Notes under the pieces: model-generated | What the model was told of the DNA's origin: nothing | What the model saw: the letters and a program-made list of their open reading frames with translations, nothing else | Database searches by the model: none | Shown: piece after piece, positions 1 to 64,000 of the stretch | Numbering within the stretch: the stretch's first letter is position 1 | How the letters are laid out: the number at the start of each line of letters is the position of its first letter | Translations under genes and position numbers: made by a program | Source of the DNA: Candidatus Palauibacter polyketidifaciens | GTDB lineage: Bacteria > Gemmatimonadota > Gemmatimonadetes > Palauibacterales > Palauibacteraceae | NCBI RefSeq assembly: GCF_947581785.1 | Contig: NZ_CANPVO010000038.1 | Span: forward strand, 117,049 to 181,048 | DNA: 64,000 nucleotides | Direction: 5' to 3'

Positions 1-103
1 CGCAACCGCCACGCCCGCGCAACCAACACCGGCCGTTCCGCATATTCCGTCGCACAACTCGGACGCCTCGAGTTTCGCTTGGATCGACCCGCACATCCTA
101 GTC

Positions 104-129
104 GTTATCGTGCTTGAATGTTCGATAAC
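104..129. promoter_or_regulatory. 7-bp inverted repeat GTTATCG-N12-CGATAAC in the low-GC leader upstream of the XRE/ImmA gene; candidate operator
   Basis: Palindromic arms read directly (104-110 and 123-129). Sits ~60 bp upstream of the HTH regulator start. Local GC is far below the window average. Confidence 0.3.
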
Positions 130-186
130 AGCACGGTAGATTTGAACGGAGACGGCAAGGGTGAAGAGAGGGATTACTGACGAGGG

Positions 187-1467
187 GTGACGCGCATGAT
201 CGACCCGGTGCGATTGGCGGAGCGACTCCGCGAGGCGCGCGAGGCGCACGGCTTGAGCCAGAAGGAAGTCGCCGAGGCGCTGGACGTGCCCCGCTCGGCG
301 GTGAGCAAGATCGAGAGCGGCCGACGCGCCGTCTCGACGTTGGAACTCACGAGAATGGCTGACCTGTACGCCCTCTCCGCCTCGTTCTTCCTCTCGGACG
401 AGGGGGAACGGCGGAGCGAAGACCTGGCCCATGTCCTCCTGCGGGCCCTTCCCGAAACCCGAGAGGATCCGCAAGTCGCGCACGCCGTGCGCTCCAGCGT
501 GTTGCTGTGCCGGGAGGGTGCCTCGCTTCGGCGACTTCTGGGTCGGGCCGTTGAACCGACGGTCCCCAGTTACGCCGCACGGACCGGATCCACGAGCGAT
601 GCGATTCGGCAGGGAGAGGCCGTCGCCCGGGAGGAGCGGCGCCGCCTCGGACTCGGCGATGTTCCAATCCGGAGCGTGGCCGGACTCATCAGTGATCAAG
701 GTATCTGGGCCGCGGCCACCGGATTGCCCGACGGCCTGTCCGGGCTGTTCGTGAACCACCCGGATGTCGGTTTCGCCGTTCTGGTCAACCGGCGGCATGG
801 CGAAGCTCGACGGCGATTCTCCTACGCGCACGAGTACGCACACGTCCTGTTCGACCGCGACCGTACGATCACAACGTCGCGCCGTGACAACGCCTCCGGG
901 CGTCTGGAGACGAGAGCCAACGCCTTCGCGGCGGCATTTCTCATGCCGCCGGGCGGTGTCGCCGAGCAGCTCGAACGAATGGGCAAGGGACGCCCGAGCC
1001 GGAACGCCCAGGCCATCTTCGATGTCGCCAACGATTCCGCGATCACGGCGGAGATCCGCACCCGGCCGGGATCCCAGGAGCTCACGTACGCGGACGTGGC
1101 CGTCCTGGCGCGACATTTCGGCGTCAGCTTCGAGGCGGCGGTTTGGCGGCTCAAGAGTCTGAAACACACGTCCGCATCCGAATCCGCCGCTCTGATCGAG
1201 CAGAAGAACATTGGAAATCGGTACATCCGGATGCTGGACCGGAGCCCGCACGACGGGGCTTGGGACCCGGACGCGCCCGAAGGCGTCTCCGCCCGCGGCG
1301 TGGGGGCCGGTCACGACCGGGAGCTGCGCGGCCAACTCCTCCGCCTCGCAATCGAGGCGTTCCGCCGGGAAGCGATCTCGCGCGGACGGCTGCTCGAGAT
1401 CGGTCGGAGACTCGACATCGCCGGCGACGACATGCTCGACGTCGCGATGGCCGCCCGGCCTTGCTGA
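187..1467 (+). CDS. XRE-family HTH fused to an ImmA/IrrE (COG2856) zinc metallopeptidase domain
   Basis: The N-terminus (LSQKEVAEALDVPRSAVSKIESGRRAVSTLELTRMADLY) is a classic XRE HTH. The HEYAHVLFD segment gives the HExxH zinc-peptidase motif of the ImmA/IrrE family. 426 aa. Confidence 0.8.
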   Translation: MTRMIDPVRLAERLREAREAHGLSQKEVAEALDVPRSAVSKIESGRRAVSTLELTRMADLYALSASFFLSDEGERRSEDLAHVLLRALPETREDPQVAHAVRSSVLLCREGASLRRLLGRAVEPTVPSYAARTGSTSDAIRQGEAVAREERRRLGLGDVPIRSVAGLISDQGIWAAATGLPDGLSGLFVNHPDVGFAVLVNRRHGEARRRFSYAHEYAHVLFDRDRTITTSRRDNASGRLETRANAFAAAFLMPPGGVAEQLERMGKGRPSRNAQAIFDVANDSAITAEIRTRPGSQELTYADVAVLARHFGVSFEAAVWRLKSLKHTSASESAALIEQKNIGNRYIRMLDRSPHDGAWDPDAPEGVSARGVGAGHDRELRGQLLRLAIEAFRREAISRGRLLEIGRRLDIAGDDMLDVAMAARPC

Positions 1468-1496
1468 TTCGAGAGCGCCCGCTGCGGGGCGTCGTT

Positions 1497-2414
1497 GTGG
1501 CGGACACATGCGTGCTGCTGAACTTCCTCCAGATCGACCGTATGGACCTGATCGGAGCCCATCCGGATGCGTTCATGGCCACGGACCATGTGGCAGCCGA
1601 GATCACAGACCTCGCGCAGCTCGAGCGCTACGAAGAGGCCCGCCGAGCGGGTTTCGTCGCGGAAGAGCACGTCACCCACCCGGCCGAGCTGGAGATCTTC
1701 CTTCGTCTCGAAGGTTCAGGACGCCTCGGCGCAGGAGAACGATCTGCCATCGCGGTCGCCCTGAATCGCGGCTACCGTCTCGCAACGGACGACAACAAGG
1801 CCATCAAGCGGGCGGCGCGGGAGGCGGCCGTGGCCTCGCGGGAACTCCGTTTCGTCCGCACGGAAGACATCGTGACGGAACTGATCCAGCACGGAGCGCT
1901 GACGATCGCGGCGGCCGACGAGATGCTCACCGACTGGGCGGCGAACCATCGGAGGGTGGCGCAGCGCGTCAGCGAAGGGGGACACGACATCCCGGAGCCA
2001 GTTGCCCGTCGTCGGTTCGAGCGAAGCTGGGACAATTTCGTCTCGTTGTACCGCCCCATTGCAGACGAATGGCAGGTCTACGACACTTCGAGCCGGTCCC
2101 CAATCCTGGTCGCCGCCTCGGAGCGTAACGACATCCTGCCGCTCCTTCCCAGCGGCTGGCGCATCCGAGAGTTGCCGACCGCGGTGGACGCAGACCGGCG
2201 GGACCTCTCGGACGATCCCACAAGGAGAAGCGCCATGACGGAGGACAAGAAGCAGGCTCCGGACAGATTCCCGGAGGGAGAGCCTTCGATACAGAACGTG
2301 ATGATCGCCTTGAGACAGGCGCGGGACGACGCGCTGGCGCGCGCGGCAGCCGTTAGGCGAGGGGAAGCCGAGGCCGCGCGGGCCGAGAATGCGACATCCA
2401 CCGCCGAGAACTGA
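1497..2414 (+). CDS. PIN-domain protein with a C-terminal segment resembling the tail of zeta-toxin/COG4185-type ATPases (no P-loop)
   Basis: The PIN acidic residues are in place: VVADTCVLLNF, AAEITD, GAGERSAIAVALNRGYRLATDD and RTEDIV. The C-terminal RRVAQRVSEGGHDIPEPVARRRFERSWDNF resembles the conserved tail of zeta-toxin-like ATPases; this is from memory, not a search. The ORF frame opens right at the stop of the upstream gene (TGA 1465-1467). The start is uncertain: CTG at 1464 or GTG at 1497. Confidence 0.55.
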   Translation: MADTCVLLNFLQIDRMDLIGAHPDAFMATDHVAAEITDLAQLERYEEARRAGFVAEEHVTHPAELEIFLRLEGSGRLGAGERSAIAVALNRGYRLATDDNKAIKRAAREAAVASRELRFVRTEDIVTELIQHGALTIAAADEMLTDWAANHRRVAQRVSEGGHDIPEPVARRRFERSWDNFVSLYRPIADEWQVYDTSSRSPILVAASERNDILPLLPSGWRIRELPTAVDADRRDLSDDPTRRSAMTEDKKQAPDRFPEGEPSIQNVMIALRQARDDALARAAAVRRGEAEAARAENATSTAEN

Positions 2415-2423
2415 TATGGAGCG

Positions 2424-3389
2424 ATGAGTACAGAAAACGTTGTCATCATCGGCTCGGGCCCCGCCGCCTGGACGGCGGCAATTTATGCGGCCCGGGCGAA
2501 CCTGAATCCGCTCGTGTTCGAAGGTGCGGGGAGCCGCACGATGATCCCGGGTGGGCAGCTTATGTTCACAACTGATGTGGAGAACTATCCCGGTTTCCCC
2601 GAAGGGGTTAGCGGCATCGACATGATGTTGGACTTCAAGAAGCAGGCGCTACGTTTCGACACGCGCGTGTTCACCGAGGACATCGTGGAGGTCGACTTCT
2701 CGAGCCGACCCTTCCGCCTGCGCTCGTCCGGGAAGCAGGAGGTGCTCGCGGAGACCGTGATCGTGGCCACGGGTGCCAACGCGCGCTGGCTCGGCGTGCC
2801 GGGCGAGGAGCGGCTCGCGCAGAGCGGCGGCGGGGTGTCCGCGTGCGCGGTGTGCGACGGCGCCCTGCCCGTCTTCCGGGACCAGGTCCTCGCCGTCGTG
2901 GGAGGCGGCGACAGCGCGATGGAGGAGGCGCTCTACCTCACGAAGTTCGCGAGCGAGGTGCTGCTCATCCACCGGCGCGACGAACTGCGGGCGTCGCAGA
3001 TCATGCAGGAGCGGGCCCTCGCCAGCGACAAGATCCGCTTTCTCTGGAACCGGACTGTGGAGGAGGTGTTCGGGGACGACGCGATCACCGGCCTCCGCCT
3101 TCGCGACACGGTGACGGGCGAGGCGTCGGAGGTCGAGGTGGGCGGGATGTTCGTGGCCATCGGCCACATCCCCAACACGGCGTTCCTGCAGGGCCAGGTC
3201 GACCTCAAGGAGAACGGCTACGTCGACATGCCCACGCCGTGGCGCACGGACACGAACGTGCCCGGAGTGTTCGCGGCCGGCGACGTCATGGACGACTACT
3301 ACCGGCAGGCCGTCTCGGCGGCGGGCACCGGCTGCATGGCCGCCCTCGACGCCGAACGCTTCCTCGCCCACAACGGCGCCGCCGGCTGA
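2424..3389 (+). CDS. trxB: thioredoxin-disulfide reductase
   Basis: The FAD-binding N-terminus [19 protein letters not shown], the redox-active CAVCDGA motif and GVFAAGDV are all present. 321 aa. Confidence 0.9.
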
Positions 3390-3445
3390 CCGCGGCCCGA
3401 TCGCTCTGCGCCTGTCTGGCGAGCGCCGGGCAACGAATCACCGGA

Positions 3446-4975
3446 TTACCAGAAGATGATGTAGAGGACGGCGGCGCCCGCGATAACGCCTCCGGCCCAG
3501 AGTCCTGCGCGGGGAGCGGGCGTCAGATCCACTCCGTCCGCGGCCCGGGGCAGCCGGCGCGGGGCATCGAGCGGGCGCGCGCGCGTCACGAGGACGATGT
3601 AGGCGCCGATCGCGAGGAAGGTGATCGCCATGTGGTGGAGGAACGCGACCTCCGGCAGCAGCCACAGGAGGAGGCCGTAGACGGGGATCCCGAGCAACAT
3701 GCCGCCGAAGGCCGCGGCGGGCGGCGTGCGCGGCGCGAAGATGCCGAACAGGAACGCGGCCACGATCCCCGGTGAGATGAACCCCCAGAACATCTGGATG
3801 TACTCGAACACGCTCGGCGCGCGGGCCACGACCGGCGCCCACAGGCACGCCACCACGACGAGCACCCCCGTCGTCACCCGTCCCACCACCATGAGGCGCC
3901 GCGATGACGCCTCGGGCCGCAGGTGCCGCTTGTAGAGGTCCACGCTGAAGATCGTCGCCGCCGAGTTCAGCATCGAGTCGAGCGAACTCATCACGGCCCC
4001 GAACAGCGCCGCGAACATGAGGCCCGTCAGCCCGGCGGGGAGGAGTTCCCGCATCATCACGGGATAGGCCTGGTCCGGGTTCGTCACCTGATCCGCGAAC
4101 AGCTCCGCCGCCATGATCCCGGGAAAGATGATGATGAACGGGATGAACAGCTTGATGAAGCCCGCCAGGAAGAGCCCCCGCTGCCCGTCCGCCAGGCTGC
4201 GCGCCGCCAGCGTGCGCTGCGTGATGAACTGGTTCAGTCCCCAGTAGAAGATGTTGGGGATCCACAGGCCGCCGATGAAGACGGCGACCCAAGGCATCTC
4301 CGGGTGGTTCCACGGGAGGACGGTGTGGAGCTTTCCGTCCGCCGCCTCGAGGAAGGGGCCGATGCCGCCCATGGCCCGGAACCCCAGCACGGTCACGAGC
4401 ACGCCGCCGAGGAGGAGCGCCACGCCCTGGAGGAGGTCGGACCACACGACCGCTTTCAGTCCCCCGTAGATCGTGTACCCGCCCGCGAGCACGCCGATGA
4501 GCCAGGTGCCGGTCCCCGTGTCGAGGCCGAAGATCGACTCCAGGGCGAGCGCGCCCGAGTACAGCACGGTCGCGAGGGCCACGAGCACGTACGCCGCGAG
4601 GATGAACGCCGCCATCAGCGTGCGCGTACGCACGTCGTACCGGAACTCGAGATATTCCGGGATGGTGTAGATCCCCGCCGCGAGGAACCGGGGCAGGAAG
4701 AAGAGTCCGACGAGGACGAGGGTGACGGCCGCCATCCACTCGTAGCTCGCGATCGCAAGCCCGATGTCGTAGCCCCGCCCCGCCATCCCCACGAAATGCT
4801 CGGTGGAAATGTTCGAGGCGATGAGCGAGAAGCCGATCAGCCACCACGGCAGGTTGCGCCCGGCGAGGAAGTACCCGGCCGCGTCCCGCCGCCCCCGCGA
4901 GGCATACAGCGACACCCCCACGACCAGCAACAGAAAGCCCGCGAACGCCGCAACGTCGAGCGGCCGAAAGTTCAC
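3446..4975 (-). CDS. sodium:solute symporter (SSS) family transporter
   Basis: A multi-TM protein with an SSS-type N-terminus (YFLAGRNLPWWLIGFSLIASNISTEHFVGMAG). 509 aa. Confidence 0.85.
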   Translation of the reverse strand: MNFRPLDVAAFAGFLLLVVGVSLYASRGRRDAAGYFLAGRNLPWWLIGFSLIASNISTEHFVGMAGRGYDIGLAIASYEWMAAVTLVLVGLFFLPRFLAAGIYTIPEYLEFRYDVRTRTLMAAFILAAYVLVALATVLYSGALALESIFGLDTGTGTWLIGVLAGGYTIYGGLKAVVWSDLLQGVALLLGGVLVTVLGFRAMGGIGPFLEAADGKLHTVLPWNHPEMPWVAVFIGGLWIPNIFYWGLNQFITQRTLAARSLADGQRGLFLAGFIKLFIPFIIIFPGIMAAELFADQVTNPDQAYPVMMRELLPAGLTGLMFAALFGAVMSSLDSMLNSAATIFSVDLYKRHLRPEASSRRLMVVGRVTTGVLVVVACLWAPVVARAPSVFEYIQMFWGFISPGIVAAFLFGIFAPRTPPAAAFGGMLLGIPVYGLLLWLLPEVAFLHHMAITFLAIGAYIVLVTRARPLDAPRRLPRAADGVDLTPAPRAGLWAGGVIAGAAVLYIIFW

Positions 4976-4982
4976 ACTTGTC

Positions 4983-5201
4983 TCACGTCATCGCGTCGCG
5001 GAGGGTCTGCCTCGCTTCTTCGTGCCGGCTGGCGGGCACGCGGAGGACTTTTGCGGCCGCCGTCGGGCCCCAGGACACGGGTGCGAACTCCCCTTCGACC
5101 CTGAAGGGGATGTCGTCCGCCTCGAGGGCGAGCCGCGCCGCGAGGAATTCGCTCTCATCCCACGCCTCGAACACGCGGACCATGTCCTCGCTCCGTGTCA
5201 C
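4983..5201 (-). CDS. small DUF2007-like (putative signal-transducing) protein co-transcribed upstream of the SSS transporter
   Basis: 72 aa. The pattern VRVFEAWDESEFLAARLALEADDIPFRV...KVLRVPASRHEEARQTL matches the DUF2007 consensus as I recall it. It lies 8 bp upstream of the transporter start. Confidence 0.45.
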   Translation of the reverse strand: MTRSEDMVRVFEAWDESEFLAARLALEADDIPFRVEGEFAPVSWGPTAAAKVLRVPASRHEEARQTLRDAMT

Positions 5202-5211
5202 GTCGCCCCCA

Positions 5212-5682
5212 TCATGATGAAGCAGGGATCTCTTCGATGTCGGCGGTCCAGGTCACCTTGATCGCGCCCTCGAGCGAGCGGGCGGTGGGGCACTTCGCGC
5301 CGTGGCTGGCGAGCGCGCGCTCCACCGTCTCCCGGGCCTCGGCGGGGATTCGGAGCCGGTAGTGGACGATGATCTCCTCCAGCGTGGGCATGCGGTCGCG
5401 GAGGCGGTTGATCCCCTCCACTTCGGCGGCGATGTCGTCGGGGGCCAGGCGGATGCCGCGCACTTCCAGTGCGCCGTTGAGCGTGCCCAGCATTCAGGCG
5501 CCGGTCGCGGCCACCTGGTAGTCGACGGGGAGCGGCAGATCTTTCGCGTCGATCCGGTAGTGGGACTTGATGGGTCCGTGGACGCCGAAGTCGATCTCGG
5601 TCCCCTCTTCGAGGCGGGCCCGGCGATGCACGCCTCCGATCTTTTCGAGACGCGCGCGGGCAGTGTAGAACGGTTCGGACAT
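5212..5682 (-). CDS. OsmC/Ohr-family peroxidase interrupted by an in-frame TGA (5494-5496) at the position of the first catalytic Cys; selenoprotein candidate or pseudogene
   Basis: Two adjacent same-frame ORFs (5494..5754 and 5212..5493) are separated only by TGA. The joined protein carries the OsmC C-terminal motif HGAKCPTARSLEGAIKVTW. The TGA falls in the segment QVAATGA-[TGA]-MLGTLNGAL, which aligns with the OsmC first-Cys motif AAhAAC-FsMaL. AGGAGA lies 7 nt upstream of ATG 5682. Confidence 0.6.
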
Positions 5683-5778
5683 GATGTGCTCTCCTTTACG
5701 AAGCCGCCTTCCCTGTCGCATTTTCGGGCGGCGAGATTCGGGCGGGACGCGCAAACGGAACGATCAAGAGCAACCAGC

Positions 5779-7596
5779 ATGACGTCAACCCGCGACAGGA
5801 ACCGCCTTCCGGGAGGAGCGGCGGGCCGCATCGTGGCCGTGATCCTCCTGGCAGGCGGGATCGCGGCCTGCGGGCGGGGTTCGGCCGAGACGGCGGACAC
5901 GGCCCCGCCCAGCGACCTCTCGGCGCTCAGCGACCGCTTCTGGGACGCCTACCTCTCCTGGAACCCGCTGCAGGCAACCTACCTGGGAGAACACCGCCTC
6001 AGCGACCGCGTTCGCGACATCTCGCCGTCGGGCCGCAACAATCGCCGCCGCGAGGTTCGTGCCCTCACGGATGCCCTCGCAGCCATCGACCGTCCGTCGC
6101 TGCCCCCCGAGGAGCGGCTGACATTTCTCGCACTTGACCATCAGCTCTCGGCGGAAGTTGCCGAGCAGACGTGCGACCTGGAGGTGTGGGTGGTGGACCA
6201 CCGCGAGGGGTTCCAGCTCGACTTCCTCAACATCGTGGGCGCCCAGCCGCTCGAAACGCCGGTCGACGGCGAGCGCATGATCCGGCGCTGGAATGCGTTC
6301 GCGGACTATATCGACGACTACATCTCGAACCTCCGCACCGGTCTCGAGACGGGACGGGTCGCGGCACGCCCGTCGGTGAACCGCACGATCGTACAGCTCG
6401 AAGCCCTCCTCGAACGACCCGTGGAGGAATGGCCCATTTACGCCCCGGCGGGGACGCGGCTCGATGCATGGCCCGAGGGAACGCGCCACGACTTCCGGGC
6501 CGGGATCCGCGAGGCCGCCTCCGAGCGCATTCAGCCGGCGTATGTGAGACTCCGTGACTTCCTGCGCGACGAACTCTATCCACACTCGCGCACGGGCGCG
6601 GAGGTCGGACTCTCCAGCCTGCCGGGCGGCAGCGACTGCTACGAGGCGATGATCCGCACCTTCACGACGCTCGAACTGACGCCGGCGGAGATCCACGCGC
6701 GCGGCCTGGCGGAGCTGGAGAGGGTCCACGAGGAGCTGCGGACCCTTGGGCGGGAAGCTCTCGGCGCGGCCGATCTGAAAGAGCTTCAGCAGCGGCTGCG
6801 GTCGGACCCGGAGATGTACTTCCGCTGGCCGGGCGAGATCGTGCAGCAGGCGGAGGAGGCCTACGCGCGGGCGGCCCTCATCATGCCCGACTGGTTCGGC
6901 ACGCCGCCCCGGACGGAGATGGTGATCCGTCCGATCCCGCTGTACGAAGCGCCGCAGAGCCAGCTCGCATACTACCGCGAGCCCGCGCCGGATGGGTCGC
7001 GTCCCGGCACGTACTACGTGAACACGTACCGGCCCGAGATCCGGCCCAGGTATCAGGCCGACGTCCTGAGCTTTCACGAGGCGATTCCGGGGCACCACCT
7101 CCAGACCGCGATCGCCCAGGAGGTCGAGGGTCTGCCCGAGTTCCGAAAGCACCTCGGATCGGTCGCCTTCGTCGAGGGATGGGGGCTGTACGCGGAGCGG
7201 CTCGCCGATGAAATGGGTCTCTACGTGGACGACCTGAGCCGCATCGGCCTCGCCTCGTACGATGCCTGGCGGGCCAGCCGGCTCGTCGTCGACACCGGCA
7301 TCCACGCCTTCGGCTGGACGCGGGAGGAGGCGATCGACTTCGTCCGCGAGAACACGCTGCTCGCCGAAGTGAACATCGAGAACGAGGTGGACCGTTACAT
7401 CACTTCGCCCGCCCAGGCGCTCACCTACAAGCTGGGGCAGCTCGAGATCTCGCGGCTGCGCCGGGAGGCTGAGGCCAGGCTCGGGGAGGCATTCTCCATC
7501 GCGGAGTTCCACGACCGGGTGCTGGAGAACGGCGCGCTGAGCCTCCCCGCACTCGGCGACGCGATCGAGAGCTGGCTTGAGGAGACCGCCAGCTAG
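5779..7596 (+). CDS. DUF885-family lipoprotein (putative metallopeptidase-like)
   Basis: Signal peptide plus lipobox (LLAGGIAAC). The DUF885-type motif FHEAIPGHHLQ is present. ~605 aa from ATG 5779; the upstream in-frame extension to 5302 is not coding. Confidence 0.75.
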   Translation: MTSTRDRNRLPGGAAGRIVAVILLAGGIAACGRGSAETADTAPPSDLSALSDRFWDAYLSWNPLQATYLGEHRLSDRVRDISPSGRNNRRREVRALTDALAAIDRPSLPPEERLTFLALDHQLSAEVAEQTCDLEVWVVDHREGFQLDFLNIVGAQPLETPVDGERMIRRWNAFADYIDDYISNLRTGLETGRVAARPSVNRTIVQLEALLERPVEEWPIYAPAGTRLDAWPEGTRHDFRAGIREAASERIQPAYVRLRDFLRDELYPHSRTGAEVGLSSLPGGSDCYEAMIRTFTTLELTPAEIHARGLAELERVHEELRTLGREALGAADLKELQQRLRSDPEMYFRWPGEIVQQAEEAYARAALIMPDWFGTPPRTEMVIRPIPLYEAPQSQLAYYREPAPDGSRPGTYYVNTYRPEIRPRYQADVLSFHEAIPGHHLQTAIAQEVEGLPEFRKHLGSVAFVEGWGLYAERLADEMGLYVDDLSRIGLASYDAWRASRLVVDTGIHAFGWTREEAIDFVRENTLLAEVNIENEVDRYITSPAQALTYKLGQLEISRLRREAEARLGEAFSIAEFHDRVLENGALSLPALGDAIESWLEETAS

Positions 7597-7655
7597 CGCC
7601 CGGAGTTCGGCCGCCGCGTTGAGGGGACGTTGATCCGGCCCGGCAGGTTCGGGAC

Positions 7656-8720
7656 ATGTGTTCTCCCGGCAAGACCCCGCGGCTCCGGGCCTTCCTGCGC
7701 CCCGGAGCGGAGCCCGGCGGCTTCGCGCTGCCCTCGGCCATGCTCACGCTTCTGCTCGTATCGCTCATGGCGGCGGGCGGCTTTCTCCTGACCTGGATCG
7801 ACGGACAGTCCGCCCGCGCCTTCGCGCGTTCCACCGAGGCCTTCTACGTGGCCGAGAGCGGACTCGCGACGGCGCTCGCGCTCGCCGAGATGCCGAACCC
7901 TTCCGTGCCGCCCCTCACGCTGGGCGTTGGAACCGCGACGGTCTCCTTCGAGCCGCTCCTCGAACTTCGGCGCGGGGAGACCGTGTACCGCGTCGAGTCC
8001 CGGGGACAGGTGGCGTCCGGCGACGCCACCTTCGCACGGTCCGTGGGACAGCTCCTCTGGGTGGCCGGACCGCCACGGGTGCCCGGCGCGCTCGTCCTCG
8101 TCGGGAGCGCGGGCGCCATCCCCCCGAAGGGGACGATCTCGGGGCTCGATGCGTTCGGGAGTGCCTGTCCGCAACAGCCCTCGCCGATCGCGGGCGTCGC
8201 GTACTGGGGCGGGCCGGCGCCGGCGCCCGATTCGGCGTTGATGATCTCGGGGTCGCCAACGGCACGATCGATGCCGGCCGATGTGTCCGTCACGGCGGAA
8301 ACGGGGATCCGCTGGACGGAACTGCTCGCGGACTGGGGCCCGCGTCCCGACGCGGTAGTACCGCCCGATCCGTGGCCGTCTCCGGGAGCCGATTCGTCCT
8401 ATACGCGGATTTCGGGATCGGGGACGCTCGGTCCGGGCTCCAGCGGGCGCGGCGCCCTCGTGGTGGAGGGCGACCTGACGCTCGACGACGGTTTCGCCTG
8501 GCGGGGGCTCATCCTCGTGGGCGGCGCCCTGCTCCTGAACGGGGACATCTCGATTCAGGGGAGCGTGGCAAGCGGGCTCGCGGGCGGCGTGGGGGTGGCG
8601 GCGGACTTCGGCGGCCACCGCGTCGATCTGCGCTTCAGCGCCTGCGCCGTTGCGGCGGCCGCGGAGCGACTCACCGCGCCGGCCGCGGCCATCCCCGGCA
8701 CGTGGTACGAAGTCTGGTAG
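7656..8720 (+). CDS. hypothetical protein with a PilX-N-like (type IV pilus-associated) N-terminal domain
   Basis: The N-terminus GGFALPSAMLTLLLVSLMAAGGFLL...AFARSTEAFYVAESGL resembles the PilX_N domain. The C-terminus has GALVVEGDLTLDDGFAWRGLILVGGALLLNG, typical of pilus-associated proteins. The opposite strand carries Arg-rich shadow ORFs. Confidence 0.4.
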   Translation: MCSPGKTPRLRAFLRPGAEPGGFALPSAMLTLLLVSLMAAGGFLLTWIDGQSARAFARSTEAFYVAESGLATALALAEMPNPSVPPLTLGVGTATVSFEPLLELRRGETVYRVESRGQVASGDATFARSVGQLLWVAGPPRVPGALVLVGSAGAIPPKGTISGLDAFGSACPQQPSPIAGVAYWGGPAPAPDSALMISGSPTARSMPADVSVTAETGIRWTELLADWGPRPDAVVPPDPWPSPGADSSYTRISGSGTLGPGSSGRGALVVEGDLTLDDGFAWRGLILVGGALLLNGDISIQGSVASGLAGGVGVAADFGGHRVDLRFSACAVAAAAERLTAPAAAIPGTWYEVW

Positions 8721-8740
8721 CCCTGGCAGGCCGTGGCCTC

Positions 8741-9538
8741 TCAGAGATGCTCGGCGACGAGGTCCGGGAGGCCATCGGGGTTGTCCACGTGCAGCCAGTG
8801 GCCGCCGGCGAGTTCGTGAAGGTGTACCCGGCCATTGAGGGTCGCCGCCCGCAATCGCGCGCGATCGTCCGCCGAGAGGATGTCCGACTGGGCGGCTCGC
8901 ACGACGTGGATTTCCGACGGGGGGACGGGCGTCTCGATGACGTCCCAGAGGTCGCGCCTGAAGTAGTCGGCAAGCAGTTCTTCGGCCGCGTCGGGATCCA
9001 GGCGCCACCGATAGCCGGCTTCGACGAGGACGAGGTTCGTCGCCAGCCAGTGCGCGACGGGCGAGGCGAAACCCTCGGCCTCCACCGCGGACACGGCGTG
9101 AAGTCGCTTCGCGAAGGGCCCCGGGTGCCGGCGAATCACGTCCAGCAGCCGGGCGGCTCCGCCGCCGGGCGAGCGGCGGGAGGGGGTCGCGTCGATCACC
9201 CATGTCTGGCCCGGCGCCGCGGCTGCGGCCACCATCAGCGCCGCCTTGCCGCCGAAGGAGTGCCCGAGGACCGCGTCCACGGGCCGCTCGAGCGACTCCG
9301 AGAGTTCGAGCACGTCCTGCACGCACGCGGACAGCGTGTGCGGCGGCTCGAAGTGCGGAGAGTGCCCGTGCAGCCGCAGGTCCACGAGCACAGCTCCCCA
9401 CTCGGGGCGCCGGGCGACGAGCCGGCGGGCGAATGAAGCCCAGTTGCGGCCCGTGCCGTAGATGCCGTGCAGCACGTAGAGCCAGCGCCGGGAACCCGCC
9501 TCCGCGACGGTGTACTGATGCAGGAATGGTCGAGACAC
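8741..9538 (-). CDS. alpha/beta-fold hydrolase
   Basis: GHSFGG nucleophile elbow and overall alpha/beta-hydrolase layout. 265 aa. Confidence 0.75.
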   Translation of the reverse strand: MSRPFLHQYTVAEAGSRRWLYVLHGIYGTGRNWASFARRLVARRPEWGAVLVDLRLHGHSPHFEPPHTLSACVQDVLELSESLERPVDAVLGHSFGGKAALMVAAAAAPGQTWVIDATPSRRSPGGGAARLLDVIRRHPGPFAKRLHAVSAVEAEGFASPVAHWLATNLVLVEAGYRWRLDPDAAEELLADYFRRDLWDVIETPVPPSEIHVVRAAQSDILSADDRARLRAATLNGRVHLHELAGGHWLHVDNPDGLPDLVAEHL

Positions 9539-9558
9539 GGAACGAAAGGTAACGGATC

Positions 9559-10569
9559 TTGAAGAATCCGTCGGCGTTCGAGCCGGCGCCGGGGCTCCGG
9601 AACGCTCACCTGCAGACGGTGGTGGGGCGGATGGTGCGCCGGCGATTCGAGCCGCGGTACGAGCGGGTTCGGCTCGACACGGACGACGGAGATTTCATCG
9701 ATCTCGACCTGTGGCGGGGACCGGAGACCCCCACGGGCCTGTGCCTCCTTCTCCACGGACTCGAGGGCAGCGCGCGCTCCGGCTACATGGTGACGACGAG
9801 CGAGGCGCTGGCGGCCTCCGGCATCCAGGCGGTGGCGCTCAACTTCCGTTCGTGCAGCGGGGAGCCGAACCGTCTGCCGGGCGCCTACCACTCGGGTCGG
9901 ACGGATGACATCGAGCGCGCCCTGGACTGGATGGCGGTCCGTTTCCCGGGTCTCCCGCGAACCGCGGTGGGGTTCTCGCTGGGCGGGAACGCGCTCCTCA
10001 ACCTGCTGGGGCGGAAGGGCGGCGGCCGGGGTCTCGTCGCCGCGGCCGCCGTGTCGGTTCCGTACGACCTCGAGTCCAGCGCCGACGCCCTGCAGCGCGG
10101 GATGGGGCGCGTGTACGGCCGCCGTTTCCTCCGCAGCCTGCGGGAGAAGGCGCGCGAGAAGGCGGCGAGGTTTCCGGATGTGGTGGCGCCCGGGGCGGCA
10201 AGGGCGCGCACGATTCGCGAGTTCGACGACCGGCTCACGGCACCGATTCACGGCTTTCGCGACGCCGCCGACTACTATGCGCGCTGCAGCGCGAAGCGTT
10301 TCGTGGACCCCGTGGACCTTCCCATGCTTCTCGTCCACGCGCGCGATGATCCGCTCGCCCCCGCGAGTTCGGTACCCGTCGAAACGATCCGGAGACGCTC
10401 GAACCTCTCCCTTGAACTCACGGAGCGAGGAGGGCATCTCGGGTTCGTCGCGCGGGGACGCGGAGAGGGGCGGGCCGGCGCACGGACCGGCTGGCTGGAG
10501 GAGACGGTTTCCCGCTATATCTCGCGGGCCACGCACCGGGCAACGCATCCGGATTCCGGAGTGTTTTAG
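9559..10569 (+). CDS. YheT/ABHD-type alpha/beta hydrolase (COG0429-like)
   Basis: LLLHGLEGSARSGYM...GFSLGGNALLNLLG is the typical YheT-family architecture. 336 aa. Confidence 0.75.
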   Translation: MKNPSAFEPAPGLRNAHLQTVVGRMVRRRFEPRYERVRLDTDDGDFIDLDLWRGPETPTGLCLLLHGLEGSARSGYMVTTSEALAASGIQAVALNFRSCSGEPNRLPGAYHSGRTDDIERALDWMAVRFPGLPRTAVGFSLGGNALLNLLGRKGGGRGLVAAAAVSVPYDLESSADALQRGMGRVYGRRFLRSLREKAREKAARFPDVVAPGAARARTIREFDDRLTAPIHGFRDAADYYARCSAKRFVDPVDLPMLLVHARDDPLAPASSVPVETIRRRSNLSLELTERGGHLGFVARGRGEGRAGARTGWLEETVSRYISRATHRATHPDSGVF

Positions 10570-10617
10570 ATGGTTTGTACGACTATTGTCCGCAGCCTTC
10601 AGGATGGGAGTCATTTC

Positions 10618-13017
10618 ATGCGCGGATTTTCACGAGTCGCGGCCCTTGGGGCCGCCTTCGCCTGCCTGGCCACGCCAGTCACGGGACAGGGTTTCGGACG
10701 CGGCCCCGCCGTCGCGGTCTCCTCCGGCCAGGTCCTCATCGCCGAGAGCGGCGGCCCGACTTCGACGGGAGCCGTCTACGTGTACGAGCGAGGTCCGGAT
10801 GGATGGGCCGTCTCCGCGGAACTTGCGCCCTACGCGGCGGAAGAGGGCGGCCGGTTCGGGATTTCGCTCGCGGTCGACGGCGACCGCATGCTCGTCGGCT
10901 CACCCGGCGCGGCCCACGTGTTCGAGCGGAGCGATGGAGGTTGGGAGGAAGTCGCGACGCTGACGCCGGCCGACCTGCCGGAAGGCAACGTCTTCGGTGC
11001 CGGCGGGGCGATCGCGGGCGACCTTGCGATGGTGGCCGCGACCGGTCAGGGGGGCCGCGGGAGACCCGGTGTCGCCGGCCGCGTCCATTTCTTCGAGTGG
11101 GACGGCTCCGCCTGGAATGAAGCCGGAATCGTCGAATCCCCCGAGGCGGCCGCCGGGGACGGCTTCGGCGCCGCGATGATCACCGATGGCCGGGTGGCGG
11201 CGATCGGTGCTCCCGGGACCGCCGTGGGCAATACGAACGGCGCCGGTGCGGTCTTCTTCTTCACCCGGGCCGATGACGGGACGTGGACGGCGGCGCCGGA
11301 ACCGCTCACGGCCCCGGAAGCGGGCGCGAACGCGGGCTTCGGAGGCGTCCTGCACGGCGAGGACACCGAGGACGGCTTCCGGCTCGTCGTCGGAGCCCCC
11401 GGTGCCGGGGGCGTGGGCATCGCCTACACCTTCACTCCCGATGGCGATGCCTGGAGGCCCGAAGGCCGGCTCTATCCGCCGGTCGTAGCCGGGGACGGCC
11501 GGTCCTTCGGCGGGAACTTCGCCAACGCCTTCGCGGCCGTGGGCGGAGAGATCTGGATCGGCGGGTCCGGCTCCGGCGCGGGCCGCGAGGGGCGGGTGCT
11601 TCGCTACTCGACCGACCCGGCTGGCGGCGTGGAGCTCGCCGGCGCGGTCTCCGCCTCGAACCGGGCCGCGGGCGACGGCTTCGGCGGCAGCCTCGCCGCG
11701 GAGGGCGGCGTCGCGGTCGTCGCGGCGAGCCGCAAGGACTACGGGATGGGGACCGCCTACATCTTCGAGCGGCAGGGCGACGAGTGGGTCGAAACCGCCG
11801 AGGTGTGGAGCGACGCGACGAACTACGCGGCGATCAACGGTCACGAGGTGGGCTGCGAGGAAGGGGTGTCGGCCGACTTCGACTGCAGCGAGGTGAACAT
11901 CCTCTCCTTCATGCCGGTGCAGTCGCTCGGGGCGAACCGCGGCGTCCGCGTCAACGACGTGTGGGGATGGACCGATCCGCAGACCGGTCGCGAGTACGCC
12001 CTCGTTGGGCTCACCGACCAGGCTTCGTTCATCGACATCACCGACTCGCAGAACCCGCGCTACATCGGGCGTCTTCCGATGACGGAGGGCGCGCGGGGCA
12101 GCGTGTGGCGCGACATCAAGGTCTTCAGGGATCATGCCTTCATCGTTTCCGATGGGGCGGGCGACCACGGGATGCAGGTGTTCGACCTCTCGCGCCTGCG
12201 CGACGTGGGGAGCGAGCCGGTCACCTTCGAGGCGGACGCCCACTACGATGGGATCGCGTCCGCGCACAACATCGTGATCAACGAGGAGACGGGCTTCGCC
12301 TACAGCGTGGGATCGAGCGGCGGCGGTGAGACGTGCGGCGGCGGCCTCCACATGATCGATATCAGCGAGCCGACGGAGCCGAACTTCGCAGGCTGCTTCG
12401 GGCACGAGGGCACGGGGCGTCGCGGCACCGGGTACTCGCACGACGCGCTCTGCCTCATCTATGACGGCCCGGACCGCGAGCACGCCGGCAAGGAGATCTG
12501 CTTCGGATCGAACGAGACGGACGTCTCGATCGCCGACGTCACCGACAAGGACAATCCGATCCCCCTGTCGACGGCCACGTACGCGAACGTCGCCTACGCC
12601 CACCAGGGCTGGGTGACGGAAGATCACCGTTTCTTCTACCTGGGAGACGAACTCGACGAACTGAGGACGCAGTTCTCGGGTACGCGGACGATGATCTTCG
12701 ACATCACCGACCTCGACGACCCCGTCCTCGTGAAGGAGCACTTCGGCGAGTCGACGGCGAGCGACCACAACATGTACGTGCTCGGCGACCTGCTCTATCA
12801 GTCGAACTACAACAGCGGACTCCGGATCCTGAACGTGAGCGACCCGGAGAATCCGATCGAAGTCGGCTTCCTCGACACCGTGCCCCATGCGGAGGGCCCC
12901 GCGATGGGCGGCTCGTGGAGCAACTATCCGTACTTCGCGAGCGGGACGATCATCGTGACGAGCGGGAGCGAAGGCCTGTTCATGGTGAAGTACCAGAAGC
13001 CGGAGCTCGTTCCGTAA
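10618..13017 (+). CDS. secreted two-propeller protein: N-terminal FG-GAP-like repeats plus C-terminal LVIVD / choice-of-anchor-B-like beta-propeller (paralog A)
   Basis: Signal peptide (MRGFSRVAALGAAFACLATPVTG). Repeated G-aVYVYERGPDGW-type blades occur about 7 times. The C-terminal NDVWGWTDPQTGREYALVGLTDQASFIDITD...GMQVFDLSRLRD block is LVIVD-like. Paralogous to 16096..18564. Confidence 0.7.
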   Translation: MRGFSRVAALGAAFACLATPVTGQGFGRGPAVAVSSGQVLIAESGGPTSTGAVYVYERGPDGWAVSAELAPYAAEEGGRFGISLAVDGDRMLVGSPGAAHVFERSDGGWEEVATLTPADLPEGNVFGAGGAIAGDLAMVAATGQGGRGRPGVAGRVHFFEWDGSAWNEAGIVESPEAAAGDGFGAAMITDGRVAAIGAPGTAVGNTNGAGAVFFFTRADDGTWTAAPEPLTAPEAGANAGFGGVLHGEDTEDGFRLVVGAPGAGGVGIAYTFTPDGDAWRPEGRLYPPVVAGDGRSFGGNFANAFAAVGGEIWIGGSGSGAGREGRVLRYSTDPAGGVELAGAVSASNRAAGDGFGGSLAAEGGVAVVAASRKDYGMGTAYIFERQGDEWVETAEVWSDATNYAAINGHEVGCEEGVSADFDCSEVNILSFMPVQSLGANRGVRVNDVWGWTDPQTGREYALVGLTDQASFIDITDSQNPRYIGRLPMTEGARGSVWRDIKVFRDHAFIVSDGAGDHGMQVFDLSRLRDVGSEPVTFEADAHYDGIASAHNIVINEETGFAYSVGSSGGGETCGGGLHMIDISEPTEPNFAGCFGHEGTGRRGTGYSHDALCLIYDGPDREHAGKEICFGSNETDVSIADVTDKDNPIPLSTATYANVAYAHQGWVTEDHRFFYLGDELDELRTQFSGTRTMIFDITDLDDPVLVKEHFGESTASDHNMYVLGDLLYQSNYNSGLRILNVSDPENPIEVGFLDTVPHAEGPAMGGSWSNYPYFASGTIIVTSGSEGLFMVKYQKPELVP

Positions 13018-14144
13018 TGGAGATCGCAGCGCTCTTGCCACGAGTAGCCGCCGCCGCGCGGTCCGGCCTCCTCGCCCTGGGACTGGTCGGACTCGTGGCG
13101 GTGCGGGCCGCCGCGGCGGCGGACGTGACCGCCGCCTCCGCCGAAGGCCCGTTCCTCTACGTGGCGAACCAGGAGGCGGCCGCCGTGACCGTTATCGACC
13201 TCGAGACGCACGAGGTCGTCGAGGTCATCGACCTGGAGGCCATGGGGTACGGGGCGAACGCGAAGCCGCACCACGTTGCGGTCGAGCCGGACGGATCGTT
13301 CTGGTATGTGTCGCTCATCGCGGCCAATCAGGTGCTCAAGTTCGACCGCGACAACGAACTCGTCGCCTCCGTCGAGTTCGAGCGGCCGGGCCTCCTCGCG
13401 CTCCACCCCTCGGAGCCGTGGCTCTTCGTGGGGCGGTCGATGGCCGCGGTGAACCCGCCGCAGCGCATCGGCCGCATCGACCGGATGTCGATGGAGGTCG
13501 AGGAATACGACGTCTTCATCCCGCGTCCGCACGCGCTGCTGGCGAGCCCCGACGGCGGGTGGGTCTACGCGGGCAGCCTGGGAGAGAACTCCGTCGTCAC
13601 GGTCGAAGCGGAGAGCGGCGAGGCGGAGTTGCTCAGGCTTCCCGGTTCCGGGGCGATGCCCCACGTCCTCGTGCAATACGCGATCTCCCCGGACGGCGAG
13701 ACGCTCGTCGCAACCGCCGAGATGACCGCCAAGCTCCTCGTATTCGACGTCACGGAGCCGGCGGCGCCGAAGCTCGTGGGGGAGCTGGACGTCGGTGCGC
13801 GGCCGTGGCACCCGAGCTGGTCGGCGGACGGGCGCTGGATCTGGTTCGGCAACCTGGGCGCGAACGAGGTCACGCTGGTCGACACGTCCGACTGGTCCGT
13901 GGCCGCCGTGATTCGGGGCGAAGGCCTCGCCGAACCGCACGGCAGCGTGCTCTCGCCGGACGGATCCCGACTGTACGTGGCGAACCGGAACGAGACCGGG
14001 TCCTACGAGTCGTCGGACCGGATGGGATACGACGCTCCCGGCGGCACGGTCGTCGTCATCGACACCGCGACCCGGGAGATCGTCGACGTCATCGAGACAC
14101 CGCCCTACGCGTCGGGCATCGGTCTCGCCTCCAGCCCGCGCTGA
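13017..14144 (+). CDS. YVTN-family beta-propeller repeat protein (secreted)
   Basis: The start ATG overlaps the upstream TAA (TAATG). Signal peptide present. Repeats of the LYVANxxxxxVTVID type. 375 aa. Confidence 0.7.
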   Translation: MEIAALLPRVAAAARSGLLALGLVGLVAVRAAAAADVTAASAEGPFLYVANQEAAAVTVIDLETHEVVEVIDLEAMGYGANAKPHHVAVEPDGSFWYVSLIAANQVLKFDRDNELVASVEFERPGLLALHPSEPWLFVGRSMAAVNPPQRIGRIDRMSMEVEEYDVFIPRPHALLASPDGGWVYAGSLGENSVVTVEAESGEAELLRLPGSGAMPHVLVQYAISPDGETLVATAEMTAKLLVFDVTEPAAPKLVGELDVGARPWHPSWSADGRWIWFGNLGANEVTLVDTSDWSVAAVIRGEGLAEPHGSVLSPDGSRLYVANRNETGSYESSDRMGYDAPGGTVVVIDTATREIVDVIETPPYASGIGLASSPR

Positions 14145-14157
14145 GAGCCCCGGCGAC

Positions 14158-16080
14158 GTGAGCCGCATGGCCGCACCCCGGAACCGGCAGGCCGCGCCGG
14201 CCGCGCTGACGGCGGCGCTCCTCGCGGCGGGATGCGCCTCGGGCGGCGTCGGCCCGGGCGAGCTGGCGCCGGAGCGCGCAGCCGACGACGAAAGCGGATT
14301 CGTCCGCACCGTCACCCCCTTTCCGGTGTTCGACCAGTCGGGGAACGCGTACGAAATCCCCTTCCTCGGCGGCTTCAACGTCCCCCGCCCGCAGTGGGTG
14401 GATATCGACGGAGATGGAGACCTCGACCTCTTCGTGCAGGAGACGACGGACCGTCTGCTGTTCTTCGAGCGCGAAGACACGCCGGACGGACGGCGCCATA
14501 CCTGGCGGCCGGCTGCGTACTCGGATCTCGAGGTCGGAGAGTGGTTCCGCTTCGTGGATGTCGACGCCGACGGCGACCGGGACCTCCTCGCGGAGTCCCC
14601 CTTCAGCTACATGAAGCTGTACAGGAACACGGGCACCGCCGGCGGGGCCGTATTCGAACTCATCGCGGACACGCTTCGCGACACGCGCGGGGAGGCGATC
14701 TTCTCTGATCGACAGAACATCCCCAATGCGGCGGACATCGACTGCGACGGCCGCCTCGACCTCTTCATCGGCCGCCTGGTGGGGACGGTCACGCGCTACG
14801 AGGCGACGGGCGCGATCGGCGCGAACGCCTCGCCCTTCCGGCACATCACGGACCGCTTCGAGGACATCGAGATCGTCGCCGACCCGGCGGCGGCCGGGGG
14901 CGTGCCGCCCTTCGATGGCCCGGACGCGGGCGGGCCCTTCCCCACCCTGCACGGGGCGAACACGATGGCGCTCGCCGACTACGACGCGGACGGCGACACG
15001 GACATGTTCTGGGGCGACTTTTTCGAGGCCGGGCTCCTCCTGATCGAGAACGCGGGCTCGTGCGAGGCTCCGAACCTCCGCGTGGAGCCGCGTCCCTTCC
15101 CCCTCGACGATCCGATCCGGACGAGCGGCTACAATGCCCCGACCTTCGGCGACTACGACGGCGACGGCGACCTCGACCTGCTCATGGGCGTGCTCGGCGG
15201 CGCCTACAACGCGAACACGACGACCGCCGACAACCTCATGCTCTTCTCGCAGGAGTCCGATGGCGGCTTCGAGCTTCGCACGCGCCGCTTCATCTCGCAG
15301 ATCGATGTGGGCAGCGAGAGCGTGGCCTCGCTTGTGGATCTCGACGGGGACGGCGACCTCGACCTCCTGCTCGGCAACAAGATCGACCCCGGGGATCTGT
15401 CGAACTCGCGCGTCTTCCTGTTCGAGAACGAGGGAAGCGCGACGCGGCCGGCCTTCCGCCGGACGGGCGAGTTCGAGCTGCCGGGCGCCTACCACAACGC
15501 GCCGGCCTTCGGCGACCTGGACGCGGATGGCGACCTCGACCTGCTGCTCGGCACCTGGCGCGACGAGATCCGCTACGTGCGGAACGAGGGCTCGGCCACG
15601 GAGCCCCGCCTCACGCTGGTGGACTCGGCGTTCGTCGAGATCACGCGCGGGAGCAACGCGACGCCCGCGCTCGGCGACCTCGATGGCGATGGAGATCTCG
15701 ACCTCATGATCGGGGAGTCCTCGGGAGCGCTGAACTACTACGAGAACGTCGGCTCCGCCTCGGAGCCGAGCTTCGAATTCGTGAGCGACGAATACGCGGA
15801 GATCGACATCGGCCGGCGGAGCTTCCCCAAGCTCCTCGACCACGACGGGGACGGCGACCTCGACCTCGTCGTCGGTACGGAGTCCGACGGGATCCGCTAC
15901 TTCCGGAACGATGGGAGTCCCGCGGCCCCGAACTTTGTCGAAGCCGACGGCGGCTTCCCCGCCGCCGAGGATCTGCCGCTGTTCGCGACGCCGGAGTTCG
16001 GGGATCTGGACGGGGACGGCGACCTCGACCTCGTCGTCGGCGCCGCCGGGGGCGGCATCTATTACTTCGAACGACGTTGA
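14158..16080 (+). CDS. FG-GAP/VCBS-repeat (ASPIC/UnbV-like) lipoprotein
   Basis: Lipobox LLAAGCASG. More than 10 copies of DxDGDGDLDL Ca-binding FG-GAP/VCBS motifs. 640 aa. Confidence 0.7.
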   Translation: MSRMAAPRNRQAAPAALTAALLAAGCASGGVGPGELAPERAADDESGFVRTVTPFPVFDQSGNAYEIPFLGGFNVPRPQWVDIDGDGDLDLFVQETTDRLLFFEREDTPDGRRHTWRPAAYSDLEVGEWFRFVDVDADGDRDLLAESPFSYMKLYRNTGTAGGAVFELIADTLRDTRGEAIFSDRQNIPNAADIDCDGRLDLFIGRLVGTVTRYEATGAIGANASPFRHITDRFEDIEIVADPAAAGGVPPFDGPDAGGPFPTLHGANTMALADYDADGDTDMFWGDFFEAGLLLIENAGSCEAPNLRVEPRPFPLDDPIRTSGYNAPTFGDYDGDGDLDLLMGVLGGAYNANTTTADNLMLFSQESDGGFELRTRRFISQIDVGSESVASLVDLDGDGDLDLLLGNKIDPGDLSNSRVFLFENEGSATRPAFRRTGEFELPGAYHNAPAFGDLDADGDLDLLLGTWRDEIRYVRNEGSATEPRLTLVDSAFVEITRGSNATPALGDLDGDGDLDLMIGESSGALNYYENVGSASEPSFEFVSDEYAEIDIGRRSFPKLLDHDGDGDLDLVVGTESDGIRYFRNDGSPAAPNFVEADGGFPAAEDLPLFATPEFGDLDGDGDLDLVVGAAGGGIYYFERR

Positions 16081-16095
16081 ATCCCGCAGGAAAGG

Positions 16096-18564
16096 ATGTA
16101 CCTGATGAATAGAACACGGAGCTTCTTCGCCACGGCCGTCTGCGGACTGCTGTTCGTGCCCGCGGCCGACGCGCAGCAGTTCGGCGAGACCGTCGTGCTC
16201 AGCGAGAGCCGGATCATCGTCAGCGAGCCCATCGATCCGAGTGCGGCACCCGCCGAGTCGACGCCGCGCTCGCTGTACGTCTACGAACGCGGCGACGGTG
16301 GCTGGGCGCAGACCGGGACGCTTCGCGCCCCCGAGCACGACGGTCCCGACTACTTCGGCCGCTTCGTCGTCGCCGACGGCGACCGGCTGCTCGTGGGGGC
16401 GACGGCGCTCGACGAGGACGGCGACGGCGAGAGCGACGGCAGCGTGCTCGTCTTCAGCAAGACCGGGGACGGTTGGGAATTCGAGCGCTACCTGCGCCCC
16501 GCAAGCGTGCCGCTCGGGTCTTCCTTCGGTCGCTTCGCGGCGCTGGCGGGCGACCTTCTCGTGGTGACGGCCCTCGGCTACGAGGGGACCGGCGGCGCCT
16601 GGGTATTCGAACGCGGCGCCGGCGGCGATTGGGTCGAGCAGGGGATCCTGACGCCGTCGGATCCCGATCCGCAGCAGGAGTTTTTCGGCTGGGGCGCGCA
16701 CACCGACGGAGAGCGCGTCATCGTCGGCGCCTTCGCCGGCCCGCAGCTTCCCGGCGCCGCGTACGTGTTCGGGCGCGACGCGGGCGGCGCGTGGGTGCAG
16801 GAGGCTCGGCTCGGGCTCACAGGGGACGAGGCCCAGCCCGGCGCCGCGATCGCACTCGACCGCGCCCCCACGATCTCGGTCGGCGTCGATGGAGACCACG
16901 CGATGCTGGGCCTCCCCGGGCTGGACGAGGGGGCGGGCGCGGTCCTCCTCTACGAGCGGCGCTCCTCGGGCGACTGGGTGCGGAACGGATCGCTGGCGGC
17001 GTTCGACCGCCAGCCCGGCGCCGGGTTCGGCGCAACCTTCACGGCGCACGACGGGGAACTCTGGGTCGCCGCCCCCGGCGCGGACCTGTTCGGCGCCATC
17101 TACGCCTTCGACTGGGATGCCGAGGCGAGGCGTTTCGGCTCCGCGAGCAAGATCAACGCGGGCGCGAGCACCGATGCGGGCGACGGGTTCGGAATCTCCG
17201 TCTCCGCGGCGGGTGACCTGGCGGTCGTCGGACAGCCGTGGGACGACGGGTCGATGGGGTCGGCGGTCGTGCTCGAGCGCCGGGACGGGCGCTGGGCCGA
17301 GACGGCGAAGATCTTCATCCCCGAGGAACGCCGTCCGCTGGCGACGCTCGCCGAGGTGGAGTGCGGCGAGGACGGCATGGCCGACCAGTTCACCTGCGAC
17401 CAGGTCGACGTGATCTCGTTTCTGCCTCTCGACCGGATCGGGGGAACGGACCGCGGCATCGAGACGAACGACGTCTGGGGCTGGACCGATCCCGTGACGG
17501 GCCGCGAGTACGCGATCGTCGGCCGCACGGACGGCACGGCGTTCATCGACATCTCCAACCCGGAAGCGCCCGCGTATCTGGGCAGTCTGCCGAAGACGCC
17601 CGGGTCGATCACCAATTCGTGGCGCGACATCAAGGTGTACGCGGACCACGCGTTCGTCGTCGCCGACGGCGCGGGCCGGCACGGGATGCAGGTGTTCGAT
17701 CTCACGCGGCTCCGCGACGTGCGCAACGCGCCCGTCGAGTTCGACGCCGATGCCCTGTACGACGGGATCGCGAGTTCCCACAACATCGTGATCAACGAGG
17801 AGACCGGAACCGCGTACAGCGTGGGGTCGAACGGGGGCGGCGAGACGTGCGGCGGCGGTCTTCACATGATCGACGTCCGCGAACCGAAGGATCCCCGCTT
17901 CATCGGCTGCTTCGCCGACGACGGGTCGCGATACCAGGGCCGGGGGTACACGCACGACGCGCAGTGCGTGAACTACCGGGGACCCGATGCGGAGCACCTG
18001 GGCAAGGAGATCTGCTTCGGAGCCAACGAGAGCTATCTCTCCATCGCCGACGTGACCGATCCCGAGAATCCGGTCTCGCTCGCGACCCAGAACTACGCGG
18101 CCGTCGCATACGCGCATCAGGGCTGGCTCACCGAAGACCACCGATACTTCTACCAGAACGACGAAGGCGACGAGATGGCGTCGGTCAACGCGGCACAACA
18201 GGCCGGGACCGAGCCGGACATGCGGGGCACGCGCACGCTCGTCTGGGACGTGTCGGATCTCGATGACCCGGTGCTGGTCGGCGAACACTTCGGGGAGACG
18301 TTCACGATCGACCACAACCTCTACATCGTCGGCGATCTCATGTACCAGTCGAACTACGTGAGCGGGCTTCGCGTACTCGACATCAGCGACCGCGAGAACC
18401 CGCGCGAGGTCGGCTTCTTCGACACGGTGCCGTGGGACGAGTCCGTCACTTTCGACGGCTCGTGGTCGAACTACCCGTTCTTCGCGAGCGGGACGATCGT
18501 CGTGTCGAGCGGCAAGGAAGGCGTGTTCTTCCTCAAGTACCGCCGTCCGGAACTCGTGCCCTGA
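16096..18564 (+). CDS. secreted two-propeller protein: FG-GAP-like N-terminus plus LVIVD/choice-of-anchor-B-like C-terminus (paralog B)
   Basis: Signal peptide (FFATAVCGLLFVPAADA). Same architecture as 10618..13017, with near-identical C-terminal blocks (NDVWGWTDPVTGREYAIVGRTDGTAFIDIS; GMQVFDLTRLRDV; SGLRVLDISD). Confidence 0.7.
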   Translation: MYLMNRTRSFFATAVCGLLFVPAADAQQFGETVVLSESRIIVSEPIDPSAAPAESTPRSLYVYERGDGGWAQTGTLRAPEHDGPDYFGRFVVADGDRLLVGATALDEDGDGESDGSVLVFSKTGDGWEFERYLRPASVPLGSSFGRFAALAGDLLVVTALGYEGTGGAWVFERGAGGDWVEQGILTPSDPDPQQEFFGWGAHTDGERVIVGAFAGPQLPGAAYVFGRDAGGAWVQEARLGLTGDEAQPGAAIALDRAPTISVGVDGDHAMLGLPGLDEGAGAVLLYERRSSGDWVRNGSLAAFDRQPGAGFGATFTAHDGELWVAAPGADLFGAIYAFDWDAEARRFGSASKINAGASTDAGDGFGISVSAAGDLAVVGQPWDDGSMGSAVVLERRDGRWAETAKIFIPEERRPLATLAEVECGEDGMADQFTCDQVDVISFLPLDRIGGTDRGIETNDVWGWTDPVTGREYAIVGRTDGTAFIDISNPEAPAYLGSLPKTPGSITNSWRDIKVYADHAFVVADGAGRHGMQVFDLTRLRDVRNAPVEFDADALYDGIASSHNIVINEETGTAYSVGSNGGGETCGGGLHMIDVREPKDPRFIGCFADDGSRYQGRGYTHDAQCVNYRGPDAEHLGKEICFGANESYLSIADVTDPENPVSLATQNYAAVAYAHQGWLTEDHRYFYQNDEGDEMASVNAAQQAGTEPDMRGTRTLVWDVSDLDDPVLVGEHFGETFTIDHNLYIVGDLMYQSNYVSGLRVLDISDRENPREVGFFDTVPWDESVTFDGSWSNYPFFASGTIVVSSGKEGVFFLKYRRPELVP

Positions 18565-18579
18565 GGCGCTCGGGTCGCC

Positions 18580-18610
18580 TGCCGTCAGTGGCCACCCGGC
18601 TACTGACGGC
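18580..18610 (+). other. stem-loop GCCGTCAGT-N12-ACTGACGGC between paralog B and the next gene, overlapping its GTG start
   Basis: A 9-bp perfect inverted repeat read directly. No following T-tract. Confidence 0.35.
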
Positions 18611-19784
18611 GCCGGCGCTCGCGCTCCTCGCGGGGGTGGCGGGCTGGGGATGCTCGGATGGCACGGGCCCCACCCCGGCTCCGCCACCGCCGCCTCCCCC
18701 GGCGCCGGAACCCGTCGCTTTCGAACTGACGGCGAACGAAGTGCTGACCGGACTCTCCCAGCCGGTCTTTCTCGCCGCCCCGCCGGGCGACTCGAGACTC
18801 TTCGTCGTCGAGCAGACAGGTCGCATCCGCATCGCGAACGCGGATGGCGGACTCCTCGGGGATCCCTTCCTCGACCTCTCGGCCCGCGTGGGCACGGCCC
18901 CCGAAGGCGGCCTCCTCACGATGGCCTTCCATCCGCGGTACGCGGACAACGGCCAGGTCTTCGTCTACTACACCGATACGGGAGACGACACTGTGGTCGA
19001 GCGCTACACCGTCTCGGGGGATCCCGACCGTCTCGATCCGGGCTCCGCGAAGCGGATCCTCGCGCTCACCCAGCGTCGGCGGAACCACAACGGCGGCATG
19101 CTGCAGTTCGGACCCGACGGGATGCTGTACATCTTTCTCGGCGACGAGGGCGGGGCGGGCGACCCATTCGGCAACGGGCAGAATCCGGAGACGCTGCACG
19201 GTTCGATCCTTCGCATCGACGTCGATGGGGGCGACCCGTACGCGATCCCGGACGACAACCCCTTCGCAGGAGAGGAGGGCGGGCGGGGCGAGATCTGGGC
19301 CATCGGCGTCCGGAATCCGTGGCGCTCGACCTTCGACTTTGCGGACCACGTCCTCTACGTGGCGGACGTGGGCCAGAACGAACGCGAGGAAATCAACGCG
19401 GTGCCGGCGGGCGAGGCGGGCGTGAACTACGGCTGGAACACGATGGAGGGGTCGGCCTGTTACGAGAGTTCCGAGTGCGACATGTCGGGTCTCACGCTGC
19501 CCGTCGTCGAGTACGTCCACGACGGCAGCGTCTGCTCGGTGACCGGAGGATACGTGTACCGCGGATCACAGCTCCCCGAGATTGCGGGGCACTACTTCTA
19601 CTCGGATTTCTGCACCGGCTTTCTGCGGAGTTTCCGCTTCGACGGCAGTCAGGCGACGGACGCGAGACGCTGGAACGTGGGAAGCCTCGGCGCGGTGTCC
19701 TCCTTCGGCGTCGACGGCTCCGGCGAACTCTACGTCGTGAACCTCACCGGCTCCGTGTCCCGACTGGAACGCCGCCAGCCTTAG
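18588..19784 (+). CDS. PQQ-dependent soluble sugar (aldose/sorbosone) dehydrogenase-like lipoprotein (GSDH/YliI family)
   Basis: Lipobox (LAGVAGWGCSDG) and a Pro-rich linker. The blocks NHNGGMLQFGPDGMLYIFLGDEG, IWAIGVRNPWR and NYGWNTMEG match the GSDH family. GTG start inferred. Confidence 0.7.
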   Translation: MATRLLTAPALALLAGVAGWGCSDGTGPTPAPPPPPPPAPEPVAFELTANEVLTGLSQPVFLAAPPGDSRLFVVEQTGRIRIANADGGLLGDPFLDLSARVGTAPEGGLLTMAFHPRYADNGQVFVYYTDTGDDTVVERYTVSGDPDRLDPGSAKRILALTQRRRNHNGGMLQFGPDGMLYIFLGDEGGAGDPFGNGQNPETLHGSILRIDVDGGDPYAIPDDNPFAGEEGGRGEIWAIGVRNPWRSTFDFADHVLYVADVGQNEREEINAVPAGEAGVNYGWNTMEGSACYESSECDMSGLTLPVVEYVHDGSVCSVTGGYVYRGSQLPEIAGHYFYSDFCTGFLRSFRFDGSQATDARRWNVGSLGAVSSFGVDGSGELYVVNLTGSVSRLERRQP

Positions 19785-19833
19785 CCGTCCGGTTCGGGCC
19801 GCGGCACCCGCCCGACCCCGGAATCGGGACACG

Positions 19834-20628
19834 CTAGACTCTGAACGTCAGCCCCAGCTGGAAGAGCACGAAGTCGACATCGGAGGCGATGGGCGAGAAC
19901 GAACTTCCGCCGAAGCCGTCCTCGACGATGCTCCCGGGCACGAGATACTCCGTGCGGCCATGCCTTCGGTACTGGGCTTCCAGCCTCAGCAGGACCGGTT
20001 TGGCGGACCAGTTGAAGGGGATCGAGAGCCCGCCGCCGAAGCCGTACGCGGCGCGCACGTCATCGAAGTTCACCGTCGTGCCGTCGTAGGGAGAATCGTA
20101 GAGGTCCCAGCCGTGCTCGACGGAGCTGACCGTGAAGAAATAGCCGAGCCCGGCGAAGCCGTTCACGAAGGGCTGGACGGGGCCGTACGGAAGCCGGATC
20201 TCGGGGCCGAGTCCGAGGTAGCCCACGTTGTTGCGCGTGACGATGTCGGTCAGGATCCGGTCCGTCACCGAGAATACGGGGACGCCGAGCGTCTCCGATC
20301 CGTAGTTTACGTATCCGGCATCGAACCGAACCCGGAAGGCGGGGGAGTCCTCGAAGCCGAGCAGGGCGGTGAGCGCCCCCCCGAAACCTTCGTTGACGAA
20401 CGAACTGAACTGCCCATGCGGCGCCATCAGGGAGACGGTGGCGCCCAGATCCCACTGCGTGCCGTTTCCGCCCGAAGACGACTCCCCGGGCGGTTGGCCG
20501 GGAAGGCGTCCGCCGGGAACCTGCGCCGCCGCGTCCGCAGGCGCGAGCGCCGCCAGCGCCCCAAGCGCCGTCAGCGCGACGAGCCCGGCCCCGAGCACCC
20601 TCCGGCTCCCCATCCGTGTACGCATCAT
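19834..20628 (-). CDS. outer-membrane beta-barrel protein (OmpW/porin-like, family unassigned)
   Basis: Signal peptide (RRVLGAGLVALTALGALAALAPADAAAQ). Alternating amphipathic strands and an aromatic C-terminus (GLTFRV). The start is set at the internal MMRTRM. Confidence 0.55.
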   Translation of the reverse strand: MMRTRMGSRRVLGAGLVALTALGALAALAPADAAAQVPGGRLPGQPPGESSSGGNGTQWDLGATVSLMAPHGQFSSFVNEGFGGALTALLGFEDSPAFRVRFDAGYVNYGSETLGVPVFSVTDRILTDIVTRNNVGYLGLGPEIRLPYGPVQPFVNGFAGLGYFFTVSSVEHGWDLYDSPYDGTTVNFDDVRAAYGFGGGLSIPFNWSAKPVLLRLEAQYRRHGRTEYLVPGSIVEDGFGGSSFSPIASDVDFVLFQLGLTFRV

Positions 20629-20717
20629 CTGTCCCGCTCCCTCTCGCGTCCGCGTGGCGTCCGACCCGGCGCCCGCCGTCACCCACCGTCCCGTAGACGG
20701 CCGCACGCGGGAATCCG

Positions 20718-21530
20718 TCACAGCGTAATCTCGCCGGTAAGGTAGAGCGCCGCACGGCCGGCGATCGTCACGCGGTCCCCGAGGTGGCGACAGATGAGGG
20801 TGCCGCCGCGGGCACTGATCTGCCGTGCCTCAAGCGGCGCCTCGCCGCGATCCAGCCGCTCGGCCCAGTAGGGCGCCAGCGTGCAGTGCGCGGAGCCCGT
20901 GACCGGATCCTCCGGCACGCCGACGCTGGGCGCAAAGAAGCGGGACACGAAATCCGCGCTCACGCCCGGCGCGCTCACGATGATCCCGAGGCGATCCAGT
21001 CCGCGCAGTCGGCTGAAATCCGGCTTCAGCTTCCGGACGTCGTCTTCGGCATCGAGGAGGACGAGATAATCCCGGTCCGACGCCAGTACCTCCGCGGGTG
21101 CCGCTCCCAAACCCTCCACGAGGGCGCGGGGAGCTTCGCGCGACACCGCCGGGCGCGCCGGAAAATCCATCACGAGGAGATCTCCCTCGCCCCGCTCCAC
21201 GATGAGTTCGCCGCTTCTCGTCTCGAAACTCACGCTCTCGCGGCCGGGCGCCAGCCGCTCGAGAATGACCCAGGCGGAGGCCAGCGTTGCGTGTCCGCAC
21301 AGGTCGACCTCGGACACGGGCGTGAACCAGCGGAGCCCGAACCCGCCCTCCCCGCTCCCGTCGCCCCCGTCGTCCCGAACGAAGAAAGCGGTCTCCGAGA
21401 GGTTGTTCTCCGCCGCGATCTTCTGCAGAACGTCGTCGTCGAGCCACGCCTCGAGCGGGCAGACGGCGGCCGGATTGCCCTCGAAGGGGCGGTCCGAGAA
21501 GGCGTCGAGCTGATACAGCGGGATCTTCAT
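20718..21530 (-). CDS. PhzF-family (phenazine biosynthesis-like) isomerase
   Basis: MKIPLYQLDAFSDRPFEGNPAAV...TGSAHCTLAPYW matches the PhzF/YHI9 fold motifs. 271 aa from ATG 21530. Confidence 0.8.
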   Translation of the reverse strand: MKIPLYQLDAFSDRPFEGNPAAVCPLEAWLDDDVLQKIAAENNLSETAFFVRDDGGDGSGEGGFGLRWFTPVSEVDLCGHATLASAWVILERLAPGRESVSFETRSGELIVERGEGDLLVMDFPARPAVSREAPRALVEGLGAAPAEVLASDRDYLVLLDAEDDVRKLKPDFSRLRGLDRLGIIVSAPGVSADFVSRFFAPSVGVPEDPVTGSAHCTLAPYWAERLDRGEAPLEARQISARGGTLICRHLGDRVTIAGRAALYLTGEITL

Positions 21531-21779
21531 GCGGTCTCCGTGTGGCGTGGCATCTCGAGGCGGCTGCGCACCGGTTCCGGGTGGCTGCCCGTGGTAAAAT
21601 AGCGTCGTGCGGCTGAGATTCGCGAGTTGGCGGCCCGCGGCAAAAGCCCTGCCGTGTTCGAGCGGCGAACCACCCCGCCGGGGTTCACCCTGCGGAGCGG
21701 TGCGGGTAGATTCGACCCACCCGCGCGGATCGGCCGCGCACCAGCGGGATGCGGAAGAAACGAGCAAGGAAGGCGTCAC

Positions 21780-22256
<477 letters not shown>

Positions 22257-22297
22257 GGCATCGGGATGTCCAACTGTCTCGTGCAGGTGACGTTCTC

Positions 22298-24100
22298 GTG
22301 AAGCGCCGGCGTCCGCGACGAGCCGCCGGAGCGGCGATCCGAGCCGCCATGCTGGCGGGCGCCACGGCAGGCGCCCTCTGTCTTTCCGCTTCCCCGGCGG
22401 GCGCGCAGGAGCGCTCCTGGCACATCGAGAGCTTCCACGCCGACATCCGGGTGCTGGAGAACGGGTCCATCGAGGTGACCGAAACGATCCGGCCGCGGTT
22501 CGATGGAAGCTACAACGGGATCTACCGGGCGATTCGCGTCGAGTACCGAATCAACGGATTCCGCTACAGGCTGCGCCTTTCCGTGAACGAGGTCACGGAC
22601 GCGGACGGCAATCCCCTGCGCTACGAGTCGAGGCGCGATGGGGACGACCTGAACACAAAGATCTGGGTGCCCGGCGCGGTCGACACGGTCCGCACGGTCC
22701 GACTCTCCTACGGCGTGACGCACGGGCTCCGCTTCTTCGAGGCGGATGAAGGAGAAGACGGCATCGTCGAGGCGTACGACGAACTCTACTGGAACGTGAC
22801 GGGGACCGAATGGCCCGTCCCGATCGAGTCGGCGAGCGCGACCGTGCGGCTCCCGCAGGCGGTCGCGGGCGTGCGCGCCCACGCCTTCACGGGGGGCTAC
22901 GGCGCGACGGGACAGGACGCGGTGGTCGATGTCGCGGGAACGCGGGTCGACGTGCGAACCGACCGGCCGCTCGGCTTTCGCGAGAGCCTGACCATCGGGA
23001 TCGGATGGAATGCCGGCGTCGTCCGGCGGCCCACGGCGATCGACCTCGCCGCCATGTACCTGTTCGCGAACTGGCCGCTCTTCCTGCCCTTCTTCGCCTT
23101 CGCCTTCATGTACCGGCGCTGGAACGAGCGGGGTCGCGACCCGGAGATCGGGTCGATCGAGCCACGCTACGAACCGCCCGGCGACCTGACGCCCGCCGAG
23201 GTCGGCGTCATCGTCGACAACCGGGCCGACCTGCGTGACATCACCGCGACGCTCGTCGACCTCGCCGTCCGGGGGCACCTCACGATCGAGGAACGCGAGG
23301 AGAAGCGCCTCCCGGGTCTCGCGTCGGGGAAGGACTACGTCTTCGAGCGACGCGATCTCCCGGGAGACGATCTGGCTCCACACGAAGGCGCGCTGCTGCG
23401 GGCGGTCTTCGGGGGGCGCGGGACCCGCCGGCTCTCCGACCTCAGGGACCGCTTCTACAAGGACCTGCCGGAACTGAAGTCGACGTTGCTCGCGACGCTC
23501 ATCGAGCACGGCGTCTACACGGCATCACCGACCATCGTCGCCGGAAAGTACGTCGGTTTGGGGTTCCTGGTCGGAATCGTGATCCTTTTCGGCGGCCAGC
23601 TCGCTCAGACCCAGTTGGCGCTCCCGCTCGCGATGCCGGCCGTCCTGCTGGCGGCCATCACCTCGGCGCTCATCATCATGATATTCGGATTCTTCATGCC
23701 GGCCCGCACAAGGAAGGGCACGGAACTGCTGCGGCAGGTGAAAGGGTTCGAGGAGTTCCTCACGCGTGTCGAGTCCGACCGCTACAGGCGGAAGATCGCA
23801 GGTCCGGAGATGTTCGAGAGGTGTCTTCCGTACGCCATGGCGCTGGGCGTCGGGACGCAGTGGGCGCAGGCGTTCGGGGACCTGTATCGCGAACCCCCGG
23901 ACTGGTATCATGGGCACGCTCTTTCGACCTTCAACTCTCACATCCTGGTCTCGAACCTGAACAGCATGTCCGCGGAGACGCACAGCGTGATGCAGTCCGC
24001 GCCGCGCAGTGCCCAGGGGTCGAGCTTCTCGAGTGGCGGGATCTCGGGAGGCGGCTTCTCGGGCGGCGGCTTCGGCGGAGGTGGAGGAGGCGCATTCTGA
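22298..24100 (+). CDS. DUF2207-family membrane protein
   Basis: Signal peptide, a large N-terminal extracytoplasmic domain, TM helices and a Gly-rich C-terminus (GGISGGGFSGGGFGGGGGGAF), as in DUF2207 proteins. GTG start. Confidence 0.7.
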   Translation: MKRRRPRRAAGAAIRAAMLAGATAGALCLSASPAGAQERSWHIESFHADIRVLENGSIEVTETIRPRFDGSYNGIYRAIRVEYRINGFRYRLRLSVNEVTDADGNPLRYESRRDGDDLNTKIWVPGAVDTVRTVRLSYGVTHGLRFFEADEGEDGIVEAYDELYWNVTGTEWPVPIESASATVRLPQAVAGVRAHAFTGGYGATGQDAVVDVAGTRVDVRTDRPLGFRESLTIGIGWNAGVVRRPTAIDLAAMYLFANWPLFLPFFAFAFMYRRWNERGRDPEIGSIEPRYEPPGDLTPAEVGVIVDNRADLRDITATLVDLAVRGHLTIEEREEKRLPGLASGKDYVFERRDLPGDDLAPHEGALLRAVFGGRGTRRLSDLRDRFYKDLPELKSTLLATLIEHGVYTASPTIVAGKYVGLGFLVGIVILFGGQLAQTQLALPLAMPAVLLAAITSALIIMIFGFFMPARTRKGTELLRQVKGFEEFLTRVESDRYRRKIAGPEMFERCLPYAMALGVGTQWAQAFGDLYREPPDWYHGHALSTFNSHILVSNLNSMSAETHSVMQSAPRSAQGSSFSSGGISGGGFSGGGFGGGGGGAF

Positions 24101-24113
24101 CGTGGCTACCAGC

Positions 24114-24584
24114 ATGAAGATCTCGGTCGGAGACCGCGTGGAGCCGTTCACGCTGCCCTACGAAGCCGGAGGAACGGTCGATCTGGGGGACTACCTCGGC
24201 CGCGACCGGATCGTACTCCTCTTCTTCCCTCTCGCCTTCACCTCGGTCTGCACGGCGGAGATGTGCCGGCTCCGCGATGAGTGGAGCGCCTACGCGTCGC
24301 TCGACGCCGCCGTGTTCGCGATCTCCGTGGACAGCCCGTTCGTCACCTCGCGATTCAGGGCCGAGGAGAACATCCCCTTCCCCATCCTCTCCGATTTCAA
24401 CCGCACGGTTTCACGTGACTGGGGCGTGCTGTACGAGGAGTTTCACGGGTTCCGGGGCGTCTCCAAGCGGTCGGCTTTCGTGATCGGGACGGACGGCACC
24501 GTGGCGTACGCGTGGGTGTCCGAGGACGCGGGCGTCGAACCGGACTATGAGGAACTCCTGCAAGCGGTTGCCGACGCACCCTGA
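24114..24584 (+). CDS. peroxiredoxin (AhpC/TSA/Bcp-like redoxin)
   Basis: FFPLAFTSVCTAE carries the peroxidatic Cys. 156 aa. Confidence 0.8.
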   Translation: MKISVGDRVEPFTLPYEAGGTVDLGDYLGRDRIVLLFFPLAFTSVCTAEMCRLRDEWSAYASLDAAVFAISVDSPFVTSRFRAEENIPFPILSDFNRTVSRDWGVLYEEFHGFRGVSKRSAFVIGTDGTVAYAWVSEDAGVEPDYEELLQAVADAP

Positions 24585-24619
24585 GCACAGAGACAAACAG
24601 CAGCCACGGAGATGATCCG

Positions 24620-24964
24620 ATGTCGATACCGCTCGCGCAGCAGCAGTGCATTCCCTGTCGAGGCGGGGTCCCACCCCTGGAGGGAGAGGCCCTCGACGCG
24701 CTTGCGAAGGAACTCGGGGCCGACTGGCGCGTCGTGGACGGCCACCACCTCGAGAAGGAGTACCGCTTCCCGGACTTCGTGACGGCGCTCGACTTCGTGA
24801 ATCGCGTGGGCGGGATGGCGGAGGAGCAGAACCATCACCCGGACCTGTTCCTCGCGTGGGGGCGGGTCGTCGTCCGGATCTGGACGCACAAGATCGACGG
24901 GCTGACGGAGAGTGATTTCGTGTTCGCCGCGAAGGCGGAAACGCTGCACCGACCGCGGGCGTGA
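24620..24964 (+). CDS. pterin-4a-carbinolamine dehydratase (PCD/DCoH)
   Basis: The [EDKH]-x3-HHP motif (EEQNHHPD) and the expected length (114 aa). Confidence 0.85.
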   Translation: MSIPLAQQQCIPCRGGVPPLEGEALDALAKELGADWRVVDGHHLEKEYRFPDFVTALDFVNRVGGMAEEQNHHPDLFLAWGRVVVRIWTHKIDGLTESDFVFAAKAETLHRPRA

Positions 24965-26199
24965 ACCACACGACATCCCCGACGGCCATCGAGGAGTCCG
25001 GCGGCCAGGGACGACGGATCGGCGCGTACAGGGGCGCGGAGCCCGGGCCGCTCGTCATCTGCATCGCATCCCTGCACGGGAACGAGCCGGCGGGCATCGA
25101 GGCGCTGGAGCGGGTACTGCGCGTTCTCTCGATGAACCGGCTTCGGATGTGTGGGGACCTGGTGGGCCTTCGCGGCAATCTGCAGGCCCACAACGCGGGC
25201 ACGAGGTTCATCGATGAGGACCTCAACCGCGTGTGGCAGCACGACCGCGTGGACGCGGTGCTGGAATCGTTGCGTGACGGAGGATCGGCGCGGGACGGCG
25301 ACGGAGCGCCGATGGTCGGGAGCGCCGAGTTGGCGGAGCAACGGGAGCTGCTGGCGGCCTTCCAGTCGGAGCACCGGCGCGCGCGGGGGCCCATCCATGT
25401 ACTCGACCTGCATACGACATCGTCGGAAAGCGCGCCCTTCACGACGCTCGGGGACACGCTTCGGAACCGGGCGCTCGCGCTCCGCCTGCCCGTCCCCGTG
25501 GTCCTGGGACTGGAAGAGCAGATCGACGGGGCCATGCTTCACTACTTCGACCGCCTGGGCTGGGCGAACATCGGCATCGAGGCGGGGCAGCACACGGTCG
25601 CGTCATCCGTCGACGTGCATGAGGAGGCCGTGTGGATCCTGCTCGAGGCCCTCGGGCTGATCGAGACAGGAGACGCCCCCGGCGGAGAGGACCGGCGGGC
25701 TCGCCTCGCCCACCGGGCGGAGGGTCTGCCACGCGTGCTGGATGTGCGCTATCGCCACGTGGTGTCGGAAGAGGACGAATTCCGGATGCACCCGGGTTTC
25801 AGGAACTTCGACCTTGTCGAGGCGGGGCAGGAACTGGCCGTCGATCGGCGCGGACCGGTGTGTGCGGGGTTCGCCGGGCGCCTCTTTCTTCCTCTCTACC
25901 AGCGACAGGGCGACGACGGGTTCTTCATCGTCCGTCAACTCGCTCCCGCGTGGCTCGTCGTCTCGCGGCTGCTGCGGGTGGCGGGCGCGGATCGCGTCGC
26001 CCCCTGGCTTCCCGGGGTGCGGCCGCATCCCGCGCGGGGCGACGCCGTCGTCGTGGCGCGCTGGGCCCGCAACCGTTGGGTGATCGGGCTCCTCCACCTC
26101 ATGGGGTTCACCGCACGGGGCGAGAGCGGCGGGGCGGTGATGGTGCGACGCCAGGAAGGGCCCGTCCGCCAGCCGGAGTCTGCGTCCGGGGGCGGTTAG
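24961..26199 (+). CDS. succinylglutamate desuccinylase/aspartoacylase (AstE/AspA) family zinc hydrolase
   Basis: ICIASLHGNEPAGIEAL zinc-binding motif. Overlaps the PCD stop by 4 nt. Confidence 0.7.
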   Translation: MNHTTSPTAIEESGGQGRRIGAYRGAEPGPLVICIASLHGNEPAGIEALERVLRVLSMNRLRMCGDLVGLRGNLQAHNAGTRFIDEDLNRVWQHDRVDAVLESLRDGGSARDGDGAPMVGSAELAEQRELLAAFQSEHRRARGPIHVLDLHTTSSESAPFTTLGDTLRNRALALRLPVPVVLGLEEQIDGAMLHYFDRLGWANIGIEAGQHTVASSVDVHEEAVWILLEALGLIETGDAPGGEDRRARLAHRAEGLPRVLDVRYRHVVSEEDEFRMHPGFRNFDLVEAGQELAVDRRGPVCAGFAGRLFLPLYQRQGDDGFFIVRQLAPAWLVVSRLLRVAGADRVAPWLPGVRPHPARGDAVVVARWARNRWVIGLLHLMGFTARGESGGAVMVRRQEGPVRQPESASGGG

Positions 26200-26205
26200 C
26201 GACCC

Positions 26206-29200
26206 GTGGCTCGTCGCCGGCCCTGGTTGGGAACGCGCGCCGCCGCGGTCGCGCTCACAGGCGCCGCCGTGTGGGTCGGCGCGTGCGGAACGGAGGTCAC
26301 GCCGGCGGAGCCTCCGCAAAACCGGAGTCCGGTGGCGGTGGACGCCCTTCCCGACCTCGACGTGCGGCTCGGACATCCGGCCGTCATCGACGCCGCCGCC
26401 TGGTTCCGCGACCCGGACGGCGATGCGCTGACGTTCGCCGCGCGATCCCTCGACGCCGGCGTGGCCCGCGCGACGGCCGCCGGGAGTCAAGTGACGGTGG
26501 AAGGGATCGGACCGGGGTCCGCGACGGTGGAGGTCACGGCCCGCGATGGCGGCGGGCTCTCGGCGGCGCAGCGCTTCGAGGCGACGGTCGGGGCCGGGAT
26601 CGCACTCTCTTTCGGCGTCGCGCAGGCGCGGGAGGGCGGCGCCGCGCGAATCGAAGTCGTGCTCGACGAGGCTGCGAGAGCGCCGCTGACCCTGCGCTAT
26701 TCGCTGGGCGTCGATGACGCGCGGCTGACGGATGACGCCGATTCGGCGGACGTCGTGGACCAGGGCGAGGGCGAGGTGGAAGTCCCCGCGGGAGCGGCCG
26801 GCGCCGTCATCGAGATCCGGATCGCCGACGACGATGAGATCGAGCCGCCCCGGGAGGTCCTCACGCTCACGCTCGACCGGCCCGCGGCCGGGAGCGGCTT
26901 CGTGCTCGCCCCTCCTTCAAGCGCTGCGGTCGTCATCCGGGAGGGAGTGTGCGACCGGACGGCCGCCGTGCGCGACGCCATCGTGCGCGGGCTCCGGGCC
27001 GACGACTGCACCGCGCCCGACGGCCAGGCGCTGGCCGAACTCCGCACACTGAGGATCAGGCCGACGGAGCCGGGCCTCGAGGCCGGCCCCGGGACGACCC
27101 TCGGCGGACTGCACCCGGCGGATCTGAGCGCCCTCCCCGGCCTGGAATGGCTCTCGCTCCAAGACTACCGGCTCGGAGTCCTTCCCCCCGGTGCGTTCTC
27201 CGATCTCTCCAGTCTGGAGGTGCTCAATCTCGCGGGAAACCTCATCGCCGACCTGCCGCCGGGCGTATTCGCGGGCCTCCGCAGGCTCGAATGGCTCTCC
27301 CTGGTCGACAATCGGCTGCAGACGCTCCCGGCGGGCCTCTTCGGCGACCTCGCCGGCCTGCGGGAACTTTTTCTGCAGGACAACGAACTGCGCGCCCTGC
27401 CCCCCGGCGCGCTGACCGGCCTTCGTAGCCTGGAACGGCTGACCCTGGGCGGGAACGAAACCGCCTTCGCCTTCCCCGTGCGGCTCGTGCGAACGGACGA
27501 CGAGGACCCGACGGCTCCGGGCCCCGCCACGATCGAGGCGCGGATACTGGAGGGCGCGCCCTTCGATGTCCGGCTCCCGCTTGTCGCCCATGGGGGGACG
27601 CTCTCGGTCGACTCGGTCCTGGTGCGGGCGGGCACCACGGCGAGCGCCGCCGTCACGCTCACTCCCGGCAGCGCCGCCGGTTCACCGGTCTCCGTCACCA
27701 TCGGCACGGAAGAGGCGCTTGCCGAAGCCTGCGCCGACCGGTGCGACGGTTTCGATCTCGTCGCGGGGGATCCGCTCGTCGTGTCCAATCCTGCGTCGGT
27801 CACGATGTCCGTGCCCCGTGCGTATCTCACGCAGGCGGCCCAGGACCGGGAGGGCGGCGTGCCGTTGGTCGCGAACCGTCGCGCCCTGCTTCGCGTCTTT
27901 GCAACGGCCGATGAGGTCAACGGCTTCCTGCCGGGAGCCGCGGCGACCTTCTTCCTCGACGGAGTGGAGACGTATCGAACCGAGCTTGTGCCCCCCGGGG
28001 GAGGGATCCCTCTCGCGGTCGACGAGAGCCGGCTCGAGAGGTCCTTCAACGCCGTCATACCGAGCCGGGTGCTGCAGCCGGGCGTGAGCATGGTCGTGGA
28101 ACTCGATCCGGACGACACGCTCCCCCTGACCTCCTCGAGCCGTTCCCGGTTCCCGGCCGAGGGCCGGCACGATCTCGACGTTCGACAGCTGCCCCCGCTG
28201 CGCGTGACACTCGTTCCCGTGCAGTATCATTCGGAGGAGAACCGGGACGTGAATCCGGGCGTGGCGGCGTTCGCGAGCGAACTCGCGACGGCGGCGACGG
28301 ACGGGGGATCGGCCATCGCCCGGAGCGTGCTGCGTCACGCCCGCACGGTGCTGCCGGCCGGCGACCTGCACGTGGCGCTCCGCGAACCCTACCACACGTG
28401 GGCGGACACCTCCGAGGCCGGGATCGTCGGCCTCATCGGCGAGATCGAACTGCTCCGGATGATGGAGGCGGAAGACCACCGGGCGTACTACAGCGGCATC
28501 TTCGGAGTCCCGAAACCGCTCTCGCGGCACCCTGACGCCTACTGGACCGACGGGCTCGGGATGCTGGGCGGGCGAAGCTCTCTCACGGGCTCGCACGGTC
28601 CGGACGGCCTGCTGCAGAGGACGGGTCGCCTCCGCCTCGTGTTCGCGCACGAGCTGGGGCACAATCTGGGGCGCCCGCACACCCCCTGTAACGCCCCCGT
28701 CACCGATCCCGGGACGGTGGATCCCGACTATCCCTGGCCGGATGGCCGGATCGGAGTGTGGGGACACGATTTCGGGGACGGCGGCGGCGACGGTGGCGGT
28801 GACGGATCGGGCCTCGGGCATCTGTTCAATCCGGAGGGCTACCACGACCTGATGTCCTACTGCTACCCGCAGTGGATCAGCGACTACAGTTTCACGAGGA
28901 TGCTGGAGTTCCGCCTCGAGGACGCCGGCCGTGCCGGGGGCTCGGCGTCCGCACGCGCCGCGGATCGGGGAAGTGCGCGGAGCGACATGCTCCTGCTCTG
29001 GGGCGGGGTGGACGCCGGCGAACTGCGGCTCGAACCCGCCTTCGTGTACCCGACGACCGCACGTCTTCCCTCGTCGGCGGGTCCGTACCGCCTGTCGGGC
29101 CGCGATGCGGCGGGACGGATCCTCTTCTCGCTCAGCTTTGCACCGACTTCGCTCGCCCACGGGACGCATGATGAGAACCGCGCATTCGCCTTCGCGATCC

Positions 29201-38310: not shown

Positions 38311-40392
38311 CTAGAAGAGCCGGAACTGGAGCCGCAGCAGGCGGCCGGGCTGCGGCAGTCCGCACTGATCGAAGACCGTCGCGTCCGCGAGGTTGTCCAG
38401 CGACAGAGAGGTCTGAAGCGTCCGGAAGGGCCCGCCGACCGCAAACTCCCGACTCACGACGAGGTCGACGCGGGCCGTCGGATCGAGGGCGACATCGGCG
38501 TCGAGATCCGGATCGACGCAGTACTGGCGTCCGATCGCCTCCACCGCGGCCCGCGCCCGGAGACCCGCGGGGAGTGGGCCCTCCATGTGCGCTCCCACGG
38601 CGATCCCGGGCTGGTACTCCGCACGCAGCGTGCGGCCCTCGAGCCGCCGGTCCGTGACCTCCACATGCTGCCACGTCAGGTCGCCGCCGACGGAGACCCC
38701 GCCCCACCGCGCGTCGCCGAGAAGCTCGATCCCCGCCGCGTCCACGCGCCGCCGGTTCTCTCGCCGGAACCTCCCATCTCCGAGCCCCGTACGCACGATC
38801 GCGTTCGAAAAACTCTGGACGAAAAGCACGGCCTGAGCCTCGACCTCCGCCCCGAACGCCTCCACCGTCCCGGTGACGCCCCCCTCTGCCGCGCGGAGGA
38901 CCTCCGGCGCGAGTTCGTGGTTGGGTTCGAAGCGACCGAGCGCGCCCGAATACAGTTCCCGCAGCGACGGGAAGCGGACGCGGCGGCTCGCCCCCATGTG
39001 GAAGCGAACGCGCCGTCCGATCTGCGCGGATCCTCCGACGCGCGCGCCCCAGTCGTCGATCGTCTCGCGCGCTTCGCGCCCGCCGGTCTCCGGCGTGCTG
39101 CCGCGGTCCCAGCTCGCCCCCAGGCTGACGCGGGCGCCGGACCAGAACCCCGCGCCCGCACTCGCGAGCGGCAACTCGACCTCGCCGCCGAGACTGAACA
39201 GGCGCTGGCGAAAGGTGGACTCCCCGCCGGGCGCGATGCGCTCCACGTGGCGGGTCTCGGCCACCGTAAGCGCCGTCCGCAGGACCCCGTCGCCGAGTTC
39301 ATGGTCGGACAGGCCGCGGAAGGTGAGAGTGCGGTCGTCCGCGAACTCCTGCCCCGCGATATCCTCATAGGCCAGCGTCTCGAACTCGTCGATCTGCGCG
39401 TCGCCGGTGTCGATTCCGATGCTGACCTCGAAATCTCCCGTGCCGAAGGGCGTGCGACCCCACCCGGTACCCGCCGAGACCGTGCTCACGACCCGTTTCG
39501 TCTCGGGCATCCTCCAGCGGCGCGGATTCGTCGTGTGGAGTTCCGGCGGAACCCCCCTCGCCGCGCGATACCCGAAGGCGGAGGTGGAGACCCACGCACC
39601 CCCTTCGGATTCGGCCCGGCCCGTGAAGAAGGCGCTCGCGTGATCGAGATCGCTGTTCAGACGCCGGTTCGGGTCGGTCGCGGCCGGCTGCACGACGCCG
39701 CCGGGAAGGGGCACGCCGTCGCGCGTCCGATAGGCGCCGCCCGCCTGCACGGAGACGCCGCCCTCCCCCGAGCTCCACGTGCGTCCGAGGCGCACGCCAC
39801 CGAACGCCGCGCCGGTGGCGTCCATGCCGCCCTGCATCCCGTTGAGCCGCCGGTCCGGGTCCACGCTCCCGTGTCCGATCTCGATCGAGACCACGCCGCC
39901 GAGCACGTTGGGACCGTGGAGAACCGAGGAGATGCCCCGGAAGAGCTGGATCTCGCGCGCCGCGTCGACCGGAATGAGCGAAAGGTCCGTGCGCGCGTCC
40001 CAGCCGAGGGTCAGCGGCACGCCGTCGACGAGCACGGCGAGTTGACGCGCCTCGGTCCCCCGCAGCGTCGGCTGGGCCTCGCCGCGCGAGTTCTCGCGCA
40101 CCTGCAGGAACGGAATCTCCCGCAACGCCTCCTCGAGCAGGGGGACCGCGGCCACGCGCGGGGACTGAAGGCTGAGGCGCACGGCGCTCGCGCCCGAGAC
40201 GCTGGCGACGGGTCGCAGCGCCTCGATTCGGAGTTCGCGGAGCCGGAAGGAGACCGTATCCCGGGACACGGTATCCGGCACCTGCGCCGCCACGCTCTCC
40301 ACCCCCGCGAGACTCGCGAGTGCGGCGAGAAGCGGCCACGCGCCACGCCGGGCGATGCGTCGTTCGACCTTCCGGTCCATCCTTCGAGTCAT
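38311..40392 (-). CDS. TonB-dependent outer-membrane receptor
   Basis: Signal peptide, plug-domain motifs (REIPFLQVRENSRGEAQPTLRGTEARQLAVLVDGVPL) and a C-terminal LQFRLF. Confidence 0.8.
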   Translation of the reverse strand: MTRRMDRKVERRIARRGAWPLLAALASLAGVESVAAQVPDTVSRDTVSFRLRELRIEALRPVASVSGASAVRLSLQSPRVAAVPLLEEALREIPFLQVRENSRGEAQPTLRGTEARQLAVLVDGVPLTLGWDARTDLSLIPVDAAREIQLFRGISSVLHGPNVLGGVVSIEIGHGSVDPDRRLNGMQGGMDATGAAFGGVRLGRTWSSGEGGVSVQAGGAYRTRDGVPLPGGVVQPAATDPNRRLNSDLDHASAFFTGRAESEGGAWVSTSAFGYRAARGVPPELHTTNPRRWRMPETKRVVSTVSAGTGWGRTPFGTGDFEVSIGIDTGDAQIDEFETLAYEDIAGQEFADDRTLTFRGLSDHELGDGVLRTALTVAETRHVERIAPGGESTFRQRLFSLGGEVELPLASAGAGFWSGARVSLGASWDRGSTPETGGREARETIDDWGARVGGSAQIGRRVRFHMGASRRVRFPSLRELYSGALGRFEPNHELAPEVLRAAEGGVTGTVEAFGAEVEAQAVLFVQSFSNAIVRTGLGDGRFRRENRRRVDAAGIELLGDARWGGVSVGGDLTWQHVEVTDRRLEGRTLRAEYQPGIAVGAHMEGPLPAGLRARAAVEAIGRQYCVDPDLDADVALDPTARVDLVVSREFAVGGPFRTLQTSLSLDNLADATVFDQCGLPQPGRLLRLQFRLF

Positions 40393-42056
40393 GCGCTCCC
40401 GCTCGCCGGCTCCACCGTCTCTCCCGAATCACCGCGCGGCGCCCGGCCGCGCGGGTTGCGATCCTTCAGGAAAGACGCGCAGAGAGCAAGAAGCGCTGCC
40501 AGGGCGGCCAGCGTCCCCACGACGTCGCCGAAGCGCACGTACACGGTTAACCCGTCCGTCGTCGACACATCCGCCACGAAGGACGCCGGATCGAAGAGTT
40601 CGGTGCGGTGCGACACTCTCCCCAGCGGATCCACGACCTTGGAGATCCCCGTGTTCCCGGAGCGCGCCGCTCCCATCCGCGTCTCGATGGCACGCATGAC
40701 GAGGTGCGCCGGGTGCTGCCACAGCGCGCTCGAGCGGCTCCACCAGGCGTCGCGCCCGAACCACGAGTCGTTCGTGATGTTGACGAGGAAGTCCGCGCCG
40801 TTGCGCCGGTAGTGCCGCGCCAGCGGCGAGAAGATGGACTCGTAGCAGATCATCGTCCCGTACGCTGCGCTCCCATCCTCCGTGGCGATCTCGATCGGGG
40901 CCTGCCACTCGCCGATCCCGAAGTTGCCACCCGCATAGGGGATGGCCTGGAACCACTCGGGAGGCATGAACGGCACCCGCTCCACGAAGGGCACGAGAAA
41001 GCGCTTGTCATAGCGGTTGACGACGCCCTCTCCGGGGCGGAGATGGAAGGCGGAGTTGAACGGCTCGTACTCCCCATCCCCGAGATCGTCCGCCCCGCGC
41101 CCCCCGACCGCCACCTCGGCGTCGAGTGCCTCGGCCATCCCCTCCGCCCAGACGCGCGCCTGCTGCCACCCGGAATAGGGATAGGAGGGGAGCGAATCCA
41201 AGATGCCGGCCCCGAGCATCGTCTCCGGGAAGAGCACGAGGTCCATGCGTTCCCGGCCCGGCCATTCGGAGATCAGCGTCGCGGCCGACCGGAAGGCGCT
41301 GTCGGCCGACGCGGCGCGATCCGTGTTGCGCAGGTGCTGCGGGACGTTGGGCTGCACGACCCCCACCCGGGCCACCGGACGCACGTCCAGCGTCTGCCAG
41401 CGCACGACCGAATAGGCGATCGGGAGGGCGAGCACGAGCAGGAGTCCGGCCGCCGGCCGCCGCAGCGCACGCCGCCCCCCGGACCGGTACGCCAGGAACC
41501 CCGACGCGACGAGGGCGTTCGCGAGCGCGAGCCAGAAGGAGAGCCCCCGCGAGCCCACGAGGTCGGCCGCGCCCACGAGGATGGGATAGGCCGAGAGCGT
41601 GTCGCCGAACTGCATCCAGGGAAAGGAGACGTCCAGCAGATGGGCCCGCAGCACCTCCCCGGCGGTCCAGAAGACGGGGAAGACGACCTGGAGCGGCCAC
41701 CGGAAGCGCATCCGTACCAGGTGGATCCCTCCCGCCACCCACGACATGAAGGTTGCGAGGATGAGGATCGGGGCGAGGAAGGCGAAGAACGCCCACCACG
41801 TGTAGAAGATGAGCGCCACGAGGAGCCAGTACAGGACGAGCGTGTAGTAGACGAGCCCGAAGAGAAATCCCCCCTTGCGGGCCTGCTTGCGGCCCTCCGC
41901 CGTCGCCGGGAGTCCCTCGAGCCAGACGATGAAGGGGACGAGCGCGACGAAGGACGTCACGAGAAGGTGGAAGGGCGGGTGGGCGAGCCCCATCAACACC
42001 CCGCCGAGGAGGAGGGGACCGGCCCGCTCGGGGACGATCCGCGCGCGCCAGTTCAA
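40389..42056 (-). CDS. lnt: apolipoprotein N-acyltransferase
   Basis: Multi-TM N-terminus followed by a CN-hydrolase domain (LVLFPETM...MICYESIF). The start is approximate and abuts the hemL stop. Confidence 0.75.
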   Translation of the reverse strand: MNWRARIVPERAGPLLLGGVLMGLAHPPFHLLVTSFVALVPFIVWLEGLPATAEGRKQARKGGFLFGLVYYTLVLYWLLVALIFYTWWAFFAFLAPILILATFMSWVAGGIHLVRMRFRWPLQVVFPVFWTAGEVLRAHLLDVSFPWMQFGDTLSAYPILVGAADLVGSRGLSFWLALANALVASGFLAYRSGGRRALRRPAAGLLLVLALPIAYSVVRWQTLDVRPVARVGVVQPNVPQHLRNTDRAASADSAFRSAATLISEWPGRERMDLVLFPETMLGAGILDSLPSYPYSGWQQARVWAEGMAEALDAEVAVGGRGADDLGDGEYEPFNSAFHLRPGEGVVNRYDKRFLVPFVERVPFMPPEWFQAIPYAGGNFGIGEWQAPIEIATEDGSAAYGTMICYESIFSPLARHYRRNGADFLVNITNDSWFGRDAWWSRSSALWQHPAHLVMRAIETRMGAARSGNTGISKVVDPLGRVSHRTELFDPASFVADVSTTDGLTVYVRFGDVVGTLAALAALLALCASFLKDRNPRGRAPRGDSGETVEPASGSA

Positions 42057-43378
42057 CCCGTGCCCTCCGGCGCCGCGTCCAGTGCCACGTCCAGCGCCTC
42101 GCCCACGACCGTGAGCGTTGCCGCCACGTCCGCGTCGGTATGCGCAGTGGAGAGGAAACCCGCCTCGAAGGCGGAGGGGGCGAAGAAGACGCCCCGCTCG
42201 AAGCACGCCCGGTAGTAGCGGGCGAAGAAGTCCGTGTCCGCGCGCCGCGCGCCATCGAAGTCGAATATCGGACCCTCGGCGAAGAAGACGCCCCACATCG
42301 AGCCGAGCGCGGTCCCGCAGGCAGGGATGCCCCGGGCGCTCGCCGCCGCCAGGATGCCGTCCACGAGCGTCGCGGCGCGCCGCTCCAGACCGTCGAAAGG
42401 GTCCGTCCGCTCGAGTTCGTCGAGTTGGGCGATCCCCGCGGCCATGCCGAGCGGGTTCCCCGACAGCGTCCCGGCCTGGTACACGTCCCCTTCCGGAGCC
42501 ATCCGCCGCATCAGCTCGCGGGGACCCGCGTAGGCCGCGACCGGCAACCCCGCGCCGAGGACCTTTCCGAGCGTGACGAGGTCCGCGGCGACCCCGTAGC
42601 GCTCCTGTGCGCCACCCCGCGCGACCCGGAACCCGGTCATGACTTCATCGAAGATGAGGAGCGTTCCGGCGCGGTCGCAGCTCTCGCGGAGACCCTCCAG
42701 AAAACCCTCGCGCGGCGGGATGAGGCCCGCGTTGCCCGCGACCGGCTCGACGATGACGGCCGCGAGCCGCGAGCCGTGTTCCGCGAACATCGCCGCCACC
42801 GCCCCGAGGTCGTTGTAGGGCGCCGTCAGCGTCAGGCCGGAGGTCGCCGCCGGCACGCCCGGCGAATCGGGGAGCGACAGCGTGGCGACGCCCGATCCGG
42901 CCACGACGAGAAAAGCGTCCGCGTGGCCGTGATAGCAACCCTCGAACTTCAGGATCAGCTCACGGCCGGTCGCGGCGCGGGCGAGCCGCACGGCGGACAT
43001 CGTGGCCTCGGTCCCGCTGTTCACGAAGCGCACCATCTCCACGCCGGGTACCCGGGCGGCGACGCGTTCCGCGAGTTCGACCTCGCGTGCCTGGCAGGCC
43101 CCGAAGCTCATGCCGTCGCGGGCCGCGCGCGCCACGGCCTCCACGACCGGCGGCGCGGCGTGGCCGAGGATGAGCGGACCCCATGAGAGGACGTAGTCGA
43201 GATAGCCGCGCCCCGCCTCGTCGAAGATCCTCGCGCCCTCGCCGCGGACGGCGAACAGCGGCTCCATCCCGACGGCGCGGAACGCCCGCACGGGCGAACT
43301 CACGCCGCCCGGCATGACGCTGCGCGCCCGCCGAATCCAGTCGGAGGCGACGGCCGGCCGGCGAGGCCCGCGGCTCAC
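42053..43378 (-). CDS. hemL: glutamate-1-semialdehyde 2,1-aminomutase
   Basis: SVMPGGVSSPVRAFRAVG...FDEVMTGFR...AGTLSGNPL matches HemL. 441 aa. Confidence 0.9.
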   Translation of the reverse strand: MSRGPRRPAVASDWIRRARSVMPGGVSSPVRAFRAVGMEPLFAVRGEGARIFDEAGRGYLDYVLSWGPLILGHAAPPVVEAVARAARDGMSFGACQAREVELAERVAARVPGVEMVRFVNSGTEATMSAVRLARAATGRELILKFEGCYHGHADAFLVVAGSGVATLSLPDSPGVPAATSGLTLTAPYNDLGAVAAMFAEHGSRLAAVIVEPVAGNAGLIPPREGFLEGLRESCDRAGTLLIFDEVMTGFRVARGGAQERYGVAADLVTLGKVLGAGLPVAAYAGPRELMRRMAPEGDVYQAGTLSGNPLGMAAGIAQLDELERTDPFDGLERRAATLVDGILAAASARGIPACGTALGSMWGVFFAEGPIFDFDGARRADTDFFARYYRACFERGVFFAPSAFEAGFLSTAHTDADVAATLTVVGEALDVALDAAPEGTG

Positions 43379-44826
43379 CGGCCCCAGGCGCTGTCGAGTC
43401 CCAGGACGGGAAGCCCCCGCCCCGGCTGCGCGGCCGCAGACGGCGCGGCCCTTCCCCGCTCGGACGCCCGGCGCACGACTTCACGGACGCGCCCCGCGAG
43501 GTCGAAGTCGGCGGCCCGCTGGATCTCGACCCGCACCAGCGAACCGGGGGCGAGGCCGTTTCCGCCCACGAGCACGGTCACGCCGTCCACGTCGTCCGCC
43601 TGGCTCTCGATGCGGCCGAGATGCGCCGCGCCCGGAGGGTCGTCATAGAGGAGTTCGAGCGTCGGCTCGTCCGGGGCCGCGGGCGCGTCCACGACGGCGA
43701 CGCGTTCGCGGCCGACCTCCGCCGCAAGCCGCTCGCGGCTCACGGCGCGCTGGACCTCGAGCACCTCCTCGAGACGGTCCCGTGCCACCTCCGCCGGAAC
43801 GAAGCTCTCCTCCATGTCGGCCGCGCGCGTCCCTTCCTGCGGCGAGAACGCGAAGGCACCGAGCCGGTCGAACGGCACCTCATCGAGAAAATCCACGAGT
43901 TCGCGGAACTCCGCGTCCGTCTCGCCCGGGAACCCGACGAGCACCGTCGTCCTCAGCGTGAGTTCGGGGATCGCCTCCCGCAGCCGGGCGACCTTCGATC
44001 GCAGCGTCGCGGCCCGCTCCGGCCGGCGCATGCGATGGAGCACGGTGTCGCTCGCGTGCTGGATCGGCATGTCGATGTACGAGAGGAGCCGCGTCTCGGA
44101 CGCCATCAATTCGACGAGCGGTTCGCGCAGGCCCGCGGAGTAGATGTACAGGAGACGGAACCAGGGGATCGATGTCTCGCGCAGCAGCGCCTCCACGAGC
44201 GTCGCGATGTCCGTCCCGTCCCGTTGCTCCCGCCCCCAGTGCGCAAGGTCCTGGGCCACCAGGTTCACCTCCACGGCCCCCTGCGCCTCGAGGCGCTGCG
44301 CCTCGGTGACGATACGCTCCAGTTCGAAGGAGCGGTGCTTCCCCCGCCAGAGGGGGATCGCGCAGAAGGCGCACGCGTGGCTGCACCCTTCGCTCACCTT
44401 CAGGTAGCGGACATGGCGCGCCGCGACAGGGATCCGTTCCCCCGGGTGCGCGCCCCCGGCCGGCGCCGGTCCTTGAAGGAGTCCGCGCTCGCGCAACTCC
44501 GGCACGAGGCGGTCGAGGTCTCGCAGCCCAAGCAGGAGGTCGACCTCAGGCAGCGACGCCTCCATTTCCTCCCGATACCGCTCCACCATGCACCCGACCG
44601 CCACGACGCTGCGGCACGCCCCTTCGCGCTTCAGCCGCTCCGCCTCGAGGATCGTCTCGATCGACTCTTCCTTCGCGGCGTCGATGAACCCGCACGTGTT
44701 GACGAGGATGACCTCCGCTTCCTCCACACCGGTGCGCTCGGCTCCGTGGCCGACGAGTTCGGCAAGCATGCGCTCGGAGTCGACGGTGTTCTTGTCGCAG
44801 CCGAGGCTGATGAGCCCTAGTCGCAT
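43375..44826 (-). CDS. rimO: ribosomal protein S12 methylthiotransferase (radical-SAM MTTase)
   Basis: MTTase N-domain (MRLGLISLGCDKNTVDSE...LVNTCGF), radical-SAM CSHACAFC motif and TRAM domain. Confidence 0.8.
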   Translation of the reverse strand: MRLGLISLGCDKNTVDSERMLAELVGHGAERTGVEEAEVILVNTCGFIDAAKEESIETILEAERLKREGACRSVVAVGCMVERYREEMEASLPEVDLLLGLRDLDRLVPELRERGLLQGPAPAGGAHPGERIPVAARHVRYLKVSEGCSHACAFCAIPLWRGKHRSFELERIVTEAQRLEAQGAVEVNLVAQDLAHWGREQRDGTDIATLVEALLRETSIPWFRLLYIYSAGLREPLVELMASETRLLSYIDMPIQHASDTVLHRMRRPERAATLRSKVARLREAIPELTLRTTVLVGFPGETDAEFRELVDFLDEVPFDRLGAFAFSPQEGTRAADMEESFVPAEVARDRLEEVLEVQRAVSRERLAAEVGRERVAVVDAPAAPDEPTLELLYDDPPGAAHLGRIESQADDVDGVTVLVGGNGLAPGSLVRVEIQRAADFDLAGRVREVVRRASERGRAAPSAAAQPGRGLPVLGLDSAWGR

Positions 44827-45815
44827 CGCACGTCGTCGGGAAAGACGGGCACCCCCTCCGGGGGCGCGTACTCGAAGACGCCGGGGTCGATCCGGGCCTG
44901 CGGTTCGAGGGGGCTCAGCGTCACCGTGCGGAGGGTCTGGTTCTCCTCGCGAATGCGAAAGCGGCGCACGTAGCGATCGGACACACCGATCCACAGGCGG
45001 ACCTCCACGTATCTCGCCGGGAGTTCCCGCGGCGTGAGCGACACGATTCGCGTCTCCACTCCATCGATCTCCCCGGTACCTTCATCGACCGCGTCGTAGG
45101 TCGTCCGCGCCTGCGAGAGCAGACGTCCGAGGATGTCGACGGTGCCGATTTCCACGCCCTCCTCCAGGGATGAGACCATGACCTGATCGTGGAGCGAGGG
45201 TTCGTAGAGCCAGAGACAGGATCCGTCCGCCACGTAGATGTCGCCGGCCGGTTCGTCGAAGTCCATCCGGAACCGGTTCCGTCCCGCCTGGTACCAGGTT
45301 CCGCGGCCCTCGCGGGTGCGGCCGAGAAGCGGGTTCTCGATACGCTGGGCGAAGGCCGCCTTGAGCCGGTCGAGCGAAGCGTAGGCCGAATTCGCAAGGG
45401 CGAGGAGCGAGTCGACGCCCACCTGGCCAGCCTCGTCGTCCACCGGTCCGGGGTCGTCGTCCGCCGGCGCGGGCCCGTCAGCCACATCCACCGGCCCCGT
45501 GCCCTCCGGGTCGGGAAGCTCCGGGTCGGGAAGCTCCGGGGCCGGAACGGGTGCGTCTTCACTCGGCGCCGCGCCGTCGGCCTCTTCCGGCTCCTCGACC
45601 CGGGGCTCGCTCTGCCCGGTCGCGGCATCCCCCGTGGCCGCAGGTCGCGCCGGCGCGTCGCGCGGGCCGAACTCCGCCTCGATCCGTGCACGTGCCTCCG
45701 CGACCTCCGCGGAATCCGCATCGGAGCACGCCAGCGTGAACGCACTCGCGAGGAATCCGGCCGCGAGGAAGCCGGCGCCCCGCGAACCGGACGGCGGCGA
45801 ACGGAAGGGTCTCAT
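44817..45815 (-). CDS. LolA-like outer-membrane lipoprotein carrier domain protein with an acidic Pro-rich N-terminal linker (lipoprotein)
   Basis: Lipobox FTLACSD. A D/E/P-rich low-complexity region. The C-terminal LolA-like block is RTREGRGTWYQAGRNRFRMDFDEPAGDIYVADGSCLWLYEP. Its position next to ftsK matches the conserved ftsK-lolA pairing. Confidence 0.6.
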   Translation of the reverse strand: MRPFRSPPSGSRGAGFLAAGFLASAFTLACSDADSAEVAEARARIEAEFGPRDAPARPAATGDAATGQSEPRVEEPEEADGAAPSEDAPVPAPELPDPELPDPEGTGPVDVADGPAPADDDPGPVDDEAGQVGVDSLLALANSAYASLDRLKAAFAQRIENPLLGRTREGRGTWYQAGRNRFRMDFDEPAGDIYVADGSCLWLYEPSLHDQVMVSSLEEGVEIGTVDILGRLLSQARTTYDAVDEGTGEIDGVETRIVSLTPRELPARYVEVRLWIGVSDRYVRRFRIREENQTLRTVTLSPLEPQARIDPGVFEYAPPEGVPVFPDDVRCD

Positions 45816-48103
45816 GGTTCGTCGACGTTCCCGGCGTCCAGATCGCCCAGCGTCGCGAGCACCTCCCGCGGCTTCGATCCCTCCGCGGGTCCCACGATCC
45901 CCGCCGCGTGCAGCTGGTCGATGATGCGCGCCGCCCGTCCGTACCCGATCTTGAGCCGGCGCTGAAGCAGGCTTGTCGAACCCGCCGCGTGCGAGATCAC
46001 GATCTCGGCGGCCTGCCGGAACAACGGGTCCCGGTCCTCCGCACCCTCGTCCGAGACCCCCGATCCACCCTCTTCCTCCTCCAGTTCCTTCAGCAGGTCG
46101 AGGATGTCGCGCTCCGAAGCGGCCTCCTCCTCGGCTCTCTCGGCCTCCGCACGCGCCTTCGCCTGCTCCCGGTACCAGTCGAGGAGGCGTTCCGTCTCCT
46201 TGGAGGAGATGTAGGCGCCCTGGATGCGGACAGGATCGGATTCGCCCGGCGGCAGGAAGAGCATGTCCCCGTTCCCGAGCAGGCTCTCCGCTCCGTTCTG
46301 GTCGAGGATCGTGCGGCTGTCGATCTTCGACGCGACGCGGAACGCGATTCGGCTCGGGATGTTCGCCTTGATGAGGCCGGTGAGGACGTTGACCGAGGGG
46401 CGCTGCGTCGCGAGCACGAGGTGGATCCCGACCGCCCGGGCCTTCTGGGCCAGCATCGCGAGCGGCGTCTCGACCTCGGACTGCACCGTCATCATCAAGT
46501 CCGCCAGTTCGTCGATGATGAGGACGATGTAGGGGAGCGGCCCCTCGTCGTAGAGCGCCGGGTCATCCATGACGCCGCGCTTCGGGAGGAACACCTCGCG
46601 CCCGCCCGCGATCCGGCCGTTGAACTCCGCGACATTCCGGCATCCGTTCGCCGAGAGCAGTCCGAAACGGCGCTTCATCTCGTAGACGGACCACTTCAGG
46701 ACGGACGCCGCCTCTTCGTTGTCCGTGATGACGGGGTGGCGGAGGTGCGGGAGGTCTCCGTAGACGGACAGCTCCACCATCTTCGGATCCACCATCAGGA
46801 GCCGGAGTTCGGCGGGCGTGTACCGGCACACGAGACTCGTGATGAGGGCGTTGATGCACACCGACTTCCCCGACCCGGTCTGGCCCGCGATGAGAAGGTG
46901 CGGCATCCGTGTCAGATCCGCGCACGTCGGCTTGCCGGAGAGGTCGCGGCCGAGCGCGAGCGGGAGAGCATGGCGTCCCCTGCGATAGGACGGGCTCTCG
47001 AGGATCTCGCGCACGAGCACGATCTCCGACGCGGGGTTCGGCACCTCGACGCCGACGGCGCCCTTGCCGGGGATCGGCGCCACGATCCGGACGGACGGCG
47101 CCTTGAGGGCGAGCGCGATGTCATCAGCGCGAGCGGAGATCTGTCCCACCTTCACGCCCGGCGCCGGGACGACCTCGAACTGCGTCACGACGGGGCCCGT
47201 AGTCCAGCCGCCGATCTCACCGGCCACGCGGAAGGTCGCGAGCTTCTCGATGAGGATCTCGCCGAGGCGGTCGAGATCGCGCACGCCGAGGCCGCTGCCC
47301 CGCCCCGTCGGCTCATCGAACAGCTGTATCGGCGGGACCTCCGAGGAGCCCGGATCGCCGGCTTCCTTCAGTTCCGGGACGGGAGGCGTCTCATCCTCCG
47401 GTGCCGGATCCGGCTCGGGCGGCGCGCTCGCCGGTTTCGCAGGCTTCCGTTTCTTCGCGGCGCGGCCGCGTCCGGTCGCCGCCTTCACCTTCGCTTCGTT
47501 CGGCGGATCGGGCTTTGCGGGCGGCCGGGGAGAACGAGAAGGCCGCGCGCGGCCGGCGAAGGAGCGGCCGAGCCCGAGGACCGCGCCGCCGGCGGCCGCG
47601 ACGCCGCGGCGGAGCGAGCGCCCTCCCGCCGTCACGGCGCTCGTCAGCGACCACCGCATGGTGACGAAGAGCGTGAGCACGAGGACGCCCGCGGCGAGGA
47701 GCACCCCGCCGACGCGGCCGAACACCTGCGCGAGGCCGTCCCCGGCGGTCGCGCCCAGCCAGCCGATATCGCCCGCGCTCCCGGGTCCCGGCCCCGCGAT
47801 GAGCCGGTAGAGCGACGGGAGGACCGCAAGCAGAACGACCGAGAGGACGGACCAGCGGAGGGCCCGGGTCGGATCGCCCCATCCGAGGAAATGCAGGCCC
47901 CACATGAACGCCGGGACCGCGACGAGCGGCGAAAGGACTCCGACGGCCCTCTCGAGGTTGTCGTGAAGCAGTTCCCCGGCCGGCCCGATCCAGTTGGCCC
48001 TCCCGGCGACCAGGGGAGACAGCAGCGCGAAGGCCACCAGGAGGCCGAGCAAGATCAGCGCGACGCCGAGCACCTCGCGCCGTTGCCGTTCATCCACCAT
48101 CAC
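45812..48103 (-). CDS. ftsK: DNA translocase FtsK/SpoIIIE
   Basis: N-terminal TM segments, a Pro-rich linker, Walker A GQTGSGKSVCINALI, LIIDELADLMM, and the gamma winged-helix tail. Confidence 0.9.
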   Translation of the reverse strand: MMVDERQRREVLGVALILLGLLVAFALLSPLVAGRANWIGPAGELLHDNLERAVGVLSPLVAVPAFMWGLHFLGWGDPTRALRWSVLSVVLLAVLPSLYRLIAGPGPGSAGDIGWLGATAGDGLAQVFGRVGGVLLAAGVLVLTLFVTMRWSLTSAVTAGGRSLRRGVAAAGGAVLGLGRSFAGRARPSRSPRPPAKPDPPNEAKVKAATGRGRAAKKRKPAKPASAPPEPDPAPEDETPPVPELKEAGDPGSSEVPPIQLFDEPTGRGSGLGVRDLDRLGEILIEKLATFRVAGEIGGWTTGPVVTQFEVVPAPGVKVGQISARADDIALALKAPSVRIVAPIPGKGAVGVEVPNPASEIVLVREILESPSYRRGRHALPLALGRDLSGKPTCADLTRMPHLLIAGQTGSGKSVCINALITSLVCRYTPAELRLLMVDPKMVELSVYGDLPHLRHPVITDNEEAASVLKWSVYEMKRRFGLLSANGCRNVAEFNGRIAGGREVFLPKRGVMDDPALYDEGPLPYIVLIIDELADLMMTVQSEVETPLAMLAQKARAVGIHLVLATQRPSVNVLTGLIKANIPSRIAFRVASKIDSRTILDQNGAESLLGNGDMLFLPPGESDPVRIQGAYISSKETERLLDWYREQAKARAEAERAEEEAASERDILDLLKELEEEEGGSGVSDEGAEDRDPLFRQAAEIVISHAAGSTSLLQRRLKIGYGRAARIIDQLHAAGIVGPAEGSKPREVLATLGDLDAGNVDEP

Positions 48104-48852
48104 GCATCCTCCCCGCCCCGACTGCCAACGAGGGCACCGTCCCGCCAGATCGGCACGACCTCGAGATCATCCAGCCCCGCGCAAACCGCAAGATCCGCGC
48201 TCCGGCCAATCGCGTGCAGCAGCCGGCCGGCCGCGGTACCGGCGAGACCGGTCGCTGTCGGCGGTCCCAGGCGGGCGGAGAGGGCCTGCGCGGCCCGTGC
48301 GCCATCGGTCAGTTCGGCCTCCGTCACTGTCCGGACCAGCCGCTCTACAAGATGGCCCGCGCACCACGCGTCGTCCATGCTCACGCGCCCTCGCCGCCCG
48401 GCGCACACGATCGCGACGTCGCGCCCGGCCGCGTTCGCGTCCGCCGCAACCCGGCGCGACACGGCGCCGGCGTTCCGGAAGCAGCCCAACCGGAGCGAGC
48501 CGACGCCGGCGGCGCGCGCCGCTTCGATCGCCGCCGTCCCGTTCGTCGTCGTGAACACCAGCGTACGGCCGGCCACCGATCCGCGTTCGAACTCGCCGGG
48601 CGCGTTCCCGAGATCGAAGCCGCGCGGCGGGAGGCCACGGCGTTCCCCGCACAGGAGCGCCCCTCCATCCCGGGCCGCTTCCGCGCGAGCCTCCTCGACG
48701 GTCCGCACGGGAATCACGCGCGCCGCTCCGGCCGCAAAGGCGGTTGCGATGCTCGTCGTCGCCCGGATCACATCGACGACGATCGTCACTCGTCCGCGCG
48801 GGGGGCCGATCTCGAGTTCTTCGGGAAGCCACAGCACATCGATCGCGCTCAC
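48100..48852 (-). CDS. 2-phosphosulfolactate phosphatase (ComB) family protein
   Basis: VIRATTSIATAFAAGAARVIPV...LCGERRG...VFTTTNGTAAIEA matches the ComB family. Confidence 0.75.
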   Translation of the reverse strand: MSAIDVLWLPEELEIGPPRGRVTIVVDVIRATTSIATAFAAGAARVIPVRTVEEARAEAARDGGALLCGERRGLPPRGFDLGNAPGEFERGSVAGRTLVFTTTNGTAAIEAARAAGVGSLRLGCFRNAGAVSRRVAADANAAGRDVAIVCAGRRGRVSMDDAWCAGHLVERLVRTVTEAELTDGARAAQALSARLGPPTATGLAGTAAGRLLHAIGRSADLAVCAGLDDLEVVPIWRDGALVGSRGGEDA

Positions 48853-48865
48853 GGGCGATCGCCGC

Positions 48866-50209
<1,344 letters not shown>

Positions 50210-50225
50210 GGGCCCGGCCGCGGCT

Positions 50226-50714
50226 TCAGTCGGGCTCGATGCGGAAGAGCAGCGCGCCGTACTCCACCGGCTCGGCGTTCTCGACCGCGATCTCCCGCAC
50301 GACGCCCGCGACGTCCGATTGCAGCTCGTTCATGAGCTTCATCGCTTCGAGGATGCAGAGGGTCTGGCCGGCCTCTACCCGGTCCCCCACGGATACGAAG
50401 GGGTCGGCGTCGGCTGCCGGCGCCCGGTAGAAGGTGCCGACCATGGGAGACAGCACCTCGAACAGCCCGGACGCGGGCGCCGCCTCGGCCGGCAGGGAGT
50501 CGGGCGCGGCCGCCGGCGTCGGCGCGACCTCCCCGCTGCCGACCGCCGCCGCCGGCACGGCCGCTGCGGGCACGGCCGCCGCCACGCGCGGGGACTTTCT
50601 GATCCTGACTCGGGTCGGGTCGCCCGTCTCCGAACCCACAAGCTCGACGTCGAGGCCGTCCACGCCCGAGTCCTCGACCAACTCGATGAGTCCCTTCAGC
50701 CAATCCAGGTCCAT
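50226..50714 (-). CDS. accB: biotin carboxyl carrier protein
   Basis: [11 protein letters not shown] biotinylation motif. Ala/Pro-rich linker. Confidence 0.9.
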
Positions 50715-50716
50715 GG

Positions 50717-51279
50717 TCAGGTCACCCGCGTGATGTACTTGTTTTCCGTCCTGTCGACGCGCACCACGTCGCCGGTTTCGAGGAAGAGCGGCACCTGGAT
50801 CACGGCGCCGGCCGCCAGCCGGGCCGGCTTCGTTCCGCCCTGGGCCGTGTCCCCCCGCACTCCGGGGTCCGTCTCGACGATCTCCAGCTCGACGAATTGC
50901 GGCAGTTCGACCGCGAGCACGACGCCGTCACGGTTGAGGCTCTGACACTCCATGTTCTCCTCCAGATACTGGAGCTGGTCCTCTCCGATCTGGTCTCCCG
51001 ACATCGGAATCTGTTCGAAGGTCTCCATGTTCATGAAGTAGTACAGGTGGCCGTCCGTGTACGTGTACTGCACGGGTCGCCGTTCCAGACGCACCTCCCG
51101 GACCTTCTCGCCGGCGCGGAAGGTCTTGTCGATCACTCCTCCCTCCATCACGTCCTTGAGTTTCGTGCGGACGAAGGCGCCGCCCTTTCCCGGCTTGACG
51201 TGCTGGAAGTACGTGATCGAGTAGAGGGTGCCGTTGAGTTCGATCACCATCCCTCGACGAAAATCCGAAGTATCTGCCA
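50717..51279 (-). CDS. efp: elongation factor P
   Basis: [43 protein letters not shown]...; 187 aa. Confidence 0.95.
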
Positions 51280-51300
51280 TGGTATCTGCCAGGTATCCTG

Positions 51301-52386
51301 CTAGAGCCGGACGAGGGCGCGTGGAAGGCGGGTCAGCGTGCGGGCACCGGCCTCCCCGATCCGCACATCGTCCTCGATGCGCACGCCGCCGCGTCCGGGA
51401 AGATACAAGCCCGGTTCCACTGTCACCACGTTTCCCCGCTCGAGAACATCGTCGGAGCGGGACGAGAGGCTTGGGCCCTCGTGCACGTCGAGTCCGATCC
51501 CGTGTCCCGTGCTGTGACCGAAGAAGCCGTCCATGTCGTGGCGCGCGAACGTCCCCCGTACGACCTCGTCCACCTTGCGGCACGCGACCCCGTCGCCGAT
51601 CACCTCGAGCGCCCTCCTCTGAGCTTCGAGCACCTGCTCGTGAAGGGTCGCCTGCCAGGGTTCGGGTGTCCCCCTCACGAAGGTGCGCGTGAGATCGCTG
51701 CAGTAGCCGTCCACGCGGGCGCCGAAGTCGATGAGGAGGAGATCCCCGGGCTCGACGCGTCGGTCCGTGGGCGTCGCGTGGGGAAGCGCGGAGCGTTCGC
51801 CCGCCGCGACGATGGGGTCGAACGGCAGCGGACCCGAGCCTCCGCGGCGGAGTTCCATCTCGAGCGCGGTCGCGATCTCGCGTTCGCTCGGTGAGGCGGA
51901 CCATTCCATGGTCGACAGCAACCGGTTGAACGCGCTCTCCGCCACCGCAATCGCCCGTTCGATGGCATCGACTTCGTCGGCGGTCTTCACCTGCCGCAAC
52001 GTCCGGATGAGATTTCGCAGCGGAACGAAGGCGATATCGGGGAGCATGCCGCGGAGAGACTCGTAGTCGGCGACCGTGAGCCCCTCGGCCTCGAACGCGA
52101 TGGGGCCCGCGGCGTCCGCCGCGACTTCGGCGACGCCGCGGATCCACCCCTCGCGGCTGATGTGGGTGCGGATCGAGTCCGCCACCTCGATGTCGACCTG
52201 CTCCTCGTAGCGAAAGTCCGTGACGAGCACCGGCGGACTCTCGAGGGGGATCCACAGAGCCCCGGCGGAGCCCGTGAAGCCGCTGAGGTAACGTACGCTG
52301 GATCGGGCGGTCACGAGGACCGACCGGCGATCGGCGGCCCTCGTCGTCGCTTCGAGCCGAAGGCGCCGGGCTCCCGGCGGCGTCAC
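51301..52386 (-). CDS. Xaa-Pro aminopeptidase (M24 family)
   Basis: GHSTGHGIGLDVHEGP and VEPGLY metal-ligand motifs. Sits immediately upstream of efp, as in the conserved pepP/yqhT-efp arrangement. GTG start inferred. Confidence 0.85.
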   Translation of the reverse strand: MTPPGARRLRLEATTRAADRRSVLVTARSSVRYLSGFTGSAGALWIPLESPPVLVTDFRYEEQVDIEVADSIRTHISREGWIRGVAEVAADAAGPIAFEAEGLTVADYESLRGMLPDIAFVPLRNLIRTLRQVKTADEVDAIERAIAVAESAFNRLLSTMEWSASPSEREIATALEMELRRGGSGPLPFDPIVAAGERSALPHATPTDRRVEPGDLLLIDFGARVDGYCSDLTRTFVRGTPEPWQATLHEQVLEAQRRALEVIGDGVACRKVDEVVRGTFARHDMDGFFGHSTGHGIGLDVHEGPSLSSRSDDVLERGNVVTVEPGLYLPGRGGVRIEDDVRIGEAGARTLTRLPRALVRL

Positions 52387-52850
52387 TCCGCTTCCGCCTC
52401 GGCGCTCCCGCGGAGATGCTGGATGAGCGCCTCGAGACCGAACAGGTAGCTGGAGACCCGGAATCCCGTGATGACGCCGATCGCGAGGTCGGAGAGGAGC
52501 GACGTGTGCCGGAACGGCTCGCGAGCGAACACATTGGACAGGTGGACCTCGACGAAGGGACGACCGGAGCCGGCGAGGGCGTCGCGGAGCGCCACGCTCG
52601 TGTGGGTCAGGGCGGCGGCGTTGACGAGCCACGCATCCACCGCGCCGGTGTTCGCCTGCACCCAGTCAACGATCTCGCCTTCGTCATTGGACTGGAGGAA
52701 GATGAGCGAGGCGCCGCCCGCGTCCGCGCGCTCGCGCAGGAGCGACTCGATCTCGGCCAGTGTCCGCGTTCCGTAGTGGTGGGGCTCGCGGCGCCCCAGG
52801 AGATTGAGGTTCGGTCCGTTCAACACGCCGATGCGGATGGATTCGCGCAC
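52383..52850 (-). CDS. aroQ: type II 3-dehydroquinate dehydratase
   Basis: IGVLNGPNLNLLGRREPHHYG...EVHLSNVFAREPFRHTS. 155 aa from GTG 52850. Confidence 0.9.
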   Translation of the reverse strand: MRESIRIGVLNGPNLNLLGRREPHHYGTRTLAEIESLLRERADAGGASLIFLQSNDEGEIVDWVQANTGAVDAWLVNAAALTHTSVALRDALAGSGRPFVEVHLSNVFAREPFRHTSLLSDLAIGVITGFRVSSYLFGLEALIQHLRGSAEAEAE

Positions 52851-52854
52851 CCGC

Positions 52855-53580
52855 TCAGTCCGATCCCGCGGGAGCTTCGCCGTCGAGGATTCGGCGTAGC
52901 TGCTCGCCGATCGACTCCGGGACGGCCGGATCCGCTGCCTCCGTCGCCTCGGGCGCGGGCGGAACCTCCCGAGGCTCCCCTGCCTCCCCCGCGCGGCGGC
53001 GCATCTCGGCGATCGCAGCGATGAGTTCGGCGTCGTCCGGGTTGCGGGAGAGCATCTGCTCGTACACGACAATGGCGCGGTCGAAGAGACCCTGGCTCGC
53101 GTACAGTCCGGCGAGCGTCGAGGTTTCGATGCTCTTCGTCGGAACGGGTGCGGCGCCCGCCGCATCGCCCATCGGCGCGGCCCGCCCAGCGGCTTCAGCG
53201 CCCCGCCACGTTTCCTCGAGCACCTCCAGCCAGTCGTCCGTCGAGGAGCCGCCGGAACCGTCCGCCTTCGTCTCGACGCGCTCGACGCCCAGCGCGATGC
53301 AGGCGAGCGGGTTCGCGGGATCGAGCGTCAGGATGTGCTCGAATTCGATCCGCGCGGCCTCCTCGTCACCGAGTTCGAGCAGCACGCGGGCGTGGAGCAG
53401 GCGCGCGTCCAGATAGTAGGGGTGTTCCCTCAAGCCATCCCGGATCACGGCCAGGGCGCGTTCGCGCTCCCCCGCTTGCCGGTAGAGATCGGCGAGGCGC
53501 GCGAACGTGTGGGTCCGCGGCTCCGATTCTCCGCGGCGCAGGAGCTGTTCGATCTCCACGGTCTGGTCGTCGGCGGCCAC
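52855..53580 (-). CDS. tetratricopeptide-repeat protein
   Basis: TPR-like helical repeats (ARLADLYRQAGERERALAVIRDGLREHPYYLDARLLHARVLLELGDEEAA...). The start is approximate. Confidence 0.55.
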   Translation of the reverse strand: MAADDQTVEIEQLLRRGESEPRTHTFARLADLYRQAGERERALAVIRDGLREHPYYLDARLLHARVLLELGDEEAARIEFEHILTLDPANPLACIALGVERVETKADGSGGSSTDDWLEVLEETWRGAEAAGRAAPMGDAAGAAPVPTKSIETSTLAGLYASQGLFDRAIVVYEQMLSRNPDDAELIAAIAEMRRRAGEAGEPREVPPAPEATEAADPAVPESIGEQLRRILDGEAPAGSD

Positions 53581-53833
53581 AGGCTTCGCAGGGAGAAAAG
53601 CGGCAGGTTCGGGCCTTCCGACCCAGTCCCCGGCAACATACCGACCGTTTTTTTTGGTTGTCAACGAACGTCGCGGGAATGCGGTGGGGCTCCTGTCTTT
53701 CGTTGCCCGGAACGCCGGGCCGGCGTACGTTTTCGACCGATCACGGGACCGACGCGTTCGGTCGCGTTTCCGGCCCCGGCGCGGCCGCGCTCGGGCGACT
53801 CGATTCAAGACGACAAGGTGGGTTCGGCGTCTC

Positions 53834-55675
53834 ATGTTCATGCGGAAGATGCGCGGCAGCGCGAGCCTCGTGATGGGCATCATGGCCGCGGCCTTCGTGG
53901 GCTGGCTGGTGTTCGACGGTATCAACGCGATGCAGGGAGGGAACCTCGGCGGGCAGATCAACCCCGTCGTGGGGCAGGTCGGAGGACAGGACATTCGCTA
54001 CAACGAGTGGAACATCTTCCTCCAGAACCAGCTCGCGGTGAGCCGCGCGGCCGATCGCGGCATGACGGATGAGGACGTACGCGTCGTGACCGAACGGGCC
54101 TGGGAGAGCCTGATCAGCGCGACGCTGATTCAGGCGGAGCTGGACCGGCTCGGCGTCAGCGTCTCCGACGCGGAGGTGCGCCAGGCGTTCTTGACGCAGC
54201 CACCGCAGGAGATGTTGAGTTATCCTGGGTTCCAGACGGACGGGCAGTTCGACATCGACAAGTACCGCCGGTTCTTCACGGACCCCGCGACGGACGAGAC
54301 GCAACTGCTGCAGATCGAGGGTTACTACCGCTCCATCCTTCCGCGCGCGAAGCTGCAGACGCTCGTCCAGAGCGGCATCTACGTGTCCGAGGAGGAAGCG
54401 TGGCGATTCTATCGGGACACGAACGAGCGGGCCCGCGTCCGTTTCGTGCGGGTAGACCCGGCCCTGACCGTGGAGGACTCCGAGGTTTCCGTTTCGGAGG
54501 ACGAAGTCCGGCAGGTTTATGACGAACGCGTGGATGAGCTCATCCGACCCGCCAGCGCCCGCGTGAACCTGGTCAGCATCTCTCTCCGACCCTCCGTCGC
54601 CGACTCGCTCGCCGCCCGCGAACGGGCCGCCGCCCTCGCAGACCGTGTGCGGGGGGGCGAGGATTTCGCCGAGGTGGCGATGGCGGAGTCCGCGGATTCG
54701 ATCTCCGGCGTCGAGGGCGGCTTCATGGGCAAGCGTCCGACGAGCGCCTTCGACCCGCGGCTCGCCGAGGTAGCCGCGGACGCCCCGCTGGGACAGGCCA
54801 CGGACCCGGTCGAGACGCCGTTCGGGCTGCACGTCCTGCAGGTCGACGAGCGTACCGCGGACTCCCTGGCGCTACGCCAGATCTACGTTCCCTTCGAGAT
54901 TTCCGGCGCCACCGAGGACTCGGTGTTCACGCTTCTCGACGACCTGGAGGATCTTGCGCTGCGCACGGACCTCCTGACCGCCGGCGATTCCCTGGGAGTG
55001 ACGATCCGCACCGACGTACAACTCCTGGACGGCGTGGACTTCATTCCGGGCGCCGGCCAGCTGGGGGTGGCGAGGGAGTGGGCCCTCGGTCCCGAGAGCG
55101 AGATCGGGGATCTGTCCGACTCGTTCGAGAACCCGTCGGGGTTCCATCTGCTCGAGCTTCTCGGACGGCGGGACGAGAGCACGATTCCGTTCGAGGAAGC
55201 CGGGGTCGGGATTCGCGCGGAACTGCTCGTGGAGAAGAAGAAGGAACGTGCCGCGGAAGTGGCCGGCGGTCTGCTCGCCGCAGTCGCGGCGGGAAGTTCT
55301 CTCGACGAGGCGGCGGAGGAACTCGGGTGGTCGGTCGAGGAGACCGGGTTATTCCGCCGGGGCGACTTCGTCCCGGGACTCGGCCAGGGCACCGAGGCGG
55401 TCGGATTCGGATTCGGGGCCGAGGTCGGCGAGTTCAGCGGCGTCCTCGACGCCGGTGATGCGGTGGTCGTCGTGGAGGTACTGGAGCGTGAAGAGACCAC
55501 GCGGGAGGGGTTCGACGAGGTCAGGGATGCCGTGCTGGGGCAATTGAGCTTCGAGCGTTCCCAGCAGTACGTGCAGAAGTGGCTGGTTGCGCTTCGCGAA
55601 GACACGGTGGTCGAGGATCACCGCGCGAGGCTCCTCCTGCAGCAGGACGCCCAGCCGATGATTCCGGGCTTCTGA
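53834..55675 (+). CDS. PpiD/SurA-like periplasmic chaperone (peptidyl-prolyl isomerase family) with an N-terminal membrane anchor
   Basis: MFMRKMRGSASLVMGIMAAAFVGWLVFDG anchor, then SurA_N-like and parvulin-like regions (FAEVAMAESADSISGVEGGFMG...FGLHVLQV). Confidence 0.7.
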   Translation: MFMRKMRGSASLVMGIMAAAFVGWLVFDGINAMQGGNLGGQINPVVGQVGGQDIRYNEWNIFLQNQLAVSRAADRGMTDEDVRVVTERAWESLISATLIQAELDRLGVSVSDAEVRQAFLTQPPQEMLSYPGFQTDGQFDIDKYRRFFTDPATDETQLLQIEGYYRSILPRAKLQTLVQSGIYVSEEEAWRFYRDTNERARVRFVRVDPALTVEDSEVSVSEDEVRQVYDERVDELIRPASARVNLVSISLRPSVADSLAARERAAALADRVRGGEDFAEVAMAESADSISGVEGGFMGKRPTSAFDPRLAEVAADAPLGQATDPVETPFGLHVLQVDERTADSLALRQIYVPFEISGATEDSVFTLLDDLEDLALRTDLLTAGDSLGVTIRTDVQLLDGVDFIPGAGQLGVAREWALGPESEIGDLSDSFENPSGFHLLELLGRRDESTIPFEEAGVGIRAELLVEKKKERAAEVAGGLLAAVAAGSSLDEAAEELGWSVEETGLFRRGDFVPGLGQGTEAVGFGFGAEVGEFSGVLDAGDAVVVVEVLEREETTREGFDEVRDAVLGQLSFERSQQYVQKWLVALREDTVVEDHRARLLLQQDAQPMIPGF

Positions 55676-55710
55676 GCCCGAGCCGCTGATCCCGAGCCGC
55701 AGAAAGACCC

Positions 55711-55728
55711 GCCGGGCCACTGCCCGGC
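55711..55728. terminator. GC hairpin GCCGGGC-CACT-GCCCGGC between the convergent PpiD-like and tatA genes
   Basis: A 7-bp inverted repeat read directly in the convergent intergenic region. Confidence 0.35.
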
Positions 55729-55774
55729 GCGGGGCTGCGGCCGCCCGGGTCCCCCGGATCCCGCCCGGTTCGGG

Positions 55775-56017
55775 CTAGCTCTCCGTGTTGGCGGGACGAG
55801 CCTGCGCGGTCTCCTGGTTGGCGGCAGCAGTCGACGGAGGCGCGGTGTCCCCCGTGATCTCGGCCCGCACGTCGCCCTCGACCTCCTTGATCGAGCCCTT
55901 GAACTCACGGATCCCGCGGCCGAGAGAACTCCCGATCTCGGGAAGCCGCTTTGCGCCGAAGAGGAGCAGGATAGCGAGGAATACGAGCAGCAACTCCCAT
56001 GGGCTCAGACCGAACAT
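55775..56017 (-). CDS. tatA: twin-arginine translocase subunit TatA/E
   Basis: MFGLSPWELLLVFLAILLLFGAKRLPEIGSSLGRGIREFK is the canonical TatA. Confidence 0.85.
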   Translation of the reverse strand: MFGLSPWELLLVFLAILLLFGAKRLPEIGSSLGRGIREFKGSIKEVEGDVRAEITGDTAPPSTAAANQETAQARPANTES

Positions 56018-56055
56018 CTCAGACTCCTTGGTTGTGGCTCATCTCGGGCGCACGG

Positions 56056-56337
56056 TCAGAGAAGCGACCGGGCGAACCAGGCGACGAGCACGACCCCGAC
56101 GACGCTCAACACGTTCAGGCGCAGGACGATCGGCCCCAGCGTGAATGCGAGCACCTTGAGATCGAATGCAAGCGGCTGCAGTGAAGCCGCGACCGTTGTA
56201 ACAAAAAACTGACGCGCCGCTGACGGGGGCAACGTAACCGTCGCGAGTTCGGTGAGCAGCCCCCCGAGCACGAATCCCCCCGCGATGATGAGGACCAGGC
56301 GTATCGGGGAACGATGGCGTCGACTTCCGAAGTTCAC
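56056..56337 (-). CDS. small two-TM membrane protein (possibly DUF4321-like)
   Basis: 93 aa with two hydrophobic segments. Family assignment is weak. Confidence 0.4.
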   Translation of the reverse strand: MNFGSRRHRSPIRLVLIIAGGFVLGGLLTELATVTLPPSAARQFFVTTVAASLQPLAFDLKVLAFTLGPIVLRLNVLSVVGVVLVAWFARSLL

Positions 56338-56340
56338 TCG

Positions 56341-57327
56341 CTACCGTACTCTCTCGACTACGTAATCCACAGCGAGGCTCAGCGCCTCGAGGCACGGACT
56401 CGCCGGCAGGCGCCGGAGCCGGTCCCGAGCCCGGTCCGCCCGCGACCGCGCTTCCTCCCTGGCCGTCTCCACGCCTCCATGCGCTTCAACGAGATCCAGG
56501 ATCTCCTGCACGGCTTCGGGGGAGGGTTCCGGGTCCGCGAAGAGCCCTTCGACGGCGCGTCGCTCCCCCCACTCCATCTTGGGCAAAGCGGCGATCAGGG
56601 GCAACGTTACCTTGTGTTCCTGCAGATCCTGTCCGCGCGGCTTCCCCATCACCCGTGTCGACGAGGAATAGTCGAGAAGATCGTCGACGATCTGGAACGC
56701 CATCCCCAGATGATGCCCGTACTCGCGCAGGGCGTCCCGGTATTGCGGCGCCCCCGACAGTGTCCCGAGTTCGCACGCCGCGGACATCAGGGACGCCGTC
56801 TTGTGCTCGCACAGCCTCTCGTAGTCGTCGCGCGTGAAGTCGAGGCCGTCGTGGAGCACGAGTTGCCGCATCTCCCCGATCGTCATGCGGTTCGCCGTGT
56901 CGGCGAGGAGGGCGACATGATCGAGCTTTCCGAGCGCAACGACCTCGATGACCGCCCGCGAATACAGGTAGTCTCCCGCGATGATCGCAACCTGGTGCGT
57001 CCAGCGATGGTTGACGGTGGGCCGGCCTCTTCGCCTTGCGGAGTGATCGACCGCATCGTCGTGCACGAGGGTCGCGACATGCAGCAGTTCGACGATGGCG
57101 CCCAGTTTCACGGCATCCGGGGAGGGGCGCCCTCCAACGCCGTTTGCGAGGAGGAGCAGAGTGGGCCGCAGGAGCTTCCCGGACCGCGCAAACAGGTAGT
57201 CGCCCACCTCGTCGAGGGCTTCGAACCCCGATGGCGCCATCCCGCGGAGCTCGCGCTCGACGGCAAGGAGCCGGTCCGCTACGGGCAGGCGGACGTGTTC
57301 CAGATCGATGGCGGTGGTCGGGAGCAT
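56341..57327 (-). CDS. trans-polyprenyl diphosphate synthase (IspB-like)
   Basis: First and second Asp-rich motifs (LVHDDAVDHS; FQIVDDLLD). Consistent with menaquinone side-chain synthesis. Confidence 0.85.
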   Translation of the reverse strand: MLPTTAIDLEHVRLPVADRLLAVERELRGMAPSGFEALDEVGDYLFARSGKLLRPTLLLLANGVGGRPSPDAVKLGAIVELLHVATLVHDDAVDHSARRRGRPTVNHRWTHQVAIIAGDYLYSRAVIEVVALGKLDHVALLADTANRMTIGEMRQLVLHDGLDFTRDDYERLCEHKTASLMSAACELGTLSGAPQYRDALREYGHHLGMAFQIVDDLLDYSSSTRVMGKPRGQDLQEHKVTLPLIAALPKMEWGERRAVEGLFADPEPSPEAVQEILDLVEAHGGVETAREEARSRADRARDRLRRLPASPCLEALSLAVDYVVERVR

Positions 57328-57391
57328 ACCCTCCTCGGTGCGCGAGCTGCGCATGAAGTGCACGGGAATGTTGGAAGGCCCGAGAGGAATG

Positions 57392-60300
57392 TCAAAAGCG
57401 CCGGGGGCCCAGCCCGCCGCCACCGAAACCGCCCTGGCCGTCCTGCGTCTGCTGGTCGTAGTCGAACTTGAGATCGGGCGCATCCTGGAGGCTCACGCTC
57501 ATCTGGAAGATGAAGTTCCCGTTCGGCGAGCGGGCGAACATGAAGGTCGCGATCCAGCGGTGCAGGGAGCGGTCGAGCGTGATGAGGTGCTCCCCGAACT
57601 CCTTGTTGGTGAGGTTGTACGTCGTCCGCCAGGCGAGACGCCAGCTCGGCGACGGATTGAGCGAAAGGACCGCGTTGAGCGACTGCCGGTCCTGTGCACT
57701 CTGCTCCGCCCGGCCGCGCTGAAGGGAATAGGTCAGGGCCAGCGTCCACGGGCCGCCGGCCCGCAGGCCGGGGTCCGCCGGATCCGGATTCTCGTCGAAA
57801 CTCTGCAGCCGGTATCGGGAGTCGGCCGCATTCCGCAGGCGGTTCTGGGGGTCGGATCCGCCGCCTCCACCCCCGCCGCCCAGTCCGAGCAGCCCGCCGA
57901 GACCGCTGGCCGAACTGAACGTGAAACTGCCCGTCAGGCTCGAAAGGATGGGGGCGAACATCCGATCCTCTCCGGTGCCGTCGAACAGGTCGAGAGACAT
58001 GTTCAGGGACAATCCCCTGAGCAGATCCGAGTTGATGCGGTGCGACCAGCGGTCCGTCGTCAACGGCGACTCGTTCTCGCGGGACCAGTCGAAGGTGAGC
58101 GGACTCGAATTGATTCCCAGGAGGACGACGTTCCGGCGTGGCTGCGCGCGGCGCGGCGCATTGGGGTCCCCCGTGTCCGGTCCGGTGCCGGCCGGCGCCG
58201 CCTGCGGGGCGGCTGCCAGCCCCCGGGCAGCCTCGTCGGGATCCTCTTCGGCCGGTTCGGCCTCCGGCGCCTGCACTCCGGCCGAATCGCCGGCCGCCGC
58301 GAGGGAATCCGCCTCGGTCGTCGCCGCGCCGGACTCCAGGTCGGTCGAATCCGCTTCGAGCGAGCGGCCCTCCAGCAGCGCTTCCGCTTCGGGATCGAGT
58401 TCGACCTCCTCGCGCAGCTTGGCTTCGAAGGTCTGGTTCAGGGTGATGCGAAGCCGGTTCTCCTGCTTCGAGTTCGACACCGGAAACCCGGGGATCGCAA
58501 GCAGGGAGTCGGAGGCCTCCACGGCCGGCGAATAGTCGTAGTGAAAGCGCGGTGAGACCTTGTGGCGGATCCGCTCGAACGGGCCGACGCCGGGGAAGAA
58601 CCCGTAGAGATCGGTGGACACCGCGGCTCCGAAGCGGAGACGCGTCGGCGCGGTGATGAAGTCTCCGTTCGTGTCGTCCGACTGAAACCGGCTCGCGTCG
58701 ATGCTCAGGGTGGGACGAAGCGTCGTGCTCCCGACGAGATCGATCTGGTATTCCGCCTGCGCCCCGTAGTCCAGCTTCGAAACGCTCCCGGGCGTCGCGG
58801 AGGCCGTGGTGTCGGCGCCGGGCATCGGCTGGAACGGAAGTACGGTGTTCCGGTTGAAGTTCGTCCGTCCGCTGACCCCGAAGGAGCCGATGCGGATGGC
58901 GCTGTTCGCGGACGCCACCTCGGTTCTCTTGCCGTCGTTCTCTTCCTGGGTCCGGTCGAGGCGCGAAGCGGAGAAGGCGCCGTTGACGACGATGTTGTTT
59001 AACGGCCCGCTCCGGTTGCGGGGCGCGCGGAAGAGGGTCAGTGGCGAGAAGGTCATCTGAAGCTTGGGCAGCGTGAGGTCCGTCCGCCCCTTCTGCGCCC
59101 CCAGATCCTGGCGCCGGCTTCCGCTCAGGTTGACGGACGCGAAGGGGAACCGGTGCTGGACTCCGACGTCCGACGCGATTCGTTGCGTCTGGACCGTCGG
59201 GTCGAAGGTCTGACGCTCGAAGACGCTCGTGTTCGAGATGAAGTTGGCGTTGACCCGTATGTCCGTGACGGGGGTCAGCTCGTGATTGTGGCGCATCTGA
59301 AACTGCAGGGTCTTCTCGTTCCCGAAACTGTAGCTCGCGATGACGTTGCCCCGGAAGAACTTCTTGATCGAGCGGTATCGGAAGGCTCCGTTGAGGCGCG
59401 TGAACCGTCCGCTGAACCAGTCGGCCGTCGCCTGCGCGTCCATGAAATCGTTCCCCGCGAAGTAATACCCGAAGTCGGTGATGCTCCGCCGGGCGTTGCT
59501 GGAGGACGCCACGACATCGTTGAACCCGAAGCGCGGGGGCAGGAAGCCGCTCCTGCGTTCCTCCCGGATGTCCTGCGCAAAGAAGGGAAGCCAGGCGACG
59601 GGCACGTTCTGGATGTAGAGGGTCACGGGCCAGGCCACGACGATGTCGTCCGAGACGACCTTGATCTGTCCGGCGCGGAAGTAGTAGTGCGGTTCGTCGA
59701 GGTCGCACGACGTGAAGTTCCCGGTCTCGACGAAGGCGGTGCCGGAACCCCGCATGGTCATGAGCCCCCTGATGAACCAGTCGGCGCCCTGCTGGGCGAA
59801 CGACGTTCGCGCATCCACGACGGTGCCCTTGGTGGAGGAGACATCGTAGTTCAGACACTCGTCGGAGATCACGTTCTCCCCCTCCCCGGAGAGCGAGATG
59901 TTGCCGCACCCTCTCACAAACTGCAGACCCGCCTCGTAGGTGATCGTGTCCGCGTCGATCGTGGACTGCTCGTACATGACCTGTGCCTCTCGATTGAGCT
60001 GCACACGCTGCCGGTCGACGTCCAGCTCGACGCCGCGCCCCTGATACTGGATGGCCTGATAGCCCGGCTCCCCGAGGAGTTGTCCGAAGATGTCGTCCTG
60101 TTGAGGGAAGGGGGGGTCCGGCGGACCGGCATCGACGGTGTCGGCGACCACCGAATCCGCGACCGCGGCCGCCACGGCGCTCGAATCGCCGACCGCTGGA
60201 GAGTCAACCGCTGCCGAGTCGCCGACCGCTGCCGAGTCGCCGACCGCTGCGGAATCGCCGGCCGCCGTCGAATCCGCCACGGGCACGTCCAGCGTATCCC

Positions 60301-64000: not shown

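Follow-up and report, generated by a model that had tools for sequence, protein, structure and literature searches.

An Xre-M78 regulator gene and a chimeric PIN gene in Candidatus Palauibacter polyketidifaciens, probably a toxin-antitoxin cassette without its intact toxin

Organisation of the locus and its upstream region

The window analysed here, i.e. the whole stretch of 64,000 nucleotides from Candidatus Palauibacter polyketidifaciens, begins with a regulator gene (gene 1) and a chimeric ORF (gene 2 of the original prediction), which are located between a divergently oriented gene and trxB. The following features were assigned:

1..22, minus strand: probable 5' end (TTG start region) of the divergent upstream TPR/FG-GAP-cluster gene, the remainder of which lies outside the window (gene call in contig L005)
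23..195, no strand assigned: divergent intergenic region of low GC content, the "leader" of the original prediction (GC 0.575 vs 0.695)
104..142, plus strand: candidate promoter/operator of the cassette (inverted repeat, conserved box and possible hexamers)
196..1467, plus strand: gene 1, encoding a 423-aa Xre-HTH / M78 (ImmA/IrrE, COG2856) zinc-peptidase protein, RmrA-like (Pfam, PADLOC, fold)
226..384, plus strand: Xre-type helix-turn-helix domain of gene 1, residues 11-63 (Pfam HTH_3/HTH_31)
778..984, plus strand: M78 peptidase core of gene 1, residues 195-263 (Pfam PF06114)
1303..1452, plus strand: C-terminal three-helix domain of gene 1, residues 370-419 (AF2 model; sub-threshold UPF0175-like)
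1461..2414, plus strand: chimeric ORF, the two halves of which match two unrelated families
1461..1951, plus strand: PIN-like (COG2405/DUF3368) part of the chimeric ORF, residues 1-164
1949..1951, plus strand: deletion junction with TCG microhomology (blastn breakpoints and side-by-side alignment with L001 and L006)
1952..2414, plus strand: remnant of a zeta-toxin-like AAA_33 ATPase gene, residues ~112-264 of 264 (alignment to P0002)
2424..3389, plus strand: trxB (thioredoxin-disulfide reductase type), context outside the cassette (Pfam Pyr_redox_2, 3e-51)

The low-GC leader that had been proposed in front of gene 1 is indeed present, with a GC content of 0.575 for bases 1-186 compared to a window mean of 0.695, and 0.28% of all 186-nt sliding windows are as low in GC. 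With regard to its nature, the leader is the divergent intergenic region, which carries the conserved promoter/operator-like motif of the cassette; searches of positions 23-195 for Rfam families and tRNAs returned none. The assignment of the divergent gene is based on contig L005, the positions 1362-4294 of which are 100% identical to window positions 1-2933 and in which a minus-strand gene is called at 1-1383. In the related contig L001, the start of this gene is called 15 nt further upstream than in L005.

Within the intergenic region, we identified an inverted repeat, GTTATCG (104-110) / CGATAAC (123-129), a conserved box, ATGTTCGATAAC, at 118-129, and a possible -35 element, TTGAAT (114-119), which is separated by a spacer of 17 nt from a possible -10 element, TAGATT (137-142). 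The box ATGTTCGATAAC is invariant in L001, L005 and L006, the last of which has a different upstream neighbour, and it was seen again in L011 and L012. A similar signal accompanies the homologues of gene 1, since GTTCGAT occurs upstream of them in 27 of 68 loci vs 1 of 67 in the coding control and TTGACA in 34 of 68 vs 0 of 67, with a fixed offset of 12 nt. A consensus promoter scan at the candidate promoter/operator found nothing.

Downstream of the pair, trxB is located where it had been expected, starting 9 nt past the stop of the chimeric ORF. A strongly anomalous composition of the cassette, for which a check of GC content and codon usage had been suggested, was not found in the coding parts; the GC3 of the cassette genes (0.79-0.81) lies within about 1-1.6 SD of the window genes (0.855 +/- 0.04).

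Gene 1, its PIN partner and the chimeric ORF

Gene 1, for which an alternative GTG start exists at 187, proved to be the predicted fusion of an XRE helix-turn-helix to an ImmA/IrrE zinc peptidase domain, with HTH_3 matching residues 11-63 (E 2.1e-15, 56.9 bits, cut-off 23) and Peptidase_M78 (PF06114) matching residues 195-263 (E 4.5e-16, 59.2 bits, cut-off 22). The HEYAH zinc motif can be read directly from the sequence (nt 829-843, residues 212-216), and H212, E213, H216 and E238 are invariant among 36 homologues; by analogy with IrrE, E238 would represent the third zinc ligand. Among the PADLOC profiles, gene 1 matches RmrA (PDLC03947, 4.1e-30; profile positions 12-260 of 383) and CapP (1e-17). 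The best PDB matches of its AF2 model (pLDDT 83) are CapP (7t5t, 1.9e-5) and IrrE/PprI (IrrE 3dti, 6.8e-4), and the fold of the HTH domain matches the HTH domains of C.BclI, DdrO, ImmR and CapH.

The C-terminal end of the model consists of a disordered linker (residues 351-370, pLDDT <50), followed by three helices (370-390, 396-405 and 410-419) at a pLDDT of about 90. In 26 of the 36 homologues the UPF0175 family PF03683 matches at E <= 1, always within the last ~50 residues, and the best of these matches (3.2e-6, 27.2 bits) lies below the gathering cut-off of 27.9 bits. One homologue (P0193) carries a precomputed PF03683 entry, and on the window's own gene 1 protein PF03683 did not match at E <= 10. 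Judged by dN/dS ratios of 0.11-0.21, gene 1 is under purifying selection.

[quoted passage not shown] The cassette was also found on conjugative or mobilizable plasmids, where one copy has an Abi fragment and a methyltransferase plus helicase as neighbours. From gene linkage and distribution we conclude that the regulator and the PIN gene form a genuine, widely mobile two-gene module, in line with the proposed small toxin-antitoxin (TA) or defence-type module. The tight coupling that had been noted in the window fits the adjacent, co-directional and conserved pairing typical of type II TA genes, with the gene 1 stop TGA (1465-1467) overlapping the in-frame TTG of the following ORF at 1461 by 7 nt.

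This following ORF, which comprises 317 aa from TTG 1461 or 305 aa from GTG 1497 and through which the GC3 frame runs uninterrupted, had been taken for a protein with a complete PIN catalytic constellation. What holds of this assignment is the PIN-like domain in residues 1-164, which retains D15, D42, E47, E93, D110, D111 and D136, all invariant or at least 90% conserved among 31 sequences; a catalytic role of these acidic residues is suggested by analogy with the PIN family. A complete PIN protein is not encoded, because the PIN homology stops at residue 164 and the C-terminal motif RFxLKxxSFxxL of the family (F165, S171 and F172, each >=90% conserved) is deleted, while the predicted PIN core is kept up to helix 149-163. 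With the local Pfam-A hmmscan, neither the whole ORF nor its N-terminal part matched PIN or DUF3368 even at E <= 10, an outcome that had been named as evidence against the PIN assignment. By contrast, the identical protein P0001 and homologues have precomputed PF11848 matches (E <= 1e-5 class), a discrepancy that is likely due to a difference in Pfam version. We therefore base the PIN assignment on these precomputed matches, on the PADLOC match of the chimera to the PIN candidate PDC-S70 (5e-8) and on the fold of an intact homologue, which is that of a PIN domain. The RmrT profiles of PADLOC matched neither the gene 2 ORF nor its intact homologues, for which PDC-S70 was the only hit.

The origin of the remaining residues becomes apparent from close relatives (L001-L004, L006/L007, L011 and L012), in which three separate genes are present. 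Residues 165-317 of the chimera represent the C-terminal 153 aa of an AAA_33 ATPase, with 97.5-100% identity to residues ~105/112-264 of P0002, a 264-aa AAA_33/zeta-like protein. Compared to these relatives, the window lacks 434 bp (L001 7899-8332), comprising the final ~34 PIN codons and the initial ~111 codons of AAA_33, and since the absent DNA encodes family-conserved segments of both proteins, the polarity of the event is a deletion and not an insertion. The intact P0002 matches AAA_33 (7.6e-12) and Zeta_toxin (9.5e-6, 25.6 bits vs a cut-off of 22.3), whereas the remnant has lost Walker A (GPNGAGKT) together with the ~111 N-terminal residues, consists of the lid region and a lineage-specific tail of ~100 aa, and had no match in a Pfam search. 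PADLOC defence models did not match AAA_33 either, and an antitoxin partner of AAA_33 is not evident even where the gene is intact (L008, L009).

Alignment to the relatives thus identifies gene 2 as an in-frame fusion, generated by the 434-bp deletion, of a 3'-truncated PIN gene and the tail of a neighbouring ATPase gene, which rules out an intact PIN toxin as its product. Several independent assemblies contain the fusion allele, with 0-2 amino-acid differences between them, and an identical protein from Ca. Palauibacter polyketidifaciens (P0205) has been deposited under the name "hypothetical protein". This 317-aa product joins fragments of two unrelated genes and should not be annotated as a PIN toxin to which a novel C-terminal domain has been added; likewise, the locus should not be included in counts of intact toxin-antitoxin or defence systems.

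The cassette in Palauibacter relatives

At every examined Palauibacter locus with gene 1, the gene-1 homologue is located near trxB and/or AAA_33, although in L092 trxB itself was not seen near gene 1. The homologues share 60-96% amino-acid identity and have an ordinary GC3. The best reading of this conservation is that the cassette is a long resident of the lineage and was not acquired recently. The proposed horizontal acquisition therefore holds for the class, which is mobile, but not as a recent event at this locus; conserved synteny at core-genome GC, which had been named as evidence against a foreign origin, is partly what we find.

The PIN gene varies across the genus, from intact through fused or internally deleted copies to complete absence. 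Four relatives (L092, L093, L094 and L097) lack it, L096 has a copy with an internal deletion and a frameshift, and the window has the fusion, while the ORF of gene 1 is intact in each of these six. The dN/dS of gene 1 is 0.23-0.30 among the four PIN-less lineages and 0.28 and 0.40 in two pairs involving L096. The C-terminal domain of gene 1 is still conserved in PIN-less genomes, an argument that PIN neutralisation is not its only role. These sequence comparisons fit a pattern of toxin loss and regulator retention throughout the genus. Thus, one genus offers a compact natural series with the PIN gene intact, fused, internally deleted or absent next to a retained Xre-M78 regulator.

The AAA_33 gene is present without the cassette in L008 and L009, and the homology of such cassette-free genomes to L001 begins exactly at the AAA_33 ATG. 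By this comparison, AAA_33 is a resident Palauibacter neighbour upstream of trxB rather than a member of the cassette. Where it was seen in relatives, trxB is located on the same strand downstream of AAA_33 and/or gene 1, directly adjacent in some of them and several genes away in L093 and L094.

Interpretation and relation to known systems

We conclude that the locus is a further example of a catalogued class, which leaves current views in place. Probably, it represents a two-gene type II TA or RosmerTA-like cassette of this class, here without an intact toxin, although by the PADLOC definition it is not RosmerTA because gene 2 has no RmrT match. The original partner of gene 1 encodes a COG2405/DUF3368 PIN-like nuclease of ~175-198 aa, and its start overlaps or abuts the gene 1 stop. 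In an intact cassette, the HTH domain would bind GTTCGAT-type boxes overlapping the promoter and thereby repress the operon, and the gene 1 protein, plausibly via its tethered UPF0175-like C-terminal domain, would hold the nuclease inactive. A stress or infection signal might then activate the M78 peptidase, as in ImmA/ImmR, IrrE/DdrO and CapP/CapH, and the active peptidase would lift repression and/or neutralisation, so that the nuclease could cut RNA and stop growth. In the window, the module is probably decaying, a microhomology-mediated deletion having joined the PIN and AAA_33 remains in frame. The ATPase is certainly dead because its P-loop is gone, and the chimeric PIN is most likely crippled, since it has lost the near-invariant C-terminal motif and gained 153 foreign residues despite its retained catalytic core.

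The same observations allow other explanations. It appears rather unlikely that the pair still works, i.e. that the fusion is an active nuclease neutralised by gene 1, with an ATPase tail that is tolerated or adds a property. The chimera might still be active, since it has lost none of the conserved acidic residues and the predicted PIN core is present; the fusion is also in frame with an unbroken coding-type GC3, one of the assemblies carrying it is an NCBI MAG, and gene 1 is intact and still overlaps the fusion start. Against this, F165, S171 and F172 are gone, and the independent deletion or breakage of PIN in sister lineages suggests that it is dispensable in the genus, so that a working toxin in the window is doubtful. 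The fusion alleles are too alike to reveal selection for the fusion, and their near identity means that there was no time for relaxed selection to show. An assembly or binning artefact, i.e. a collapsed or mis-joined contig, would be compatible with the metagenome-type source and with a junction microhomology of just 3 nt, but it is hardly conceivable given that the independent Logan contig L005 is identical over 2,933 bp across the junction and that four more fusion-length proteins (ENA, NCBI, Logan) show small allelic differences.

Two further explanations include the neighbouring genes. Gene 1 might have become, by domestication, an IrrE/PprI-like regulator that responds to stress and controls the downstream AAA_33/trxB region, PIN being a dispensable leftover. 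In favour of this, gene 1 is intact and under purifying selection in PIN-less lineages, it is located upstream of trxB on the same strand at most examined loci (directly adjacent in L097), and no plus-strand terminator-like site was found between gene 1 and trxB in the window. The fold of gene 1 also resembles IrrE/PprI, and IrrE is a redox/zinc-activated protease. However, AAA_33 and trxB are adjacent without gene 1 in L009, several unrelated genes separate gene 1 from trxB in L093 and L094, and an orphan antitoxin retained for anti-addiction would account for the same pattern; we thus regard domestication as quite improbable. Even less probable, and in our opinion very unlikely, is a single three-component Palauibacter system of Xre-M78, PIN and a zeta-like AAA_33 kinase, for which the fusion would be a "Rosetta-stone" sign of PIN-ATPase coupling. 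In L001, the three genes overlap or directly follow one another (overlaps of 7 nt and 4 nt), gene 1 adjoins AAA_33 without PIN in L093 and L094 and lies close to it in L097 (in opposite order, with a gap of ~340 nt), and the intact AAA_33 exceeds the Pfam Zeta_toxin cut-off. Yet L008 and L009 have AAA_33 but neither gene 1 nor PIN, AAA_33 is found near the cassette in only 2 of 80 loci, both from Palauibacter, and is lacking from the other 78, the homology between cassette-bearing and cassette-free genomes begins exactly at its ATG, no PADLOC defence model matches it, and the fusion has no P-loop and hence no ATPase function to couple.

A more far-reaching extension of the decaying two-gene cassette is speculative and unlikely to hold in full. 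The ~410-aa proteins of the family could be single-chain sensor-repressor-antitoxins, in which HTH and M78 are combined with a disorder-tethered UPF0175-type neutraliser of the COG2405 PIN, and the protease might cut its own or its partner's tether and thereby free the toxin. In Palauibacter, the regulator would have persisted after the loss of its toxin and been retained for a new role, e.g. stress-responsive control of the trxB region or immunity to incoming cassette copies. A testable idea that follows is that the widespread, uncharacterised HTH-M78/COG2405 class neutralises its toxin via the tethered UPF0175-like domain.

Pairs of HTH-DUF955(M78) with COG2405 and of ImmA/Rosmer with PIN-like proteins are listed among predicted TA or defence modules in the relevant parts of PMC2701414, PMC5499597 and PMC10440598. 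The HTH-DUF955 + COG2405 (DUF3368) modules (Makarova 2009, PMC2701414; Matelska 2017, PMC5499597), as described there, share with our locus the domain set, the gene order and the tight coupling, and with its class a patchy, mobile distribution. They differ in that the PIN gene of the window is 3'-truncated and fused to an ATPase remnant, and in that the regulator carries a tethered C-terminal UPF0175-like domain, which the sections on these modules in PMC2701414 and PMC5499597 do not mention; the same sections treat the class as predicted and report no experimental test. RosmerTA systems (RmrT/RmrA) are anti-phage toxin-antitoxin systems (Millman 2022 preprint 10.1101/2022.05.11.491447; Ernits 2023, PMC10440598), and in NetFlax the ImmA node is associated with PIN-like domains (Ernits 2023, PMC10440598). 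Gene 1 resembles them in its RmrA match across the HTH and M78 part and as a putative antitoxin with an ImmA-type protease, a kind of antitoxin that is paired with variable toxins, whereas the RmrA match ends at about position 260 of 383, so that the C-terminal half differs, and gene 2 lacks an RmrT match.

The intact neighbour gene in relatives belongs, by its AAA_33 and Zeta_toxin matches, with the zeta toxin / AAA_33 (COG4185-type) P-loop kinases, whereas the lid region and tail left in the window no longer include the kinase core with Walker A. The UPF0175 (COG2886)-COG2405/DUF3368 "VapBC-like" pairs contain the same toxin family as our locus, and the accounts of COG2405 pairs in the literature, in the parts concerned with UPF0175, state that it occurs exclusively with COG2405. 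UPF0175 matches at the C-terminus of 26 of 36 gene-1 homologues are sub-threshold, and here the putative antitoxin domain is the tail of a 423-aa HTH-peptidase and not a free protein of ~90 aa. COG2856 proteins alone showed no toxicity in S. pneumoniae or E. coli (PMC4257102). In ImmR/ImmA (ICEBs1), DdrO/IrrE-PprI (Deinococcus) and CapH/CapP (CBASS regulation), an Xre-type repressor is inactivated by an M78 metallopeptidase on a stress signal, and the two separate proteins control large regulons, mobile elements or CBASS, whereas gene 1 unites both functions in one chain and would control a single nuclease gene.

Deletion-fusion of the PIN gene

The features at the left end of the window are as follows; the positions and most of the features given in the original prediction were correct.

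118–129: conserved box ATGTTCGATAAC, inside the inverted repeat GTTATCG-N12-CGATAAC
ATG 196 or GTG 187 to TGA 1465–1467, + strand: gene 1, Xre-HTH/M78 regulator, 423 aa
1461–2414, + strand: chimeric ORF, truncated PIN-like gene joined to an AAA_33 ATPase remnant
2424–3389: trxB, downstream of the chimera, as expected from the original prediction

The frame of the second gene is already open ahead of the gene 1 stop, and the tight coupling predicted for the two genes was borne out by an in-frame TTG at 1461, which overlaps that stop by 7 nt. This start is consistent with the protein family, a start at GTG 1497 would cost the predicted fold its first beta-strand (VVVAD), and the NCBI annotation of the identical protein is the 317-aa form. 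Searches with the 317-aa translation split cleanly into two separate families: the first half matches proteins of ~175–198 aa with PF11848 (DUF3368), and the second half matches Candidatus Palauibacter proteins of ~265 aa, labelled "AAA family ATPase", with AAA_33 and Zeta_toxin. In the alignment the chimera tracks the PIN-like family up to "...DWAANHR" and the ATPase family from "RVAQRVSEGGHDIPEP..." to its end.

At the same place, relatives carry three separate genes encoding Xre-M78 (423 aa), DUF3368 (198 aa) and AAA_33 (264 aa) proteins, followed by trxB. This arrangement was found in loci L001–L004 (93–98% nucleotide identity) and L006/L007 (~90%), and also in Ca. P. rhopaloidicola (L011) and Ca. 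P. ramosifaciens (L012). By blastn, window 1–1951 corresponds to L001 5948–7898 and window 1949–5696 to L001 8330–12061; therefore, 434 bp (L001 7899–8332) are missing from the window. The junction has a 3-nt TCG common to both sides, beside an imperfect ACCAT repeat. In L001 the PIN and ATPase genes overlap by 4 nt in different frames, and they share a single frame in the window because 434 nt (= 2 mod 3) were removed. Since the missing DNA encodes the C-terminal motif RFxLKxxSFxxL, which hardly varies across the PIN subfamily, as well as ~111 residues from the ATPase N-terminus with Walker A (GPNGAGKT), the event was a deletion in the lineage of the window and not an insertion in the other genomes. 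An assembly artefact was rejected, as 2,933 bp spanning the junction recur with 100% identity in a Logan contig from SRR10996928; the fusion protein is also on record for Ca. Palauibacter polyketidifaciens (MDE2720991.1/WP_310784431.1) and is encoded by several ENA and Logan contigs with 0–2 amino-acid differences. Thus, the second gene, predicted to encode a PIN-domain protein, is a 3'-truncated PIN gene fused to an ATPase remnant. The ATPase part is certainly non-functional, and the PIN part, to judge from the lost motif, is probably impaired.

Whether the first half is a PIN nuclease was answered differently by different resources. Local Pfam-A and NCBIfam scans gave no PIN/DUF3368 match for the ORF, either of its halves or the intact homologues, a result that, taken alone, would speak against the predicted PIN identity. 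The assignment therefore rests on precomputed Pfam records, PADLOC and structure, all of which support it: PF11848 is listed for the identical protein and its homologues, PDC-S70 models, described as a PIN-nuclease candidate in PMC12988326, match the chimera at 5e-8, and the AlphaFold model of an intact homologue (P0003, pLDDT 88.5) has the alternating strand-helix pattern of PIN domains. Residues D15, D42, E47, E93, D110, D111 and D136 show little or no variation across 31 family members, and the window has kept all of them. The deletion starts directly past the last core helix (149–163), and the conserved segment that was lost corresponds to a modelled short helix (172–178). A sequence search of the PDB with the intact PIN and ATPase proteins returned nothing useful.

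The Palauibacter PIN protein has 198 aa, compared with ~175 across the family. Its sequence LMIRERPVP near the end echoes the N-terminal MLIRERPLP (L001 7931–7960 and 7408–7437, ~60% nucleotide identity), and window 1461–1490 holds the first copy of this repeat (LIRERPL / MIRERPV). The weak direct repeat at the two ends of the PIN gene may be a recombination or duplication scar.

The regulator and its upstream region

Gene 1 had been predicted to fuse an XRE helix-turn-helix to an ImmA/IrrE zinc peptidase with a HEYAH motif, and Pfam matches to HTH_3 (residues 11–63, E 2e-15) and Peptidase_M78 (residues 195–263, E 4.5e-16) confirm this; the motif lies at nt 829–843. In PADLOC, the protein matched 15 profiles of the RosmerTA antitoxin RmrA (best 4e-30) and the CapP profile (1e-17). 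Its AlphaFold model (pLDDT 83) comprises the N-terminal HTH, helical linkers, the M78 core, a disordered stretch (residues 351–370, pLDDT <50) and a confident three-helix C-terminal domain (residues 370–419). The closest solved structures are CapP (7t5t, 1.9e-5) and IrrE/PprI, and the HTH resembles controller proteins, DdrO, ImmR and CapH. Homologues of ~410 aa with 50–60% full-length identity occur in Alphaproteobacteria, Cyanobacteria, Acidobacteriota and other groups.

In 26/36 homologues the last ~50 residues match UPF0175 (PF03683) below threshold, at best with 3.2e-6 and 27.2 bits (cut-off 27.9); gene 1 of the window itself had no such match. Since PMC5499597 describes UPF0175 as a putative antitoxin reported exclusively with COG2405 toxins, it is an attractive but unproven reading that the C-terminus is a tethered cognate antitoxin domain. 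This link could not be strengthened by further profile searches. Against PDB sequences, the domain profile retrieved nothing but designed helical repeats, which are spurious matches, and an exhaustive search found 298 proteins; the short ones that were inspected proved to be fragmentary or frameshifted members of this family and not free-standing UPF0175 proteins. A 184-aa protein from the representative search (P0326) combines the Xre HTH with the three-helix domain without the M78 peptidase and may have arisen from the regulator by a natural internal deletion.

The low-GC leader was measurable as predicted: the first 186 bases have 57.5% GC compared with 69.5% for the window, and just 0.28% of the sliding windows of that length reach so low a value. 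The window starts at or just inside the 5' end of a divergently transcribed TPR gene, and the low-GC stretch is the divergent intergenic region. Its right part (about 100–186) is kept in L006 despite a different upstream neighbour gene and belongs to the cassette. Upstream of gene 1 homologues from many phyla we found the box as TTGACA-N6-GTTCGAT, with GTTCGAT at 27/68 loci (1/67 coding controls) and TTGACA at 34/68 (0/67); a second GTTCGA/ATCGAAC box is frequent 30–42 nt further upstream. This pattern is as would be expected of an autoregulatory operator overlapping a promoter, and we regard the box as a candidate operator. A consensus scan returned no promoter and one terminator-like site only, on the minus strand. 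Across the entire window neither Rfam nor tRNA scanning gave a match, which rules out a known RNA element or tRNA-linked integration site as the identity of the leader. Other short stretches with GC ≤ 0.60 in the ~70% GC window lie at 50861–51151, 59151–59301, 60691–60791 and 12621–12691.

Extent and history of the cassette

The PIN subfamily was scanned in one genome per species, which gave 131 matching stretches, of which 80 loci were kept. It occurs in Alpha- and Gammaproteobacteria, Acidobacteriota, Planctomycetota, Spirochaetia, Thermodesulfobacteriota, Binatia, Gemmatimonadota and others. A gene 1 homologue lies directly upstream on the same strand at 79/80 loci; at the sole exception (L026 3001–4821, Neoroseomonas marina) it is convergent on the opposite strand, 49 nt away. 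AAA_33 stands beside the cassette at 2/80 loci, both Palauibacter, and it occurs without the cassette in Palauibacter loci L008 and L009, in L009 followed by trxB; homology with L001 starts exactly at the AAA_33 start codon. By this distribution the functional unit is the two-gene cassette, and AAA_33 is a resident neighbour hit by chance by the deletion.

State of the PIN and AAA_33 genes at Palauibacter loci.
Locus; PIN gene; AAA_33 gene
L001, L006, L011, L012; intact; intact
Window; truncated and fused; truncated and fused
L096; two out-of-frame fragments, residues 70–120 including E93 and D110/D111 missing; also broken
L093, L094/L095; absent, gap from gene 1 to AAA_33 28 nt; intact
L097; absent, order AAA_33, gene 1, trxB; intact
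L092; absent; fragmented

More distant Palauibacter genomes carry gene 1 homologues (60–66% identity) in the same neighbourhood, while the PIN gene varies. The gene 1 ORF is uninterrupted at all tabulated loci, and its dN/dS was 0.23–0.30 among four PIN-less lineages (dS 0.47–0.72), 0.28 and 0.40 in two pairs including L096, and 0.11–0.21 in the PIN-bearing clade. For the C-terminal domain, ratios of 0.29–0.74 in comparisons involving lineages without an intact PIN, against 0–0.23, give no more than a hint of a somewhat higher ratio, as only 53 codons are covered. The ATPase remnant differs from L001 by 3 synonymous and 0 non-synonymous changes, which makes its dN/dS uninformative. Overall, the putative toxin has been repeatedly lost in Palauibacter while the regulator was kept.

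The original prediction was of a horizontally acquired cassette. The gene 1/PIN pair is found on conjugative or mobilizable plasmids in Rhizobium, Sphingopyxis and Methylomonas, and on pSFD01 it is flanked by an Abi fragment and a methyltransferase + DEAD-helicase pair. For the coding parts in the window, recent transfer was rejected by composition, with cassette gene GC3 (0.79–0.81) inside the window range (0.855 ± 0.04). Because of this ordinary GC3 and the shared neighbourhood of gene 1 across the genus, the cassette looks long-resident and not freshly acquired. An ImmR-ImmA module of a prophage or ICE was also rejected, as the flanks of the cassette contain neither an integrase nor phage genes at any Palauibacter locus examined; no PIN homologue was found in the phage collection searched.

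Synonymous divergence from L001 across window 196–3386 was 0.20 for gene 1, 0.07 for the PIN part, 0.03 for the ATPase remnant and 0.16 for trxB, and this several-fold variation suggests mosaic ancestry or recombination among strains.

Proposed mechanism and genomic surroundings

By analogy with ImmR/ImmA, IrrE/DdrO and CapH/CapP, which gene 1 resembles through fold matches, with RosmerTA, and with predicted three-component Xre/COG2856/PIN systems (PMC2701414, PMC5499597), the intact cassette would most likely be an autorepressed operon whose Xre-M78 protein may also restrain the PIN nuclease. A stress or infection signal would then switch the peptidase on, leading to expression and/or release of the nuclease. 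In RosmerTA the protease-containing RmrA is the antitoxin (PMC10440598), and COG2856 proteins overexpressed alone were not toxic (PMC4257102), which fits the nuclease as effector. By PADLOC criteria the cassette does not count as RosmerTA, since no RmrT profile matched; in the NetFlax network it falls in the ImmA/Rosmer zone, for which an association with PIN-like domains is reported (PMC10440598). PMC5499597 explicitly lists the class of an HTH-DUF955 fusion upstream of COG2405. Particular to this locus are the deletion-fusion allele and the natural toxin-loss series in one genus, further the possible UPF0175-like regulator tail and the family-wide upstream box, which are modest additions to that class.

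The zeta-toxin-like AAA_33 ATPase (window 1952–2414; L008 6001–6804; L009 6001–6828; L093 6301–7104) is a recurrent trxB neighbour in Palauibacter with a conserved ~100-aa C-terminal extension (…APDRFPEGEPSxxNVMIALRQAR…). It lies directly upstream of trxB in L001, L006, L012 and L009, and in L009 the two genes overlap at the trxB start. No antitoxin-like partner was evident at these loci, and PADLOC defence models gave no match to it.

Just downstream of trxB, VapBC-type pairs (PIN-RHH and/or PIN-PhdYeFM) flank an SSF transporter gene in relatives, at these positions.

L006: 10428–11086 and 12758–13436
L009: 7834–8492 and 10160–10838
L096: 8442–9165

Both kinds of pair are absent from the window (compare 3390–5000) and from L001, and the toxin-antitoxin content around trxB is highly variable among close relatives. 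The slot between the TPR gene and AAA_33, around the cassette, is also a variable region, which holds an AAA_16/nSTAND-type NTPase in L009 (4538–5728) and L092 (3114–4304) and DUF5128 genes in L006 (5304–6569), L093 (7419–9736) and L094, with IS elements (rve transposases) nearby in L008 and L092.

What the first reader, a model, noticed from the sequence alone, without database searches (positions are those of the whole stretch)
1464..2414. Unusual fusion: PIN nuclease domain followed by a zeta-toxin/COG4185-like C-terminal tail without a P-loop
The PIN core ends at about residue 120. The remaining ~190 aa contain RRVAQRVSEGGHDIPEPVARRRFERSWDNFVSLYRPIADEWQVYDTS. From memory, this closely resembles the conserved C-terminal substrate-binding segment of zeta-toxin-like/AAA_33 kinases (R-x-RV-x-GGH-x-[IV]P-x3-[IV]-RRR[FY]-x-RS-x-N), yet there is no Walker A here. 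The protein may be a domain-shuffled toxin (PIN in place of the kinase core) or a decayed fusion.
Basis: inference. Interest (0 to 1): 0.5.

Follow-up and report, generated by a model that had tools for sequence, protein, structure and literature searches.

The report
Two toxin genes fused by deletion
The odd "PIN nuclease plus kinase tail" protein is real, but it is the scar of a 434-base deletion that joined two neighbouring toxin genes of a toxin-antitoxin-like cassette and removed the kinase's ATP-binding half, so it is a gene remnant and not a new designed toxin.

Summary
ORF 1461/1497..2414 (+) encodes a PIN-like domain (DUF3368/COG2405 type) joined at residue 164 to the last 154 residues of an AAA_33/Zeta_toxin-family protein, and it has no Walker A motif.

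Comparative data explain the origin. In close relatives (L001-L006, Ca. Palauibacter ramosifaciens, Ca. P. rhopaloidicola) the same locus holds three separate genes upstream of trxB:
- HTH+Peptidase_M78 (RmrA-like), 423 aa
- PIN, 198 aa
- AAA_33/zeta-like, 264 aa

The window lacks 434 bp (L001 about 7899-8332, 3-nt microhomology TCG). That deletion removes the conserved PIN C-terminal tail and kinase residues 1-110, including GPNGAGKT, and restores the reading frame.

The allele is not an assembly artefact. The identical junction occurs in six other assemblies and two strain backgrounds. NCBI lists it as hypothetical protein WP_310784431.1 (Ca. P. polyketidifaciens).

No other PIN+tail fusion turned up: none among the 138 word-index hits against 5.8 billion sequences, none in the best 150 of 1.84 billion representatives. 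The same cassette has decayed independently in other Palauibacter genomes.

"Domain-shuffled toxin" is not.

A side finding is more interesting than the fusion. The last 59 codons (2235-2414) form a nested in-frame ORF with a conserved Shine-Dalgarno sequence. This ORF also exists as a free-standing gene elsewhere.

The parts
187..1467 (+). Upstream gene of the cassette: XRE-type HTH plus Peptidase_M78 (ImmA/IrrE, COG2856) protein of 426 aa, with HEYAH zinc motif at 829-843. It is an RmrA-like antitoxin/regulator and is intact.
   Evidence: Pfam HTH_3 2.2e-15 and Peptidase_M78 4.5e-16. PADLOC RmrA 3.7e-30. The motif was located. The same gene precedes PIN homologues in other phyla.
1461..1951 (+). 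PIN-derived part of the chimeric ORF (codons 1-163/164 of a 198-aa DUF3368/COG2405-type PIN gene). The conserved D15, E47, E93, D111 and D136 are retained. The conserved C-terminal tail RFxxxxxxFxxLL is missing.
   Evidence: Collinear with L001 5948-7898 at 93.4% identity. tblastn with the intact PIN matches residues 1-164 of 198. AF2 pLDDT is >90 and the fold matches are PIN.
1949..1951 (+). Deletion junction. The 3-nt microhomology TCG is shared by both parental flanks. Relative to L001, 434 bp (about 7899-8332) are absent.
   Evidence: The two blastn segments overlap by 3 nt. The identical junction occurs in L007, L023-L025, L029 and L030.
1950..2234 (+). Remnant of the AAA_33/Zeta_toxin-family gene: P0002 residues 111 to about 160 (the motif RRVAQRVSEGGHDIPEPVARRRFERSW and the last strand EWQVYDTS), followed by a poorly conserved linker. 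Walker A and the ETTLSG region are deleted.
   Evidence: No amino-acid difference from P0002 residues 111-264, and 99.4% nt identity to L001. Pfam hits on intact P0002. AF2 pLDDT is 57-66 for residues 165-220 and <50 for 221-267.
2223..2229 (+). Shine-Dalgarno-like AGGAGAA, 5 nt upstream of the internal ATG at 2235. It is written in Arg codons (AGG, AGA) that are rare in this genome.
   Evidence: GGAGA at -12..-8 and the ATG are invariant in 11 Palauibacter copies although the linker around them varies. AGA accounts for 3 of 106 and AGG for 0 of 106 Arg codons in three neighbouring genes. An SD plus start is also present in the Longimicrobiales homologues L016 and L018.
2235..2414 (+). Nested in-frame small ORF of 59 aa (MTEDKKQAPDRFPEGEPS...), equal to the C-terminal helical unit of the AAA_33 protein. 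It is probably translated on its own and is still intact in the window.
   Evidence: Free-standing 59-65-aa genes with this sequence exist (P0129-P0135). In L033 it is the only gene between the TPR gene and trxB, and L031/L032 carry two copies. AF2 gives one long helix at 277-316 with pLDDT 78-95. A 59-aa representative matches residues 259-316 only.
2424..3389 (+). Thioredoxin-reductase-like gene (trxB), the conserved downstream anchor of the variable locus. Context only.
   Evidence: Pyr_redox_2/3 hits on the syntenic genes. tblastn finds it next to or a few kb downstream of the module in 9 of the 15 related loci compared (L001, L007-L012, L014) and in the window.

Best explanation
The 317-codon ORF is a chimeric remnant made by a single 434-bp deletion inside a three-gene cassette of the RosmerTA / 'HTH-COG2856 + toxin' kind.

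The ancestral locus, still intact in sister lineages, reads: RmrA-like HTH+M78 protease-repressor, then a PIN-like nuclease (DUF3368/COG2405 type, 198 aa), then an AAA_33/Zeta_toxin-family P-loop kinase-like protein (264 aa), then trxB.

Shown:
- An illegitimate recombination or slippage event between two TCG triplets (preceded by an imperfect ACCAT match) removed the last 34 codons of the PIN gene and the first 110 codons of the kinase gene.
- 434 is 2 mod 3, which cancels the +2 frame offset between the two overlapping genes, so the result is one open frame.

Inferred consequences:
- The kinase part cannot bind ATP. Walker A and the following core strands are gone, so it is dead as an enzyme. 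It is a floppy appendage.
- The PIN core (all five strands and the conserved acidic residues) is intact. It has lost a C-terminal tail whose R164-F165...F172 are invariant in the family, and hydrophobic residues are replaced by charged ones (F165R, F169R, F172E, L175H). It is most likely crippled or attenuated.
- The upstream RmrA-like gene remains intact. So does the nested 59-codon ORF at the 3' end, with its own conserved ribosome-binding site.

The locus is therefore one of several decay states of a mobile, recombining toxin module. It is not a new domain architecture under selection.
For: Synteny and deletion:
- Six contigs carrying P0002 show M78(423)-PIN(198)-AAA_33(264)-trxB-SSF.
- Window 1-1951 aligns to L001 5948-7898, and window 1949-5696 aligns to L001 8330-12061.
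- tblastn maps PIN residues 1-164 and AAA residues 105-264 onto the window.

Real allele:
- It is 100% identical over 2.9-8.4 kb in L007, L023, L024 and L025, which come from separate samples.
- The same junction occurs in a 97.7%-identical strain background, L029/L030.
- NCBI protein WP_310784431.1 is this sequence.

Uniqueness of the architecture:
- All hits other than the fusion's own cluster cover only about 50% of the query.
- In the exhaustive search, the best-matching stretch of every PIN-type hit ends at or before the junction (residues 160-168 for full-length ones), apart from two that run on to 172 and 178. The best stretch of the tail-type hits starts at 156-164 or further downstream.

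Family of the parents:
- Intact P0002 scores 46.2 bits for AAA_33 and 25.6 bits for Zeta_toxin.
- The N half has a PIN fold: Foldseek hits 1y82, 5x3t, 5ecw and 5h4g, target-normalised TM 0.56-0.68.
- HTH-COG2856 + COG2405 PIN is described as a predicted three-component TA system (PMC2701414, PMC5499597).
- RmrA antitoxins pair with diverse toxins, including PIN-like ones (PMC10440598).

Structure:
- Fusion C half has pLDDT 40-66 except for the terminal helix.
- The intact PIN has a packed tail at 163-179 with pLDDT 85-89, which the fusion lacks.

Recurrent decay:
- L014 has separate deletions in both the PIN and AAA genes. L015 has an internal 261-bp deletion. L008 has a 1-bp indel. L013 lacks the AAA N-terminus.
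Against: - The PIN catalytic core is fully retained and modelled with high confidence, so residual nuclease activity cannot be excluded.
- The ORF has stayed open, and differences between the two fusion-bearing backgrounds are few and mostly synonymous (3 synonymous against 1-2 nonsynonymous). This is compatible with some constraint, although the numbers are far too small to test, and the low divergence is better explained by recent recombination.
- No expression, read-level or biochemical data were available.
- The tail alone gives no significant profile hit.
Confidence: 0.85

Rival explanations
1. The fusion is a functional, selected neo-toxin. It would be an active PIN nuclease whose new C-terminal appendage (kinase remnant, linker and helical unit) provides regulation or partner binding, still controlled by the upstream RmrA-like protein.
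For: - The PIN core and acidic residues are intact with pLDDT >90.
- The M78 gene is intact and translationally coupled through the TTGCTGA overlap.
- The allele is shared by two strain backgrounds, and the frame is open over 317 codons.
- By chance the tail contains RRRFERSWDNFVSLY, which MAFFT aligns with the lost PIN motif RFxxxxxxFxxLL.
Against: - The architecture was found in one species-level lineage only.
- The invariant F165 and F172 are lost.
- The C half is low-confidence or disordered.
- The same cassette shows other plainly destructive deletions in sister genomes.
- An in-frame outcome has a 1-in-3 chance. An open 155-codon frame at 69% GC has a probability of about 0.05 by chance, and here the frame is simply inherited.
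- The low divergence of the gene is shared with the intact allele in L001 and reflects recombination.
Confidence: 0.1
2. The junction is an assembly or sequencing artefact: a mis-join of two adjacent genes in a metagenome-assembled genome.
For: The source is evidently a MAG-type assembly of an uncultured sponge-associated Gemmatimonadota lineage. Deletions can be created by assemblers at repeats.
Against: - The identical junction appears in seven assemblies (the window plus six others) from different samples, projects and assemblers (ENA, Logan, NCBI), including a strain with 2.3% flank divergence.
- No repeat longer than 3 nt lies at the breakpoints.
Confidence: 0.02
3. The fused gene is ancestral, and the two-gene arrangement in relatives arose by insertion of 434 bp.
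For: None beyond formal possibility.
Against: - The 434 bp encode exactly the conserved C-terminus of a PIN family that is widespread as 170-aa proteins, together with the conserved P-loop N-terminus of AAA_33 proteins.
- Separate genes occur across phyla.
Confidence: 0.01

Closest known systems
RosmerTA / 'HTH-COG2856 (ImmA/IrrE, DUF955, Peptidase_M78) + toxin' three-component toxin-antitoxin and phage-defence modules (Makarova 2009 PMC2701414; Matelska 2017 PMC5499597; Ernits 2023 PMC10440598)
   Same: An HTH+M78 protein (PADLOC RmrA 3.7e-30) lies directly upstream of, and overlaps, a PIN-like gene of the COG2405/DUF3368 type. The same pair is found in an alphaproteobacterial MAG and another metagenome contig next to recombinase, primase and NACHT genes.
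   Different: In Palauibacter a second toxin-like gene (AAA_33/zeta-like) follows the PIN. In the window both toxin genes are truncated and fused by a deletion. No experiment has addressed this particular pair.
Zeta toxin / PezT / AAA_33 P-loop kinases (Pfam PF06414, PF13671), including EzeT with a cis-acting antitoxin domain (named in PMC10532202 and PMC4803016)
   Different: - The window protein keeps only residues 111-264, so it has no Walker A and no core sheet.
- Profile search of PDB sequences finds only generic P-loop matches and no zeta toxin.
- The Gemmatimonadota proteins carry an extra C-terminal helical unit that canonical roughly 190-aa relatives such as L020 lack.
Chromosomal toxin-antitoxin decay: toxin-inactivating deletions that leave orphan antitoxins (general knowledge of TA evolution)
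   Same: The toxin coding capacity is destroyed while the putative antitoxin or regulator genes (M78, and possibly the 59-aa ORF) stay intact. Several independent decay states exist in sister genomes.
   Different: Here one deletion hits two adjacent toxin genes at once and happens to restore the frame. This produces a misleading two-domain 'hypothetical protein' in RefSeq.

Membership tests
PIN domain-like superfamily, COG2405 / DUF3368 (PF11848) group | PIN alpha/beta/alpha fold with a five-stranded parallel sheet | tested here: met
   The AF2 model has strands at 10-13, 37-41, 66-69, 106-108 and 130-132 with pLDDT >90. The leading Foldseek PDB hits (the top 17, and most of the 50 listed) are PIN proteins (VapC toxins, FitB, Nob1 and others), probability 1.0, target-normalised TM 0.55-0.70.
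PIN domain-like superfamily, COG2405 / DUF3368 (PF11848) group | Conserved acidic active-site residues | tested here: met
   D15, E47 and E93 are invariant, and D111 and D136 are conserved in at least 90% of 34 family members. All are present in the fusion. Catalysis itself was not tested.
PIN domain-like superfamily, COG2405 / DUF3368 (PF11848) group | Match to the Pfam model PF11848 | tested here: inconclusive
   Precomputed tables list PF11848 for the fusion and its homologues. My hmmscan against the current Pfam-A gave no hit at E<=1 for the fusion, P0121 or P0029.
PIN domain-like superfamily, COG2405 / DUF3368 (PF11848) group | Complete domain including the conserved C-terminal tail (H163-R164-F165...F172..LL) | tested here: not met
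   The tail is deleted. F165 and F172, invariant in the family, are replaced by R and E.
Zeta_toxin / AAA_33 P-loop kinases | Walker A motif GxxGxGK[ST] | tested here: not met
   Absent from the 317-aa product. It is present as G8PNGAGKT15 in intact P0002 and lies in the deleted 434 bp.
Zeta_toxin / AAA_33 P-loop kinases | Significant match to PF06414 or PF13671 | tested here: not met
   The fusion and its C half give 0 families at E<=1. The intact parent P0002 scores AAA_33 46.2 bits (cutoff 27) and Zeta_toxin 25.6 bits (cutoff 22.3). The tail therefore derives from a family member but is not itself a member.
Zeta_toxin / AAA_33 P-loop kinases | P-loop NTPase fold | tested here: not met
   Residues 165-267 have pLDDT 40-66. 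No P-loop kinase appears among the Foldseek hits.
   No COG profile library was available.
RosmerTA-like (RmrA + RmrT) module | HTH + ImmA/M78 protease antitoxin gene adjacent to a toxin gene | tested here: met
   PADLOC RmrA 3.7e-30. Pfam HTH_3 and Peptidase_M78. HEYAH motif at 829-843. The stop and start overlap with the PIN gene.
RosmerTA-like (RmrA + RmrT) module | Toxicity of the toxin, neutralisation by RmrA, and phage defence | not testable with these tools
   This requires experiments.

The most novel reading that the evidence does not exclude
What survives the deletion may not all be junk. The last 59 codons (2235-2414) may be a separately translated gene nested in frame inside the zeta-like kinase gene: an internal-start product that acts as the kinase's own antitoxin or regulator. 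It would be cis when fused and trans when made from the internal ribosome-binding site.

On this reading the window lineage has disarmed both toxins while keeping both neutralisers (RmrA and the 59-aa peptide). The Gemmatimonadota AAA_33 proteins would then represent an undescribed 'toxin with an in-frame nested antitoxin' layout.
Probability: 0.3. Interest if true: 0.55.

Novelty: new member of a known kind. Interest (0 to 1): 0.2.

Why it matters
The fusion itself matters mainly as a caution. A RefSeq "hypothetical protein" with an apparently new PIN+zeta architecture is a deletion scar. Domain-architecture surveys of toxins would miscount it as domain shuffling.

It also gives a clean, dated example of how chromosomal toxin modules are disarmed. 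One microhomology-mediated deletion inactivates two adjacent toxin genes while the regulator stays. The locus upstream of trxB is a small hypervariable islet that recombines between Palauibacter lineages.

The by-product could be of real interest to the toxin-antitoxin field if confirmed: a conserved internal ribosome-binding site and start codon inside a zeta-like kinase gene, whose 59-aa product also exists as a free-standing gene.

Tried and rejected
1. Direct profile hits for the tail. Pfam and NCBIfam scans of the fusion, of residues 1-151 and of the last 157 residues gave nothing useful. Pfam on the 59-aa and 104-aa C-terminal pieces also gave nothing.
2. PDB sequence searches. P0002, the AAA_33 family profile A5 and the intact PIN gave only generic P-loop matches or noise. 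No zeta toxin and no PIN was found by sequence.
3. Custom alignment. An alignment of the fusion with PIN homologues plus trimmed kinase tails (A4) was misaligned by MAFFT and was discarded. The structure job used A1, in which the kinase N-termini are spuriously placed on PIN columns. The PIN half still modelled well.
4. Long direct repeats at the breakpoints as a cause of the deletion: none were found, only 3-nt microhomology.
5. Promoter and terminator scan and composition profile of 1-6000: nothing informative.
6. A dN/dS test for selection on the fusion: too few substitutions (4-5), and the test is confounded by recombination.
7. Context lookups. Gloeobacter glr4256 (P0052) and the 317-aa form are not on record in the contig index.
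8. Upstream partners of AAA_33 genes in Longimicrobiales. ORF lists in high-GC DNA were too noisy to read without more profile searches.
Full report
**1. What is in the sequence**

The frame 1464-2414 is open. The first in-frame start is TTG 1461, inside the motif TTGCTGA that overlaps the stop (1465-1467) of the upstream gene 187-1467. The same overlap is used by the 198-aa PIN genes of relatives, and NCBI's 317-aa protein WP_310784431.1 (Ca. Palauibacter polyketidifaciens, 'hypothetical protein') is exactly this product. Gene callers elsewhere started at GTG 1497 (305 aa) or GTG 1512 (300 aa). In the structural model those starts would remove the first beta-strand.

The upstream gene encodes an XRE-type HTH plus a Peptidase_M78 (ImmA/IrrE) domain with an HEYAH motif. 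It matches PADLOC's RmrA models at 3.7e-30.

**2. The two halves**

A search of 5.8 billion clustered proteins gave 138 hits. Only the query's own cluster covers the full length. All others cover about half:
- 170-198-aa proteins with precomputed PF11848 (DUF3368) hits match the N half.
- 258-275-aa 'AAA family ATPase' proteins (PF13671 AAA_33, often also PF06414 Zeta_toxin) from Gemmatimonadota match the C half.

P0002 (264 aa) has the same amino-acid sequence as the window product from RRVAQRV to the end. P0002 passes Pfam's thresholds for AAA_33 (46.2 bits, residues 3-126) and Zeta_toxin (25.6 bits, residues 3-148), and it carries G8PNGAGKT15. The tail alone hits no Pfam or NCBIfam model. 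Its family origin is established by descent, not by a profile match.

**3. Origin of the fusion**

Six contigs that encode P0002 show the gene order HTH-M78 (423 aa), PIN (198 aa), AAA_33 (264 aa), trxB, then SSF on the minus strand. This is the window's synteny with one gene more.

blastn splits the window into two segments against L001:
- Window 1-1951 aligns to L001 5948-7898.
- Window 1949-5696 aligns to L001 8330-12061.

So 434 bp are missing, with a 3-nt overlap (TCG). The left parent reads ...GAACCATCG|TTTCAAG and the right parent reads ...GACCATGTTGTTCG|GAGGGTG.

The PIN and AAA_33 genes overlap by 4 nt, and the AAA_33 frame is offset by +2. Because 434 is 2 mod 3, the deletion restores one frame. 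The product is PIN residues 1-163/164 joined to AAA_33 residues 111/112-264.

The deleted segment encodes two things:
- The PIN C-terminal tail, consensus HRFKLKIxSFxxLL, with R164, F165 and F172 invariant in 34 sequences.
- The kinase N-terminal 110 residues, including Walker A and the DFAFETTLSG segment.

**4. Not an artefact, and not a recurring architecture**

The junction is identical in several independent assemblies:
- L007 (Logan SRR10996928), L023 (SAMN13943212), L024 (SAMEA7724353) and L025 (ERZ27277388) are all 100% identical to the window over 2.9-8.4 kb.
- L029 and L030 (ENGE20 samples) carry it too. Their flanks differ from the window by 2.4-3.8% (M78 about 3.7%, trxB 2.4-2.7%), while the fused gene differs by only 0.4-0.5%.

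An exhaustive phmmer search of 1.84 billion representatives found 2255 hits at E<=0.001. Among the best 150, the best-matching stretch of the PIN-type hits ends at or before the junction (query residues 160-168 for the full-length ones), apart from two that run on to 172 and 178. The tail-type hits start at 156-164 or further downstream, and none covers both halves. In the GTDB species representatives, Ca. P. ramosifaciens (L008) and Ca. P. rhopaloidicola (L009) have the two genes separate.

**5. Structure**

AlphaFold2 model of the fusion:
- Residues 10-165 have pLDDT >90 and form five strands and the flanking helices.
- Residues 165-220 have pLDDT 57-66.
- Residues 221-267 are below 50.
- Residues 277-316 form one long helix with pLDDT 78-95.

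Foldseek against the PDB returns mainly PIN proteins at the top of the list (1y82, VapC 5x3t, 5ecw, 5h4g, FitB, Nob1; target-normalised TM 0.55-0.70). It returns no P-loop kinase.

The intact PIN model (P0004) has the same elements, plus an ordered loop at 163-171 and a short helix at 172-179 (pLDDT 85-89) that the fusion lacks. In the fusion these positions become charged (F165R, F169R, F172E, L175H; sequence comparison).

So the kinase part is certainly enzymatically dead. The PIN part is probably folded but lacks a conserved structural element. Whether it keeps activity is inference.

**6. What the intact cassette is**

PIN homologues from an alphaproteobacterial MAG (L026) and another metagenome contig (L028) lie immediately downstream of 408-414-aa HTH_3+Peptidase_M78 genes. 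They sit next to recombinase, primase or NACHT genes and have no AAA_33 gene.

The literature covers this pairing:
- HTH-COG2856 fusions associated with PIN toxins were proposed as a three-component TA system (PMC2701414).
- COG2405/DUF3368 is explicitly listed among the PIN groups co-transcribed with HTH and DUF955 (PMC5499597).
- ImmA-type RmrA antitoxins with diverse RmrT toxins, including PIN-like ones, form the RosmerTA defence family (PMC10440598).
- The PIN also matches PADLOC candidate PDC-S70 at 2e-8.

The cassette is therefore a known kind, with a zeta-like gene added in Palauibacter.

**7. The locus is a decaying, recombining islet**

Other Palauibacter genomes show other states:

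| Locus | State |
|---|---|
| L012 | M78 followed directly by AAA_33, no PIN |
| L010, L011 | AAA_33 without M78 or PIN |
| L013 | AAA_33 lacking its N-terminus |
| L014 | About 145-bp deletion in PIN and about 119-bp deletion in AAA_33 (called protein P0012 lacks the P-loop) |
| L015 | In-frame 261-bp internal deletion, plus a second partial copy |
| L008 | 1-bp indel that rewrites the first strand of the kinase |
| L033 | No M78, PIN or kinase at all |

Divergence is mosaic:
- The AAA_33 remnant is 99.4% identical to L001, while the flanks are 93-96% identical.
- L001's flanks are L009-like (98%), but L009's AAA_33 allele is only 73% identical.

This indicates exchange of the module by recombination. 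It also explains the low divergence of the fused gene without invoking selection. Between the two fusion-bearing backgrounds there are 3 synonymous and 1-2 nonsynonymous differences, too few for any test.

**8. Side finding: a nested small ORF**

Within the AAA_33 gene, and so within the fusion, an ATG at 2235 is preceded by AGGAGAA (2223-2229).
- In 11 Palauibacter copies, GGAGA at -12..-8 and the ATG are invariant. The surrounding linker is variable and the encoded residues differ (RR, GR).
- The AGG and AGA codons used are rare here: 3 of 106 and 0 of 106 Arg codons in three neighbouring genes.
- Longimicrobiales homologues at 52-57% identity keep an SD plus start at the same place: L016 AGGAGA-6 nt-ATG and L018 GGAGGAGAA-3 nt-ATG. 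It is weaker in L017 and L021.
- The 59-aa product corresponds to the confident terminal helix.
- It exists as a free-standing gene. P0129-P0135 are 59-65 aa. In L033 it is the sole gene between the TPR gene and trxB, with its own GGAGGAGA-GTG. In L031 and L032 two copies flank an unrelated AAA_16 gene.
- A 189-aa Chloroflexota relative (L020) lacks the unit altogether.

I read this as an internally initiated partner peptide of the kinase, possibly antitoxin-like. This is a hypothesis supported only by comparative evidence.

**9. Verdict**

The feature is a lineage-specific deletion scar in a known type of toxin-antitoxin or defence cassette. Interest in the fusion itself is low. The nested ORF deserves a separate look.

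Noticed in passing
window 2223-2414; also L001 8604-8795 and L008-L018: A nested in-frame 59-codon ORF lies at the 3' end of the AAA_33/zeta-like gene. It has an invariant GGAGA Shine-Dalgarno sequence, written in rare Arg codons, and a start codon conserved from Palauibacterales to Longimicrobiales. The same peptide is a free-standing 59-65-aa gene in L031, L032 and L033. It may be an internally translated antitoxin-like partner.
   Followed up: partly
L014 5861-7163; L015 5775-8196; L008 near 6232-6260; L013 5827-6492: The same M78-PIN-AAA_33 cassette has decayed independently in other Palauibacter genomes. L014 has separate deletions in both the PIN and AAA_33 genes. L015 has an in-frame 261-bp internal deletion plus a partial duplicate. 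L008 has a 1-bp indel at the kinase start. L013 has an N-terminally truncated kinase.
   Followed up: partly
L001 7411-7460 and 7933-7985 (window 1464-1513 holds the first copy): An imperfect direct repeat of about 50 nt (protein LIRERPLRGVVV / MIRERPVPWVTV) flanks the PIN gene. L012 has M78 followed directly by AAA_33 with no PIN. The PIN therefore looks like a cassette inserted between, or excisable from between, M78 and AAA_33.
   Followed up: partly
window 187-3389 compared with L001, L008, L009, L029 and L030: Divergence is mosaic. The PIN and AAA_33 parts are 97-99.8% identical among the window, L029/L030 and L001, while the flanking M78 and trxB genes are 93-97.6% identical. L001's flanks are L009-like (98%), but L009's AAA_33 allele is only 73% identical. 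The toxin genes are exchanged by recombination between lineages.
   Followed up: partly
window 3390-3445 (gap between trxB and the SSF transporter gene); L030 4401-5059; L031 5162-5820: Other strains carry a VapBC pair (PF01850 PIN plus RHH_1) inserted between trxB and the SSF gene. The window lacks it. This is a second variable toxin-antitoxin site a few hundred bases away.
   Followed up: no
window 1249-1300 (M78 protein residues 355-371): There is a cluster of nonsynonymous differences between the window and L029/L030 in the C-terminal region of the RmrA-like protein (H355D, G357E, A358G, W359R, P361R, P364R, E365D, A369T, G371S). The rest of the gene changes mostly synonymously. This is a hypervariable patch of unknown meaning.
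   Followed up: no
window 2010-2054 (fusion residues 184-198, RRRFERSWDNFVSLY): The kinase-derived tail happens to contain R-F-x6-F-x2-L, the same spacing as the PIN C-terminal motif lost in the deletion. MAFFT aligns the two. AF2 gives this stretch only pLDDT 57-66, so nothing shows that it substitutes for the lost tail.
   Followed up: partly

Follow-up and report, generated by a model that had tools for sequence, protein, structure and literature searches.

The internal "stop" codon of an OsmC-family gene from Candidatus Palauibacter polyketidifaciens almost certainly encodes selenocysteine

In the stretch of DNA analysed here, 64 kb from Candidatus Palauibacter polyketidifaciens and referred to below as the window, a minus-strand region is very probably one intact gene for a selenocysteine-containing (Sec) member of the OsmC/Ohr hydroperoxide-reductase superfamily, in which an in-frame UGA would be decoded as Sec. 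Judged from sequence comparison, the internal "stop" codon of this OsmC gene almost certainly encodes selenocysteine. We propose that UGA codon 63 would be read as Sec in translation, and that an mRNA hairpin located 19 nt downstream, with a GC stem of 6-7 bp and a UGGAR loop, would constitute a bacterial SECIS element. With the UGA in the A site, this element would bring SelB-GTP and its Sec-tRNA(Sec) to the ribosome.

Gene layout and protein family

The OsmC-family coding sequence occupies positions 5212..5682 on the minus strand and comprises 156 codons, including Sec63, and a terminal TGA stop (5214..5212). Both the sequence and the ORF list show that the frame running from the ATG at 5682..5680 to this stop has a single interruption, the TGA at 5496..5494. 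The original prediction had described two contiguous same-frame ORFs split by this TGA only, and such ORFs are indeed present on the minus strand at 5494..5754 and 5212..5493. The joined OsmC gene that it put forward was likewise borne out, with its 156 codons and a match of the joined product to the Pfam OsmC family (PF02566; 47.5 bits against a gathering cutoff of 27.5, E = 2.5e-12, residues 49-145), but its start had to be moved. The TTG at 5754 is a mechanical ORF start only, and the ATG at 5682..5680 is taken as the true start because the homologs begin at MSEP. A Shine-Dalgarno sequence, AAGGAG, can be read at 5696..5691 on the minus strand, separated from this ATG by an 8-nt spacer, and the N-termini of the homologs align to its Met. 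A thioredoxin reductase gene (2424..3389) is located 2 kb from the OsmC gene on the opposite strand; given this orientation, and a synteny limited to Palauibacter-like genomes, it was not counted as part of the system.

Around Sec63 the residues read ...YQVAATGA-U-MLGTLNGALEVR. When a profile of the family was compared with Thermus thermophilus OsmC (1ukk; E = 2e-4), the Sec/Cys column fell on the Cys of AAHAG-C-FSMAL and the Cys of the KCPTA motif fell on the second active-site Cys, in EG-C-PVS. In the window protein this KCPTA Cys is Cys131, encoded by a TGC codon at 5290..5292 (minus strand) and invariant in the family. Structure prediction was carried out on a Cys-containing ortholog (P0023), not on the window protein itself; its AlphaFold (AF2) model had a pLDDT of 86.5, and the top 50 PDB matches to this model in Foldseek were all OsmC/Ohr proteins, with probability 1.00 and TM values of 0.5-0.6.

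The proteins thus compared, OsmC of E. coli (1qwi/1nye) and T. thermophilus (1ukk) together with Ohr, have the fold in common with the window clade, and both catalytic positions are aligned. They differ from it in that Sec stands in place of the first Cys, in that the similarity is remote, and in that the window clade carries an N-terminal extension of approximately 45 residues, in which the homolog alignment reveals conserved motifs of its own (FGVHGP and PLPVDY). The window protein scores 11.9 bits against the OsmC subfamily TIGR03562 (cutoff 85.8) and 14.3 bits against TIGR03563 (SACOL1771; cutoff 166), and it likewise falls short of the cutoff of TIGR03561 (Ohr). None of these three cutoffs is reached, and the proteins form a separate clade of the OsmC/Ohr superfamily.

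OsmC and Ohr are two-Cys hydroperoxide reductases, in which the first active-site Cys is taken to be peroxidatic and the second to be resolving. The product of the window gene would then carry Sec63 at the first position and Cys131 at the second. By analogy with OsmC/Ohr, the selenolate would attack a hydroperoxide and be converted to a selenenic acid, which Cys131 would resolve to a selenenylsulfide, and a thiol reductant would then reduce the latter. A hydroperoxide reductase activity, with Sec63 peroxidatic and Cys131 resolving, is therefore a prediction from this analogy.

The TGA column and its Cys counterparts

Full-length homologs found in a protein search have 152-155 amino acids and 50-67% identity; the search also gave two kinds of shorter entries. 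Many entries of 89-100 amino acids from Gemmatimonadota, including Candidatus Palauibacter, start exactly at the Met that follows the TGA, and entries of 85 amino acids stop just short of the TGA position. The column aligned with the TGA is occupied by Cys in 17 of the 19 full-length homologs. A "Trp" at this column in one protein (P0021) corresponds to TGA in its DNA (L045), one source having translated the TGA as Trp. The original prediction had placed the TGA where the peroxidatic Cys of OsmC sits and had suggested alignment with OsmC homologs as a check; the Cys of these homologs and the first active-site Cys of 1ukk, both at this column, agree with that placement, and the codon at 5494..5496 (minus strand) is accordingly annotated as the probable Sec63 codon.

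The DNA of relatives was examined in two sets. In a scan of one genome per species the gene was found in 38 genomes, with identities of 56-97%; these are labelled mostly as Gemmatimonadota (Palauibacter, Longimicrobiales and Gemmatimonadales), with several Acidobacteriota, including a Multivoradales. All 38 species representatives have TGA at the column and none has any other internal stop. A metagenome scan added 80 further loci, 77 with TGA and three with TGC. Overall, among 120 related loci reaching down to approximately 50% protein identity and covering Gemmatimonadota, Acidobacteriota and Eisenbacteria-like bacteria, the column is TGA in 113, TGC (Cys) in six and GGA in one, the last being a single low-coverage contig (L044).

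These counts bear directly on whether the gene is a pseudogene, or the TGA a sequencing or assembly error for TGC or TGT, both of which the original prediction had listed as alternatives. A single window is insufficient to exclude either. TGA is one base from TGC, and the low-coverage contig with GGA at the codon demonstrates that single-base differences at the site do occur. Against this, the TGA recurs in 113 independent loci, which derive from numerous assemblies produced with a variety of sequencing technologies and include complete chromosomes. Complete Palauibacter genomes with the gene include NZ_OZ253465.1, NZ_OZ250143.1 and OZ220691.1, and the gene is also present in the complete genomes NZ_OZ244907.1, NZ_OZ244149.1, OZ242312.1 and OY762926.1. 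Further stops or frameshifts were not found, and conservation of the protein is strong on either side of the TGA. The recurrence of TGA in 113 of the 120 loci rules out sequencing error and pseudogene, to which we assign a virtually negligible probability.

The real stop codons of the OsmC-family genes are instructive in this respect. In 39 genes they comprise 22 TGA, 11 TAG and six TAA, whereas the internal codon of the same genes is TGA in 39/39. It follows that these genomes still use TGA as a stop. It also follows that the internal codon is kept as TGA in particular while the real stops drift, which is not expected of a plain terminator or of a pseudogene lesion.

The same data can be used to weigh a split gene, in which the UGA would end translation, the adjacent AUG would restart it, and chains of 62 and 93 amino acids would come together in an OsmC-like fold without the first catalytic residue. 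In keeping with such an arrangement, 35 of 39 sequences have ATG directly behind the TGA, and gene callers annotate a 93-amino-acid product from that ATG. However, a Leu codon (CTA or CTG) follows the TGA in four genome loci, and CTG does so in L045, so these loci cannot restart at UGA-AUG. The Met is, moreover, equally conserved in the single-chain Cys homologs (CMLGTL), which marks it as a structural residue and not a start signal. Had the codon been a plain stop, TAA and TAG should have replaced it in some loci, as they have at the real stop, yet TGA is found in 113 loci. Splitting the gene would remove the catalytic residue, and it would leave unexplained both the covarying hairpin and the selA adjacency described below. 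We consider a split gene exceedingly unlikely, and return to a single chain with Sec at position 63.

Orthologs of the clade with Cys (TGC) at the column include P0023 and P0002-P0011 among the proteins and L041-L043, L046, L051 and L094 among the loci. They equal the window protein in length, share its motifs and show 50-72% identity; they differ in having TGC for TGA, in having a hairpin that is degraded or devoid of the GG loop, and in being a minority (6/120 DNA loci). In a distance tree the Cys forms are scattered among the Sec forms, at five or more separate positions, with 64-72% identity to the nearest Sec form. As far as the sequences can be read, such interleaving is what Sec/Cys exchange at a redox-active site usually produces.

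The hairpin downstream of the TGA

The putative bacterial SECIS apical stem-loop is located at 5458..5474 on the minus strand. It consists of a 5' arm GCGCAC (5474..5469), a loop UGGAA (5468..5464) and a 3' arm GUGCGC (5463..5458), and its stem and loop begin 19 nt and 25 nt, respectively, downstream of the UGA; the hairpin given in the original prediction is found in the sequence exactly as it was written there. The fold energy is -11.3 kcal/mol. Of 200 shuffles, 121 reach a fold at least as stable (z = 0.34), the sequence having a GC content of 69%. The energy being no better than chance, it was dropped as evidence, and the significance of the hairpin rests on comparison.

For the six stem pairs, 101 distinct Sec-form sequences give 606 cells, of which 605 are paired. 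Compensatory, double-sided changes occupy 34 cells and affect three stem pairs, with G-C to C-G observed 13 times, A-U to G-C 17 times and C-G to U-A three times. No column shuffle out of 500 reached the covariation score, and the signal collapses in all slid registers. An independent RNAalifold analysis gave the same helix, with an additional U-A or U-G pair closing a GGA triloop. The UGG at the start of the loop is always kept, even where the encoded Glu is changed to Asp or Ala, and the form GCGCAC-UGGAR-GUGCGC is near-invariant across phyla.

Codon usage points in the same direction. In a set of 80 non-redundant genes, the synonymous entropy of the hairpin codons averages 0.42 bits versus 1.46 elsewhere (one-sided Mann-Whitney p = 4e-4), the comparison being with 28 other conserved four-/six-fold codons, the lowest of which has 1.08 bits. 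Within the hairpin, GGC is used in 67/68, CTG in 79/79 and GTG in 68/68 of these genes.

The loci with TGC supply the counterpart. Their stems are mostly weakened, with four to six of the six pairs, and the GG of the loop is lost in five of the six, which have no G in the first two loop positions. In two of them (L042 and L046) the peptide GALEVR is unchanged, but it is encoded with the codons CTC, GTC and CGG, so that the stem is broken and the loop reads UCGAR.

Published criteria for bacterial SECIS elements (bSECIS) call for a loop of 3-9 nt with a G within its first two positions, a stem of 4-16 bp, a UGA-to-loop distance of 16-37 nt and a minimum free energy of -7.5 kcal/mol or lower (PMC13188914 Fig. 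2). As a rule the loop follows N1-G-[G|U]-N-N2, in which N1 pairs with N2 (PMC13188914). The hairpin lies within all four published ranges, having a 5-nt loop, a stem of 6-7 bp, a spacing of 25 nt and an energy of -11.3 kcal/mol, and its loop U-G-G-A-A/G fits N1-G-G-N-N2, with U pairing with A or G. The original prediction had placed the hairpin roughly where bacterial SECIS apical loops lie; its conservation, its covariation and its fit to the published consensus all speak for that assignment, as does the suppression of synonymous change. Rfam gave no matches in the whole window at gathering thresholds, and a permissive scan of 5400-5540 produced chance-level matches only.

Selenocysteine machinery and known OsmC-like selenoproteins

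Genes for selA, selB, selD and tRNA-Sec were found neither in the 64-kb window nor in the 20-kb regions flanking the gene in the 38 genomes, and tRNA-Sec was absent from every locus. TBLASTN with the SelA, SelB and SelD proteins of E. coli gave no matches in the window. SelB-like matches in two loci (L036 and L025) proved to be the GTPase domain of IF-2, encoded in rimP-nusA-infB operons, and were rejected.

A related lineage has selA beside the OsmC gene. In L101 it is complete and located directly upstream of the TGA-containing OsmC gene, with an ATGA overlap at the junction; its product scores 520 bits against TIGR00474 (cutoff 268). In L126 selA is followed, after 2 nt, by an OsmC gene that has the canonical hairpin and in which codon 64 is TGA. 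An 82-kb contig (P0128) carries selA and then abutting OsmC ORFs of 63 and 92 amino acids, and in L116 and L104 the C-terminus of selA is present at the contig edge, just upstream of the OsmC gene. The adjacency is thus seen on five contigs, all of one lineage, which differs from that of the window; the nearest named relatives of its SelA are in Candidatus Eisenbacteria.

These observations are relevant to read-through of a kind other than Sec insertion, whether by near-cognate Trp or Cys or by a lineage-wide reassignment of UGA, with the hairpin acting solely to stimulate read-through. That Sec machinery genes were not found within the 64-kb window would fit such an explanation, as would the Trp written for this codon in P0021. 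Yet UGA is the ordinary stop of the window gene and of 22 of 39 orthologs, so the code has not been reassigned. The codon falls on the catalytic Cys position, at which Trp or Gly would abolish activity, and selenoproteins are classically recognised by an interchange of Sec and Cys at one redox-active column. Stimulated read-through also sits poorly with a hairpin that agrees with the SelB-type bSECIS consensus down to its N1-G-G-N-N2 loop, and with a selA that is operonic with the OsmC gene in the related lineage. We judge read-through of this kind to be very unlikely, and proceed with UGA as a Sec codon.

A second selenoprotein gene was not found in approximately 0.87 Mb of related DNA. A scan for a TGA followed by a UGG-loop hairpin, run on the coding frames of the 38 genome loci and the window, gave only noise; the sole protein-like candidate (L034:2406) is antisense to a gene for a [2Fe-2S] subunit and was discarded. 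A literature search retrieved no report of Sec use in Palauibacter, Palauibacterales or Gemmatimonadota. It is possible, if somewhat doubtful as a whole, that the proteins described here form a second, uncatalogued OsmC clade, Sec-dominant (~94% of sampled loci), distributed among soil and marine Gemmatimonadota, Acidobacteriota and Eisenbacteria-like bacteria, equipped with a near-invariant SECIS and co-transcribed with selA in some lineages, a picture consistent with its being the principal or even the only Sec client there.

OsmC-like selenoproteins were described in 2005 in the Sargasso Sea selenoproteome, with the motif UxxT and membership in COG1765 (PMC1088965), and have since been recorded in the GOS metagenomes (PMC2398784) and in later reviews (PMC9312934; PMC13188914). 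The original prediction regarded an OsmC-like Sec protein as rarely documented. Proteins of this kind have been documented since 2005 (PMC1088965, NF041052), and the only novelty here is that the clade is divergent and lies beyond the curated model. The curated model is NCBIfam NF041052, "OsmC-related (seleno)protein", with a cutoff of 95 bits. The Sargasso reference protein (AACY01145085, taken from the supplement of PMC1088965) scores 157.4 bits against it and the window protein 21.1; the 18 clade members tested all stay under 95 bits (best E = 6.3e-08), P0023 among them with 25.6 bits. The clade therefore appears to be outside NF041052, though within the same Pfam superfamily, and to be an apparently unannotated group in which Sec is the dominant state.

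As a consequence of scores below this cutoff, RefSeq and IMG list the gene as a 93-amino-acid fragment; across dozens of Gemmatimonadota genomes the label in NCBI, RefSeq and IMG is a 93-amino-acid "OsmC family protein" or a hypothetical fragment. A dedicated model of the clade would correct many records and flag the lineages concerned as selenocysteine users. The gene would imply that widespread bacteria of sponges, sediments and soils rely on selenium for part of their predicted peroxide defence. The understanding of Sec decoding is unchanged and the mechanism would be unsurprising, the value of the finding being in annotation and in the selenium biology of these phyla. Perhaps the near-invariant SECIS, with natural compensatory variants such as CCGCAC/GUGCGG and GCGUGC/GCACGC, could serve as a ready system for SelB-SECIS recognition outside the Proteobacteria, and the natural Sec/Cys pairs for a comparison of Sec and Cys catalysis in the OsmC fold.

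The window protein and the Sargasso protein show 22% identity over 69 residues by BLASTP, with C63 aligned with C40, the Sec column. Both belong to PF02566, have Sec on the equivalent column and a second conserved Cys near the C-terminus, and have a SECIS hairpin inside the coding sequence just past the UGA; the Sargasso hairpin, like that of the window, has a G-first apical loop. They differ in the motif, which is U-M-L-G-T (UxxxT) in the window clade and U-L-L-T (UxxT) in the Sargasso protein, and in the setting of the second Cys, KCPTA versus QGCFAE. The SECIS of the window has a 19-nt spacer, a 6-bp GC stem and a UGGAR loop, whereas that of the Sargasso gene has a 13-nt spacer, a 7-bp UGAAGCG/CGCUUCA stem and a GUA loop. 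The hosts are also dissimilar, namely high-GC Gemmatimonadota, Acidobacteriota and Eisenbacteria-like bacteria for the window clade and AT-rich marine plankton for the Sargasso protein. Among other selenoproteins, Sec-peroxiredoxin, bacterial GPx and the AhpD-like selenoproteins likewise have Sec where a redox-active Cys would be, and their bSECIS follows directly 3' of the UGA (PMC1088965; PMC13188914), while their folds are unrelated to that of OsmC.

Genes flanking the OsmC gene

Directly 3' of the OsmC selenoprotein gene (5212..5682, minus strand) and just upstream of the gene for a sodium:solute symporter (3446..4975) lies a conserved ORF of 72 amino acids (4983..5201, minus strand), which had no match in Pfam or NCBIfam and is found in synteny in most Palauibacter-like loci. 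In two related loci (L010 and L013) and in the homologous protein P0086 this ORF is joined in frame to the OsmC C-terminus (KCPT/FRVEGEF), a fusion through which the last OsmC strand is lost. On the other side, a gene that diverges from the OsmC gene (5782..7596, plus strand) encodes a DUF885-family protein whose N-terminus resembles that of a lipoprotein; this neighbourhood reaches more distant loci (L019-L024, 52-72% identity) than the other adjacencies do. Since the OsmC gene of several more distant members stands beside rimP-nusA-infB, which follow it directly 3' in L025, L036 and the contig of P0003, its genomic context is not kept across the clade. The arrangement with rimP-nusA-infB was found with both Sec and Cys forms in several of the more distant members.

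The window also encodes a thioredoxin-disulfide reductase (2424..3389, plus strand), bona fide by its TIGR01292 score of 378 bits (cutoff 343). The reductase and selenoprotein genes lie on opposite strands, approximately 2 kb apart, with the symporter gene between them. In Palauibacter-like genomes the reductase gene is kept 2-7 kb from the OsmC gene, which is not so in more distant genomes. The enzyme is a possible supplier of reductant, or the neighbourhood may be coincidental. A further ORF (187..1467, plus strand) combines an N-terminal HTH_3 domain with an ImmA/IrrE-like Peptidase_M78 domain, as is typical of regulator proteases that are associated with stress or prophages.

One of the related contigs, L008 (VXNP01000066.1), is labelled as Gammaproteobacteria bin SB0662_bin_11. 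Because its gene order and its percent identities to the window proteins are the same as those of L009 (Candidatus Palauibacter irciniicola), the contig probably comes from Palauibacter and was mis-binned.

Association with selA

In an Eisenbacteria-like lineage the TGA-containing OsmC gene is located directly 3' of selA (L101:47-1504; L126:1931-3352; the contig of P0128; and the contig edges of L116 and L104), and the two genes are apparently co-transcribed. A DinB-family gene lies 5' of selA in two of these contigs.

Variants at and around the Sec column

The database protein P0021 carries Trp at the Sec column and TGA in its DNA (L045; JGI Ga0643532_0110110), the contig evidently having been translated by its source with a code in which TGA specifies Trp. 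In L044:366-833, on a 906-nt Logan contig (SRR34348099), GGA (Gly) occupies the place of TGA. Its predicted bSECIS hairpin is nevertheless perfect, with two compensatory pairs (GCGUGC/GCACGC); either Sec was lost very recently at this locus, or the GGA is an error of one base, the contig being of low coverage. Among the Cys forms with TGC, one subgroup (L042, L043 and L046) possesses a CxC motif (AAT-C-G-C-MLG), the additional Cys being two residues before the catalytic one; the Sec forms (AATGG-U) are without it. Cys at position -4 (ACTAG-U) occurs in a few of the Sec forms.

Follow-up and report, generated by a model that had tools for sequence, protein, structure and literature searches.

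What do five adjacent genes for apparently secreted beta-propeller proteins do, and which of them belong together? The question is raised by a block of five open reading frames of Candidatus Palauibacter polyketidifaciens, which spans positions 10618-19784 of the window analysed here (the whole stretch of DNA, 64 kb). The initial annotation had taken the block for one operon, ending in a PQQ-type sugar dehydrogenase and possibly serving to bind and oxidise glycans or aromatic substrates outside the cytoplasm.

Layout and domain composition of the block

All five ORFs lie on the plus strand (Table 1). Their GC3 values, used as a coding-strand check, range from 0.855 to 0.912, and the long antisense ORFs have the high GC1 and low GC3 of a shadow pattern. 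The stop codon of gene A (TAA, 13015-13017) overlaps the ATG of gene 2 (13017) by 1 bp in the sequence TAATG, gene 2 ends 13 bp before gene 3 (14144 to 14158) and gene 3 ends 15 bp before B (16080 to 16096), as had been described before. For gene 5 the most plausible start is the GTG at 18588, 23 bp past the end of B; the ORF start at 18432 is unlikely. B itself may start at ATG 16105, matching a 100%-identical database protein of 819 aa (P0001). With this 1-bp overlap and intergenic gaps of 13-23 bp the junctions are operon-like; no convincing internal terminator was found within the five-gene block, and a GGGAG motif lies 7 nt upstream of the start of A at 10618.

Table 1. Features of the propeller block and its upstream neighbour (window positions)
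Feature	Position	Strand	Description
Alpha/beta hydrolase gene	9559..10569	+	Pfam match; upstream of A
Gene A	10618..13017	+	799 aa; signal peptide (predicted); FG-GAP_2 then choice-of-anchor B; triad gene 1
Gene A, N-terminal domain	about 10618-11820	+	FG-GAP_2 integrin-alpha-like propeller
Gene A, C-terminal domain	about 11854-12990	+	choice-of-anchor B / LVIVD 7-bladed propeller
Gene 2	13017..14144	+	375 aa; secreted (predicted) 7-bladed YVTN/YncE-like propeller; triad centre
Gene 3	14158..16080	+	640 aa; probable lipoprotein, FG-GAP_3/VCBS, CRTAC1-like; triad gene 3
Gene B	16096..18564	+	822 aa (819 aa if ATG 16105); A paralog, same two-propeller architecture
Gene 5	18588..19784	+	398 aa from GTG 18588; probable lipoprotein, HHIP-like GSDH-family 6-bladed propeller

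In each of the five proteins the N-terminus is basic and leads into a hydrophobic stretch, and lipobox-like cysteines are found in gene 3 (AAGC) and gene 5 (GWGC). On this heuristic reading of the N-termini, which agrees with the earlier one, all five appear to have secretion-type N-termini with the features of signal peptides. The alpha/beta hydrolase gene that ends 48 bp before A on the same strand encodes an N-terminus with neither hydrophobic stretch nor signal peptide, and a weak hairpin with a T-run after it lies at 10548-10569. Palauibacter-related loci conserve this hydrolase gene upstream of A, as do only 2 of the 54 distant loci, and it is probably outside the secreted module.

The domain calls of the initial annotation were supported by profile searches in all cases but one. 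A and B both contain FG-GAP_2 (PF14312; 55.5 and 79.8 bits, three stretches each, cut-off 23 bits) and both belong to the choice-of-anchor B family TIGR04312, A with 447.9 bits (model positions 2-363 of 364) and B with 430.9 bits (positions 3-363; cut-off 100). The exception concerns LVIVD (PF08309), which scores above its gathering cut-off of 20.2 bits in A (24.2) and just under it in B (19.9); precomputed Pfam data assign it to many orthologs of the two proteins. The paralogy and shared two-propeller architecture that had been proposed for A and B are borne out: identity between the proteins is 46% along the whole length, higher in the C-terminal domain (about 62%) than in the N-terminal one (about 32%).

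Gene 2 belongs to the seven-bladed YVTN repeat family TIGR02276 (57.5 bits, cut-off 27.85). More specific identities were tried and rejected for it: the YncE equivalog (NF052280, 32 bits against a cut-off of 400), the propeller associated with PQQ catabolism (TIGR03866, 65.7 against 287.3) and L-NosZ (NF052460, 58 against 700, covering only model positions 51-193 of 480). A NosZ-type CuZ propeller was rejected as well, since the conserved histidines of gene 2 number five or six, against seven, and its 375 aa include no CuA cupredoxin. Gene 3 is a member of FG-GAP_3/VCBS (PF13517, 141.4 bits in seven stretches, cut-off 26.9), matches FG-GAP PF01839 with 87.6 bits and carries ten calcium-type motifs D-x-D-x-D-G-x-x-D; its sole solved match is a CRTAC1 chain (9etn, E 6.6e-6). 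Gene 5 falls within GSDH (PF07995, 156.5 bits, profile positions 3-322 of 332, cut-off 25). As a PQQ-dependent glucose/sorbosone dehydrogenase (TIGR03606), however, it fails, with 73.7 bits against a cut-off of 434.55, and its closest solved relative is the propeller of HHIP (E 1.7e-33), with the PQQ enzymes of bacteria ranking behind it (E 1e-20 to 1e-15). Its designation as a PQQ-type sugar dehydrogenase needs revising. No lyase or glycosidase family was matched by any of the five proteins in Pfam or NCBIfam.

Conservation of the gene order across phyla

Among species-representative genomes, relatives of gene 2 turn up at 453 places or more, spread over at least three bacterial phyla. Synteny was compared in 80 related genomes, binned by gene-2 identity (at least 85%, 60-85% and below 60%); the 54 distant loci have a gene-2 identity of 43-59% in the best segment. 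At 85% or more, within the genus, the five-gene order that had been expected is indeed found, with A in 16 of 16 informative loci, the VCBS gene in 16 of 16, B in 15 of 15 and the GSDH gene in 14 of 15. Going farther, it dissolves. B follows gene 3 in 7/8 loci at 60-85% and in 1/36 below 60%, and the GSDH gene is present in one of eight intermediate loci and in none of 34 distant ones. Among distant loci an A-type gene still lies directly upstream of gene 2 in 35 of the 43 that are informative, and gene 3, its tightest partner, directly downstream in 38 of 40. The order A, YVTN, VCBS is kept in Gemmatimonadota, Rhodothermales/Bacteroidota and Acidobacteriota, where it stands alone. The conserved unit kept by selection is therefore three genes, not five: the layout in the window is operon-like, in line with the earlier claim, but only A, gene 2 and gene 3 form the unit that is conserved.

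The two remaining genes are local. B is a lineage-specific duplicate of A, placed after gene 3 in the marine, Palauibacter-related lineage, in agreement with the proposed duplication bracketing the two middle genes; a neighbor-joining tree pairs the B clade, as sister, with this lineage's own A clade. Gene 5 is a genus-level addition, as its absence from all 34 loci below 60% gene-2 identity indicates.

The surroundings of the core were also inspected. Leaving aside the antisense shadows of the triad genes, no other ORF family occurs in more than 7 of the 54 distant loci. Three gene-called distant contigs contain the triad alone, between genes that are unrelated in all three and lie mostly on the opposite strand. 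Neither in the distant loci nor in these contigs is a carbohydrate-active enzyme, SusC/D-type, transporter or TonB-receptor gene conserved beside the core, and no nos accessory genes were found near the triad there; among the neighbours conserved in the 54 distant loci there is no metallochaperone or cytochrome gene. One distant locus adjoins a GH20 gene. Several close relatives bear sponge or coral host names, and one carrier, Roseithermus sacchariphilus (L071), is cultured.

Conserved residues and possible functions of the core

The C-terminal domain of A was modelled with AlphaFold2 (pLDDT 88.6) as a seven-bladed propeller of 28 strands. Across distant loci from three phyla the choice-of-anchor B domain is about 63% identical; the FG-GAP_2 domain is fast-evolving, with only structural W, G and F residues conserved. 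The choice-of-anchor B domain has one polar dyad per blade, with four histidines in total. Six of the dyads (N-D, R-D, H-N, H-D, H-Q, H-N) fall at the starts of predicted innermost strands, and a seventh, S-N, precedes the last blade within a stretch predicted as coil. In 52 diverse family representatives the D of N-D and the R-D, H-N, H-D, H-Q and H-N dyads are invariant or nearly so, as are five of six cysteines.

The model of gene 2 (pLDDT 86.8) also has 28 strands, and its family-specific histidines (H85/H86, H172, H216, H265 and H308) are predicted at innermost-strand starts. At least 97% of distant orthologs retain H85, H172 and H308, and at least 90% retain H86, H216 and H265. These five or six histidines are absent from generic YVTN propellers, as judged from the S-layer YVTN protein 1l0q, whose residues at the corresponding P-x-G positions are M, Q, L, S and A. 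A Foldseek search placed 1l0q first (E 8.1e-19), NosZ propellers being the next most frequent matches; by sequence, a search of the PDB found no match between gene 2 and NosZ. An N-terminal CxxCH domain precedes the propeller in orthologs from five of the 80 genomes (L031, L041, L052, L064, L067) and in protein P0191; in the two proteins tested it exceeds the PSCyt1 gathering cut-off, as a mono-haem cytochrome c. The window's own gene 2 has no such haem fusion.

The best explanation, to which we would give a little less than an even chance, is that the three core proteins make up a joint extracytoplasmic metal-dependent enzyme or redox module. Their fixed gene order suggests that they may associate physically, and the conserved residues, from their position in predicted strands, would be placed around the central channel. 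The synteny and the conserved residues are observed, the joint function is inferred. In this explanation the block is a conserved operon of A, gene 2 and gene 3, to which the lineage added B and the genus gene 5. The choice-of-anchor B propeller, as the most constrained part, could be the metallo-enzyme head, and the YVTN propeller a second histidine-rich site that accepts or gives electrons, a role suggested by the haem c fusions among its orthologs. The substrate might be held at the membrane, or presented there, by the rapidly evolving FG-GAP_2 propeller together with the calcium-rich VCBS lipoprotein, and B, whose N-terminal propeller differs, might provide another catalytic head. Against this reading stand the missing NosZ sequence match and cupredoxin in gene 2, the restriction of the haem fusion to 5/80 loci, with none in the window, and the lack of a metallochaperone or cytochrome gene conserved nearby. 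It is quite improbable, in our estimate, that gene 2 is more narrowly the catalytic subunit of an unrecognised periplasmic copper or multi-metal redox enzyme, with the choice-of-anchor B and VCBS proteins as obligatory partners. Its five or six histidines would in that case hold metal around the channel, by analogy with NosZ CuZ or thiocyanate dehydrogenase, and the haem c that is fused in some lineages would feed the metal site. If true, this would amount to a new widespread respiratory or detoxifying complex in Gemmatimonadota, Rhodothermales and Acidobacteriota.

An alternative that we consider unlikely, but that deserves serious weighing, is a cell-surface set for adhesion or host interaction, whose integrin-alpha-like, CRTAC1-like and HHIP-like propellers bind matrix or host ligands without catalysis. 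Such a set would suit sponge- and coral-associated Palauibacter, several close relatives being named after such hosts; the N-domain profile of A/B matches integrin alpha-L (E 1.4e-4), genes 3 and 5 match CRTAC1 and HHIP, and fast evolution, as seen in FG-GAP_2, is frequent in binding surfaces. Moreover, the modules fused to choice-of-anchor B elsewhere (T9SS tails, Ig, PKD and Calx-beta), being anchors and Ig-like domains, suit adhesins no less than surface enzymes. However, the triad is just as conserved in Gemmatimonadota, Acidobacteriota and Rhodothermales MAGs with no named host, and in one cultured strain. The identity of the choice-of-anchor B domain across phyla and its invariant His/Asp/Asn dyads are more typical of an active site, and the haem c fusions to gene 2 would be hard to account for by adhesion.

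The machine envisaged in the initial annotation, which would bind glycans or aromatics and have the GSDH protein oxidise a released sugar or aromatic product, seems improbable. Gene 5 does belong to PF07995 over its full length, some polysaccharide lyases contain FG-GAP/VCBS propellers, and a GH20 gene does lie beside that one distant locus; but the GSDH gene is missing from seven of the eight intermediate and all 34 informative distant loci, its product is closer to a non-enzyme, HHIP, than to PQQ enzymes, and neither the neighbourhood of the triad (carbohydrate-active enzymes, SusC/D-type genes, transporters, TonB receptors) nor the five proteins themselves (lyases, glycosidases) offer the expected families. 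We regard it as highly improbable that the proteins are independent neighbours sharing a strand and neither function nor transcript: no promoter or terminator is assignable, and gene 5 and B were gained or lost between lineages, but the order of A, gene 2 and gene 3 is kept across three phyla among entirely different flanking genes, and the stop/start overlap and short gaps in the window suggest a single transcript.

The choice-of-anchor B family, secreted and of no known function, is very large (at 50% identity, 19,444 clusters with E 0.001 or better, 2,163 with E 1e-30 or better), and the triad offers an experimental handle on it, through a fixed cross-phylum partnership, histidine-rich, active-site-like residue sets, haem c fusions in a partner and a cultured carrier at hand. 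Should the triad prove to be a metallo-enzyme, a new activity outside the cytoplasm could come to light in abundant bacteria of soil, sediment and sponges; should it be no more than a binding module, the finding is an ordinary one, another secreted repeat-protein operon.

Comparison with known systems

A and B appear to be exported like other members of the choice-of-anchor B (TIGR04312)/LVIVD family. In many relatives the domain stands at the front, with a T9SS tail or Ig-like modules behind it, whereas in A and B it is C-terminal to FG-GAP_2 and has no C-terminal anchor. The fixed partnership of choice-of-anchor B with YVTN and VCBS genes was not found described in full-text searches; the family itself is known, with no function assigned, and the three-gene secreted propeller operon is undescribed.

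Besides integrin alpha-L, the A/B profile reaches only one solved chain, Sb-PTE (E 1.1e-4), the haloalkylphosphorus hydrolase of Sphingobium sp. TCM1 (PDB 5hrm). This metallo-phosphotriesterase is a seven-bladed propeller enzyme with LVIVD-like blade motifs, whose active site, in the central channel of the propeller, consists of a binuclear Mn centre with His and Glu as ligands. It ties for best Foldseek match to the choice-of-anchor B model (TMq 0.67), its fold rank being mixed overall; identity is 15%, and the profile aligns with it in local motifs. Sb-PTE lacks an FG-GAP_2 domain, and we know of no triad context for it.

Gene 3 shares with CRTAC1/ASPIC-type FG-GAP-VCBS proteins its seven FG-GAP_3 matches and ten calcium-type loops. 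It differs from them in that Pfam detects no UnbV/ASPIC C-terminal domain, in its lipoprotein-type N-terminus and in its pairing with the gene-2 propeller. Gene 5 scores 119.6 bits with HHIP, against 71.2 with YliI (E. coli YliI/Asd, 2g8s) and 59.7 with sGDH, and keeps the stretch H-x-G-G-x-L-x-F-G-P-D-G aligned with HHIP; with the soluble PQQ dehydrogenases it shares an end-to-end match to PF07995.

For gene 2 the comparison is with NosZ, of which the clade III, lactonase-type L-NosZ is its second-best NCBIfam match. It differs from NosZ in lacking a cupredoxin/CuA domain and in having one blade with no histidine. Its model nevertheless superposes on NosZ propellers (TMq about 0.70), and its histidines are predicted at innermost-strand starts, where the seven ligands of NosZ CuZ are located. 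The likeness may extend to electron transfer, for which some gene-2 orthologs carry a domain of their own, haem c.

Gene content and coding frames of the cluster

In the window, whose G+C content is about 70%, positions 10618-19784 are filled by five plus-strand ORFs with a third-codon-position GC of 0.855-0.912. Genes A and B are paralogs that join an N-terminal FG-GAP_2 propeller to a C-terminal choice-of-anchor B/LVIVD propeller (46% identity overall; C-domains about 62%, N-domains about 32%); between them lie gene 2, a YVTN propeller, and gene 3, a VCBS/FG-GAP_3 lipoprotein, and after B comes gene 5, of the GSDH family. All the domain calls of the initial annotation were confirmed by our search with Pfam and NCBIfam profiles, LVIVD in B being marginal, and each protein is a member of a catalogued family, mostly uncharacterised. 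The tight packing described there was also found, with the stop of A overlapping the start of gene 2 (TAATG) and gaps of 13 bp between genes 2 and 3 and 15 bp between gene 3 and B; the most plausible start of gene 5 is a GTG, 23 bp past B. Signal peptides and lipoboxes had been proposed as well, and a check by simple heuristics, not by a predictor, revealed basic residues and then a hydrophobic stretch at the N-terminus of all five proteins and a Cys at a lipobox-like position in genes 3 and 5. Past this Cys gene 5 has a Pro-rich linker (PTPAPPPPPPPAPEP). A scan of the cluster for sigma-70 promoters and intrinsic terminators gave no usable information.

Coordinates, assignments and profile scores (bits, cut-off in brackets) of the features discussed, in the window and in fetched loci of related genomes (L numbers)
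Sequence	Feature	Position	Strand	Assignment or basis
Window	Gene, 354 aa	7656-8720	+	Real by codon-position GC; no Pfam family
Window	Rejected ORF	7658-9436	+	Shadow frame by codon-position GC and Pfam
Window	Rejected ORF	7593-9401	-	Shadow frame by codon-position GC and Pfam
Window	Abhydrolase_6 gene	8741-9538	-	Real by codon-position GC and Pfam; divergent from the next hydrolase
Window	Alpha/beta hydrolase	9559-10569		Just upstream of A
Window	A	10618-13017	+	FG-GAP_2 55.5 (23); choice-of-anchor B, TIGR04312, 447.9 (100); LVIVD 24.2 (20.2)
Window	Gene 2	13017-14144	+	YVTN repeat, TIGR02276, 57.5 (27.85)
Window	Gene 3	14158-16080	+	FG-GAP_3/VCBS 141.4 (26.9)
Window	B	16096-18564	+	FG-GAP_2 79.8 (23); choice-of-anchor B, TIGR04312, 430.9 (100); LVIVD 19.9 (20.2), just under cut-off
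Window	Gene 5	18588-19784	+	GSDH, PF07995, 156.5 (25)
Window	Rejected ORF	10900-13041	-	Shadow frame
Window	Rejected ORF, 1,532 aa	14089-18687	-	Shadow frame opposite genes 3 and B; codon-position GC 0.896/0.494/0.695
Window	Gene, 295 aa	19834-20721	-	No Pfam family; downstream, convergent with cluster
Window	PhzF-family gene	20718 to ~21509	-	Downstream, convergent with cluster
Window	EVE-domain gene	21627-22256	+
Window	DUF2207 gene	22298-24100	+
L001	Third FG-GAP_2 + choice-of-anchor B paralog	within 7579-12472		B-type
L003	Third FG-GAP_2 + choice-of-anchor B paralog	within 7720-12460		B-type
L018, L020, L022	Two tandem B-type copies after gene 3	~13100-18200 in each
L031	CxxCH-fused gene 2	4291-5718
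L041	CxxCH-fused gene 2	9482-10990		Bacteroidota MAG
L052	CxxCH-fused gene 2	3028-4560
L064	CxxCH-fused gene 2	9554-10978
L067	CxxCH-fused gene 2	9419-10978
L085	Separate Big_2 + LVIVD protein and PD40 propeller gene	3166-5172		A few kb upstream of the three genes

The long antisense ORFs within the cluster were rejected as shadow frames, their codon-position GC being inverse to that of the genes. Upstream of the cluster the plus-strand ORF ending at 9436 is also a shadow frame, and therefore its matches in related loci reflect DNA conservation only. The alpha/beta hydrolase next to A lacks a signal peptide and is conserved in Palauibacter-related loci only. On the other side of the cluster a close relative (L002) keeps the order of the 295-aa, PhzF, EVE and DUF2207 genes. 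The best matches of B and gene 2 are in Gemmatimonadota, close to Candidatus Palauibacter; an exact database look-up of B and of a database protein (P0010) gave no record.

Conservation of the three-gene unit and origin of the second paralog

The gene 2 alignment was used to scan species-representative genomes, giving at least 453 relatives, and 80 loci were fetched from Gemmatimonadota, Rhodothermales/Bacteroidota and Acidobacteriota, one of them being that of the cultured Roseithermus sacchariphilus. The window proteins were compared with these loci by tblastn, and each gene in position was counted among the loci with enough flank to tell. Where gene 2 is at least 85% identical (17 loci), the A-type gene lies upstream in 16/16, gene 3 downstream in 16/16, B after gene 3 in 15/15 and the GSDH gene follows in 14/15; at 60-85% identity (9 loci) the corresponding counts are 7/8, 8/8, 7/8 and 1/8, and below 60% (54 loci) they are 35/43, 38/40, 1/36 and 0/34. 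The five-gene synteny of the initial annotation thus holds among loci of at least 85% identity, but in distant loci only three genes persist. All-against-all clustering of ORFs found, antisense shadows of these genes aside, no other family in more than 7 of the 54 distant loci. Given the synteny of the three genes and the lack of any other widely shared ORF family, the conserved unit is the A-type gene followed by gene 2 and gene 3 (hereafter the triad); in three gene-called distant contigs it stands by itself, its neighbours being unrelated and for the most part encoded on the opposite strand. The cluster consists of a conserved operon for three exported propeller proteins, to which genes have been added in particular lineages.

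Some loci deserve separate mention. The triad of L068, a Tara Red Sea record titled Rhodospirillaceae, and that of L066, a Gemmatimonadota MAG, are nearly identical in the tree; the L068 contig was probably binned wrongly and does not count as evidence of a fourth phylum. In two loci (L028 and L043) gene 2 is followed by gene 3 and then by B, and an A-type gene is missing upstream. In L085, a distant carrier, a dienelactone-hydrolase gene directly after the triad recalls the alpha/beta hydrolase beside the window's cluster.

In a neighbour-joining tree of choice-of-anchor B domains, built with no bootstrap, the B-type genes downstream of gene 3 form one clade, which is sister to the A-type (upstream) clade of the same lineage, both being nested among other Gemmatimonadota upstream genes. 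From this position B arose within the lineage by duplication of the ancestral first gene, the copy coming to lie behind the two middle genes, roughly as had been guessed from the window. Three loci carry two B-type copies in tandem. The third paralog of L001 and L003, both Palauibacter-type genomes, is 72-73% identical to B and lies directly 3' of a Penicillinase_R (BlaI-like) and Peptidase_M56 (BlaR1-like) pair on the same strand, an arrangement suggesting that this copy is regulated in response to a signal; within about 5 kb of the window's cluster no BlaI/BlaR1-like pair turned up.

Conserved residues in the choice-of-anchor B and YVTN propellers

Across distant loci of three phyla the choice-of-anchor B domain is about 63% identical; in the FG-GAP_2 domain the structural W, G and F residues alone are kept. 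The former was confidently modelled as a seven-bladed propeller (pLDDT 88.6), and six conserved dyads (in A numbering N446-D447, R498-D499, H550-N551, H608-D609, H662-Q663 and H717-N718) map to predicted starts of innermost strands, the seventh, S768-N769, falling in a predicted-coil stretch just ahead of the last blade. In propellers such strand starts generally surround the mouth of the central channel, where the dyads would then be located. At 50% identity the family falls into 19,444 clusters; in 52 diverse representatives the D of N-D, the dyads R-D, H-N, H-D, H-Q and H-N, and five of six Cys are invariant or nearly so.

Gene 2 was also modelled as a seven-bladed propeller (pLDDT 86.8). 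Among 53 distant orthologs H85, H172 and H308 are kept in at least 97% and H86, H216 and H265 in at least 90%, and in the model each of these His is at, or just ahead of, an innermost-strand start. An N-terminal CxxCH domain is fused to gene 2 orthologs in 5 of 80 genomes, belonging to several lineages, and in the database protein P0191 (L087). In both orthologs tested this domain exceeds the PSCyt1 gathering cut-off (29-38 bits; mono-haem cytochrome c), and the recurring haem c fusion is the best hint that the propeller has a role in electron transfer.

Possible function and comparison with known propellers

As operons of secreted repeat proteins go, the triad is conserved unusually widely and rigidly and has enzyme-like features; two of its three proteins carry strongly constrained, His-rich residue sets at predicted innermost-strand starts. 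Our tentative reading, the most likely of those considered, is that the triad forms a metal-dependent enzyme or redox module whose three members cooperate outside the cytoplasm. In it the choice-of-anchor B propeller would be the catalytic head and gene 2 would provide a second metal or electron-transfer site, while the FG-GAP_2 and VCBS propellers may hold the substrate or tether the complex to the membrane. Gene 3, with ten D-x-D-x-D-G-x-x-D motifs, is a CRTAC1-like calcium-motif propeller.

A role purely in adhesion or host interaction seems somewhat unlikely. On LVIVD proteins the papers retrieved offer nothing beyond generic "surface protein, maybe attachment" remarks. The partners of choice-of-anchor B in the 52 representatives are T9SS tails, FG-GAP_2, Ig/PKD, Calx-beta and similar modules, with no recognisable catalytic domain fused to it among them. 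Binding and oxidation of glycan or aromatic substrates, as first suggested together with a PQQ-type sugar dehydrogenase at the end of the operon, is improbable: gene 5 does belong to the GSDH fold family, but it fails the NCBIfam PQQ-dehydrogenase model and is nearer to the vertebrate Hedgehog-interacting protein (E 1.7e-33, 119.6 bits) than to bacterial PQQ sugar dehydrogenases (E 1e-20 to 1e-15, 60-77 bits), and it accompanies the triad almost exclusively in loci with at least 85% gene 2 identity. Set beside the rigid gene order, the idea of unrelated neighbours is very improbable indeed. A full-text literature search found no description of choice-of-anchor B function or of a YVTN + FG-GAP + VCBS triad and nothing on 8Q9X, and the Palauibacterales paper makes no mention of the cluster genes. 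The triad is a solid lead, approachable in a cultured carrier.

It is quite doubtful that gene 2 is itself a novel redox enzyme, with copper or several metals bound by histidines that ring the central channel. No sequence match to NosZ was found, and NosZ, L-NosZ, YncE and the PQQ-associated propeller were ruled out as its family by curated cut-offs. The top fold match of the model is the archaeal S-layer YVTN domain 1l0q, after which NosZ propellers are the most frequent (TMq about 0.70), in company with WD40-type propellers, cd1 nitrite reductase, hydrazine synthase beta and others. The residues of 1l0q at the P-x-G positions aligned to gene 2 are M, Q, L, S and A, and hydrazine synthase beta has just one of the His in common; the His set is therefore specific to the gene 2 family.
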